From the IMG/VR virus record IMGVR_UViG_2690316161_000025: DNA of 44,064 bases; one strand, 5' to 3'. Made by a program: the position numbers and the translations under genes. How positions within the stretch are numbered: position 1 is the stretch's first letter; every line of letters begins with the position of its first letter. Of the stretch, positions 1 to 44,064 are shown piece by piece. Source of the stretch: a virus. Lineage: Duplodnaviria > Heunggongvirae > Uroviricota > Caudoviricetes. The notes under the pieces were generated by a model. That model did no database searches. It saw nothing but the letters and a program-made list of their open reading frames with translations, and was not told the origin of the DNA.

Positions 1-228
1 ATGTGTTCCAACGAAAAGGCCCGTGATTGGCATCGTGCGGATGTGATTGCGGGACTTAAGAAAAGAAAGCTCTCTTTATCAGCTCTTTCCCGGCAGTTTG
101 GTTATGCGCCAACTACATTAGCTAATGCGCTAGAACGACACTGGCCAAAGGGTGAGCAGATTATTGCTAACGCCTTAGAAACTAAACCGGAAGTAATCTG
201 GCCTAGCCGATATCAAGCAGGTGAGTAA
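1..228 (+). CDS. ner: Ner, small DNA-binding negative regulator of early transcription (75 aa)
   Basis: [40 protein letters not shown]...; sits immediately upstream of the transposase gene as in Mu. Confidence 0.9.
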
Positions 229-229
229 C

Positions 230-2221
230 ATGGAACTTTGGGTATCACCGAAAGAGTGTGCGAATCTTCCTGGTTTGCCGAAAACATCGGCTGGTGTGAT
301 TTATGTTGCTAAAAAGCAAGGATGGCAAAACCGCACTAGAGCAGGTGTCAAAGGTGGTAAAGCAATTGAATACAATGCGAACTCTTTACCTGTTGAAGCG
401 AAAGCGGCGTTATTGCTGAGACAAGGAGAGATTGAAACAAGCCTGGGGTATTTTGAAATCGCCCGCCCCACGCTGGAAGCCCATGATTATGATCGTGAGG
501 CACTGTGGAGCAAATGGGATAACGCCAGCGATTCCCAGCGCAGACTTGCTGAAAAATGGTTGCCTGCGGTTCAGGCTGCAGACGAAATGCTGAACCAGGG
601 GATTTCAACGAAAACGGCTTTTGCGACCGTTGCAGGGCATTACCAGGTCAGCGCATCCACTTTGCGGGACAAGTATTACCAGGTACAGAAGTTTGCGAAG
701 CCTGACTGGGCGGCTGCACTTGTTGATGGACGTGGAGCATCCCGTCGCAATGTTCACAAAAGTGAATTTGACGAGGATGCCTGGCAGTTTCTGATTGCAG
801 ATTATCTGCGACCGGAAAAACCCGCTTTCCGCAAATGTTATGAGCGTCTGGAACTGGCAGCCCGCGAGCATGGCTGGAGTATTCCCTCCCGTGCCACGGC
901 CTTTCGCCGGATTCAGCAACTGGACGAGGCAATGGTTGTTGCCTGTCGTGAAGGTGAACATGCACTGATGCATCTGATACCGGCACAGCAGCGAACTGTG
1001 GAACACCTGGACGCCATGCAGTGGATCAACGGCGACGGTTATCTGCATAACGTCTTTGTACGCTGGTTTAACGGTGATGTGATCCGTCCGAAAACATGGT
1101 TCTGGCAGGATGTGAAAACCCGAAAAATTCTGGGCTGGCGCTGCGATGTGAGCGAGAACATTGATTCAATTCGCCTCTCGTTCATGGATGTTGTGACTCG
1201 CTACGGTATCCCGGAGGATTTTCACATCACCATTGATAACACCCGTGGTGCTGCGAATAAATGGCTGACGGGAGGCGCGCCCAATCGCTACCGCTTTAAG
1301 GTAAAAGAGGACGATCCAAAAGGGCTGTTTTTACTGATGGGTGCGAAAATGCACTGGACAAGCGTTGTTGCTGGTAAAGGCTGGGGCCAGGCAAAACCTG
1401 TTGAACGTGCTTTCGGTGTTGGTGGGCTTGAGGAATACGTTGATAAGCATCCGGCACTGGCTGGCGCATATACGGGGCCTAATCCGCAGGCAAAACCTGA
1501 TAACTATGGCGACCGCGCTGTTGATGCAGAGCTGTTTCTGAAAACCCTTGCCGAAGGTGTGGCGATGTTCAATGCCAGAACAGGCCGTGAAACAGAAATG
1601 TGCGGAGGCAAACTTTCGTTTGATGACGTTTTTGAGCGTGAATACGCCAGAACGATTGTGCGTAAGCCTACCGAAGAGCAAAAACGGATGCTGTTACTGC
1701 CTGCCGAGGCGGTGAACGTTTCACGCAAAGGCGAGTTTACGCTTAAAGTTGGCGGCTCCCTTAAAGGCGCGAAAAACGTTTATTACAACATGGCGTTAAT
1801 GAATGCCGGAGTGAAAAAAGTTGTGGTCAGATTTGATCCACAGCAGTTACACAGCACGGTTTATTGCTACACCCTGGACGGTCGGTTTATCTGTGAAGCG
1901 GAATGTCTGGCACCTGTTGCGTTTAATGATGCTGCGGCAGGTCGTGAATATCGCCGCCGCCAGAAACAACTGAAATCTGCGACGAAAGCAGCGATTAAGG
2001 CACAGAAACAAATGGATGCACTGGAAGTGGCAGAGCTGCTGCCGCAGATAGCCGAACCTGAAGCACCAGAATCACGAATTGTCGGCATTTTCCGGCCTTC
2101 CGGTAATACGGAACGAGTGAAGAATCAGGAGCGTGATGATGAATACGAAACTGAGCGTGATGAATATCTGAATCATTCGCTGGATATTCTGGAACAGAAC
2201 AGACGTAAAAAAGCCATTTAA
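230..2221 (+). CDS. A: MuA DDE transposase (663 aa)
   Basis: ATG at 230 one base after ner stop, SD aggtgag upstream; 663-aa product [17 protein letters not shown]...; size and position match MuA. Confidence 0.95.
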
Positions 2222-2259
2222 TTAACGTTTAAACAAAATTTAATTACGAGGTTATTCAG

Positions 2260-3198
2260 ATGAATATTTCCGATATTCGCGCAGGACTGCGCACGCTTGT
2301 AGAAAATGAAGAAACCACCTTTAAACAAATTGCTCTTGAGAGCGGACTTTCTACCGGAACTATCAGTAGTTTTATCAATGATAAGTACAACGGGGATAAC
2401 GAGCGTGTTTCACAAATGCTGCAACGCTGGCTGGAAAAATATCATGCAGTTGCAGAACTACCTGAACCGCCCCGCTTTGTGGAAACGCAGACGGTAAAAC
2501 AAATCTGGACAAGTATGCGTTTTGCCAGCCTGACTGAAAGTATTGCTGTTGTATGTGGCAATCCTGGTGTGGGCAAAACCGAAGCGGCCCGTGAATATCG
2601 CCGCACCAATAACAATGTCTGGATGATCACCATTACGCCATCCTGTGCCAGCGTTCTGGAATGTCTTACTGAACTGGCGTTTGAGCTGGGAATGAATGAC
2701 GCACCACGCCGTAAAGGGCCGCTCTCCCGCGCCCTGCGACGTCGCCTTGAAGGTACACAGGGGCTGGTTATCATCGACGAAGCTGATCATCTTGGTGCCG
2801 AAGTTCTGGAAGAACTCCGCCTGTTACAGGAATCAACCCGTATTGGCCTTGTGCTGATGGGAAATCACCGGGTTTATTCAAATATGACGGGGGGTAACAG
2901 AACGGTTGAATTTGCCCGTCTGTTTTCCCGTATTGCAAAGCGCACTGCAATTAATAAAACCAAAAAAGCCGATGTAAAAGCTATTGCGGATGCCTGGCAG
3001 ATTAACGGCGAAAAAGAACTGGAGTTATTACAGCAGATTGCGCAGAAACCAGGTGCGCTTCGCATTCTGAATCATTCACTTCGCCTTGCAGCCATGACGG
3101 CTCACGGTAAAGGTGAGCGTGTTAACGAAGATTATCTGCGTCAGGCTTTCCGTGAATTAGACCTGGACGTTGATATTTCAACGCTGCTGCGTAATTAA
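2260..3198 (+). CDS. B: MuB ATP-dependent target DNA activator (AAA+ ATPase, 312 aa)
   Basis: 312-aa ORF with Walker A GNPGVGKT, directly downstream of A; SD acgagg upstream. Confidence 0.95.
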   Translation: MNISDIRAGLRTLVENEETTFKQIALESGLSTGTISSFINDKYNGDNERVSQMLQRWLEKYHAVAELPEPPRFVETQTVKQIWTSMRFASLTESIAVVCGNPGVGKTEAAREYRRTNNNVWMITITPSCASVLECLTELAFELGMNDAPRRKGPLSRALRRRLEGTQGLVIIDEADHLGAEVLEELRLLQESTRIGLVLMGNHRVYSNMTGGNRTVEFARLFSRIAKRTAINKTKKADVKAIADAWQINGEKELELLQQIAQKPGALRILNHSLRLAAMTAHGKGERVNEDYLRQAFRELDLDVDISTLLRN

Positions 3199-3213
3199 GA
3201 AGGAGAAGAAATT

Positions 3214-3441
3214 ATGATGGCCCGAAATATAAAAATGGCAACGGATGCGCAGAACTGGTTACAGGCGCGCGGGAGTCATGTAAATGAATCATATCTCGGC
3301 GTGGCGCGTCCGATTCTTGAAATCACTTACCCACCGGTGGAACTGGTAAAAAACGCGGTCAGAATTATGGAGCATAAATCCGGAGTTGCCCGTTCTGTAT
3401 GGACGGCCCGTCTTAATGGTTGCCAGATTATCTGGAGATAA
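3214..3441 (+). CDS. kil: Kil, host killing/cell-division inhibitor (74-75 aa; alternative ATG at 3217)
   Basis: First small ORF after B, SD aggagaag upstream; position matches Mu kil. Confidence 0.6.
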
Positions 3442-3443
3442 CG

Positions 3444-3674
3444 ATGTGTATTAAAGCTGAAAAATATATTGAATGGGTTAAACACTGTCAGTGCCACGGG
3501 GTGCCGCTGACGACATATAAATGCCCCGGATGTGGTGAACAGATTATGACGCAATGCTCACCCGAAAAGGAAATTCGGGATTCCATGACATGTTGTCCGT
3601 GGTGCAGCGCAGTTTTCTTTAAACAGGTAAAAGGCGCGAAGGTAAAAGCCAGCGCGGTTATTCAGAATCAATAA
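3444..3674 (+). CDS. Early-region small Cys-rich (zinc-ribbon-like) protein, unknown function
   Basis: ATG 3444 with SD ggag; product has CQCHG...CPGCGEQ...CCPWC cysteine pairs; ORF track gives longer 3420 start overlapping kil. Confidence 0.5.
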   Translation: MCIKAEKYIEWVKHCQCHGVPLTTYKCPGCGEQIMTQCSPEKEIRDSMTCCPWCSAVFFKQVKGAKVKASAVIQNQ

Positions 3675-3685
3675 GGTGAAACAAA

Positions 3686-3949
3686 ATGGCAAAAGTAATT
3701 ATTGAAATTAAAAATACAGTATCTGGAATTAAAGGACGGAATTTGCGCACCAGCATTGCGGTGGACGGTAGTGCGGAACTGGACGGTGATGAGGGTACAC
3801 TTGCTGGCATGGTGGCGTTACTGGTGCTTAATAAAAGCCAGAAAGTAATTAATGAGTCAGCCCATGAAGCTATTGAGATTTTGAAAAACGATGGTGTCAT
3901 CACCGGTGGCCGTGTCACTGAAATGGCTGTTGAAAAAACATGCCACTGA
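3686..3949 (+). CDS. Early-region hypothetical protein (87 aa)
   Basis: ORF with SD aaggtga upstream of ATG 3686; tightly packed in the Mu semi-essential early operon. Confidence 0.5.
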   Translation: MAKVIIEIKNTVSGIKGRNLRTSIAVDGSAELDGDEGTLAGMVALLVLNKSQKVINESAHEAIEILKNDGVITGGRVTEMAVEKTCH

Positions 3950-4383
3950 AAGGAACGCTGACAATGAACGTCAAAATCCGAAATGAAATTCAGGCATTAA
4001 TCCGAATTCAGGAACGCAATAACAACGGTGGTGAATTACGCGAGTTTATTTGCGCCCGGAAAGTTGATGGTTATGGTGAAAAGACTTACCTAATTACTTT
4101 CGACCATTACAGCATCTGTGCGCGTTATTGTGGCGAAAGCATATCCCGCGCCATTGCGTCTGGCGATGCGTTTAACGTGGATTTATGGGAGTACGTCATG
4201 GACCGTGAATACATCTGTGTATCAGACCCGAAAGCCCGTGATATGTGGCAGCGTATCTGGCGCGATTACCGGTTAATGGCAAAAGGCTGGGCGCGCTGCT
4301 GTTATTCCTCGCTTGCCCTGAAAGCAGTTCAGTTATCGCTGCGGCATATTCCGGCATCACTGCGCGAGCCTCTGTTGTACTGA
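3940..4383 (+). CDS. Early-region hypothetical protein (147 aa; alternative start ATG 3964 with SD aaggaa)
   Basis: ORF in operon context; start ambiguous between 3940 and 3964. Confidence 0.5.
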   Translation: MPLKGTLTMNVKIRNEIQALIRIQERNNNGGELREFICARKVDGYGEKTYLITFDHYSICARYCGESISRAIASGDAFNVDLWEYVMDREYICVSDPKARDMWQRIWRDYRLMAKGWARCCYSSLALKAVQLSLRHIPASLREPLLY

Positions 4384-4683
4384 ATGGTGGCTGACATGAA
4401 GTGTAATCGTAAGCGCTGGTCACGCGAAGACCGGGAATTTATCGAAGCCAACGTCGGGAAAATGACCGTTGAAGAAATGGCGGAAAAACTGAAAGTCGCC
4501 ACAACCGCCCTCCGGGCACATGCCAGAAGGCACGGAATATCATTGTGTATATACCGAATCAGTGAGCACGACAAATATTTGTGTCGTGAACTTTATAAAG
4601 AAGGGCTGGATATTCATGTCATTGCCCGAAAGATGGAATTAAGCAATCGTGCTGTATCCAGCATTGTATACAGCGGATATTAA
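4384..4683 (+). CDS. Early-region hypothetical protein (99 aa; alternative start 4396)
   Basis: ORF abutting previous stop (TGAATG); weak SD. Confidence 0.4.
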   Translation: MVADMKCNRKRWSREDREFIEANVGKMTVEEMAEKLKVATTALRAHARRHGISLCIYRISEHDKYLCRELYKEGLDIHVIARKMELSNRAVSSIVYSGY

Positions 4684-4702
4684 TTAACAGGAGCTTTAAT
4701 TT

Positions 4703-5227
4703 ATGGCTAAACCAGCAAAACGCATCAAAAGTGCCGCAGCGGCTTATGTGCCACAAAACCGCGATGCGGTGATTACCGATATTAAACGCATCGGGGATTT
4801 ACAGCGCGAAGCATCACGTCTGGAAACGGAAATGAATGATGCCATCGCGGAAATTACGGAGAAATTTGCGGCCCGGATTGCACCGATTAAAACCGATATT
4901 GAAACCCTTTCAAAAGGCGTTCAGGGATGGTGTGAAGCGAACCGCGACGAACTGACGAACGGCGGCAAAGTGAAGACGGCAAATCTTGTCACCGGCGATG
5001 TGTCATGGCGTCAACGCCCGCCATCAGTGAGTATTCGCGGCGTGGATGCCGTAATGGAAACGCTGGAGCGTCTTGGCCTGCAACGCTTTATTCGCACGAA
5101 GCAGGAAATCAACAAGGAGGCGATTTTACTGGAACCAAAAGCCGTCGCAGGTGTTGCCGGAATTACGGTTAAATCGGGAATTGAAGATTTTTCCATTATT
5201 CCGTTTGAACAGGAAGCAGGTATTTAA
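4703..5227 (+). CDS. gam: Gam, host-nuclease inhibitor / DNA-end binding protein (174 aa)
   Basis: ORF MAKPAKRIKSAAAAYVPQNRDAVITDIKRIGDLQREASRLE..., SD aggag upstream; matches Mu Gam. Confidence 0.9.
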   Translation: MAKPAKRIKSAAAAYVPQNRDAVITDIKRIGDLQREASRLETEMNDAIAEITEKFAARIAPIKTDIETLSKGVQGWCEANRDELTNGGKVKTANLVTGDVSWRQRPPSVSIRGVDAVMETLERLGLQRFIRTKQEINKEAILLEPKAVAGVAGITVKSGIEDFSIIPFEQEAGI

Positions 5228-5325
5228 TACCACCATTAATATTTAATTAATTCACATTCTTTTAATTATGGCGCGATGCGTCAGGGGATTGCTCGCGCCT
5301 GAAACAGATTACTGAGGAATAAAAC

Positions 5326-5856
5326 ATGGTTGATGCAAAAATTCTGAATGGTGTCAGCACATTATTACGGGCTTACGGACGCCTGACCTGCGGGGTTCTG
5401 GCTGAAAAAATGCAGATGCCATCCTCCGCAATGGTGTACTTCCTGCGTGATGCGGTTGATGCCGGAATGCTGACTGAACTTAATGGTTTTTACGACGTAC
5501 CGCGTCCCCGTACAGAGCAGCCTGTAAGACGAAACGCAACTGAGCAGTCTGCTGTTGATGATGCCGCGTGGTGTTCCTTCCGCCGCCCATTGCCCTGGCT
5601 GGAAGGCAATGCCATTCCGGCACTGGCAAAAGAATTTGCAACAGGCGTGCTGACCTGTGAATCCGTTCACATCGTTGCAGAAGTGGACAACAGAATGTGC
5701 GAACAGGGAATGCCCCGTTTTGTGATGGCTTATATCGATATCCGGCTGGGGCGTTTTATTTGCAGTTCCAGCGCCTGGAATATCACCGACCATGTACTGC
5801 GTTATCTCATTCTTGATTGTTCTCCGGCTCCCGCAGCGGTGCAGGAGGTGGCGTGA
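5326..5856 (+). CDS. Early-region hypothetical protein (176 aa)
   Basis: ORF with SD gagga upstream; operon context. Confidence 0.55.
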   Translation: MVDAKILNGVSTLLRAYGRLTCGVLAEKMQMPSSAMVYFLRDAVDAGMLTELNGFYDVPRPRTEQPVRRNATEQSAVDDAAWCSFRRPLPWLEGNAIPALAKEFATGVLTCESVHIVAEVDNRMCEQGMPRFVMAYIDIRLGRFICSSSAWNITDHVLRYLILDCSPAPAAVQEVA

Positions 5857-6386
5857 TGTTTTTTAAAACGTCAAATCCCACAGCACTGCTGGCATGGGAC
5901 CAGTTTATGGCGGACTGCCTGAAACTACGCGAAGAAGCCCGCCATCTTGATAAGGTTCTGGACTGTGGTTGCCGGTCAGTATTCAGTACAGGTATTGGTG
6001 GGCGTCATTTTCATGGTGTGAATTTTCCGGGGAATGAGCGCCCCTTCTCGCGGGAGCTGTGGACCGTACAACGGCCCGCATCAGGTAACAGTTGCAGGCC
6101 CAGAACTTCGTGGATACCTGCTCATCTCAGGGGGCAGGCAAGAGAGCTGGCGAAAATATGGCAGGAGAATATTCCGGTCACTTACGCCCGCACAGACGCT
6201 CTTTTACCCGCACTGGGACTGGATTTCAGCGCAACAATATTCGGGCCGCTCCAGTGGTTCCGTGTTGGTGATGTGATTTACGTCATGACGGGGATGACAC
6301 CCGCGCAAGGCCGCATGACTGAAATCCTTTCTGACGAATTTATCCGGGCGCAAAAACAGGCGGAGGTAACTAATGGAAAACAGTGA
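5856..6386 (+). CDS. Early-region hypothetical protein (about 176 aa from ATG 5856)
   Basis: ATG 5856 overlaps the upstream stop (TGATG) and has a strong SD gcaggaggtg; ORF track lists a longer 5817 start. Confidence 0.5.
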   Translation: MFFKTSNPTALLAWDQFMADCLKLREEARHLDKVLDCGCRSVFSTGIGGRHFHGVNFPGNERPFSRELWTVQRPASGNSCRPRTSWIPAHLRGQARELAKIWQENIPVTYARTDALLPALGLDFSATIFGPLQWFRVGDVIYVMTGMTPAQGRMTEILSDEFIRAQKQAEVTNGKQ

Positions 6387-6555
6387 AACATCGTATTCGT
6401 GGCTGGGGAAATTTACCACGGTGAAACAGGAATGCCCGACCTGCGGTAATGAATCCCCTGAATATCTGAAAGAGTGCCCTCATTGTGGCGGGCAGAAATG
6501 CAACCACTGTGATATGGGCGATGACACGGCGTGCATGAATTGTGAAGGTGAGTGA
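6373..6555 (+). CDS. Small zinc-ribbon protein (60 aa, CxxC x2 plus CxxC)
   Basis: ORF with CPTCGN...CPHCGG...CNHC...CMNC; SD ggagg upstream. Confidence 0.45.
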   Translation: MENSETSYSWLGKFTTVKQECPTCGNESPEYLKECPHCGGQKCNHCDMGDDTACMNCEGE

Positions 6556-6556
6556 T

Positions 6557-6865
6557 ATGAATAATGGTGTATTTTCAAAATCAGAAGAGCTTGCCGCCCT
6601 GCTGATTGCCGGTGGTTTGCCGAAAAAAGAAGTGCATGACTTTGTGAATTTTGTATATGAGACGTCTCATGAAAAAGCTATTGATGAGGTCATGGCGTAC
6701 CGGTTTGGCATTATTGCTGAGTCACTGAGTCCTCACTGGATTATTGAAAATCTCCGCGCTATTGCTGATGGCAACGATAAATCAGCAGCCGTTGCTGCAC
6801 TGGATGTGTTACGGCAAATGAGTCTGAAATTTTATCCTGAATTTATTCTGAGGGCCGCAAAATGA
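6557..6865 (+). CDS. Early-region hypothetical protein (102 aa)
   Basis: ATG 6557 just after upstream stop, SD gaaggtgag. Confidence 0.5.
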   Translation: MNNGVFSKSEELAALLIAGGLPKKEVHDFVNFVYETSHEKAIDEVMAYRFGIIAESLSPHWIIENLRAIADGNDKSAAVAALDVLRQMSLKFYPEFILRAAK

Positions 6866-7164
6866 ACAATGAAGATAAATTTACTCCCCTTAATATTGAT
6901 AACGTCATGGCTGAAAAAGGGATGCTGGAACGTGTTCGCGCTATCGTTGAATATGGTATTAAGCATAATCTCACCGCCAGAGAAGTCCGTGACATTATCA
7001 ACCGCGAAATGAATCGTCTGGAAACAGTAGTGGCACTGCAAAATGAAACAGCCCGCGAGGAGTACATCCGCCGCAGGCTGGGGTTATCAGACCAGGATAT
7101 TGTTACTGACGCTCATGTGTTTGAGGCTTTTGAGATCCGTCAGCATCTGGGTCTAACGAACTGA
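6862..7164 (+). CDS. Early-region hypothetical protein (100 aa)
   Basis: ATGA start-stop overlap with the upstream gene (translational coupling). Confidence 0.5.
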   Translation: MNNEDKFTPLNIDNVMAEKGMLERVRAIVEYGIKHNLTAREVRDIINREMNRLETVVALQNETAREEYIRRRLGLSDQDIVTDAHVFEAFEIRQHLGLTN

Positions 7165-7369
7165 TAATGTCTTCCATGATCTTTGACAGTTGCATGTTTT
7201 CGCGGCGGCTTGTTCTTATTGCAGGCGCATCTTTTAAAATCTCTGCTGAAGAGCTGAAAATGGCCTGGCCCTCTTCTGCGGTGATGATCGCCTTCTTCAC
7301 CAGAAGGCGCACCAGTGCTGATGCAATCGCATAACCTGCAACATCATAAGGTTGTACATTATTTTCCAT
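7103..7369 (-). CDS. Candidate antisense-oriented small protein (88 aa) in the gap between early genes and gemA
   Basis: Minus-strand ORF MENNVQPYDVAGYAIASALVRLLVKK... with good SD (gagagga, 5 nt spacer) before ATG at 7369; fills a 275-bp region with no plus-strand ORF. Confidence 0.3.
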   Translation of the reverse strand: MENNVQPYDVAGYAIASALVRLLVKKAIITAEEGQAIFSSSAEILKDAPAIRTSRRENMQLSKIMEDIISSLDPDADGSQKPQTHERQ

Positions 7370-7438
7370 AAAATCCTCTCTGATTGATGTGTAAATTCAG
7401 GCGGTGTTGCAGCACCGCCTCTTTCCGGAGGTACGATC

Positions 7439-7990
7439 ATGAATCGCACATCCCTGATTAAATTAATCCATGTCGCCCGTCGGGAGCTACAACTCGACGA
7501 CGACACTTACCGAGCTTTTCTGATGCAGAAAACGGGCAAAATCAGTTGCCGCGAGCTGACGGTTACGCAACTGGAACAGGTGCTCGATGCCATGAAAGAA
7601 CGCGGCTTTAAGAAGCTGAATAAACATCCACGTCGCCGCTTTAAGGGGCATGTCACGCCCCGCGAGAAGGTATACAAAGTCTGGCAGCAGATGGCAGAAG
7701 ACGGTTTTATTACCGATGGCGGTGATGTGGCGCTGGATAAATATGTTCAGCGCCTGACGGCGAAACGTAATGGCGGACAGGGTGTTTCCACGCTGGCGTG
7801 GTGTCATGGCGACACCCTGTTGATTGTTCTCGAAACTCTCAAGCAGTGGCATATCCGCTGTATTCGTGAAGCCTTTTCCCGTCACGGGCTTCCGTTGCCA
7901 GTCAGTCCGTCCGGGCGTGAACTGCGCGGCTATGATGCCATGACGGCGGCTTATGCCCATGCCAGAAAGACACGGAGGATGGCACAATGA
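7439..7990 (+). CDS. gemA: GemA (183 aa)
   Basis: 183-aa ORF immediately upstream of and overlapping mor (ATGA), SD ggagg; matches Mu GemA position and size. Confidence 0.8.
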   Translation: MNRTSLIKLIHVARRELQLDDDTYRAFLMQKTGKISCRELTVTQLEQVLDAMKERGFKKLNKHPRRRFKGHVTPREKVYKVWQQMAEDGFITDGGDVALDKYVQRLTAKRNGGQGVSTLAWCHGDTLLIVLETLKQWHIRCIREAFSRHGLPLPVSPSGRELRGYDAMTAAYAHARKTRRMAQ

Positions 7991-8376
7991 CGGAAGATTT
8001 ATTTGGTGATTTGCAGGATGACACCATCCTGGCACATCTTGACAATCCCGCAGAGGATACGTCACGCTTTCCGGCACTGCTGGCGGAGCTGAACGATTTA
8101 CTGCGCGGGGAATTGTCCCGGCTGGGTGTTGATCCTGCCCATTCACTGGAGATTGTTGTGGCTATCTGTAAGCATCTGGGCGGCGGTCAGGTCTACATTC
8201 CACGCGGTCAGGTTCTGGACTCGCTGATTCGGGATTTGCGTATCTGGAATGATTTTAACGGTCGCAACGTCAGCGAACTGACCACCCGTTATGGTGTCAC
8301 TTTCAATACGGTTTACAAGGCCATTCGCCGGATGCGACGGCTGAAATACCGCCAGTACCAGCCCTCACTTCTGTAA
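7987..8376 (+). CDS. mor: Mor, middle operon regulator (129 aa)
   Basis: 129-aa ORF; C-terminal region similar to the C protein encoded at 9169 (Mor/C family). Confidence 0.9.
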   Translation: MTEDLFGDLQDDTILAHLDNPAEDTSRFPALLAELNDLLRGELSRLGVDPAHSLEIVVAICKHLGGGQVYIPRGQVLDSLIRDLRIWNDFNGRNVSELTTRYGVTFNTVYKAIRRMRRLKYRQYQPSLL

Positions 8377-8383
8377 ACAGTAA

Positions 8384-8406
8384 AGCCGGTTAATCCGGCT
8401 TTTTTT
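8384..8406 (+). terminator. Rho-independent terminator after mor (end of early transcript)
   Basis: Hairpin agccggttaatccggct followed by tttttt. Confidence 0.6.
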
Positions 8407-8453
8407 ACGTCCTCAATATCCTGTGATGAATAACCGTACCGGGGGAAATCATC

Positions 8454-8672
8454 ATGGGTAAAGGCTGGAATGCATCCTTTCATCTTGGCAGACGTGAGCG
8501 GCTGCGTCAGGAGGTTTTGCACCGTGTCGCCGGTGGGCCACGGCCTGCGCCCCGCGACTATACCGGTCATGATGGCACCCACGGCAGTTATTACATGAAA
8601 GGCTGGCAGTCAGTTGATATGCCGGAAATTCTTCATCATTGCCTGCTTTACAGGGAGAAACATTATGTCTGA
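8454..8672 (+). CDS. Middle-operon hypothetical protein (72 aa)
   Basis: ORF with SD gggggaaa; lies between mor terminator and C. Confidence 0.4.
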   Translation: MGKGWNASFHLGRRERLRQEVLHRVAGGPRPAPRDYTGHDGTHGSYYMKGWQSVDMPEILHHCLLYREKHYV

Positions 8673-9027
8673 GCGTTCTGCTCGTCAGTGGCCTGATTTT
8701 TTATCGGTGGTATTACTGGCGCTGTTATTGTGGATAAGTCTGTTTTGTGGCTGGCGCGCGCTGATGTTTTGCTGTGCCTCGGTTTTCAGTGTTGCTTTAT
8801 GTGTTGCCGCTGATTGTCTGGATGCGCTGATAATGAGCTGCCGGGTGCCTGAACATTTTGCCCGGTTCGTCTGGCCTCTGACCTGGCTGGGGAGTCTGTC
8901 CGGGCTGGGATTAGCCGTGATGGCAACGTCTCAACTGAAAACGGGTCCTGAGCATGTCATCTGGGCGCTGGCCGGATTGCTGACGTTCTGGCTCTCCTTT
9001 CGTTTTCGCGCTCGTCTGTTCGGGTAA
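8665..9027 (+). CDS. Middle-operon predicted multi-pass membrane protein (120 aa from ATG 8665)
   Basis: SD gggag upstream of ATG 8665; hydrophobic segments LSVVLLALLLWISLFCGW, VFSVALCVAA, LGLAVMATS. Confidence 0.45.
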   Translation: MSERSARQWPDFLSVVLLALLLWISLFCGWRALMFCCASVFSVALCVAADCLDALIMSCRVPEHFARFVWPLTWLGSLSGLGLAVMATSQLKTGPEHVIWALAGLLTFWLSFRFRARLFG

Positions 9028-9036
9028 AGGGGCACC

Positions 9037-9156
9037 ATGTACAGAAAATTCAGTGATGAATGTTTCGGGCCGTCCACGCTGATGAGTGCGATAAAAGTGA
9101 TTGCCCTTGTGGTTCTGATAACCATCAGTGCCGTGGTGTATCTTTCTGTCTGTTAA
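9037..9156 (+). CDS. Candidate 39-aa single-pass membrane peptide (not in ORF track)
   Basis: ATG 9037 with SD aagggg; MYRKFSDECFGPSTLMSAIKVIALVVLITISAVVYLSVC then TAA at 9154-9156. Confidence 0.3.
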   Translation: MYRKFSDECFGPSTLMSAIKVIALVVLITISAVVYLSVC

Positions 9157-9168
9157 CCGGGGGAAAAT

Positions 9169-9591
9169 ATGCAGCATGATTTATTTGAACACGATCCGGC
9201 AATTCGCCAGTTAATCGGACATATTGATAACATCCCGGCCCCGGAACTGGAATCACGCTGGCCCCGTTCGGTGGTTGATCTGATTGATGTTCTGGAAAAC
9301 GAACTGAAACGCCAGAACGTCAGCAATCCCCGTGAGCTTGCCCGTAAACAGGCCGTTGCCCTGTCCTGTTTTCTGGGCGGGCGGCAGTTTTACATCCCCT
9401 GCGGCGATACGATCCTGACCGCGTTACGCGACGATTTGCTTTACTGCCAGTTCAATGGTTGTAACATGGAAGAACTGCGTCGCCAGTATCGCCTGTCCCA
9501 GCCGCAGATCTACCAGATTATTGCCCGCCAGAGAAAGCTGCATACACGACGTCATCAGCCTGATCTGTTCTCACCTGAAAGCCAGAAATAA
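9169..9591 (+). CDS. C: C, late-gene transcriptional activator (140 aa)
   Basis: 140-aa ORF MQHDLFEHDPAIRQLIGHIDN...; paralogous to Mor; last gene of the middle operon. Confidence 0.9.
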   Translation: MQHDLFEHDPAIRQLIGHIDNIPAPELESRWPRSVVDLIDVLENELKRQNVSNPRELARKQAVALSCFLGGRQFYIPCGDTILTALRDDLLYCQFNGCNMEELRRQYRLSQPQIYQIIARQRKLHTRRHQPDLFSPESQK

Positions 9592-9614
9592 CCGGCATCC
9601 TGCCGGTTATTTCC
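9591..9614 (+). terminator. Probable terminator after C
   Basis: Hairpin accggca-tcc-tgccggt followed by T-rich tatttcc. Confidence 0.45.
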
Positions 9615-9682
9615 TGTCACCATAATCCCGCACCTGCCATCTGATTTTTTAGACTGCCATCAGAGCATTTTTTCAGGGAAGC
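9615..9682 (+). promoter_or_regulatory. Plys late promoter region (C-dependent), approximate
   Basis: Intergenic between C terminator and lys; contains tcccgcacct motif (9626-9635) shared with the I upstream region. Confidence 0.4.
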
Positions 9683-10201
9683 ATGATGGCGGGGATACCC
9701 AAAAAACTGAAAGCCGCACTGCTGGCGGCAACGATTGCCGGTGGCGGTGTGGGTGGTTATCAGGAAATGACCCGTCAGTCTCTGATCCATCTGGAAAATA
9801 TCGCTTATATGCCTTACCGCGATATTGCCGGTGTGCTTACGGTCTGTGTGGGACATACCGGGCCGGATATCGAAATGCGCCGTTACAGCCATGCGGAGTG
9901 TATGGCTCTTCTCGACGGTGATTTAAAACCGGTTTATGCGGCAATCGATCGTCTTGTCAGGGTGCCGCTGACGCCATATCAGAAAACGGCGCTGGCAACG
10001 TTTATTTTCAACACCGGTGTTACCGCATTCAGTAAATCAACGCTGCTGAAAAAACTCAATGCCGGTGATTACGCCGGAGCGCGTGACCAGATGGCCCGCT
10101 GGGTGTTTGCCGCAGGCCATAAATGGAAAGGACTGATGAACCGTCGCGAAGTGGAAATGGCTATCTGGAATATCAGGGGGGCGGATGACCTTCGCCAGTA
10201 A
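9683..10201 (+). CDS. lys: Endolysin with N-terminal signal-anchor-release (SAR) domain
   Basis: 172-aa ORF; N-terminal weakly hydrophobic Gly/Ala-rich segment LKAALLAATIAGGGVGGY, then lysozyme-like domain. Confidence 0.85.
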   Translation: MMAGIPKKLKAALLAATIAGGGVGGYQEMTRQSLIHLENIAYMPYRDIAGVLTVCVGHTGPDIEMRRYSHAECMALLDGDLKPVYAAIDRLVRVPLTPYQKTALATFIFNTGVTAFSKSTLLKKLNAGDYAGARDQMARWVFAAGHKWKGLMNRREVEMAIWNIRGADDLRQ

Positions 10202-10571
10202 AAGTTTACTGCTGGCAGCCGTGTTTGCCGCCGTTCTGTCCGGGGTGTTGTGGCACAGGCTGGACAGCACCCGCCACGATAACCAGACGCTGCGCCGTGA
10301 ATTACAGACGGAGCAACAGGCCCGCAACACGGCTGAATGGTTGTTACACGGTCAGGAACAGACGATGCAGGTATTTTCCACTATCCGTGCCGCAAATCGT
10401 GCCGCGCGGCTGGCAGACGAGACAGAACATCATGATGCAAAACAAAAAATTACAACCGCCATTACCGGTGACAATTGCAGCACTCGTCCTGTGCCTGCCG
10501 TTGCTGCTGACAGGTTGCGGGAACTCGAAAAACGCACCCGTGCCATCGGTGGTGATCCTGCCCGAAACTGA
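10185..10571 (+). CDS. Inner-membrane spanin component (i-spanin) candidate
   Basis: N-terminal TM segment SLLLAAVFAAVLSGVLW then charged, helical periplasmic region; located right after endolysin. Confidence 0.55.
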   Translation: MTFASKSLLLAAVFAAVLSGVLWHRLDSTRHDNQTLRRELQTEQQARNTAEWLLHGQEQTMQVFSTIRAANRAARLADETEHHDAKQKITTAITGDNCSTRPVPAVAADRLRELEKRTRAIGGDPARN

Positions 10572-10773
10572 TGCAGAACTGACGGAAGCAACGCCCGTTC
10601 CGCCCATGCCACAGCCCCTGACGTGGGGAGCATCCCTTCTCTGGAATGCTGACCTGTTGATGGCGCTCGGGCAGTGCAACCGCGACAAGGCATCAGTCCG
10701 GGAACAGGAGACCCGAAGGAAAGAAATTTATGAACGAAGACCAGAACCGGGCGGTGGCGCTGCTGCTCGCTGA
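10432..10773 (+). CDS. Outer-membrane lipoprotein spanin component (o-spanin) candidate, overlapping i-spanin in another frame
   Basis: Internal ATG 10432; signal peptide MMQNKKLQPPLPVTIAALVLCLPLLLTGC with lipobox LLTGC; Pro-rich mature part. Confidence 0.5.
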   Translation: MMQNKKLQPPLPVTIAALVLCLPLLLTGCGNSKNAPVPSVVILPETDAELTEATPVPPMPQPLTWGASLLWNADLLMALGQCNRDKASVREQETRRKEIYERRPEPGGGAAAR

Positions 10774-10924
10774 ACTCTGGCAGGGGGATACCCGTGATAT
10801 TCCCCGCCCGGCGGCGTATGACCCGCCTGTATTGTGTGCCGGTTGCGGTCGTGAGCTGCGGCCTGATGTGCTGAGACAGCAGCCGATGGCGAACTACTGC
10901 CACTGGTGCCGTGGAGCAGAATAA
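10730..10924 (+). CDS. Small Cys-containing protein (64 aa, CAGCG...CHWC)
   Basis: ORF with SD gaaggaaag; two Cys pairs suggest zinc ribbon. Confidence 0.4.
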   Translation: MNEDQNRAVALLLAELWQGDTRDIPRPAAYDPPVLCAGCGRELRPDVLRQQPMANYCHWCRGAE

Positions 10925-11223
10925 TGGATTTGATTTCAGTTTTAGCGTTATGGCCTTACCTGTTGCCTGTTGTGGCCGGTGGGGCCGTCTGGGCAATGCG
11001 TCGTAGTTTTGCCAGCACTGAGCGTGTGGAGCGTCTTGAAAACCGGATGACCGAAATGGAAACCCGCTACGCCAGCATCCCTGGCACAGAAGATGTACAC
11101 GAAATGCGCCTGCGAATTGCAGAGCTGTCCGGCGATATCCGGGTGCTGTCCCAGCGGGTGCAGTCATTTTCCCATCAACTGGAGCTGCTGCTTGAAAACG
11201 CAGTAAACCGGAGTAATTCATGA
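10924..11223 (+). CDS. Membrane-anchored coiled-coil protein, lysis-cassette associated
   Basis: ATG 10924 overlapping upstream stop; N-terminal TM MDLISVLALWPYLLPVVAGGAVWA then heptad-like helix. Confidence 0.45.
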   Translation: MDLISVLALWPYLLPVVAGGAVWAMRRSFASTERVERLENRMTEMETRYASIPGTEDVHEMRLRIAELSGDIRVLSQRVQSFSHQLELLLENAVNRSNS

Positions 11224-11510
11224 TTAACGATATTCTGACCGAAGACCGTCGTCTGGTCATCCTGCGTTCCCTGATGGACTGCAATAACGAAGCAAACGAA
11301 TCCATTCTTCAGGACTGTCTGGATGCATACGGACACAACGTTTCCCGCGATGTGGTTCGCGGCCAGATTGACTGGCTGGCAGAGCAGCAACTGGTCACCG
11401 TGGAAAACCTGCGCGGCTTTTATGTCGTAACGCTGACCTCCCGAGGTCAGGATGTGGCAGAAGGTCGTGCCCGCGTTGCCGGTGTCAAGCGTCCTCGTCC
11501 CCGTGCATGA
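11220..11510 (+). CDS. Hypothetical protein (96 aa), possibly winged-helix
   Basis: ORF with SD ccggag; immediately upstream of terminase genes. Confidence 0.45.
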   Translation: MINDILTEDRRLVILRSLMDCNNEANESILQDCLDAYGHNVSRDVVRGQIDWLAEQQLVTVENLRGFYVVTLTSRGQDVAEGRARVAGVKRPRPRA

Positions 11511-11521
11511 CAGGAGGCGTG

Positions 11522-12097
11522 ATGGACAGGAAAACACGGGGCCGGGCTTCAAAAGTGGATTTATTGCCGGAAAACGTACGTAAAACGCTGCATGAAATGC
11601 TGCGTGATAAAGCGATCCCACAGGCCCGCATTCTGGAAGAAATTAACGCACTGATTGAAGACGCTGGCCTGCCGGATGAGATGAAACTCTCCCGTTCCGG
11701 TCTGAACCGTTACGCGACGAACGTCGAGCAGGTAGGCCATAACCTGCGACAGATGCGTGAAATGACGTCAGCACTGACCGCAGAACTTGGCGACAAGCCA
11801 ATGGGAGAAACCACAAAGCTGATTCTGGAAATGGCCCGCAGCCAGCTTTTTAAGGCCATGATGCGGCAAATCGAAAACCCGGAATCTGACGTGGATATTG
11901 ACCTGCTGAAAAATGCCATGCTGGCGGCACAGCGTCTGGAATCCACGGCAATGTCCAGCCACCGGCGCGAGAAAGAAATCCGCCAGGCATTCGCAGAAGA
12001 AGCGGCAAACGCCGTCAGTGAAGAACTGCGCGGGCAGGATGGCATCAGCGAAGAGCTGGAGCAGCGTATCCGTGATGTGCTGCTGGGTAAGGCATGA
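11522..12097 (+). CDS. D: Terminase small subunit candidate (Mu D)
   Basis: ATG 11522 with strong SD caggaggcg (ORF track start 11507); position directly upstream of large terminase. Confidence 0.6.
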   Translation: MDRKTRGRASKVDLLPENVRKTLHEMLRDKAIPQARILEEINALIEDAGLPDEMKLSRSGLNRYATNVEQVGHNLRQMREMTSALTAELGDKPMGETTKLILEMARSQLFKAMMRQIENPESDVDIDLLKNAMLAAQRLESTAMSSHRREKEIRQAFAEEAANAVSEELRGQDGISEELEQRIRDVLLGKA

Positions 12098-12104
12098 GAG
12101 GGTT

Positions 12105-13760
12105 ATGAACACCAGAGAAAACAACCTTAAAGCCCTTCATGCGCCCCGCAAAATCAACCTGCGTGAGGAAGCCGAACTGCTCGGCGTGAATATCGTGACC
12201 GATATCGGTGAAGCACAGCCCCGCAATGAACCGGTTTTCCTGGGTTATCAGCGCCGCTGGTTTGAGGATGAAAGCCAGATTTGCATCGCTGAAAAATCCC
12301 GTCGTACCGGTCTGACATGGGCCGAAGCGGGCCGCAATGTCATGACGGCAGCAAAGCCGCGCCGCCGTGGCGGTCGCAACGTCTTTTATGTGGGTTCCCG
12401 TCAGGAAATGGCGCTGGAATATATCGCCGCCTGTGCCCTGTTTGCCCGCGCCTTTAACCAGCTGGCAAAGGCTGATGTCTGGGAGCAGACCTTCTGGGAC
12501 AGCGACAAAAAAGAAGAAATCCTCACTTATATGATCCGTTTCCCTAACAGCGGATTTAAGGTGCAGGCGCTGTCAAGCCGTCCGTCTAACCTGCGTGGTT
12601 TGCAGGGGGACGTGGTGATTGATGAGGCGGCATTTCATGAAGCCCTGGACGAACTCCTGAAAGCGGCTTTTGCTCTCACCATGTGGGGTGCCAACGTGCG
12701 GATCATATCGACACATAACGGCGTCGATAACCTGTTTAACCAGTACATTCAGGATGCGCGCGAGGGGCGCAAGGATTACAGCGTTCACCGCATCACGCTG
12801 GATGATGCCATCGCTGACGGGTTGTACCGACGTATCTGTTACGTCACGAATCAGCCGTGGTCGCCGGAAGCGGAAAAAGCCTGGCGTGATGGCCTGTACC
12901 GGAATGCGCCGAATAAAGAGAGTGCCGACGAGGAATACGGCTGCATTCCTAAAAAATCCGGGGGCGCTTATCTGTCACGCGTGCTGATTGAAGCCGCCAT
13001 GACGCCAGCGCGGGATATCCCGATTCTGCGTTTTGAAGCCCCGGACGATTTTGAATCGCTGACACCACAAATGCGCCACGGCATCGTTCAGGACTGGTGT
13101 GAACAGGAGCTGCTCCCGTTGCTCGATGCGCTGTCGCCGCTCAATAAACACGTACTGGGCGAAGACTTTGCACGCCGTGGCGACCTGTCGGTGTTTGTGC
13201 CGCTTGCCATCACTCCTGACTTACGCAAACGCGAATGTTTCCGCGTGGAGCTGCGTAATGTGACCTATGACCAGCAGCGACAAATCCTTTTATTCATTCT
13301 GTCCCGTTTGCCCCGTTTTACCGGCGCTGCATTTGATGCCACCGGTAACGGCGGTTATCTGGCAGAAGCCGCCCGTCTGATTTATGGCCCGGAGATGATC
13401 GACTGTGTGAATCTGACCGCATCCTGGTATCAGGAGTGGATGCCAAAACTGAAAGGCGAGTTTGAAGCGCAGAACATCACGATTGCCCGGCACCAGACCA
13501 CACTTGATGACCTGCTCCACATCAAGGTGGACAAAGGTATTCCGCAGATTGATAAGGGGCGCACAAAAGATGAAGGCGGTAAAGGCCGACGACATGGCGA
13601 CTTTGCCGTGGCGCTCTGTATGGCTGTCAGGGCGTCTTATATGAATGGTTTTGTTATCGACGAGGACAGCATACAGGCGCTGCCACCACGCCACCGTGGT
13701 GATGATGTTGATAACGATGATTTTGATGATTATCACCAGTTTGAACGAGGGGGCTGGTAA
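12105..13760 (+). CDS. E: Terminase large subunit (Mu E), about 551 aa
   Basis: ATG 12105 (MNTRENNLKAL...) with SD gagaggg; large ORF preceding the portal gene; ORF track extends upstream to 11913 in the same frame. Confidence 0.8.
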   Translation: MNTRENNLKALHAPRKINLREEAELLGVNIVTDIGEAQPRNEPVFLGYQRRWFEDESQICIAEKSRRTGLTWAEAGRNVMTAAKPRRRGGRNVFYVGSRQEMALEYIAACALFARAFNQLAKADVWEQTFWDSDKKEEILTYMIRFPNSGFKVQALSSRPSNLRGLQGDVVIDEAAFHEALDELLKAAFALTMWGANVRIISTHNGVDNLFNQYIQDAREGRKDYSVHRITLDDAIADGLYRRICYVTNQPWSPEAEKAWRDGLYRNAPNKESADEEYGCIPKKSGGAYLSRVLIEAAMTPARDIPILRFEAPDDFESLTPQMRHGIVQDWCEQELLPLLDALSPLNKHVLGEDFARRGDLSVFVPLAITPDLRKRECFRVELRNVTYDQQRQILLFILSRLPRFTGAAFDATGNGGYLAEAARLIYGPEMIDCVNLTASWYQEWMPKLKGEFEAQNITIARHQTTLDDLLHIKVDKGIPQIDKGRTKDEGGKGRRHGDFAVALCMAVRASYMNGFVIDEDSIQALPPRHRGDDVDNDDFDDYHQFERGGW

Positions 13761-15298
13761 TGGGCCGTATTCTGGATATTTCCGGGCAGCCGTTTGATTT
13801 TGACGATGAAATGCAGACCCGCAGCGATGAGCTGGCAATGGTCATGAAGCGCACGCAGGAGCATCCTTCCAGTGGTGTGACGCCAAACCGGGCCGCGCAG
13901 ATGCTGCGTGATGCCGAACGCGGTGATCTGACAGCACAGGCTGACCTGGCCTTTGATATGGAAGAAAAGGACACCCACCTTTTTTCCGAACTGAGCAAAC
14001 GCCGCCTTGCCATTCAGGCGCTGGAATGGCGCATCGCTCCGGCACGTGATGCCAGCGCACAGGAGAAAAAAGACGCTGACATGCTGAATGAATATCTGCA
14101 TGATGCGGCGTGGTTTGAAGATGCCCTGTTTGATGCCGGTGATGCCATTCTCAAGGGTTATTCCATGCAGGAGATTGAATGGGGCTGGCTGGGAAAAATG
14201 CGCGTGCCGGTGGCGCTGCATCATCGCGATCCGGCGCTGTTCTGCGCGAACCCCGATAATCTGAACGAATTACGTTTGCGTGATACGTCTTATCACGGGC
14301 TGGAGCTGCAACCATTCGGCTGGTTTATGCACCGGGCCAAATCCCGCACCGGGTACGTTGGCACCAATGGCCTTGTGCGCACGCTTATCTGGCCTTTTAT
14401 TTTTAAAAACTATTCCGTGCGTGATTTTGCGGAGTTCCTGGAAATTTACGGACTCCCCATGCGCGTCGGTAAATATCCGACCGGCTCCACAAACCGCGAA
14501 AAAGCCACGCTGATGCAGGCCGTGATGGATATCGGGCGACGTGCCGGTGGCATTATTCCGATGGGGATGACGCTGGATTTTCAGAGCGCCGCAGATGGTC
14601 AGTCTGATCCCTTTATGGCGATGATTGGCTGGGCAGAAAAAGCGATTTCAAAAGCCATTCTGGGCGGCACCCTGACCACAGAGGCTGGCGATAAAGGTGC
14701 ACGGTCGCTGGGTGAAGTGCATGATGAGGTTCGCCGGGAAATCCGTAACGCGGATGTGGGCCAGCTTGCCCGCAGTATTAACCGTGACCTGATTTATCCC
14801 CTGCTGGCACTGAACAGTGACAGCACCATTGATATTAACCGCCTGCCGGGCATTGTATTTGATACCAGTGAAGCGGGTGATATTACGGCACTGTCTGACG
14901 CCATTCCGAAACTGGCGGCGGGAATGCGTATTCCGGTCTCCTGGATACAGGAAAAACTTCATATTCCACAGCCGGTCGGTGATGAAGCCGTGTTTACTGC
15001 TCAACCGGTCGTCATGGATAACGGTCCGCAGAAAGAGGCCGCATTATCCGCTGAAGATATCCCGCAGGAGGATGATATCGACCGGATGGGCGTCTCACCG
15101 GAAGACTGGCAGCGTTCGGTTGATCCCCTGCTGAAACCCGTCATTTTTTCTGTGCTGAAAGATGGCCCGGAAGCCGCCATGAACAAAGCTGCTTCATTAT
15201 ATCCGCAGATGGATGATGCAGAACTTATCGACATGCTGACCCGTGCCATTTTTGTTGCCGATATATGGGGGCGTCTGGATGCCGCAGCAGACCATTGA
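13760..15298 (+). CDS. H: Portal protein (Mu H), 512 aa
   Basis: Large ORF following terminase with ATGA-type overlap; size and position match Mu portal. Confidence 0.85.
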   Translation: MGRILDISGQPFDFDDEMQTRSDELAMVMKRTQEHPSSGVTPNRAAQMLRDAERGDLTAQADLAFDMEEKDTHLFSELSKRRLAIQALEWRIAPARDASAQEKKDADMLNEYLHDAAWFEDALFDAGDAILKGYSMQEIEWGWLGKMRVPVALHHRDPALFCANPDNLNELRLRDTSYHGLELQPFGWFMHRAKSRTGYVGTNGLVRTLIWPFIFKNYSVRDFAEFLEIYGLPMRVGKYPTGSTNREKATLMQAVMDIGRRAGGIIPMGMTLDFQSAADGQSDPFMAMIGWAEKAISKAILGGTLTTEAGDKGARSLGEVHDEVRREIRNADVGQLARSINRDLIYPLLALNSDSTIDINRLPGIVFDTSEAGDITALSDAIPKLAAGMRIPVSWIQEKLHIPQPVGDEAVFTAQPVVMDNGPQKEAALSAEDIPQEDDIDRMGVSPEDWQRSVDPLLKPVIFSVLKDGPEAAMNKAASLYPQMDDAELIDMLTRAIFVADIWGRLDAAADH

Positions 15299-16598
15299 TC
15301 TGGCGTATGCCGCACGCCTCCCGCCAAAGGAGGCTGTCGCGTATTTCCGCGCCAAAGGCTACAATATCACCTGGAACTGGTACGAACAACTGGCAGACGC
15401 GCACGCACGCGCCTTTACCGTTGCCAAAGCCACCCGGATGGATGTACTGACCACAATCCGTGAGGAAGTGGAGCGGGCTGTCAGTGAAGGCATCACCCGT
15501 GAGGAATTTACCCGCACACTGGCCCCCCGGCTGCAAAAACTCGGATGGTGGGGAAAACAAATCATCGTGGATGCAGACGGAAACGCAAAGGTAATCGAGC
15601 TGGGCAGTCCGCGTCGTCTGGCAACCATTTATAACGTCAATACCCGTACGGCGTATGGGGCAGGACGTTATGCGCAGATGATGAATACCGCCGATTTGTA
15701 CCCGTACTGGCAGTACATTGCCGTTATGGATGGCAGAACACGCCCGGAACATGCGCGGCTGCACAATATGGTTTTCCGGTATGACGACATTTTCTGGCAG
15801 ACGCATTACCCGCCCAATGGCTGGAACTGCCGCTGTCGCGTCCGGGCGCTGTCTGCGGCCCGCATGAAAGAACTGGGGTTACAGGTCAGTTATGGTGCGT
15901 CATTCATGAATACCCGCGAAGTGGATGCCGGTACGGATGAAAGCACCGGCGAGATTTTCCGCACATCGTCAACCACGTTTGACAACGGTCGGGTAAAAAT
16001 GACGCCGGATGTGGGCTGGTCATATAACCCCGGTTCGGCGGCATTTGGTACGGATCAGGCACTGATTCGAAAACTGGTGGAAATTCGCGACGCGCAGTTG
16101 CGTGAGCAGGTTGTTCAGACGCTGAATAACAGCCGGGAGCGTCAGCTTGCTTTTTCCCTCTGGCTTAAACGCCTGGCAGGATTACGTCAGACCGGTCATG
16201 AAATCCGGGCACTGGGTTTTATGACGGAATCGGTAGCTGAAGCCGTACATCAGCGCACCGGGAATATGCCAGCCCGTCTGCTTGTGATGAACGGGAAAAG
16301 TCTGGCGACCACTGCTGATGCCGCCCTGAAACCGGAAGATTTACAGCGTCTGCCGTCGCTGATGGCAAAACCACAGGCGGTATTGTGGGACAGGGAGAAC
16401 CACCAGTTGCTGTATGTTGTGGCAACCCGTGACGGCATGGCCCGGATTGTGGTCAGAACATCACAGACAGTCGGCAGGCAGAATGACCGTGCGGATGTGC
16501 TGGTCAGTATCAGCCGCGTATCTGCACAGTCGCTTGAAGCCGCGATTGCTGACGGGATGATTGACGTACTGGAGGGGCATGTGGAGGTGAATAAGTGA
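15279..16598 (+). CDS. F: Head morphogenesis protein (Mu F), virion protein
   Basis: ATG 15279 (MPQQTIDLAYAARL...); follows portal as in Mu. Confidence 0.75.
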   Translation: MPQQTIDLAYAARLPPKEAVAYFRAKGYNITWNWYEQLADAHARAFTVAKATRMDVLTTIREEVERAVSEGITREEFTRTLAPRLQKLGWWGKQIIVDADGNAKVIELGSPRRLATIYNVNTRTAYGAGRYAQMMNTADLYPYWQYIAVMDGRTRPEHARLHNMVFRYDDIFWQTHYPPNGWNCRCRVRALSAARMKELGLQVSYGASFMNTREVDAGTDESTGEIFRTSSTTFDNGRVKMTPDVGWSYNPGSAAFGTDQALIRKLVEIRDAQLREQVVQTLNNSRERQLAFSLWLKRLAGLRQTGHEIRALGFMTESVAEAVHQRTGNMPARLLVMNGKSLATTADAALKPEDLQRLPSLMAKPQAVLWDRENHQLLYVVATRDGMARIVVRTSQTVGRQNDRADVLVSISRVSAQSLEAAIADGMIDVLEGHVEVNK

Positions 16599-16606
16599 GT
16601 CTTGAT

Positions 16607-17065
16607 ATGAACGTTGCCGTGGATGTGCGACGTATTCAGCTTGCACTGGATGAACTGGGAACCGTTACACGTGACCGCGCCATTCCCCGTGTGATGGCTG
16701 CGGCGCTGCTGTCATCCACGGAACAGGCATTTGAACGGCAGGCAGACCCGGATACAGGGAAAGGCTGGGAAGCGTGGAGCGATTCGTGGCTGGCATGGCG
16801 TCAGGATCATGGTTTTGTTCCGGGCAGTATCCTTACCCTGCATGGCGATCTGGCACGCAGCATTACCACCGATTATGGACAGGATTATGCCCTGATTGGT
16901 TCGCCAAAAATTTATGCTGCCATTCATCAGTGGGGCGGTACACCCGATATGGCACCCCGCCCGGCAGGCGTTCCTGCTCGTCCTTATATGGGGCTGGATA
17001 AGACCGGGGAACAGGAAATTTTTGATGCCATCAGAAAACGCGTCAGCGTCGCTCTGAGGCAATAA
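16607..17065 (+). CDS. G: Virion morphogenesis protein (Mu G / gp31)
   Basis: ORF MNVAVDVRRIQLALDELG...; ATG 16607 (GTG 16595 alternative). Confidence 0.7.
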   Translation: MNVAVDVRRIQLALDELGTVTRDRAIPRVMAAALLSSTEQAFERQADPDTGKGWEAWSDSWLAWRQDHGFVPGSILTLHGDLARSITTDYGQDYALIGSPKIYAAIHQWGGTPDMAPRPAGVPARPYMGLDKTGEQEIFDAIRKRVSVALRQ

Positions 17066-17261
17066 ACAGAATCAGGCATAAAATCAGCCGCACAGATTTT
17101 TTAAAACGCGCCACGGGATTTTTAAACCGGTATTTAACGGTGTATGAATCCCGTTTTATCTTCCTTCCACTTTCTTTCTCCATTACTCAAATAGCATAAC
17201 CCCAGATTTTCCCGCACCTCCCGCAAACTGACTGCTCACAAACCATGATGAGCAGCAGGAC
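17066..17261. other. G-I intergenic region: probable location of the Mu strong gyrase site (SGS) and the C-dependent PI promoter
   Basis: 196-bp non-coding gap near the centre of the Mu genome; contains cccgcacct motif at 17211-17219. Confidence 0.4.
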
Positions 17262-18347
17262 ATGAAAAAACACGCGATTGGCATTGCCGCATTGAGTGCG
17301 CTGTCCATTGACGATGACGGCTGGTGCCAGCTATTGCCTGCCGGTCATTTCAGTGCCCGTGATGGTCGTCCGTTTGATGTGACAGGTGGTCAGGGGTGGT
17401 TCATCGACGGTGAGATTGCCGGGCGTCTGGTTGAAGGCGTTCGCGCGCTCAACCAGGACGTGCTGATTGATTACGAGCATAACCAGCTACGTAAGGACAA
17501 AGGATTACCCCCGGAACAACTCGTCGCGGCTGGCTGGTTTAACGCCGATGAAATGCAGTGGCGTGAAGGTGAAGGATTATTTATCCACCCACGCTGGACG
17601 GCGGCGGCACAGCAGCGCATCGATGACGGTGAATTTGGTTATCTCTCTGCGGTTTTTCCGTATGACACCGCCACCGGTGCGGTGCTGCAAATCCGCCTTG
17701 CTGCGCTGACCAATGACCCCGGTGCCACCGGCATGAAAAAGCTGACCGCACTGGCGGCAGACCTTCCCGACATCCTTCAACAGGAGAACAAACCCATGAA
17801 TGAAACGCTGCGCAAGCTGCTTGCGCGTCTTGGGGTGACGGTCCCCGAAAATGCAGACATCACCGATGAACAGGCCAGCGCGGCCCTGAGTGCGCTTGAT
17901 GCGCTCGAAACAGATGCCGGAAAAGTGGCGTCGTTATCCGCCGAACTGGAAAAGGCACAGAAAGCCGCCGTTGACCTGACGAAATACGTCCCGGTGGAAA
18001 GCTACAACGCCCTGCGTGATGAACTGGCACAGGCGACTGCACAAAGCGCCACAGCCAGCCTGAGCGCCGTTCTGGACAAGGCGGAACAGGAAGGCCGCAT
18101 TTTCAAAAGCGAACGTGCCTATCTGGAACAGCTTGGCGGTCAGATTGGCGTGGCGGCACTGTCGGCACAGCTTGAGAAAAAACAGCCCATCGCTGCGTTA
18201 TCTGCCATGCAGACCACCACAGCGAAAATCCCGTCGCAGGAAAAAACGGCTGTGGCGGTGCTGTCTGCTGATGAACAGGCAGCAGTGAAGGCGCTCGGCA
18301 TTACAGAGGCTGAGTATCTGAAAATGAAACAGGAACAAGAAAAATGA
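17262..18347 (+). CDS. I: Prohead protease/scaffold (Mu I; internally initiated scaffold Z shares the C-terminal part)
   Basis: 361-aa ORF; Ala/Gln-rich helical C-terminal half typical of scaffold; directly upstream of major capsid gene. Confidence 0.8.
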   Translation: MKKHAIGIAALSALSIDDDGWCQLLPAGHFSARDGRPFDVTGGQGWFIDGEIAGRLVEGVRALNQDVLIDYEHNQLRKDKGLPPEQLVAAGWFNADEMQWREGEGLFIHPRWTAAAQQRIDDGEFGYLSAVFPYDTATGAVLQIRLAALTNDPGATGMKKLTALAADLPDILQQENKPMNETLRKLLARLGVTVPENADITDEQASAALSALDALETDAGKVASLSAELEKAQKAAVDLTKYVPVESYNALRDELAQATAQSATASLSAVLDKAEQEGRIFKSERAYLEQLGGQIGVAALSAQLEKKQPIAALSAMQTTTAKIPSQEKTAVAVLSADEQAAVKALGITEAEYLKMKQEQEK

Positions 18348-19261
18348 TTGTCACCCCGGCATCCATTAAAGCCCTGATGACCTCCTGGCGTAAGGATTTT
18401 CAGGGCGGTCTTGAAGACGCCCCGTCGCAGTACAGCAAAATTGCAATGGTGGTGAACTCTTCCACCCGCAGTAATACCTATGGCTGGCTGGGTAAATTCC
18501 CGACCCTGAAAGAATGGGTGGGTAAGCGAACCATTCAGCAAATGGAAGCGCATGGCTACTCCATCGCCAATAAAACGTTTGAAGGCACCGTGGGTATTTC
18601 CCGTGATGACTTCGAGGATGACAATCTGGGTATTTATGCGCCGATTTTTCAGGAGATGGGCCGTTCTGCGGCAGTTCAGCCGGATGAGCTGATTTTTAAA
18701 CTTCTGAAAGATGGCTTTACCCAGCCCTGCTATGACGGTCAGAACTTCTTCGACAAGGAGCATCCGGTATATCCGAATGTGGACGGCACGGGCAGCGCGG
18801 TTAATACCTCCAACATCGTTGAGCAGGACAGCTTCAGCGGTCTGCCATTCTATCTGCTGGACTGCTCCCGCGCAGTCAAACCGCTGATTTTCCAGGAGCG
18901 CCGCAAACCGGAACTGGTCGCACGTACCCGTATCGATGACGACCACGTTTTTATGGATAACGAGTTCCTGTTTGGTGCCAGCGCCCGCCGTGCTGCCGGT
19001 TACGGCTTCTGGCAGATGGCTGTCGCGGTAAAAGGCGATCTGACGCTGGATAACCTCTGGAAGGGCTGGCAACTGATGCGATCTTTTGAAGGTGATGGCG
19101 GTAAGAAGCTGGGCCTGAAGCCGACGCATATCGTTGTACCGGTCGGGCTGGAAAAAGCCGCAGAGCAACTGCTTAACCGTGAACTGTTCGCGGATGGCAA
19201 TACCACCGTCTCCAACGAGATGAAGGGCAAGCTGCAACTGGTTGTCGCTGACTACCTGTAA
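18344..19261 (+). CDS. T: Major capsid protein (Mu T), 305 aa
   Basis: ATGA overlap with I; 305-aa ORF followed by a strong terminator. Confidence 0.85.
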   Translation: MIVTPASIKALMTSWRKDFQGGLEDAPSQYSKIAMVVNSSTRSNTYGWLGKFPTLKEWVGKRTIQQMEAHGYSIANKTFEGTVGISRDDFEDDNLGIYAPIFQEMGRSAAVQPDELIFKLLKDGFTQPCYDGQNFFDKEHPVYPNVDGTGSAVNTSNIVEQDSFSGLPFYLLDCSRAVKPLIFQERRKPELVARTRIDDDHVFMDNEFLFGASARRAAGYGFWQMAVAVKGDLTLDNLWKGWQLMRSFEGDGGKKLGLKPTHIVVPVGLEKAAEQLLNRELFADGNTTVSNEMKGKLQLVVADYL

Positions 19262-19270
19262 CCGTCATTA

Positions 19271-19294
19271 AAAGGCGGTTCAGACCGCCTTTTA
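19271..19294 (+). terminator. Rho-independent terminator after T
   Basis: aaaaggcggt-tcag-accgcctttt perfect hairpin with flanking A/T runs (bidirectional-capable). Confidence 0.6.
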
Positions 19295-19327
19295 ACCTGA
19301 TTTAAAGGAAAAGGAGGAGCATGTGTT

Positions 19328-19738
19328 ATGTCAGGCACTTCGCTTAATTCACAATGGCTGGACACTTCTCGCATCACTTGCACGGCGATTATTAAATGCC
19401 TTCGTCCGGTCTACCGCCGCGCCGGAATCGCCTTTACACGTGGCGAAAACACCGTGGAAGTCACCGAAGAACAACTGGCGATCATTCGTGCCGACAGCGT
19501 GCTGTCTGTGGTATCTGCATCGTCAGCAGAAACGCTCGCTGAGGCTGGGGGGCTGGACGTTCTGGGTGTGGGCGATCTGAACGCCCGTATCCGTGCGACC
19601 GTTGCCGGTCTGGATAAGGCAAACCCGGAACACTTTACCGCAGGAGGAGAACCCAAAGTGAAAGCCCTCAGTGCGGCGCTGGGGGAACCGGTAAGCAGCG
19701 CGCAAATCAAAGCGGCGCTGGCTGAGGCGGATGCATGA
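19328..19738 (+). CDS. Head-associated hypothetical protein (136 aa)
   Basis: ATG 19328 ten nt after SD aaggaggag. Confidence 0.55.
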   Translation: MSGTSLNSQWLDTSRITCTAIIKCLRPVYRRAGIAFTRGENTVEVTEEQLAIIRADSVLSVVSASSAETLAEAGGLDVLGVGDLNARIRATVAGLDKANPEHFTAGGEPKVKALSAALGEPVSSAQIKAALAEADA

Positions 19739-20160
19739 ATTACGCGACGGTAAATGACCTGTGCGCCCGCTATACACGTACGCGGCTGGATATTCTCACC
19801 CGCCCTAAAACAGCGGACGGGCAGCCGGATGATGCCGTGGCAGAACAGGCACTGGCAGATGCTTCGGCCTTTATTGATGGCTATCTCGCCGCGCGCTTTG
19901 TTCTGCCGCTTACCGTCGTCCCCTCACTGCTGAAACGGCAGTGTTGCGTGGTGGCCTGGTTTTATCTGAATGAATCACAACCCACCGAGCAGATCACCGC
20001 TGCCTACAGGGACACAGTGCGCTGGCTGGAACAGGTGCGCGATGGCAAAACAGATCCCGGCGTGGAAAGCAGGACGGCAGCCTCGCCGGATGGTGAAAAC
20101 CTTGTGCAGGTGCAGTCTGACGCGCCGGTCTTCTCACGAAAACAGAAGGGGTTTATCTGA
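19735..20160 (+). CDS. J: Head-tail connector/completion protein candidate (Mu J)
   Basis: 141-aa ORF, ATGA overlap with upstream gene. Confidence 0.6.
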   Translation: MNYATVNDLCARYTRTRLDILTRPKTADGQPDDAVAEQALADASAFIDGYLAARFVLPLTVVPSLLKRQCCVVAWFYLNESQPTEQITAAYRDTVRWLEQVRDGKTDPGVESRTAASPDGENLVQVQSDAPVFSRKQKGFI

Positions 20161-20708
20161 TGCTGGAAGAAACCGAAGCCGCACTGCTGGCGCGCGTTCG
20201 TGAGTTGTTTGGGGCAACCCTGCGGCAGGTGGAACCCCTTACCGGCACATGGACTAACGAGGATGTGCACCGTCTCTTTCTGGCCCCTCCATCGGTATTT
20301 CTGGCATGGATGGGCTGTGGTGAGGGGCGTACGCGTCGGGAAGTTGAAAGTCGCTGGGCATTTTTTGTCGTGGCGGAGTTGCTGAACGGGGAACCGGTAA
20401 ACCGGCCCGGTATTTATCAGATTGTGGAGCGACTGATTGCCGGTGTTAACGGTCAGACGTTTGGCCCGACCACCGGGATGAGACTGACGCAGGTCAGAAA
20501 TCTTTGTGACGACAACCGTATTAATGCCGGTGTGGTGCTTTACGGCGTTCTGTTCAGTGGCACTACCCCGCTGCCGTCCGTGGTGGACATGGATTCGCTG
20601 GATGATTACGAGCGTCACTGGCAGACCTGGAAATTCCCGGACGAAACCCCGGAATTTGCCGCACATATCAATGTGAATCAGGAAAAGGATCATGATGCTG
20701 AAAATTAA
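20160..20708 (+). CDS. K: Mu K (gp37) virion protein, 182 aa
   Basis: ORF in conserved position between J and sheath; start overlaps J stop. Confidence 0.6.
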   Translation: MLEETEAALLARVRELFGATLRQVEPLTGTWTNEDVHRLFLAPPSVFLAWMGCGEGRTRREVESRWAFFVVAELLNGEPVNRPGIYQIVERLIAGVNGQTFGPTTGMRLTQVRNLCDDNRINAGVVLYGVLFSGTTPLPSVVDMDSLDDYERHWQTWKFPDETPEFAAHINVNQEKDHDAEN

Positions 20709-20898
20709 ACCCGCAGCGGGAAAAGCCATCCGTGACCCGCTCACGATGAAATTACTGGCTCCGGAGGGAGAAGAAAAGCCCCGTAACAGTTTCTGGATAC
20801 GTCGCCTTGCAGCCGGTGATGTGGTTGAAGTCGGGAGCACCGAAAACACGGCGGATGATACCGACGCTGCGCCGAAAAAACGGAGTAAATCGAAATGA
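20692..20898 (+). CDS. Small hypothetical protein (68 aa) upstream of sheath
   Basis: ORF with SD aggaaaagga; basic C-terminus. Confidence 0.5.
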
Positions 20899-22382
20899 GC
20901 GATATTTCATTTAACGCGATCCCGTCAGATGTTCGCGTTCCTCTGACGTATATCGAATTTGATAACAGCAATGCCGTCAGCGGAACACCGGCTCCCCGCC
21001 AGCGCGTGCTGATGTTCGGGCAAAGCGGAAGTAAAGCCAGTGCCGCACCGAACGTGCCTGTCCGTATCCGTTCCGGCTCACAGGCCAGTGCGGCGTTTGG
21101 TCAGGGTTCCATGCTGGCACTGATGGCAGATGCATTCCTGAACGCTAACCGCGTGGCGGAGCTGTGGTGTATCCCGCAGGGAAACGGCACCGGTAATGCT
21201 GCTGTCGGTGAAATCTCACTGTCAGGAACGGCAGGCGAAAACGGCTCGCTTGTGACCTATATTGCCGGTCAGCGACTGGCGGTATCCGTCGCAGCAGGTA
21301 CAAAAGGGGCTGCGCTGGCTGACCTGCTGGTTGCCCGAATCAAAGGCCAGCCGGATTTACCGGTGACGGCAGAAGTTCGCGCAGACAGCGGAGATGATGA
21401 CACCTATGCAGATGTGGTTCTGAGTGCAAAATTTACGGGTGCATTATCTGCCGTGGATGTGCGCTGGAACTATTACGCGGGTGAAACCACCCCTTACGGG
21501 ATTATCACGGCATTCAAAGCCGCCTCCGGTAAAAATGGCAACCCGGATATCAGCGCAAGTATCGCGGGAATGGGCGATCTGCAATACAAATATATTGTGA
21601 TGCCCTATACCGATGAACCGAACCTGAATCTGTTACGCACTGAATTGCAGGAACGCTGGGGACCGGTCAATCAGGCTGATGGCTTTGCTGTGACAGTGCT
21701 GTCCGGCACGTATGGGGATATTTCCACGTTTGGTGTCAGTCGTAATGATCATCTGATCTCCTGTATGGGGATTGCCGGTGCACCGGAACCGTCATATCTG
21801 TACGCCGCCACACTGTGTGCCGTTGCCAGCCAGGCGCTTTCCATCGACCCGGCGCGTCCTCTCCAGACGCTGACGTTGCCCGGAAGAATGCCGCCTGCGG
21901 TGGGGGATCGTTTCACCTGGTCAGAACGTAATGCGCTGCTGTTTGACGGCATCTCCACGTTTAACGTGAATGATGGTGGTGAAATGCAGATTGAACGCAT
22001 GATCACGATGTACCGCACAAACAAGTACGGTGACAGTGATCCGTCTTATCTGAACGTGAATACCATCGCCACGCTGAGTTATCTGCGTTATTCACTGCGA
22101 ACCCGCATCACGCAGAAATTCCCGAACTACAAGCTGGCAAGTGATGGCACCCGCTTTGCCACCGGTCAGGCCGTGGTGACGCCATCCGTGATCAAAACGG
22201 AGCTGCTGGCACTGTTTGAAGAATGGGAAAACGCCGGACTGGTCGAGGATTTCGACACGTTCAAAGAGGAGCTGTATGTGGCACGTAACAAGGACGACAA
22301 AGACCGTCTTGATGTGCTTTGCGGCCCGAATCTGATTAACCAGTTCCGCATTTTCGCGGCACAAGTTCAGTTCATTCTGTAA
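20895..22382 (+). CDS. L: Contractile tail sheath protein (Mu L), 495 aa
   Basis: 495-aa ORF immediately upstream of the tube gene. Confidence 0.9.
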
Positions 22383-22391
22383 GGAGCATTT

Positions 22392-22748
22392 ATGGCTGGA
22401 AATCAGCGTCAGGGGGTGGCGTTCATCCGTGTCAATGGCATGGAGCTTGAAACGATGGAAGGTGCCTCCTTCACGCCTTCCGGTATCACCCGTGAAGAAG
22501 TGACCGGCTCGCGGGTTTATGGCTGGAAAGGTAAACCACGTGCCGCAAAGCTGGAATGCAAAATTCCGGGCGGTGGTGATATCGGTCTGGATGAAATCAT
22601 CGGCTGGGAAAACATCACGGCAGAGTTTCAGGCAGACACCGGTGAAACCTGGATGATGGCGAATGCCTGGCAGGCAGATGAACCGAAAAACGACGGCGGC
22701 GAAATTTCGCTGGTACTGATGGCAAAACAAAGCAAACGCATTGCATAA
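22392..22748 (+). CDS. M: Tail tube protein (Mu M), 118 aa
   Basis: 118-aa ORF after sheath, SD taaggagc. Confidence 0.85.
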   Translation: MAGNQRQGVAFIRVNGMELETMEGASFTPSGITREEVTGSRVYGWKGKPRAAKLECKIPGGGDIGLDEIIGWENITAEFQADTGETWMMANAWQADEPKNDGGEISLVLMAKQSKRIA

Positions 22749-22757
22749 GGGGAAACA

Positions 22758-23192
22758 ATGGACGAAATGAATTTAGGTCCTGAAGCACAGGAACTGCATG
22801 ACAGCATTGTGGCAGAAATTCAGTCCGGCGTGCTGAAACTGAAAGACGGCCTGCCGTTCGGCACCGGTGACGAGACTGAAATGCAGTATGACGTGACGCT
22901 GCGTGAACTGACCGCAGGCGATCTGATTGATGCCCAGGCGGCTGCTGAAAAGCTGGTAATGAGCAAGGAAGGCCCGGTGCTGGTCAGTTCCCCGTCCCGG
23001 ATGGGACTGGAAATGCTGCGCCGACAGATTGCCAGCGTGGGTTGCATCAAAGGCCCGTTATCGCTGGCGCTGATGCGCAAGCTGTCTGTTGATGACTTCC
23101 AGCGTCTGTCGCTGGCTACAGAAATGTACGACATGGCTGTGGCGGCATCGCTGACACAAGAACGGGGGCGAGTGGCTGCGGTGCCGGAATGA
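22758..23192 (+). CDS. Tail assembly chaperone candidate (gp41), 144 aa
   Basis: Acidic 144-aa ORF between tube and tape-measure genes. Confidence 0.55.
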   Translation: MDEMNLGPEAQELHDSIVAEIQSGVLKLKDGLPFGTGDETEMQYDVTLRELTAGDLIDAQAAAEKLVMSKEGPVLVSSPSRMGLEMLRRQIASVGCIKGPLSLALMRKLSVDDFQRLSLATEMYDMAVAASLTQERGRVAAVPE

Positions 23193-23336
23193 TATTGAGA
23201 AAGCGGCGACAGCGATTGGCGTTATTCTGAAAAGTGGCCCGGAATGGGCCTTATCCCTCCCGCTGTCCCGCTTTTTCCGGCACTGCCAGCAGGCTAAAAC
23301 CCTCTCTCAATATCACCGTTAAATCAGGAAATCTCT

Positions 23337-25412
23337 ATGACCGGGAAACGCTTAAAGGCGTCTGTCATTATTGATCTTAATGGCAATCTTTCCCGGCGTT
23401 CCCGCCAGTATTCGAACCAGATAAACGCCCTGTCCCGTAGCGGACAAAGTTCCCTTCGTGCCCTGCGTATGGAGGTTGTGCGCGTTTCTGGTGCCATTGA
23501 CAGAATGGGTTCACTGTCAACCCGTACATTCCGAATGCTGTCAGCCGGGGCGCTGGGTATCGCTGGTGTGGGTTACACCGCCAATAAACTGTTTATTGGT
23601 GCAGCCGCCCAGCGTGAGCAGCAAATTATCGCCATGAACTCGCTGTATCACGGCGATAAGGTCAGAGCGCAGGCCATGATGGCCTGGGCAAAGCAGAACG
23701 CGAAGGACACCACGTGGGGGCTGAGTGGTGTTCTGGATGAGATCCGTTCGTCGAAAGGCTTCGGCATGACGGATGAACAGACGAAACAGTTCATCACCAT
23801 GTTGCAGGATCAGGGGGCCATGCACGGCTGGGATTTACCCACTGCACAGGGTGCCTCACTGCAACTGAAACAGATGTTTGCCCGCCAGCAAATCACGGCG
23901 GCGGATGCCAACCTGCTGACCGGTTACGGTATTAACGTTTACCAGACGCTGGCGGATGCACTGGGTAAAGAAGACGTTAAGGATATCCGCAAACAAGGTG
24001 AAAAAGGCAAGCTGGGTCTGAAATCCATTCTGACGGTATTCAGAACGCTGTCAGAACAGTCAAAAGGTGCACAGGCCAGTGCGATGAACTCCTGGGACGG
24101 GATGTTCGCCCAGATGGAAGCTAACCTGCTTGAATTTCGCATAAAGGTGGCAAACAGCGGCCCCTTTGAAGAAATCAAGAACGAGATGCGCCGGGTGCTT
24201 AACTGGCACGACATGGCGGATAAATCCGGGGAACTTGACGCACTGGCAGAAAACATTGGTCAGAAATTTCTGACCACGTTCAGAACGGTAAAAATCGCGG
24301 CGCAGGAATTATGGCGCTGGCTGAAACCGGGTAAAGATGCGCTGGCATGGGTTGACCAGAATATTGTCAGCCTGAAAAAACTGGCTGCTGTTCTGGTGTC
24401 TGTCTGGCTTGCCAATAAAGCCCTGAGAGCAGGCTGGGCCGTGGCAAAACCCTCATGGCAGGTTGCCAGTTATCCGTTTAAAACCGGGCGTCGTATGTGG
24501 CGCTGGATGCGAAACCGCAAACGTGGGCAGGCAGGTCTGCCGGTCCCGGATGCCATGACGTCTGAGACGCTGTTGCAGGGTATCGGCATTCAGCGTGTGT
24601 TTGTCATCAACTGGCCCCGTGGATTTGGTGGCTACGGGAGTGGCGGCGGTCGTCGCGGACGGAGCGGCGGAAGAATGGCCCCGCTGTTACCCCGCCAGCC
24701 GTTATTGCTGTCCGGGCCACAGCCGCTGGCATTACCTGCACCACGCCCTGTACTGGCATTACCCCCACCCGGCGTACCGGTAACAGCACGGCCTGCACCA
24801 TTACCTTTACCCGGTAAATCCGGTCTTCTGAGCAGGCTTGCAGGCAGTGCTGCCGGGCAACTGGTTACGGGAACGGTCGGAAAGCTGGCTGATGCCGGGC
24901 GTGCTGTTGGCGGGTGGTTTTCCGGTATCGGAAACAAACTTGCAGGCAGTGCGATCGGTCGGGTTGTGACAAAAGGTGCCGGGGCGCTGGGCTGGATGGG
25001 GAAAGGTGCCGGTCGTGTGTTGTCACGTCTGGGTGGCCCAGTAATGGGGGCACTCCAGCTTGCCCCCGTCCTGATGGATGAGCAGGCGTCAACCCATGAA
25101 AAAGCAGGCGCAATTGGCAGTACAGCCGGTGCATGGCTCGGCGGTGCCGTTGGCAGCCTTGCCGGACCGCTGGGTACGGTTGCCGGTGCCACGCTGGGCA
25201 GTGTCGCCGGGGAGTATCTGGGCGGTTTTGTAACCGACCTGTATCAGAAATGGACGGCCCCGGATAAGGAACCGCAGGAACAAAAAGTGAATGCGGAAGC
25301 CTCGCTGCGCGTCGAACTTGCCGAGGGGTTACGTCTGACCAGTTCCCGCGTCACCGAGGACGGTATGGGGCTGAATATTTACGCGGGCGATAACTACATT
25401 ACAGGCTGGTAA
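23337..25412 (+). CDS. Y: Tail tape measure protein (Mu Y), 691 aa
   Basis: Long ORF with helical N-terminal two-thirds and Gly/Ala/Pro-rich C-terminal repeats (GxxxG-like). Confidence 0.85.
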
Positions 25413-25416
25413 AACC

Positions 25417-26904
25417 ATGTTTGAAGATGCTTTAAATGCCGTTAATGCTGTCCGGGATAAAATCAGCGGTGGTAAGAAAACAACCGGCAAAGGCACGTTT
25501 CGTAACGTGCCGTTTCTCGTCATCGAGGAGCAAAAACAGGCTGGCGGACGTCGCCTGGTTAAACGCGAGTACCCGTTACGTGATACCGGCGGCGTCAATG
25601 ACCTGGGGAAAAAGCTTCGCTCCCGTACATTCAGCGCCTGCATTCTGAACAGCAACGCAGAAACAGCCAGAGATGAAGCGGGTGCGCTGATGGATGCTCT
25701 TGATGCTCCGGGTAGCGGTGAGCTGGTACATCCTGATTTCGGCACTGTGGACGTCATGGTGGATTCATGGGAATGCCGCACTAAAGCGGATGAACTGAAT
25801 TATTACGCGTTCACCGTTACCGTTTATCCGTCGTTGCAGGATACTGCCCCGGACTCAGAGACAGACACCAGTGCAGCCGTACCGGCACAGGCCGTTGCTG
25901 TAACCGGTTCTCTGGGAGATACGCTGTCCTCTGTCTGGCAGACCGTAAAAGATGGCACTGCGGCGGCAACCGCCGTGATGGAAGCTGTAACCGGTGTCAT
26001 CGATGATATCAGTGATGCGGTGGACAATCTGGGGGTTACGCAGACTGTCAGCGGTCTGATGGGATCGCTTTCTGCGATGAAAGGCTCTGTGACCAGCCTG
26101 ATTAACCAGCCTGCCATGCTGGCCTCCTCGCTGATGGGGGCGCTGTCCGGCGTTTCATCGTTATGCGATACCCGGACAGCATTTTCCACATGGAACCGTC
26201 TGGCGCAGCGATTCGAACGTCGCCATGCCGCCACCGCAGGCAGACAGGGGACAATCACAACCTCGTACAACAGTCCGGTTGCAGAAAAAAATATTGCCAC
26301 ACTGAACTACGTCATGCTGGCAGCAGCACAGACATACCGGGCGGAGGCAGCAAGCCAGGCACTGACTGCGGCACTGGATTTCAGTCGCCGGATGGATAAT
26401 GCCGCCCGTGCACCTGTACTGGATGCCCCGTCCACCACAACCGGCACAGCCAGCGGGGCCAGCAGCACATCCGCTACCGTCACACAGGGACAGTTACAGT
26501 TAACTGCCATAACCCCGGACGGCGGCTTTTCACAGGTATCCTTTTCAGACAGTGGTACAGCCACGCCCCCGGTATTTGAAAGTGTGTCCGATATCGGAAA
26601 AACAGCCGCCATGCTGGGGGCAGCGCTGGATACCGTCATTCTGACGGCATCTGAGCAGGGCTTTTCGACAGACAGCGTTCAGCTTACGCAACTGCGTCTG
26701 CTGGTTGTTGCCGACCTGGAAAAACGCGGGCTGCAACTGGCAGGCAGTGAAACGCACCGCCTGCCGGAGACGATGCCTGCAATGGTGGCTCTGTACCGTT
26801 ACACAGGAAACAGCCGGAACTGGCAACGGCTGGCCCGCAGGAACGGTATCAGCAACCCGTTGTTTGTTCCCGGTGGTGTCAGTATTGAGGTGATTAATGA
26901 GTAA
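25417..26904 (+). CDS. N: DNA circularisation protein (Mu N), 495 aa
   Basis: 495-aa ORF following tape measure; Ser/Thr/Ala-rich. Confidence 0.75.
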
Positions 26905-28036
26905 TACCGTCACGCTGCGAACGGATGGCAGGCTTTTTACCGGCTGGACGTCAGTCTCTGTCACCCGCTCCATTGAATCCGTAGCCGGATATTTTGAGCT
27001 GGGGGTGAATGTGCCACCGGGTACAGATTTATCCGGGCTGGCACCGGGGAAGGCGTTCACGCTGGAAATCGACGGGCAGATTGTCTGCACCGGTTATATC
27101 GATTCGCGGCGACGCCAGATGACCGCTGACAGCATGAAAATCACTATCGCCGGACGTGACAAAACGGCTGACCTGATTGACTGTGCTGCCGTTTACAGTG
27201 GCGGACAGTGGAAAAACCGCACACTGGAGCAGATTGCGCGTGACCTGTGCGCTCCTTATGGCGTTACCGTTCGCTGGGAGCTTTCCGATAAGGAAAGTTC
27301 GGCAGCTTTTCCCGGCTTCACGCTGGACCATTCAGAAACCGTTTATGAGGCGCTGGTGCGTGCCTCCCGCGCACGCGGTGTACTGATGACCAGCAATGCC
27401 GCAGGAGAGCTGGTATTCAGCCGGGCTGCCAGCACAGCCACTGATGAGCTGGTTCTCGGAGAAAATCTGCTGACACTGGATTTTGAGGAAGACTTCCGCG
27501 ACCGGTTCAGCGAATACACCGTCAAGGGGTATGCCCGCGCAAACGGTGCTGAGGGTGATGATATTGATGCGAAAAGTATCGTCTCCCGGAAAGGGACCGC
27601 CACTGACAGTGATGTAACCCGTTACAGACCGATGATCATCATTGCTGACAGCAAAATTACGGCGAAGGATGCACAGGCCCGCGCCCTGCGTGAGCAACGC
27701 CGCAGACTGGCAAAATCCATCACCTTTGAGGCTGAAATTGACGGATGGACTCGCAAGGACGGGCAACTCTGGATGCCGAACCTGCTGGTCACTATTGATG
27801 CCTCGAAATATGCCATCAAAACCACGGAATTACTGGTCAGCAAAGTCACCCTGATACTGAATGACCAGGACGGGCTGAAAACCCGCGTCAGCCTTGCACC
27901 ACGCGAAGGCTTTCTGGTGCCGGTTGAAAGCGACCGTAAAAACAGGAAAGGCGGCGACAGTAACGGCGGTATTGATGCGCTGGTTGAAGATTATTATCGC
28001 AGACACCCGGAGAAAACGCCGCCGTGGAAAGAGTAA
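26897..28036 (+). CDS. P: Baseplate hub protein (Mu P), 379 aa
   Basis: ORF overlapping N end; position in baseplate cluster. Confidence 0.75.
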
Positions 28037-28617
28037 ATGATTTCGCCCTGAACCGCCTGCTGACGCCGCTGATGCGTCGTGTGCGCCTGATGCTTGCGCG
28101 CGCTGTTGTTAACGTGATTAACGACGGGCGAAAGGTTCAGAACCTGCAGGTCGGCCTGCTGGATGATGAGGAATCTGATGAAGTGGAGCGCCTGCAAAAT
28201 TACGGGCATTTCAGCGTTCCCCTGCCGGGAGCAGAGGCGCTGATTGCCTGTGTAGGCGCACAACGTGATCAGGGGATTGCCGTTGTGGTGGAAGACCGCC
28301 GCTACCGCCCGACAAATCTTGAACCGGGTGATGCAGGCATTTACCACCACGAGGGGCATCGTATCAGGCTGACAAAGGACGGACGCTGCATCATTACCTG
28401 TAAAACGGTTGAGGTTTACGCTGATGAAAGTATGACCGTTGACACACCCAGAACCACGTTTACCGGCGACGTTGAGATCCAGAAAGGTCTGGGCGTTAAA
28501 GGTAAAAGCCAGTTCGACAGCAATATTACTGCCCCGGATGCCATCATCAATGGCAAATCGACGGATAAGCATATCCACCGTGGCGACAGCGGCGGAACCA
28601 CGGGGCCAATGCAATGA
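28024..28617 (+). CDS. Q: Baseplate central spike protein (Mu Q)
   Basis: GTG start 28024 overlapping P; 197 aa. Confidence 0.7.
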   Translation: MERVNDFALNRLLTPLMRRVRLMLARAVVNVINDGRKVQNLQVGLLDDEESDEVERLQNYGHFSVPLPGAEALIACVGAQRDQGIAVVVEDRRYRPTNLEPGDAGIYHHEGHRIRLTKDGRCIITCKTVEVYADESMTVDTPRTTFTGDVEIQKGLGVKGKSQFDSNITAPDAIINGKSTDKHIHRGDSGGTTGPMQ

Positions 28618-29051
28618 CCGATTTAGCCATTATCTGGACGAACGGACGCGGCGATATTGCACAGGATGGCATTGATATGCTGACCGACGACAGCCTGACA
28701 ACCGATGTGACAATCTCCCTGTTTACAGACCGGCGCGCGCTGGATTCTGACACGCTGCCGGATGGTTCAGATGATCGCCGTGGATGGTGGGGTGACAGTT
28801 ACCGCGACCGCCCCATCGGTTCGCGGTTGTGGCTGTTATCACGTGAAAAAGCCACACCGGATACGCTGGAACGCGCCAGAGGGTATGCCGAAGAGGCGCT
28901 GGAATGGCTGAAAACAGCGGGCCGGGTAAGTGCGATTAACGTCAGAGCGGAACAGTTACATCAGGGCTGGTTATACCTCTACATTGCACTGACATTACCG
29001 GATGGTTCCGTTATTCCTTATGAGTTTAAAGCAGCATTTAACGGGGTTTAA
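28614..29051 (+). CDS. V: Baseplate wedge protein, gp25/GPW-like (Mu V), 145 aa
   Basis: ATGA overlap; 145-aa product in baseplate cluster. Confidence 0.75.
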   Translation: MTDLAIIWTNGRGDIAQDGIDMLTDDSLTTDVTISLFTDRRALDSDTLPDGSDDRRGWWGDSYRDRPIGSRLWLLSREKATPDTLERARGYAEEALEWLKTAGRVSAINVRAEQLHQGWLYLYIALTLPDGSVIPYEFKAAFNGV

Positions 29052-30134
29052 ATGGCTTATTCACCACCGACATTATCATCGCTGATTGCCCGTACAGAAC
29101 AGAATATTGAACAGCGCCTGCCGGGTAGCTGGCCTCAGGCCCGTGAAAAAACGCTGAGTGCCATTGCTTATGCTCAGGCGGGCCTTGCTGCCGGTTGTCA
29201 CGAGCATATTTCATGGGTTGGACGGCAGATTATCCCGTCGACAGCAGATGAAGATGAGTTGCTGGAGCACTGCCGGTTCTGGGGCGTGCGCCGCAAACAG
29301 GCGACAGCCGCCAGCGGCCCGCTGACTGTCACCACATCGGCAGCGACCACCATTCCTGCCGGTACACGCTGGCAGCGTGCTGATGGTGTGGTTTACAGCC
29401 TGGCTGATGCCATTGTGATTGACCGTGCAGGAACGACGGAAATTACCGTTACCGCACTGGCTGCCGGTGAAGCAGGAAATACCGGTGAGAATACCCTTTT
29501 AACGTTGATCACCCCGGTTGCCTGTGTTGTTTCCGATGCCATCACTGTAAAAGGGTTTTCCGGTGGGGCTGATATTGAGAGTGCAGCGGAGCTGCTGTCA
29601 CGGCTGGAATATCGTGTCCAGTATCCTCCGTTCGGCGGTAATCAGTTTGATTATGTTCGCTGGGCGCGTGAAGTCAGCGGCGTTACCCGTGCCTGGTGTT
29701 TTCCGACATGGAAAGGCGGTGGCACAGTCGGGGTGACGTTTGTTATGGATAACCGGAGCAATATTTTTCCACAACCGGCAGACGTGGAACGCGTGGCGGA
29801 TTATATCGCCGGTCATACTGACCCGATCACCGGTCTGATTGTCGGACAGCCTGACGGTGTAAATGTCACTGTATTTGCGCCAAAGGCAAAGCCGGTAAAT
29901 CCACGGATTTATATATCACCGAAGACAGCCGAACTGAAACAGGCTATTACCCACGCCATTAATACCATGTTTTTTAATGAGGTGACGCCGGGCGGCGCAC
30001 TTGCCCCCTCCCGTATTATCCGTGCGGTGGCAGGTGTTACCGGTCTGGATGATTTTGAAGTGCGTTTCCCGACAGAGATCCAGCGTTCGGAGAATACGGA
30101 ACTGTTAACACCGGGGACAATTGAATGGCTGTAA
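29052..30134 (+). CDS. W: Baseplate J-like protein (Mu W), 360 aa
   Basis: 360-aa ORF in baseplate cluster. Confidence 0.8.
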   Translation: MAYSPPTLSSLIARTEQNIEQRLPGSWPQAREKTLSAIAYAQAGLAAGCHEHISWVGRQIIPSTADEDELLEHCRFWGVRRKQATAASGPLTVTTSAATTIPAGTRWQRADGVVYSLADAIVIDRAGTTEITVTALAAGEAGNTGENTLLTLITPVACVVSDAITVKGFSGGADIESAAELLSRLEYRVQYPPFGGNQFDYVRWAREVSGVTRAWCFPTWKGGGTVGVTFVMDNRSNIFPQPADVERVADYIAGHTDPITGLIVGQPDGVNVTVFAPKAKPVNPRIYISPKTAELKQAITHAINTMFFNEVTPGGALAPSRIIRAVAGVTGLDDFEVRFPTEIQRSENTELLTPGTIEWL

Positions 30135-30667
30135 CACCCTATCAGACGGCCTTTCTGCAATTACTGCCGTCAGGGCTTGCCTGGAATAAAAGCCCCGACA
30201 GCAAATTATCTGCGCTGGCGCAGGCCATCAGCGACGTGATTGCCACTGCGGCGGATGATGCGCGGCAAATGCTGCGGGAGCGTTTCCCGTCCACATCCCG
30301 CTGGTATCTGGGGGGGTGGGAATCATTTCTGGGGTTGCCGGACTGTACCAGCGAAAACGGCACCCTGTCCGAACGCCAGCGGGCTGCCGCGAATAAAATG
30401 CGTATGACCGGCAATCTGAGTCGGCGCTTTTATGAATGGCTGGCTGCGCAGTACGGTTTTACCGTCAGGCTGACGGATTCCACAGAAGGCCAGTGGGTTA
30501 CGCAGGTCAATATTTACGGTATTAAAAATTATCGCAACGCAACGGTGCTGGATAATGTTCTGACGCCGTTACGTGTTTATGAATCGGGTGCGCTGGAATG
30601 TTTACTGGAGAAATATAAACCCGCGCATCAGATTTATAAATTTGTTTACCATGACGGAGATAACTAA
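30125..30667 (+). CDS. R: Baseplate/tail protein (Mu R), 180 aa
   Basis: ORF overlapping W end and abutting S start. Confidence 0.7.
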   Translation: MAVTPYQTAFLQLLPSGLAWNKSPDSKLSALAQAISDVIATAADDARQMLRERFPSTSRWYLGGWESFLGLPDCTSENGTLSERQRAAANKMRMTGNLSRRFYEWLAAQYGFTVRLTDSTEGQWVTQVNIYGIKNYRNATVLDNVLTPLRVYESGALECLLEKYKPAHQIYKFVYHDGDN

Positions 30668-32022
30668 TGTTTTATATTGATAACGACAGCGGCGTAACCG
30701 TCATGCCGCCCGTATCCGCCCAGCGTAGTGCTATCGTTCGCTGGTTTTCAGAAGGTGACGGGAATAATGTTATCACATGGCCCGGCATGGACTGGTTTAA
30801 TATTGTGCAGGCGGAGTTATTAAACACGCTGGAAGAAGCCGGTATTCAACCGGATAAAACAAAATTAAACCAGCTTGCACTATCCATTAAAGCCATTATG
30901 AGCAATAACGCACTGCTGATAAAAAATAACCTCAGCGAAATTAAAACTGCCGGGGCATCAGCACAGCGTACAGCACGTGAAAATCTGGATATTTATGATG
31001 CCAGCCTGAACAAAAAAGGACTCGTTCAGCTAACCAGTGCCACTGACAGCCCCAGTGAAACGCTGGCAGCCACCGCAAAAGCGGTGAAAATTGCGATGGA
31101 TAATGCCAGTGCCCGTCTGGCAAAAGACCGGAACGGAGCAGATATTCCCAATAAGCCGCTGTTTATCCAAAACCTCGGTTTACAGGAAACGGTAAACAAG
31201 GCTGGTAACGCTGTTCAGCGTTCTGGCGATACAATGACCGGAAAACTGAATCTACCACAGACATCTGCATTCGGCGTTGATACCGATAATGCACTGGGTG
31301 GTAATTCCATTACTCTCGGAGATAACGACACTGGTATTAAACAGGGCGGAGACGGTGTCCTTTTATTCTATTCAAATGGACAACTGGCATTTGGGCTTCA
31401 ACCCGCATCTGCTGATTTTTATAAGCGGGTTGCATACATTCCTCAGGGAATAATTCCTGATGGAAGTGGCGCATTTGCAGACCAGTTGAATAATGCCACC
31501 GCGCCTTTTGTTCAGACGCAGTTTGCCTGGAATCCCACTCCTGGTGGTCATTACGTGCCGATAGTTAAGGGCTTGTCCATTCGCAATGGACAGGGCTATC
31601 CCGGCGCGGTCAGCTTTGGTTATTTGCTGACAGAACAGTATGGATTTCCGGTTCCATGTATTCATATGCGTGGCGATGGCGGTAATGATGCTTTATGGCA
31701 GTTTAACCCGAACGATAAATCTTTTATTTCACCGGGTGCTCTTGTTGCGGGTGGCATCATTTATAACACCGATGGAAATATATTTGGCGGGTGTTGGGGT
31801 TCAAATTTAGCTGATTATCTCAATAGCACATATGTAAGAGACATTCGACTTGGTAGCGCAGAATCAATATCAGCATGGCGAGGCCCTGGTTACTGGGATA
31901 CTTCTGGATATGTTCTGACCGCAGCCGGAAACAGCAACACCGATGAATTTATTGATACATTAACCAGAAGGCCTATTCAGAAGTTGATTGGTGGGACATA
32001 TTATAACGTTGTGAGTATTTGA
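30667..32022 (+). CDS. S: Tail fibre protein S (constant part Sc 30667-~31176 fused in frame to variable part Sv inside the G segment)
   Basis: 451-aa ORF; gixL lies inside the coding sequence at codons FIQNLGLQE. Confidence 0.85.
31163..31188. other. gixL, left Gin recombination site
   Basis: ttatccaaaacc-tc-ggtttacaggaa; inverted copy at 34355-34380. Confidence 0.8.
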
Positions 32023-32023
32023 C

Positions 32024-32551
32024 ATGATGCATTTAAAAAACATTAAAGCAGGGAACCCCAAAACACCTGAACAATACCAGTTAACCAAAAAAGCTGGAGT
32101 GGTCTGGCTTTATACTGAAGATGGTAAAAACTGGTACGAAGAACAAAAAAACTTTCAACCAGATACTATAAAAATTGCATACGATAAAAATAATGTGATT
32201 GTTACCGTAAGCAAAGATGTTTCAACTATTAACCCGGAAGGTTTAAGTGTTGTTGAAGTATCCGATATTACGGCAAATCGTCGCGCAGACAATAACGGAA
32301 ACTGGATGTTTCTGGATGGTAAAGTAGTAAAGCGGGAATATACAAAACAGGAGCTGCAACAGCAGGCAGAGTTACAAAAAGCCGCTTTGCTTTCCGAAGC
32401 GGAGTCTGTGATTCAACCGCTGGAACGTGCTGTCAGGCTGAATATGGCAACTAATGAGGAACGCGCACGACTGGAGTCATGGGAACGCTACAGTGTTCTG
32501 GTCAGCCGTGTGGATACGGCAAATCCTGAATGGCCACAAAAGCCTGAATAA
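32024..32551 (+). CDS. U: Tail fibre assembly protein U, 175 aa
   Basis: ATG one base after S stop; paralogue of minus-strand U'. Confidence 0.85.
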
Positions 32552-32556
32552 AAATT

Positions 32557-32576
32557 AAGGCCCGATAGCGGGCCTT
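32557..32576. terminator. Bidirectional hairpin between convergent U and U'
   Basis: aaggccc-gatagc-gggcctt; A/T run on the U' side. Confidence 0.45.
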
Positions 32577-32579
32577 GTC

Positions 32580-33113
32580 TCATTCTGGTTGTTCCGGGAA
32601 TGTTACAGGAAGAACAGAGGTATCTGTGGCATCAACCTGCTGCATGTATAACATCCAGTTAATGAGTCTTTGCCTGTCTGAATCGCTGATAATTCCCAGC
32701 GCAAGCTGTGTTTGCCAGCACTGCGTTTCCTCTCTGGCCTGTCGCAGCAAAATCTGTTTCTGAATTTCAGCCAGTTGACGTAGTTCTTCATCAGTCCGGG
32801 GGCGTTTCATGACCTTGCCATCCTGAAACACCCAGTCACCGAGAATATCGGCCCGGCGATTCGCTGTCGTGTCGGGTAATTCGACAACGCTCATTCCTTC
32901 CGGGTTAATAGACGACACATCTTTTTCAATATAGCGAATGATACCTCTGTCATCGTAAGCGATTTTTAGTGTGTCTGCCTGAAAGGCTTTTTGTGCCTCA
33001 TACCAGTTCTTACCATCTTCAGCGTAAAGCCAGATAACTCCGTGTTTCTTTGTTAACTCATACTGTTCCAGTGTTTTAGCGTTACCCGCTTTTATGTTCT
33101 TTAAGTGCATCAT
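32580..33113 (-). CDS. U': Alternative tail fibre assembly protein U' (177 aa), silent in this orientation
   Basis: Minus-strand [26 protein letters not shown]... paralogous to U. Confidence 0.85.
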   Translation of the reverse strand: MMHLKNIKAGNAKTLEQYELTKKHGVIWLYAEDGKNWYEAQKAFQADTLKIAYDDRGIIRYIEKDVSSINPEGMSVVELPDTTANRRADILGDWVFQDGKVMKRPRTDEELRQLAEIQKQILLRQAREETQCWQTQLALGIISDSDRQRLINWMLYMQQVDATDTSVLPVTFPEQPE

Positions 33114-33114
33114 A

Positions 33115-34362
33115 TTAAACGCTCGCTACATTATACCAGGTGCCATTTATATACTTTTGAACGGGTCTGTAATAAACGCCCGCTATATTATCGGCAGAGT
33201 TGGACCCTGTATCCTGAACATTAATACCAGACAATACATGACCTGACGGGCACTGGAAATTCCATGTTTGCCAGTTGTTCACACCATGATATTGCTGTGA
33301 ACCAAGACGAACATCTTTCACATAGCGGGAATCAAAATTCCCCCAGTTGCTGGGTTGTATCTGACCGTTAACAGCAAATATCACCGAGTTATCTGTATTT
33401 CGCTGACTATAGAAATGCCAGCCTGAATCATCACCAAGCTCTGCAACAGTTGGTCTTGACGAATTTCCCCACAAGCTAAATGATGCATTACGGGCAGCGG
33501 TATTTGCACTTGAAAGTGTGAAGAACTTACTTTCCCCAGCCTGAATACCCTTTAATGATCTTGCTGAACCATTTATAAAGCGGAATACATGCACACCATT
33601 AGCATAAGCATCCAGCACCCCATCACCATTTTGTTTAAACCCGGTATCGTTATCTCCTAAAACTATTGAATTTCCACCCAGGGCATTAGCCGTTCCAATC
33701 CCCAGATTTCCGCTAAAAATGGCATTAATACCGAGTATTGAGTGAGAACAATAAAACCCTCGCCCATTGTTAAAATCCAGAATGGCTTGTGCGTTCGTGC
33801 TTTCTGTCGCGGGATTAGTTGCTCCCCACTTATATGTTGTTTGACCGACAGTATAATCCTGAGTTGGAACAATAACCGTTAGCCCTTCTTCAGCAGAAAC
33901 CCGCACAGGAAAAGCCCTGCCTTCAACGTAAAAAACGCTGCATACATCATCTTCTTTAAGGCTTGTTACAATGGAATGGATTGCGCGCTCATTAGTCTGA
34001 TACGTCGAAAAATAACCTGCCGCATATGAACCACGATCAGTCCAGCCACCAGGCATTACCATTCCATTGAATTCGCAGTTATTCATTGCGTAATCACTAC
34101 TGGCACATGTGGTCGTTATAATCACTCTGGAAGCCAGCTCGCCAGTGCCGCCTGTGGAACGCCGGAAAATAACTGGATACCACTTTCCACCAATTGCATT
34201 AGACGGCGCATTAAATGCGTACTGCCGCATTCCTTTTTTCTTATCCACCTCGCCTTTGCTGTAAACATTAATGTTACTCAGGAAGCGATCCTTATCAGGA
34301 ATATCCGCGCCGTTCTGGTTTTTCTGTAATGCGCCAGAAGCCTGATTTACCGTTTCCTGCAA
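33115..34362 (-). CDS. S': S' variable part (S'v): promoterless, start-less alternative tail-fibre C-terminal module, expressed only after G inversion
   Basis: Minus-strand frame is open across gixR and would be in frame with Sc after inversion (..LQETVN.. shared at the gix site). Confidence 0.8.
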   Translation of the reverse strand: MQETVNQASGALQKNQNGADIPDKDRFLSNINVYSKGEVDKKKGMRQYAFNAPSNAIGGKWYPVIFRRSTGGTGELASRVIITTTCASSDYAMNNCEFNGMVMPGGWTDRGSYAAGYFSTYQTNERAIHSIVTSLKEDDVCSVFYVEGRAFPVRVSAEEGLTVIVPTQDYTVGQTTYKWGATNPATESTNAQAILDFNNGRGFYCSHSILGINAIFSGNLGIGTANALGGNSIVLGDNDTGFKQNGDGVLDAYANGVHVFRFINGSARSLKGIQAGESKFFTLSSANTAARNASFSLWGNSSRPTVAELGDDSGWHFYSQRNTDNSVIFAVNGQIQPSNWGNFDSRYVKDVRLGSQQYHGVNNWQTWNFQCPSGHVLSGINVQDTGSNSADNIAGVYYRPVQKYINGTWYNVASV

Positions 34363-34380
34363 ACCGAGGTTTTAGATAAT
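34355..34380. other. gixR, right Gin recombination site
   Basis: Reverse complement reads ttatctaaaacc-tc-ggtttgcaggaa. Confidence 0.8.
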
Positions 34381-34433
34381 GGCTGTTTCCGGCCTGCATG
34401 GCATGATTTGCGCTTTTAAACGGGAGATCCAGA

Positions 34434-35027
34434 GTGCTGATTGGCTATGTAAGGGTATCAACAAATGACCAGAATACAGACCTGCAACGAAACGCTCTTG
34501 TTTGTGCAGGATGTGAACAAATATTTGAAGATAAATTAAGCGGAACAAGGACAGACAGACCTGGATTAAAACGCGCTTTAAAGCGCCTTCAAAAAGGTGA
34601 CACACTTGTTGTCTGGAAACTGGATCGCCTCGGGCGAAGCATGAAACATTTGATTTCTCTCGTAGGGGAATTACGAGAGCGAGGGATTAATTTTCGCAGT
34701 CTTACTGACAGTATTGATACGTCATCTCCAATGGGGCGTTTTTTCTTCCACGTTATGGGTGCCCTGGCTGAGATGGAACGAGAACTAATCATCGAGCGAA
34801 CGATGGCTGGACTTGCTGCCGCCAGAAATAAAGGCCGTATTGGTGGGCGACCACCTAAACTAACCAAAGCGGAATGGGAGCAGGCCGGGCGTTTATTAGC
34901 ACAAGGAATCCCCCGCAAGCAGGTTGCATTGATCTACGATGTGGCCCTGTCAACTCTGTATAAAAAACACCCCGCGAAACGAACGCATATAGAAAACGAC
35001 GATCGAATCAATCAAATCGATCGGTAA
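34434..35027 (+). CDS. gin: Gin serine recombinase (DNA invertase)
   Basis: GTG start 34434 with SD gggag; product MLIGYVRVSTNDQNTDLQRNAL... with catalytic Ser at YVRVS; resolvase/invertase family. Confidence 0.95.
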   Translation: MLIGYVRVSTNDQNTDLQRNALVCAGCEQIFEDKLSGTRTDRPGLKRALKRLQKGDTLVVWKLDRLGRSMKHLISLVGELRERGINFRSLTDSIDTSSPMGRFFFHVMGALAEMERELIIERTMAGLAAARNKGRIGGRPPKLTKAEWEQAGRLLAQGIPRKQVALIYDVALSTLYKKHPAKRTHIENDDRINQIDR

Positions 35028-35035
35028 TACAGATC
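35001..35035. promoter_or_regulatory. Three clustered Dam GATC sites upstream of the mom promoter (methylation-sensitive regulatory region)
   Basis: GATC at 35001, 35019, 35032 spanning the gin stop codon. Confidence 0.6.
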
Positions 35036-35039
35036 GATT

Positions 35040-35109
35040 ATGTCTCAATAACCACACTCAACCCATGATGTTTTTTAAGATAGTGGCGAATTGATGCAAA
35101 GGAGGTGAG
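35040..35109 (+). promoter_or_regulatory. Pmom promoter / C-activator binding region, approximate
   Basis: Intergenic between gin and com; precedes SD aaggaggtgag of com. Confidence 0.45.
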
Positions 35110-35298
35110 ATGAAATCAATTCGCTGTAAAAACTGCAACAAACTGTTATTTAAGGCGGATTCCTTTGATCACATTGAAATCAGGTGTCCGCGTTGCAAAC
35201 GTCACATCATAATGCTGAATGCCTGCGAGCATCCCATGGAGAAACATTGTGGGAAAAGAGAAAAAATCACGCATTCTGACGAAACCGTGCGTTATTGA
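35110..35298 (+). CDS. com: Com, zinc-finger translational activator of mom (62 aa)
   Basis: [32 protein letters not shown]... with CxxC...CxxC; overlaps mom 5' end. Confidence 0.9.
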
Positions 35299-35944
35299 GT
35301 ATGAAGGCCAGATTGTTGGCTATGGTTCAAAGGAGCTGCGCGTTGAAACCATATCTTGCTGGCTGGCCCGCACAATTATTCAGACAAAGCACTATTCCCG
35401 CCGTTTTGTGAATAACTCTTACCTCCACCTGGGAGTATTCAGCGGACGCGATCTGGTTGGCGTTCTCCAGTGGGGATATGCCCTTAACCCCAACTCAGGT
35501 CGTCGTGTCGTGCTTGAAACGGATAACCGGGGCTATATGGAGTTGAACCGCATGTGGCTACACGACGACATGCCCCGCAACTCTGAATCACGGGCCATCA
35601 GTTATGCACTGAAAACCATAAGGTTACTGTATCCGTCAGTGGAGTGGGTTCAGTCTTTTGCAGACGAACGCTGCGGACGTGCTGGCGTTGTGTATCAGGC
35701 GTCAAATTTTGATTTTATTGGCAGCCATGAAAGCACGTTCTACGAGCTGGATGGTGAGTGGTATCACGAGATAACGATGAACGCGATTAAACGCGGTGGA
35801 CAACGAGGCGTGTATTTACGGGCTAATAAAGAGCGTGCCGTGGTGCACAAATTTAATCAGTATCGCTACATCAGGTTCCTGAACAAGCGAGCAAGGAAGC
35901 GACTAAATACCAAGCTATTCAAGGTTCAGCCATACCCTAAGTGA
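35219..35944 (+). CDS. mom: Mom DNA modification protein (adenine modification); true start may be GTG at 35249
   Basis: ORF overlapping the com 3' end in another frame; last gene before the Mu right end. Confidence 0.85.
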
Positions 35945-35964
35945 TCCCCATGTAATGAATAAAA

Positions 35965-35990
35965 AGCAGTAATTAATACTGCTGTTTCAT
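35965..35990 (+). terminator. Terminator hairpin after mom
   Basis: agcagt-aattaat-actgct followed by gtttcattt. Confidence 0.45.
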
Positions 35991-36059
35991 TTGAAGCGCG
36001 AAAGCTAAAGTTTTCGCATTTATCGTGAAACGCTTTCGCGTTTTTCGTGCGCCGCTTCA
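35990..36059. other. Mu right end (attR) with MuA end-binding sites; terminus at 36059
   Basis: Sequence tgaagcgcgaaagctaaagttttcgcatttatcgtgaaacgctttcgcgtttttcgtgcgccgcttca ends with the canonical Mu right-end terminus. Confidence 0.85.
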
Positions 36060-36157
36060 TGCGCAAAATTCACGCCACTGTCATATTTGTGAGCTACACG
36101 GGCATGTCGGTTGTACAAAAAATGTGAAGAGGAACAAATTTTTCCGCACGTTAGAGA

Positions 36158-36192
36158 CAAAAAAACCGCCTCAGGCAACATACCGGAGACGG
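36158..36192 (-). terminator. Probable rho-independent terminator downstream of pqiC
   Basis: On the minus strand, imperfect hairpin ccgtctccgg...cctgaggcgg followed by ttttttt. Confidence 0.45.
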
Positions 36193-36214
36193 TTATATTT
36201 ACAAATCTTTATAA

Positions 36215-36778
36215 TTAAGGTAGACGCTTTATCTCTTGTGCAATAGAAGCGGCTTCCTGACTCCAGACACCGGCCAGCACTTTAACCATCTCATCGTAAC
36301 CATCCTGAGTTTGCACTCCTTCCAGACGGAACGGACGTTTGATCAGTTGTCCCTGGTGGTTCAACAGCCACTCACCACTGACAATGACCTTGCCATCATA
36401 GCGACCGTTAAACTCCGTTACGGTAACATTGAGCGTGTCCTGGGCGCTTCCCAGAGGCTGGGAGGCAACCACCCAGCCGGGCAGTTGCGTACTCAGGTTG
36501 GCAACCAGGGTGTTGCGCAACTGTTGATCCAACGGGCTGGCCCACAAGTTGTTGTTGGCAATCACATACTTCACATCACTGGTTTGATAAACCACACCAT
36601 TCCCCGCCAGATAGTCAGGAACAGTGATCTGCTCTACCCATAACAGACGATTGCCCTGGCTGGCGGTACTTTGTGTACCGCTCTGCACCACAGGTAACTG
36701 GTAATAGTTTTTATTAATTTCGCCGGAGCTGCATCCGGCCAGCCACAGTGCTGCAATCGTCACTAGCCACTTTTTCAT
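36215..36778 (-). CDS. pqiC: PqiC (YmbA) lipoprotein of the Pqi intermembrane transport system, 187 aa
   Basis: MKKWLVTIAALWLAGCSSG... with lipobox LAGC; ATGA overlap with pqiB stop. Confidence 0.85.
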   Translation of the reverse strand: MKKWLVTIAALWLAGCSSGEINKNYYQLPVVQSGTQSTASQGNRLLWVEQITVPDYLAGNGVVYQTSDVKYVIANNNLWASPLDQQLRNTLVANLSTQLPGWVVASQPLGSAQDTLNVTVTEFNGRYDGKVIVSGEWLLNHQGQLIKRPFRLEGVQTQDGYDEMVKVLAGVWSQEAASIAQEIKRLP

Positions 36779-38415
36779 TGTTTCGCCCTCTTCGGCTCTG
36801 GATCTTTTTTGTCCTTCGCTTCAAATACCAGCGCGTTACTCTTCTCATTGAGCGTTTTCAGCACCGGTTGCAGTTCTCGCAACACCTGATCAAGGCGCTG
36901 CATATCCGCCACCATCTTGTTGTAGGCTGCGGAGCCAGGCTGGAAGCCCTGCATGCTGCGATTCAATTCACGCAACGTTGACTGCATATCCGTCGGCAAC
37001 TGCTGCATCGACTGGCTAGCGAGGATCTTGTTCATGCTATCCAGCGTCGTTTGCAGGTTTTTCATTGTGCGCTGACTTTCAGAAAGCGTACTGGTTGCCT
37101 GTTCAATCATCGGATTCAATGGCAGTTTGTTGATCTTATCCAACGCTTCCATCAGTCGTTGCTGGATTTGCGCCAGGCCGCCGCTAACGGTCGGGATAAT
37201 CTGATAACCATTAAATTCACGAATACCGGTTATTGCAGGCGTATTTGGATAGAAATCGAGATCAACATACAGTGCACCAGTGACCAGGTTTCCGGTTTTC
37301 AGCGATCCGCGTAAACCACGTTTCAACAATTCGCCAAGGTGCTCAACAACATCCGCATTTTCGCCAAGCTGCATTTTCAGCCGCTCTGGCTCGATACGAA
37401 TCAGTACCGGAATACGGTAATCATCGTTAAATGTCTGACGCATATTCGGCGCAAAGAATGGCACTTTGCTTACGGTACCCAGGCGAATACCCCGGAACTC
37501 TACCGGAGCTCCCGGTTGCAGACCGCGTACCGAATCTTTAAAGAACATCAGATAATCAATGTGATCGGTGTACAACGAATCCTGAATGCTCTTCTGATCA
37601 TCATACAAAACGAAAGCTGTTTTCGGTGCCACTGGCTGCCCTAAATCCAGACCTTCCGGCACATCAAAGCTGACACCGCCACTCAGCAGCGTTGTCAATG
37701 AGCCCATCTCCACACGCATCCCTGCTGACGTCAGATCAACCGCAATGCCACTATCTTTCCAGAAGCGAACATTGTTGGTCACCAGTCGGTCATAAGGTGC
37801 ATTGATGAACAGTTGATAGCTGATATTGCGTTTTTGTGTATCGAAGGTGCTGGTTTCAACCGAACCTACCCGATAGCCACGGAACAGCACCGGATCTCCT
37901 GGCGAGAGCTGCCCGGCTTTTTTGCTATCGAGAATCACACGGATACCTTTCGCATCAGGCGGGGCCAACGGTGGCGAGTCCAGCAAATCGTATTTATCCA
38001 TTTTGCTGCCTTTCGCGCCTGGCTGCAGTTCGATATAAACTCCAGACAGCAGCGTTCCCAGGCCGCTAATCCCTTCGCGACCAATCTGCGGTTTCACCAC
38101 CCAAAAGACGGTGTCTTTATGCAGCAATTTTTCCATACCGGAATTCAGCCGCGCTTTGATTTCAACGTGCGTCAAATCATCAGCCAGTGTGGCGCTTTCA
38201 ACCACGCCGACGTCAACGCTACGGCTTTTAATGGTGGTTTTGCCACCTTCAATTCCTTCCGCATTCGCGGTGATCAGGGTCACTTCCGGTCCCTGATGGC
38301 TGTAATGATAAAAAAGAACCCAGGCCCCAATGAGCGCCGTGACGATAGGAAATATCCACACGGGAGACCAGTTCTTCACTTTCTGGATTTTGGCTTCCCC
38401 ATTATTAGATTCCAT
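36775..38415 (-). CDS. pqiB: PqiB, MCE-domain periplasm-spanning protein (546 aa from MESNNGEAK...)
   Basis: Large minus-strand ORF with N-terminal TM segment and repeated MCE-like regions; ORF track start 38475 is an upstream extension. Confidence 0.85.
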   Translation of the reverse strand: MESNNGEAKIQKVKNWSPVWIFPIVTALIGAWVLFYHYSHQGPEVTLITANAEGIEGGKTTIKSRSVDVGVVESATLADDLTHVEIKARLNSGMEKLLHKDTVFWVVKPQIGREGISGLGTLLSGVYIELQPGAKGSKMDKYDLLDSPPLAPPDAKGIRVILDSKKAGQLSPGDPVLFRGYRVGSVETSTFDTQKRNISYQLFINAPYDRLVTNNVRFWKDSGIAVDLTSAGMRVEMGSLTTLLSGGVSFDVPEGLDLGQPVAPKTAFVLYDDQKSIQDSLYTDHIDYLMFFKDSVRGLQPGAPVEFRGIRLGTVSKVPFFAPNMRQTFNDDYRIPVLIRIEPERLKMQLGENADVVEHLGELLKRGLRGSLKTGNLVTGALYVDLDFYPNTPAITGIREFNGYQIIPTVSGGLAQIQQRLMEALDKINKLPLNPMIEQATSTLSESQRTMKNLQTTLDSMNKILASQSMQQLPTDMQSTLRELNRSMQGFQPGSAAYNKMVADMQRLDQVLRELQPVLKTLNEKSNALVFEAKDKKDPEPKRAKQ

Positions 38416-38419
38416 ACTG

Positions 38420-39288
38420 TCAGGACTCCTCATGCTCTGATTCAGGTTGACGATCCCACGACAAACGCGGGTCAAACGTCATAGCAGAAAACATTGTCAT
38501 TATGACGACTAAAGCAAACATTAATGCACCCATTGCCGGATAAATACTCATTAAACCTCCCATACGCACCAGCGCCGAGAGCACCGCGATAACGAAAACG
38601 TCAATCATCGACCAGCGGCCTACAAACTCAACAACTTCATAAATCAAATGCATTCTTTCACTGTCGCGCTTGCCATGCCCTTTGGCATCCCAACACAGCC
38701 ACGCGATGGCGATCATCTTTAACGTTGGCACCATAATACTGGCCAGAAAGATCACCGCAGCGACGGGATAAGAGCCTTCGCTCCATAACAGAATGACCCC
38801 AGCGAGAATCGTCGACGGCATCTTCGAGCCTAATAAATCCGTCACCATGATGGGCAAAATATTAGCCGGAAGATACAGCATGATGGACGTTACAAGCAGC
38901 GCGAGTGTCCACTGCAGGCTGTTTCTACGCCGAACGTACCCTTTGGTACTACAACGCGGGCACACGGGTTCATCAGCAGGAAGGATTGCCGTACAACAGG
39001 AGCACGAACGCAGCCCCTGACGTATCCCCGTGACGCCTGGTTTTAGCGGCTGGCGCAGTTCTGGCATCGGGGCGATGTCGTCCCATAACCAGCGACGATC
39101 AACGCACTGAAAAGCGCGCAGTTGCAGGACACAAAATAAACACCAGGGGAGAAAGCTGCTGCCTACCCCAATGCTGCCGTAAGCCATCAGTTTAACGAAA
39201 CTGACCAGCACACCAGCGAGGAAAATCTCCGCCATTCCCCAGGTTTTGAGTTGAAAAAGCACCCGTGCCAGTTGCTCTTTTAAACGGA
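38420..39288 (-). pseudogene. pqiA: pqiA, 3' portion only (about 289 C-terminal codons); 5' end replaced by Mu-derived sequence
   Basis: Minus-strand frame encodes multi-pass membrane protein with CxxC...CxxC (CSCCTA...CPRCS); the first 10 codons of the apparent ORF ([11 protein letters not shown]) are read from Mu gix/S sequence. Confidence 0.8.
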
Positions 39289-39308
39289 AAAACCTCGGTT
39301 TACAGGAA
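39283..39308. other. Chimeric gix-like site: pqiA-derived left half (aacggaaaaacc) joined to gixL core and right half
   Basis: Identity to 31169 onward begins at 39289; central tc and right half ggtttacaggaa identical to gixL. Confidence 0.75.
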
Positions 39309-40142
39309 ACGGTAAACAAGGCTGGTAACGCTGTTCAGCGTTCTGGCGATACAATGACCGGAAAACTGAATCTACCACAGACATCTGCATTCGGCGTTGA
39401 TACCGATAATGCACTGGGTGGTAATTCCATTACTCTCGGAGATAACGACACTGGTATTAAACAGGGCGGAGACGGTGTCCTTTTATTCTATTCAAATGGA
39501 CAACTGGCATTTGGGCTTCAACCCGCATCTGCTGATTTTTATAAGCGGGTTGCATACATTCCTCAGGGAATAATTCCTGATGGAAGTGGCGCATTTGCAG
39601 ACCAGTTGAATAATGCCACCGCGCCTTTTGTTCAGACGCAGTTTGCCTGGAATCCCACTCCTGGTGGTCATTACGTGCCGATAGTTAAGGGCTTGTCCAT
39701 TCGCAATGGACAGGGCTATCCCGGCGCGGTCAGCTTTGGTTATTTGCTGACAGAACAGTATGGATTTCCGGTTCCATGTATTCATATGCGTGGCGATGGC
39801 GGTAATGATGCTTTATGGCAGTTTAACCCGAACGATAAATCTTTTATTTCACCGGGTGCTCTTGTTGCGGGTGGCATCATTTATAACACCGATGGAAATA
39901 TATTTGGCGGGTGTTGGGGTTCAAATTTAGCTGATTATCTCAATAGCACATATGTAAGAGACATTCGACTTGGTAGCGCAGAATCAATATCAGCATGGCG
40001 AGGCCCTGGTTACTGGGATACTTCTGGATATGTTCTGACCGCAGCCGGAAACAGCAACACCGATGAATTTATTGATACATTAACCAGAAGGCCTATTCAG
40101 AAGTTGATTGGTGGGACATATTATAACGTTGTGAGTATTTGA
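39289..40142 (+). CDS. S: Sv variable part of tail fibre S (copy 2), no upstream constant part or start
   Basis: Identical to 31169-32022; frame enters from pqiA-antisense sequence. Confidence 0.7.
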
Positions 40143-40143
40143 C

Positions 40144-40671
40144 ATGATGCATTTAAAAAACATTAAAGCAGGGAACCCCAAAACACCTGAACAATACCAG
40201 TTAACCAAAAAAGCTGGAGTGGTCTGGCTTTATACTGAAGATGGTAAAAACTGGTACGAAGAACAAAAAAACTTTCAACCAGATACTATAAAAATTGCAT
40301 ACGATAAAAATAATGTGATTGTTACCGTAAGCAAAGATGTTTCAACTATTAACCCGGAAGGTTTAAGTGTTGTTGAAGTATCCGATATTACGGCAAATCG
40401 TCGCGCAGACAATAACGGAAACTGGATGTTTCTGGATGGTAAAGTAGTAAAGCGGGAATATACAAAACAGGAGCTGCAACAGCAGGCAGAGTTACAAAAA
40501 GCCGCTTTGCTTTCCGAAGCGGAGTCTGTGATTCAACCGCTGGAACGTGCTGTCAGGCTGAATATGGCAACTAATGAGGAACGCGCACGACTGGAGTCAT
40601 GGGAACGCTACAGTGTTCTGGTCAGCCGTGTGGATACGGCAAATCCTGAATGGCCACAAAAGCCTGAATAA
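40144..40671 (+). CDS. U: Tail fibre assembly protein U (copy 2)
   Basis: Identical to 32024-32551. Confidence 0.85.
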
Positions 40672-40699
40672 AAATTAAGGCCCGATAGCGGGCCTTGTC

Positions 40700-41233
40700 T
40701 CATTCTGGTTGTTCCGGGAATGTTACAGGAAGAACAGAGGTATCTGTGGCATCAACCTGCTGCATGTATAACATCCAGTTAATGAGTCTTTGCCTGTCTG
40801 AATCGCTGATAATTCCCAGCGCAAGCTGTGTTTGCCAGCACTGCGTTTCCTCTCTGGCCTGTCGCAGCAAAATCTGTTTCTGAATTTCAGCCAGTTGACG
40901 TAGTTCTTCATCAGTCCGGGGGCGTTTCATGACCTTGCCATCCTGAAACACCCAGTCACCGAGAATATCGGCCCGGCGATTCGCTGTCGTGTCGGGTAAT
41001 TCGACAACGCTCATTCCTTCCGGGTTAATAGACGACACATCTTTTTCAATATAGCGAATGATACCTCTGTCATCGTAAGCGATTTTTAGTGTGTCTGCCT
41101 GAAAGGCTTTTTGTGCCTCATACCAGTTCTTACCATCTTCAGCGTAAAGCCAGATAACTCCGTGTTTCTTTGTTAACTCATACTGTTCCAGTGTTTTAGC
41201 GTTACCCGCTTTTATGTTCTTTAAGTGCATCAT
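40700..41233 (-). CDS. U': U' (copy 2)
   Basis: Identical to 32580-33113. Confidence 0.85.
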   Translation of the reverse strand: MMHLKNIKAGNAKTLEQYELTKKHGVIWLYAEDGKNWYEAQKAFQADTLKIAYDDRGIIRYIEKDVSSINPEGMSVVELPDTTANRRADILGDWVFQDGKVMKRPRTDEELRQLAEIQKQILLRQAREETQCWQTQLALGIISDSDRQRLINWMLYMQQVDATDTSVLPVTFPEQPE

Positions 41234-41234
41234 A

Positions 41235-42482
41235 TTAAACGCTCGCTACATTATACCAGGTGCCATTTATATACTTTTGAACGGGTCTGTAATAAACGCC
41301 CGCTATATTATCGGCAGAGTTGGACCCTGTATCCTGAACATTAATACCAGACAATACATGACCTGACGGGCACTGGAAATTCCATGTTTGCCAGTTGTTC
41401 ACACCATGATATTGCTGTGAACCAAGACGAACATCTTTCACATAGCGGGAATCAAAATTCCCCCAGTTGCTGGGTTGTATCTGACCGTTAACAGCAAATA
41501 TCACCGAGTTATCTGTATTTCGCTGACTATAGAAATGCCAGCCTGAATCATCACCAAGCTCTGCAACAGTTGGTCTTGACGAATTTCCCCACAAGCTAAA
41601 TGATGCATTACGGGCAGCGGTATTTGCACTTGAAAGTGTGAAGAACTTACTTTCCCCAGCCTGAATACCCTTTAATGATCTTGCTGAACCATTTATAAAG
41701 CGGAATACATGCACACCATTAGCATAAGCATCCAGCACCCCATCACCATTTTGTTTAAACCCGGTATCGTTATCTCCTAAAACTATTGAATTTCCACCCA
41801 GGGCATTAGCCGTTCCAATCCCCAGATTTCCGCTAAAAATGGCATTAATACCGAGTATTGAGTGAGAACAATAAAACCCTCGCCCATTGTTAAAATCCAG
41901 AATGGCTTGTGCGTTCGTGCTTTCTGTCGCGGGATTAGTTGCTCCCCACTTATATGTTGTTTGACCGACAGTATAATCCTGAGTTGGAACAATAACCGTT
42001 AGCCCTTCTTCAGCAGAAACCCGCACAGGAAAAGCCCTGCCTTCAACGTAAAAAACGCTGCATACATCATCTTCTTTAAGGCTTGTTACAATGGAATGGA
42101 TTGCGCGCTCATTAGTCTGATACGTCGAAAAATAACCTGCCGCATATGAACCACGATCAGTCCAGCCACCAGGCATTACCATTCCATTGAATTCGCAGTT
42201 ATTCATTGCGTAATCACTACTGGCACATGTGGTCGTTATAATCACTCTGGAAGCCAGCTCGCCAGTGCCGCCTGTGGAACGCCGGAAAATAACTGGATAC
42301 CACTTTCCACCAATTGCATTAGACGGCGCATTAAATGCGTACTGCCGCATTCCTTTTTTCTTATCCACCTCGCCTTTGCTGTAAACATTAATGTTACTCA
42401 GGAAGCGATCCTTATCAGGAATATCCGCGCCGTTCTGGTTTTTCTGTAATGCGCCAGAAGCCTGATTTACCGTTTCCTGCAA
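41235..42482 (-). CDS. S': S'v (copy 2)
   Basis: Identical to 33115-34362. Confidence 0.8.
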   Translation of the reverse strand: MQETVNQASGALQKNQNGADIPDKDRFLSNINVYSKGEVDKKKGMRQYAFNAPSNAIGGKWYPVIFRRSTGGTGELASRVIITTTCASSDYAMNNCEFNGMVMPGGWTDRGSYAAGYFSTYQTNERAIHSIVTSLKEDDVCSVFYVEGRAFPVRVSAEEGLTVIVPTQDYTVGQTTYKWGATNPATESTNAQAILDFNNGRGFYCSHSILGINAIFSGNLGIGTANALGGNSIVLGDNDTGFKQNGDGVLDAYANGVHVFRFINGSARSLKGIQAGESKFFTLSSANTAARNASFSLWGNSSRPTVAELGDDSGWHFYSQRNTDNSVIFAVNGQIQPSNWGNFDSRYVKDVRLGSQQYHGVNNWQTWNFQCPSGHVLSGINVQDTGSNSADNIAGVYYRPVQKYINGTWYNVASV

Positions 42483-42500
42483 ACCGAGGTTTTAGATAAT
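42475..42500. other. gixR (copy 2)
   Basis: Identical to 34355-34380. Confidence 0.8.
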
Positions 42501-42553
42501 GGCTGTTTCCGGCCTGCATGGCATGATTTGCGCTTTTAAACGGGAGATCCAGA

Positions 42554-43147
42554 GTGCTGATTGGCTATGTAAGGGTATCAACAAATGACCAGAATACAGA
42601 CCTGCAACGAAACGCTCTTGTTTGTGCAGGATGTGAACAAATATTTGAAGATAAATTAAGCGGAACAAGGACAGACAGACCTGGATTAAAACGCGCTTTA
42701 AAGCGCCTTCAAAAAGGTGACACACTTGTTGTCTGGAAACTGGATCGCCTCGGGCGAAGCATGAAACATTTGATTTCTCTCGTAGGGGAATTACGAGAGC
42801 GAGGGATTAATTTTCGCAGTCTTACTGACAGTATTGATACGTCATCTCCAATGGGGCGTTTTTTCTTCCACGTTATGGGTGCCCTGGCTGAGATGGAACG
42901 AGAACTAATCATCGAGCGAACGATGGCTGGACTTGCTGCCGCCAGAAATAAAGGCCGTATTGGTGGGCGACCACCTAAACTAACCAAAGCGGAATGGGAG
43001 CAGGCCGGGCGTTTATTAGCACAAGGAATCCCCCGCAAGCAGGTTGCATTGATCTACGATGTGGCCCTGTCAACTCTGTATAAAAAACACCCCGCGAAAC
43101 GAACGCATATAGAAAACGACGATCGAATCAATCAAATCGATCGGTAA
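42554..43147 (+). CDS. gin: Gin serine recombinase (copy 2)
   Basis: Identical to 34434-35027. Confidence 0.95.
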   Translation: MLIGYVRVSTNDQNTDLQRNALVCAGCEQIFEDKLSGTRTDRPGLKRALKRLQKGDTLVVWKLDRLGRSMKHLISLVGELRERGINFRSLTDSIDTSSPMGRFFFHVMGALAEMERELIIERTMAGLAAARNKGRIGGRPPKLTKAEWEQAGRLLAQGIPRKQVALIYDVALSTLYKKHPAKRTHIENDDRINQIDR

Positions 43148-43229
43148 TACAGATCGATTATGTCTCAATAACCACACTCAACCCATGATGTTTTTTAAGA
43201 TAGTGGCGAATTGATGCAAAGGAGGTGAG

Positions 43230-43418
43230 ATGAAATCAATTCGCTGTAAAAACTGCAACAAACTGTTATTTAAGGCGGATTCCTTTGATCACATTGAAAT
43301 CAGGTGTCCGCGTTGCAAACGTCACATCATAATGCTGAATGCCTGCGAGCATCCCATGGAGAAACATTGTGGGAAAAGAGAAAAAATCACGCATTCTGAC
43401 GAAACCGTGCGTTATTGA
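43230..43418 (+). CDS. com: Com (copy 2)
   Basis: Identical to 35110-35298. Confidence 0.9.
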
Positions 43419-44064
43419 GTATGAAGGCCAGATTGTTGGCTATGGTTCAAAGGAGCTGCGCGTTGAAACCATATCTTGCTGGCTGGCCCGCACAATTATT
43501 CAGACAAAGCACTATTCCCGCCGTTTTGTGAATAACTCTTACCTCCACCTGGGAGTATTCAGCGGACGCGATCTGGTTGGCGTTCTCCAGTGGGGATATG
43601 CCCTTAACCCCAACTCAGGTCGTCGTGTCGTGCTTGAAACGGATAACCGGGGCTATATGGAGTTGAACCGCATGTGGCTACACGACGACATGCCCCGCAA
43701 CTCTGAATCACGGGCCATCAGTTATGCACTGAAAACCATAAGGTTACTGTATCCGTCAGTGGAGTGGGTTCAGTCTTTTGCAGACGAACGCTGCGGACGT
43801 GCTGGCGTTGTGTATCAGGCGTCAAATTTTGATTTTATTGGCAGCCATGAAAGCACGTTCTACGAGCTGGATGGTGAGTGGTATCACGAGATAACGATGA
43901 ACGCGATTAAACGCGGTGGACAACGAGGCGTGTATTTACGGGCTAATAAAGAGCGTGCCGTGGTGCACAAATTTAATCAGTATCGCTACATCAGGTTCCT
44001 GAACAAGCGAGCAAGGAAGCGACTAAATACCAAGCTATTCAAGGTTCAGCCATACCCTAAGTGA
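43339..44064 (+). CDS. mom: Mom (copy 2); window ends at its stop codon
   Basis: Identical to 35219-35944. Confidence 0.85.

Follow-up and report, generated by a model that had tools for sequence, protein, structure and literature searches.

The repeat and its source record

The window, that is, the whole 44,064-nt stretch of DNA analysed here, closes with a sequence that it has already contained once, and the question raised by this locus is whether the second copy reflects a duplication in the bacterial genome or a fault of the assembly. Self-comparison reproduced the exact direct repeat described in an earlier note made from the sequence alone: positions 39289-44064 equal positions 31169-35944 over 4,776 nt with 0 mismatches, the copies are spaced by 8120 nt (repeat family D1) and carry the G segment in the same orientation, and leftward of 31169 and 39289 the identity between them ends immediately. 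The source contig is CYBY01000018.1 (GCA_001285845.1; L006 in our comparisons), where the window occupies positions 30747-74810. The earlier note had proposed an extension to the right, and the deposited contig bears out what it expected there: the window is followed by 3,344 nt more of copy 2, identical to 35945-39288 (attR, pqiC, pqiB and a truncated pqiA), and then by native full-length pqiA, uup and rlmKL. The complete 8,120-bp tandem layout is present in the deposited record, with 8,119 of the 8,119 determined bases identical between the two copies. The gene content named in the earlier note agrees with Pfam matches on the called genes and with the RefSeq annotation of the empty site. Within the window, the second copy comprises the following features:

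39289-44064, plus strand: copy 2, exactly identical to 31169-35944, with its continuation seen in CYBY01000018.1
39289-39308: truncated gixL of copy 2, bases 7-26
42474-42499: gixR of copy 2
42554-43147: gin of copy 2
43230-43418: com of copy 2
43339-44064: mom of copy 2

The prophage and its host flank

Position 1 of the window corresponds to Mu position 1099, and the left ~1.1 kb of the prophage (c repressor, attL) lie outside the window. Positions 1-25000 are 97.8% identical to phage Mu (AF083977) over 25 kb, and the right-end part of the prophage matches Mu, D108 and SfMu. The traits of a Mu-species (Muvirus) prophage were found, including MuA and MuB genes (Pfam DDE_2/Mu-transpos_C and Phage-MuB_C, matched on identical proteins in relatives), the Mu right end at 36058, a gix-flanked G segment and gin-com-mom. 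By sequence comparison, this is not canonical Mu but a Mu-species relative whose G segment is divergent. It sits between rmf and pqiC, and the host match to 36059-39288 is 99.97%.

1-36058, plus strand: Mu-species prophage, from ner to the right end ...GCGCCGCTTCA, assigned by Mu identity, with host homology from 36059
36059-39287, minus strand: host DNA, 99.97% identical to E. coli ATCC 8739 pqiCBA (RefSeq annotation)
From 36059, at the start of the host DNA: remnant of the pqiC-rmf intergenic region
36215-36778, minus strand: pqiC (Pfam PqiC/ABC_trans_aux)
36775-38415, minus strand: pqiB (Pfam MlaD)
38420-39287, minus strand: 3' 289 codons of pqiA (Pfam PqiA)

No complete genome was found with the prophage at the pqiC site, and look-ups with MuB and MuA, aimed at the missing left portion of the source contig with attL, a target-site duplication and any further Ns, returned other lysogens only. 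Headful packaging was considered as a source of the 3.2 kb of host DNA and rejected, as packaging ends are imprecise and no gix-bounded second copy would be expected from it.

The invertible G segment

The repeat unit begins inside the left recombination site of the invertible segment, in the following context:

30667-32022: S, a part of which (Sv) lies in the G segment (Pfam Phage_fiber_2)
31163-31188, plus strand: gixL, 26 bp, TTATCCAAAACC-TC-GGTTTACAGGAA (inverted repeat I5; both arms and recombinant sites in G(-) relatives)
31169-34353, no strand assigned: invertible G segment, copy 1 (ORFs; Pfam Phage_fiber_2 and Caudo_TAP; opposite orientation in relatives)
32024-32551, plus strand: U (Pfam Caudo_TAP)
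32580-33113, minus strand: U' (Pfam Caudo_TAP)
33115-34362, minus strand: S'v (ORF)
34354-34379, minus strand: gixR, reverse complement TTATCTAAAACC-TC-GGTTTGCAGGAA (inverted repeat, arm sequences)
34434-35027, plus strand: gin, serine DNA invertase of 197 aa (Pfam Resolvase and HTH_7; annotated as gin or DNA invertase in Mu, D108 and SfMu)
35110-35298, plus strand: com (Pfam Zn_ribbon_Com)
35219-35944, plus strand: mom (Pfam Mom)

Two bases distinguish gixR from gixL, base 6 (T/C) and base 20 (G/A). The opposite orientation of the G segment was seen in relatives L002-L005 and L007, and recombinant gix sites occur in L002-L005, which indicates that phages of this type actively invert the segment. 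Among the assemblies with the prophage at the pqiC site, JHSN01000027.1 is G(-) and JHRP01000021.1 is G(+), and since both orientations occur there, the G segment inverts. The repeat unit starts at gixL base 7 (31169), and copy 2 likewise starts at gix base 7, the first base common to both arms (TTATCC|AAAACC... vs TTATCT|AAAACC...). The same gix base forms the end of SONB01000018.1 (L007), a contig of an unrelated draft assembly, and the copy boundary is a natural contig end, as is characteristic of false duplications.

The junction

One position separates the two copies:

39288, no strand assigned: junction base, 'N' in CYBY01000018.1 and 'A' in the window

This base is the sole mismatch between the window and CYBY01000018.1 over 14,711 nt, and the N is the only non-ACGT character in 20.8 kb of the record. 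The sequence across the junction reads ...CTCTTTTAAACGG(A)AAAACCTCGGTTTACAGG..., the central base being N in the public record, and position 39288 is a scaffold join between a left sequence ending ...TTTTAAACGG and a contig beginning AAAACCTCGG.... An N at this base means that the join itself was never sequenced; a real tandem duplication would be expected to show a sequenced novel junction, and identical copies parted by a gap or an unknown base are the pattern of a false one. No microhomology was found at the junction, and the pqiA sequence at its left end (...AAACGG) is featureless. The junction was absent from the 5,426 complete E. coli genomes, from the phage genome collection and from IMG/VR; the junction-spanning ORF was absent from the gene index, and Logan look-ups with this ORF, the truncated PqiA products, the 262-aa Sv ORF and S gave no contig with the prophage at pqiC. 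Position 39288 of pqiA was also considered as a recurrent hotspot of contig breaks or polymorphism and rejected: products truncated at this codon occur in 68 index blocks and those truncated at codons close by in 137 and 77, so that the 68 represent background, and none of the unrelated contigs ending in this codon carries the prophage.

A real and very recent head-to-tail duplication of the 8.1-kb unit (G-gin-com-mom-attR-pqiC-pqiB-pqiA') would account for the complete in-register layout ending in intact pqiA, for the left sequence stopping at an unremarkable base of pqiA and for a read-pair scaffolder placing both pieces side by side; the identity of 8,119 of 8,119 bases fits a very recent event. 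The route would be homology-independent illegitimate recombination between sister chromosomes, with the assembler leaving the junction as N. We consider this unlikely, as the junction base is N, the junction shows no microhomology, the end point on the right is the gix break base (a coincidence of roughly 1 in 10^3-10^4 for a random break point), the junction is found in no other genome among the collections searched, and two other assemblies at the site are single-copy, including one with 100% identity across 18.6 kb; an equivalent join at an N, in an arrangement that cannot exist, is described below. The narrower reading, a very recent duplication in one isolate that broke within the left, Gin-bound half-site of gixL, is quite improbable. 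If true, it would suggest that a Gin-gix complex or the gix inverted repeat can initiate illegitimate recombination with host DNA close by, independently of homology, and a gixL-seeded event would duplicate gin, mom and pqiBC. The earlier note had listed recent duplication or amplification and unequal sister-chromatid exchange among its causes, where the evidence favours an assembly error instead, and its suggestion of selection through gin/mom or pqi dosage found no support.

The location of one end point inside the 26-bp gixL, with an intact gin alongside, raises the possibility of a Gin-catalysed event between gixL and a pseudo-gix in pqiA on the sister chromosome. Serine invertases of the Gin/Hin family exchange strands at the central dinucleotide. 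In the G(-) relatives, the recombinant gix sites confine the crossover to the interval from base 7 to base 19, whereas the present join falls after base 6 and before base 7, at a distance of 6 nt from the dinucleotide where strands cross over; the native pqiA sequence around the break (…AAACGGA|CCGGTAATTCC) is unlike any gix half-site, and here too the junction base is N. With neither a crossover at the central dinucleotide nor a gix-like partner, a Gin-mediated origin was rejected as extremely unlikely.

Mu-type phages transpose replicatively and rearrange host DNA, and multi-copy lysogens occur (three copies in CP151071.1, for example), which would leave room for a transposition-derived rearrangement or a second, 5'-deleted Mu copy in pqiA. 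Products of transposition are bounded by Mu ends, yet copy 2 starts inside gixL and not at attL, no new joints at attL/attR termini were found, and the attR of copy 2 borders the same pqiC flank and not the rest of pqiA, a pattern of duplication or overlap and not of insertion. This origin is likewise very remote.

Other assemblies of the prophage at this site

None of the three further assemblies in which the prophage occupies this site (JHRP01000021.1, JHSN01000027.1 and CYCB01000036.1) contains the tandem repeat. JHRP01000021.1 is 100.000% identical to window positions 20667-39288 (18,622 nt) and then continues into native pqiA, with a single copy; JHSN01000027.1 also has a single copy. These two are independent assemblies of the same clone without the repeat, as would be expected if the duplication were false.

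CYCB01000036.1 (GCA_001283405.1), from the adjacent accession series, contains the same prophage at pqiC in the layout rc(37582..34361) + N + 23890..34440. On the left of the single N, the sequence ends at gix base 19, which is the other branch point of the site; on the right, it begins inside the tape-measure gene, at an arbitrary base that lies 7,279 nt from gixL. The pieces stand in an inverted arrangement, with 34361-34440 repeated at both ends, and at the contig end a homopolymer stands in place of 8 nt of the gix core. This arrangement is biologically impossible. It represents a comparable error elsewhere, from what we infer to be the same pipeline as that of CYBY01000018.1, because the accession series are adjacent.

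Proposed origin of the second copy

Taken at the level of the sequence records, the second copy is very probably a false tandem duplication produced by scaffolding or gap filling of a short-read draft; the genome most likely holds one copy, and the reading of the repeat as a biological gene duplication is probably wrong. Among the three causes offered in the earlier note, assembly error is the one supported, by the junction N, the gix break base, the misjoin in CYCB01000036.1 and the single-copy assemblies, although its qualification as 'repeat-induced' did not hold. The records themselves show where the breaks lie, the N and the comparable misjoin in CYCB01000036.1; the software and the run-away process in the following model are inferred.

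The sequenced culture would have held both G orientations, and the assembly graph would then branch at gix base 6/7 (outer flank C vs T) and again at base 19/20 (inner A vs G), with contigs ending at both branch bases. Contigs abutting at gix would have only bases 7-19 (13 nt) in common, an overlap that a scaffolder may leave unmerged, placing a single N between them. A base-by-base gap filler could then follow the majority orientation on one side; since its extension could never meet the other edge, one N would stay and the process would repeat at every iteration, copying kilobases already present in the neighbouring contig. On the left, extension from gixL would have run through the G segment, gin, com, mom, attR, pqiC and pqiB and on into pqiA, with an arbitrary stop after 8,119 nt, and the right side would be the original contig beginning at gix base 7.

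GapFiller trims 10 nt, extends in one-base steps and needs a majority of 0.7 at ambiguous bases, and it refuses closures more than 50 nt off the gap estimate (PMC3446322); in one widely used pipeline, it is run for 120 iterations (PMC5320598). The extension per iteration would be 68 nt in the present case (8,120/120) and 61 nt in CYCB01000036.1 (7,279/120), values in keeping with about 1+50+10 nt in each GapFiller round. Several points weigh against the artefact model: GapFiller should have been able to close a simple L-to-G join, except where the gap had been misestimated; the G(+)/G(-) ratio should be equal at both gix boundaries, and a stall on one side while the other passes needs an extra assumption; the left end of the junction is an unremarkable base of pqiA; and a read-pair scaffolder normally needs pairs linking pqiA' to the start of G, as a real junction would give.

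Significance

At face value, the record would imply doubled gin, com, mom and pqiBC, an extra truncated pqiA and a second G segment. Analyses of gene content, copy number and prophage boundaries would carry all of this over, which labelling it as a probable artefact prevents. Invertible phage segments (Gin/gix and relatives) that are mixed within a culture can break contigs in automated short-read pipelines and, apparently, also yield spurious duplications and inversions of several kilobases; the warning sign is one isolated N at base 6/7 or 19/20 of gix. As for the biology itself, a Mu-species prophage that lies between rmf and pqiC and switches its tail-fibre cassette is ordinary and well known.

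Comparison with known systems

Homotype false duplications have been described at contig boundaries of scaffolded assemblies (Rhie et al. 2021, PMC8081667), and the present case shares with them identical head-to-tail copies with a gap character between, boundaries at contig ends and absence from independent assemblies with the prophage at the site. It differs in the trigger, which here would be heterogeneity of a phage invertible segment in a clonal culture and not diploid heterozygosity or long-read overlap, and in the size of the copy, since 8.1 kb is far above short-read length and suggests iterated extension instead of a single read-length overlap. Spontaneous RecA-independent tandem duplications of enterobacteria are similarly direct and head-to-tail, with identical copies and a novel join inside a gene; unlike in these, the defining junction here is N and one end point is an assembly break point.

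The Gin/gix system accounts for the assembly break and did not make the junction. It resembles the G-inversion system of phage Mu in gene order, the 3.1-kb segment, the inverted 26-bp gix sites, the downstream gin-com-mom, the occurrence of both orientations among relatives and the recombinant gix sites. Unlike in the G segment of Mu itself, the variable tail-fibre parts are closest, at about 94%, to those of Yersinia Mu-like phages.

Extent of the repeat

A self-comparison of the window showed that 31169-35944 recurs at 39289-44064 with a spacing of 8,120 (4,776 nt, 0 mismatches), which bears out the earlier note's statement that a unit starts for a second time at 39289 with 100% identity; to the left of the repeat, identity between the copies stops abruptly. 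The gene content claimed there (G segment, gin, com, mom, Mu right end, pqiC, pqiB and partial pqiA) was also correct.

Features of the first copy and its borders (window positions)
31163-31188: gixL, inverted relative to gixR, bounds the G segment (the invertible tail-fibre cassette)
34354-34379: gixR, inverted relative to gixL, bounds the G segment
Downstream of the G segment, before the Mu right end: gin, com, mom
Ending at 36058: Mu right end, ...GCGCCGCTTCA
After the Mu right end, up to 39288: host pqiC, pqiB and the 3' two-thirds of pqiA

Copy 2 is opened by a 262-aa ORF. The window corresponds to positions 30747-74810 of the public record CYBY01000018.1 (GCA_001285845.1; 106,330 bp), and rightward extension, suggested as a check in the earlier note, revealed that copy 2 runs on for another 3,344 nt that match 35945-39288 exactly, followed by native sequence with full-length pqiA, uup and rlmKL; the deposited record contains the complete 8,120-bp tandem layout. 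The repeat is certainly present in the data, but the genome itself most likely lacks it.

The junction base

Comparison of the window with CYBY01000018.1 gave a single difference in 14,711 positions: window 39288, the base immediately preceding copy 2, is 'N' in the record and 'A' in the window. This N is the sole non-ACGT character in 20.8 kb of the record, and the join ...CTCTTTTAAACGG-N-AAAACCTCGGTTTACAGG... was, therefore, never determined as sequence. The N was presumably replaced by A during window preparation; apparently ambiguous bases were substituted at that stage, scaffold joins being thereby hidden from a reader of the sequence alone.

Uninterrupted pqiA reads ...GGA/CCGGTAATTCC at the break (slash), and gixL is preceded by TTATCC; no microhomology was found at the junction between native pqiA and the sequence before gixL. 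The pqiA end is not a recurrent contig-end position (68 blocks versus 137 and 77 at nearby codons), and it has no explanation of its own, the sole account being that extension stopped there. A genuine recent duplication, where a real junction would account naturally for the pqiA end, keeps some probability for that reason, but it is very improbable, the junction base being N.

In several unrelated E. coli assemblies and metagenome scaffolds (L010, L008, L011-L017, loci retrieved for comparison), pqiA is split into ORFs of ~130 and ~280 aa, the latter GTG-initiated product being the same as that of the truncated copy in the window; the split may represent a frameshift allele or a sequencing error.

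The gix sites as predicted branch points

The gixL arm is TTATCC-AAAACCTCGGTTT-A-CAGG and the gixR arm (reverse complement) is TTATCT-AAAACCTCGGTTT-G-CAGG, so that these 26-bp sites differ at bases 6 and 20. In relatives of the G(-) orientation, the sites are recombinant (TTATCT...TTTACAGG and TTATCC...TTTGCAGG), which shows that inversion is active and places the crossover between bases 7 and 19, consistent with the central TC. In a culture of mixed orientation, the path from the G interior outward would branch after base 7, and the path inward from either flank after base 19. Copy 2 begins at gix base 7, and a contig of the unrelated draft assembly SONB01000018.1 ends at the same base; this coincidence of the other end of the repeat with an assembly break point also speaks against a genuine duplication. 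A Gin-catalysed origin of the junction was excluded, because the junction lies 6 nt off the crossover and nothing in pqiA at that point resembles gix.

Further assemblies carrying this insertion

The prophage at the rmf/pqiC site was absent from all 5,426 complete E. coli genomes, and the pqiA'/gix junction was not found in any complete E. coli genome searched. The insertion is common to at least four draft assemblies (CYBY, CYCB, JHRP and JHSN). JHRP01000021.1, in the G(+) orientation, matches window 20667-39288 with 100.000% identity and passes directly into native pqiA; JHSN01000027.1 has the same insertion in G(-), with 3 mismatches in 7.7 kb. Both are single-copy, contrary to what a genuine duplication would suggest.

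CYCB01000036.1, from the accession series adjoining CYBY, offers a parallel case that also weighs against a genuine duplication. It consists of the reverse complement of window 37582..34361, an 'N' and window 23890..34440, an inverted layout with 34361-34440 repeated at both ends, which is not plausible as a biological structure. The left side of the N-join (position 3223 of locus L048) ends ...TTATCTAAAACCTCGGTTT, at base 19 of gixR, where the second of the two branch points is predicted; to the right of the N, the sequence starts at an arbitrary base of the tape-measure gene, 7,279 nt left of gixL. In the last 80 nt of the record, 8 nt of the gixR core (AACCGAGG, ~window 34361-34369) are overwritten by the homopolymer TTTTTTTT. 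CYCB01000036.1 and the window have the same signature, in which a single N joins a gix branch point to an arbitrary position 7-8 kb away.

Proposed origin by scaffolding and gap filling

Contigs meeting at gix would have only bases 7-19 in common. If these 13 nt are too few for a merge, as may be the case, a scaffolder would insert one N. Gap fillers such as GapFiller trim 10 nt from the edges and then extend base by base, stall at ambiguous bases with a majority below 0.7, and reject a closure whose inserted length deviates from the gap estimate by more than 50 nt (PMC3446322). After one flank had grown beyond the point where the neighbouring contig begins, the gap could no longer be closed, and every later round would add some tens of bases already present in that contig. 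In one bacterial pipeline in wide use (Velvet, SSPACE, GapFiller), GapFiller goes through 120 iterations (PMC5320598); 8,120/120 gives 68 nt per round for the window and 7,279/120 gives 61 nt for CYCB01000036.1, values that would be of the expected size under this gap-filling model. False duplications at contig boundaries, which scaffolding converts to gap-separated tandem copies, are a documented class of error (PMC8081667).

The prophage and its insertion site

The genuine biology is ordinary: a Mu-species prophage whose G segment switches, inserted 99 nt upstream of rmf. Over 25 kb the prophage shares 97.8% identity with AF083977, window base 1 being Mu 1099, the start of ner, and on sequence identity it is a member of the Mu species; its variable tail-fibre parts are unlike those of Mu itself. 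The insertion point, 36058/36059 (3159/3160 in locus L001), lies in the pqiC-rmf intergenic region, the 99 nt being counted to the start codon of rmf in the locus without the prophage; rmf is therefore cut off from its upstream DNA.

The G segment (31169-34353) is mosaic. Its Sv/U side barely matches Mu's own G segment and shares only ~94% identity with Yersinia Mu-like phages (vB_YpM_Tongde) and with an E. coli 2014C-3075 tail-fibre gene; the remaining prophage is 97-99% identical to Mu/D108. An inverted repeat in the segment (32213-32334 versus 32803-32924; 122 nt, 74%) represents homologous parts of U and U', the oppositely oriented tail-fibre assembly genes, and a short direct repeat in the tape-measure gene (24819-24850/24921-24952; 32 nt, 75%) is probably due to chance or to repetition within the protein. 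In the complete E. coli genome CP151071.1 (L023-L025), three Mu-like prophages occupy separate chromosomal sites, and their MuB is identical.

Follow-up and report, generated by a model that had tools for sequence, protein, structure and literature searches.

The Mu right end and the pqiC-rmf spacer

The window, by which we mean the whole 44,064-bp stretch of DNA that was analyzed, carries a Mu-like prophage that runs into host DNA. Its first base is that of the ner ATG, and its last is the final base of the stop codon in a second mom gene; these ends at gene edges suggest that the stretch was cut by a provirus predictor. Immediately before its start comes about 1.1 kb with the repressor gene c and attL. 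The last gene of the prophage is mom (35219–35944, plus strand), a 241-aa open reading frame (231 aa from the Mu-type start) in a region 97% identical to Mu, and identical products carry the Pfam domain Mom (PF25680). It is followed by the non-coding right-end region of Mu, attR (35945–36059, plus strand), which ends in ...CGCCGCTTCA.

A gap-free alignment of Mu (AF083977, 35658–36717) with window positions 35000–36059 stopped at the terminal base of Mu, as the first-pass annotation had proposed in placing the terminus at 36059, and the alignment of the same positions also reached the last base of SfMu (37146). The terminal 78 bp of the prophage, with the tail ...CGTGCGCCGCTTCA (also written ...GAAGCGCGAAAGCTAAAGTTTTCGCATTTATCGTGAAACGCTTTCGCGTTTTTCGTGCGCCGCTTCA), were identical to the Mu right end in AF083977; this is the stretch that in Mu holds the MuA transposase sites R1–R3. 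The right terminus reads 5'-...TTCA-3' within Mu right-end sequence, MuA transposase and MuB are both encoded (the Pfam domains of the Mu transposase and of MuB are annotated on identical proteins), and the host DNA is collinear with the uninterrupted locus up to the terminal base. The boundary at 36059/36060 is thus a genuine attR junction of a Mu-like transposable prophage, of the ordinary type. It is a textbook Mu end, and nothing in it departs from known Mu biology. Because the terminal A of Mu is the same as the next host base, the position of the junction is ambiguous by 1 bp.

The host DNA from this junction to 39288 matched thousands of E. coli genomes with 100% identity and comprises the rmf-pqiC spacer, pqiC, pqiB, and the 3' part of pqiA. 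For comparison, we used the uninterrupted locus of E. coli ATCC 8739 (L001; the window position is the L001 position plus 33058), in which the gene order is fabA, rmf, pqiC, pqiB, pqiA, uup. There, the rmf ATG lies at 2901 and pqiC ends at 3157, giving a spacer of 255 bp. The insertion falls between L001 3001 and 3002, at a distance of 100 bp to the rmf ATG on one side and 155 bp to the stop codon of pqiC on the other. This comparison bore out the proposal that the prophage sits in the pqiC-rmf intergenic region, and the distance of 155 bp from the Mu terminus to the stop codon of pqiC, also proposed earlier, proved exact from the coordinates of the pqiC open reading frame. The first five host bases, TGCGC (36060–36064), were read in the window as annotated; they equal L001 3002–3006, lie 101–105 bp upstream of the rmf start codon, and are the expected right copy of the 5-bp target-site duplication.

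On the basis of host identity, open reading frames and the annotation of identical regions, pqiC (187 aa, 36215–36778, minus strand) and pqiB (546 aa, 36775–38415, minus strand) are intact, whereas the 3' part of pqiA (38420–39287, minus strand) is cut by a contig end; native pqiA goes on as ACCGGTAATT... A terminator scan identified an intrinsic terminator after pqiC (36158–36194, minus strand), AACCGUCUCCGG...CCUGAGGCGGUU followed by a U-run, so that the pqi terminator is indeed kept on the host side. Its G+C-rich hairpin is predicted to begin 20 nt past the stop codon, and the 75-nt stretch that holds it folded as RNA with -20.1 kcal/mol (z = -2.4). An Rfam search of 35800–36400 gave no match above threshold. 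Judged by this layout, pqiABC and its predicted terminator appear to have been left untouched by the insertion.

The prophage has the same gene order from ner to mom as Mu (Muvirus mu, AF083977), with 97–98% identity over about 31 kb, and the parts that aligned at this level were 1–31241 and 34282–36059. Like Mu, it encodes MuA, MuB, an invertible G segment, gin, com, and mom, and it occupies many unrelated chromosomal sites with 5-bp duplications. Unlike the rest of the genome, the tail-fibre/G-segment cassette at 31241–34282 (variable S and S', plus U and U') was only about 69–73% identical to that of Mu; S is 451 aa long here and 504 aa long in Mu, and only 5 contigs of a large collection carried exactly this S protein. 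The region has the look of a different host-range cassette carried by a genome that is otherwise Mu-like. A further difference is a replacement of about 290 bp in the early region (6566–6859), which has no counterpart in reference Mu. This stretch lies inside a 102-aa open reading frame (6557–6865) that is common to other Mu-like prophages. The early region from ner rightwards, which was compared with that of Mu, was 97% identical to it. At the right end, the Shigella phage SfMu was 97.6% identical, and the Escherichia phage D108 was 98.9% identical over the aligned part, which stopped about 120 bp short of the end (query 1–938). The G segment is bounded by the inverted repeats gixL (31163–31188) and gixR (34354–34379). 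It was in the opposite orientation in the sister draft JHSN01000027.1, indicating that Gin-mediated inversion is active in the lineage.

The apparent 8,120-bp repeat downstream of the junction

In the window, the host DNA gives way after only 3.2 kb to what looks like a second, partial Mu copy. Positions 39289–44064 (plus strand) are an exact copy of 31169–35944 (0 mismatches over 4,776 bp, offset 8120 bp), containing the G segment, gin, com, and mom, and the first base of this redundant copy is also that of the gix core AAAACCTCGGTTT. Taken literally, pqiA is cut at 39288 and fused to gixL, which amounts to an 8,120-bp tandem duplication. The source record (GCA_001285845.1, CYBY01000018.1) is arranged in the same way, and its second unit leads into intact pqiA, uup, and rlmL. 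When the record was compared with window positions 29354–44064, the sole difference over 14,711 bp was at base 39288, which is A in the window and N in the record; at the join, the record reads ...TTTTAAACGG N AAAACCTCGGTTTACAGG... The joint is therefore a scaffold gap of one N rather than determined sequence.

The point at which the second piece begins is the edge of the 13-bp core AAAACCTCGGTTT common to gixL and gixR, exactly where the two possible outer flanks (TTATCC and TTATCT) cease to differ. A culture mixed for the orientation of the G segment would produce an assembly graph that branches at this core, and a de Bruijn contig would end there; we conclude that two redundant contigs were joined head to tail by the scaffolder across a single N. 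A comparable event was found in the sister draft CYCB01000036.1, of the same accession prefix, where a single-N join occurs at the other edge of the core (...AAAACCTCGGTTT N, followed by the middle of the tape-measure gene) and where the gix site at the contig end carries poly-T garbage, with 12 T replacing part of it (L015, 3222–3224 and 13695–13710). The join and the T run in CYCB01000036.1 are assembly errors at the invertible segment. The joint in our window resembles the known single-N joins made by scaffolders at the boundaries of inverted repeats and invertible segments, having the same single N and the same break at the edge of the gix core; unlike the usual joins of this kind, it shows an A in place of the N and so looks continuous.

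The literal reading, in which 31169–39288 is truly repeated from 39289 with a pqiA-gixL joint produced by Gin or by illegitimate recombination, has some points on its side: the window is continuous with two 100% identical copies, the record contains a full second unit followed by intact pqiA, and the joint falls inside a recombination site. We nevertheless consider a real duplication very unlikely. The joint base is N in CYBY01000018.1, and the boundary coincides with a branch point of the assembly graph, at the same core where the sister assembly has its single-N misjoin. An origin through Gin was examined and rejected, as identity to Mu sets in 6 bp left of the crossover dinucleotide (the central TC) and the native gene pqiA reads AACGGACCGGTA at the joint, without a gix-like half-site, so that the left half-site is not host-derived; nor is there microhomology between pqiA and gix at the joint. 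Short-read assembly would merge the two units of a genuine 8-kb tandem repeat into one instead of giving both. Moreover, the junction occurs in one assembly only, whereas the sister draft JHRP01000021.1 was 100% identical to window positions 20667–39288 and then continued into intact pqiA, uup, and rlmL with no repeat. The pqiA/gix junction was absent from the sister assemblies, from other contigs with truncated PqiA, and from viral contigs, and no record was found for the chimeric 299-aa open reading frame. When PqiA truncated to 271 aa or 280 aa was looked up, most matches were frameshifted pqiA genes in their native context.

With an N as the joint base and a joint that was not reproduced in other assemblies, the second Mu copy at 39289–44064 is a scaffolding artefact and not biology. 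The truncated pqiA (38420–39287) and the truncated S open reading frame (39354–40142) are scaffold artefacts as well. Most likely, the real genome has a single copy in the order Mu, attR, pqiC, pqiB, intact pqiA, and uup. Any finding that rests on the second Mu copy, on the pqiA::gix fusion, or on truncated S (39289–40142) should be discarded. The practical value of this result is a warning, in that an N rendered as A can mimic an 8.1-kb tandem duplication together with a truncated pqiA.

Origin and distribution of the insertion

The right flank, TGCGCAAAATTC, was identical in four draft assemblies (JHRP01000021.1, JHSN01000027.1, CYCB01000036.1, and CYBY01000018.1), all of which have the same junction, namely Mu ending in ...CTTCA followed directly by TGCGCAAAATTCACGCC. 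The rmf-site junction was found in 0 of 5,426 complete E. coli genomes. Its presence in the four drafts and its absence from the complete genomes indicate that the junction marks one lineage, and in this respect the prophage differs from reference Mu, the pqiC-rmf site having been seen only in this one lineage of draft genomes.

Mu inserts almost at random. Among the places listed, the same phage was present at 10 different host sites, one of them on the 168-kb plasmid CP024297.1 (L053), and several copies were 100% identical to the window over 10–16 kb (among loci L040, L033, L053, L013, L044, L031, L058, and L035). Wherever both flanks were in hand, which was the case for four other insertions, the phage was bordered by perfect 5-bp duplications (GCGAT, CTGAC, CCGGA, and CTGGC), indicating that it is an active Mu-type transposon that makes canonical duplications. 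The target consensus of Mu is loose, N-Y-(G/C)-R-N. The four sister duplications fit it fully, and TGCGC fits two of its three informative positions, a partial fit that is compatible with a real insertion.

On plasmid CP024297.1 (L013, L030, and L053), we observed Mu right-end segments near 15.6 kb and near 145.8 kb. Both adjoin IS66 copies, and the flank CTGACATATT is common to both; the two segments could reflect either a further, partial copy or a part of the record that is duplicated or overlapping.

The predicted attL of the copy at the rmf site is ...CTGCCGTCAATGCGC/TGTATTGATTCACTTG, with the host side also given as ...GCCGTCAATGCGC; in its longer form, it is ...ATCATAACTGCCGTCAATGCGC/TGTATTGATTCACTTGAAG. 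An exact search for ACTGCCGTCAATGCGC/TGTATTGATTCACTTG gave 0 matches in the viral, metagenome, and species-representative (one genome per species) collections, and an exact search for the attR junction in viral contigs gave none. The negative results for attL say little, because the representatives hold one genome per species and because the attR of the lineage is absent from the viral contigs too.

These observations are best explained by MuA/MuB transposition of a Mu-like phage into the 255-bp pqiC-rmf spacer of an E. coli strain, with TGCGC as the target, an insertion that would then have been inherited in one E. coli lineage. We assign a probability of about 85% to this reading as a whole, that is, a simple transposition into the spacer, inheritance in one lineage, and a downstream repeat that is an artefact. 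It carries the expectation that rmf adjoins the Mu left end. That expectation would fail if the left flank were unrelated host DNA, brought there by a Mu-mediated inversion, a deletion, or another rearrangement, in which case rmf would not lie beside attL and TGCGC would not be duplicated. The attL of the rmf-site copy lies outside the window, and TGCGC is suboptimal by the target consensus, but we regard such a rearrangement as quite unlikely, given that the four other insertions of this phage are simple ones with 5-bp duplications and that the junction is kept in several related isolates, which suggests a stable, inherited, simple insertion. Furthermore, by coordinate arithmetic, the rmf-site contigs should extend about 18–30 kb past the expected left end.

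Mu virions carry 0.5–3 kb of host DNA at their right end, and the host stretch in the window runs for only 3.2 kb before the join, which raises the question of whether the junction represents host DNA packaged at the variable virion end or an assembly chimera. This is extremely unlikely. The identical junction is present in four assemblies with two accession prefixes (JH.. and CY..). Variable virion ends differ from one another, and their heterogeneity would keep them from being assembled into a single flank. Past the junction, JHRP01000021.1 continues as collinear chromosome for at least 6 kb (pqiCBA, uup, and rlmL), and about 22 kb more is expected from the coordinates. Under the preferred reading of a simple, inherited transposition, the biological weight of the junction is small, as it adds one more natural Mu insertion, inherited in a small E. 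coli lineage.

The rmf upstream region

Yoshida et al. (PMC6134199) described the rmf-pqiC spacer as 256 bp long, with a single RpoD promoter whose transcription start lies 58 bp upstream of the initiation codon, and with activator sites generally located between -180 and -30. Relative to this published start, the Mu insertion lies at about -43 to -47. The rmf strand reads GCGCA followed immediately by TTGACG, a 17-nt spacer, and TATTGC, so that the -35-like TTGACG directly adjoins the target pentamer. The assignment of these hexamers to rmf is tentative, because a strict sigma-70 promoter scan did not call the TTGACG-17-TATTGC pair as the rmf promoter and because the start predicted from the pair (about -65) is some 7 nt off the published -58.

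The attR side of the spacer (36060–36214, 155 bp) carries the pqiC terminator together with the distal upstream regulatory region of rmf (36060–36157, minus strand, about -43 to -140 from the start), which was 100% identical to the uninterrupted spacer and is cut off from rmf. Within it, the 16-mer TGTGAAGAGGAACAAA at 36123–36138 resembles the CRP consensus, agreeing at 8 of 10 consensus positions, and it is the only such 16-mer in the spacer. The comparison with the uninterrupted spacer thus agreed with the earlier suggestion that the prophage separates rmf from its native context, most of its upstream region being parted from it by the prophage. The core promoter of rmf (-35/-10) should stay with the gene, 37 kb away beside the Mu left end. 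This end would take the place of everything beyond about -47, so that some 155 bp of regulatory DNA upstream, including the CRP-like site, would be disconnected. Because the upstream activator-binding region would be lost in this way, rmf regulation was probably altered but not abolished by the insertion, as far as can be judged from the arrangement of sites.

Transcription of the Mu repressor gene c runs outward to the Mu left end, which would put rmf downstream of c, and in an identical prophage copy a simple scan of the stretch from c to this end found no terminator-like site. It is conceivable, though unlikely, that the ribosome-hibernation gene rmf has lost the inputs of cAMP-CRP and stress regulators, owes part of its transcription to read-through from the promoter of the prophage repressor, and is meaningfully affected in its function. 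If so, read-through into rmf would couple ribosome hibernation to lysogeny. Short of this, the insertion may dampen or rewire the induction of rmf in stationary phase, which would be a curiosity at the strain level. In the 5' leader of rmf, outside the window (L001 2944–2966), the terminator scan also flagged a hairpin, GTGATTGCACATTTAGTAATCAC, followed by a T-rich run; this hairpin lies at or just downstream of the published transcription start of rmf.
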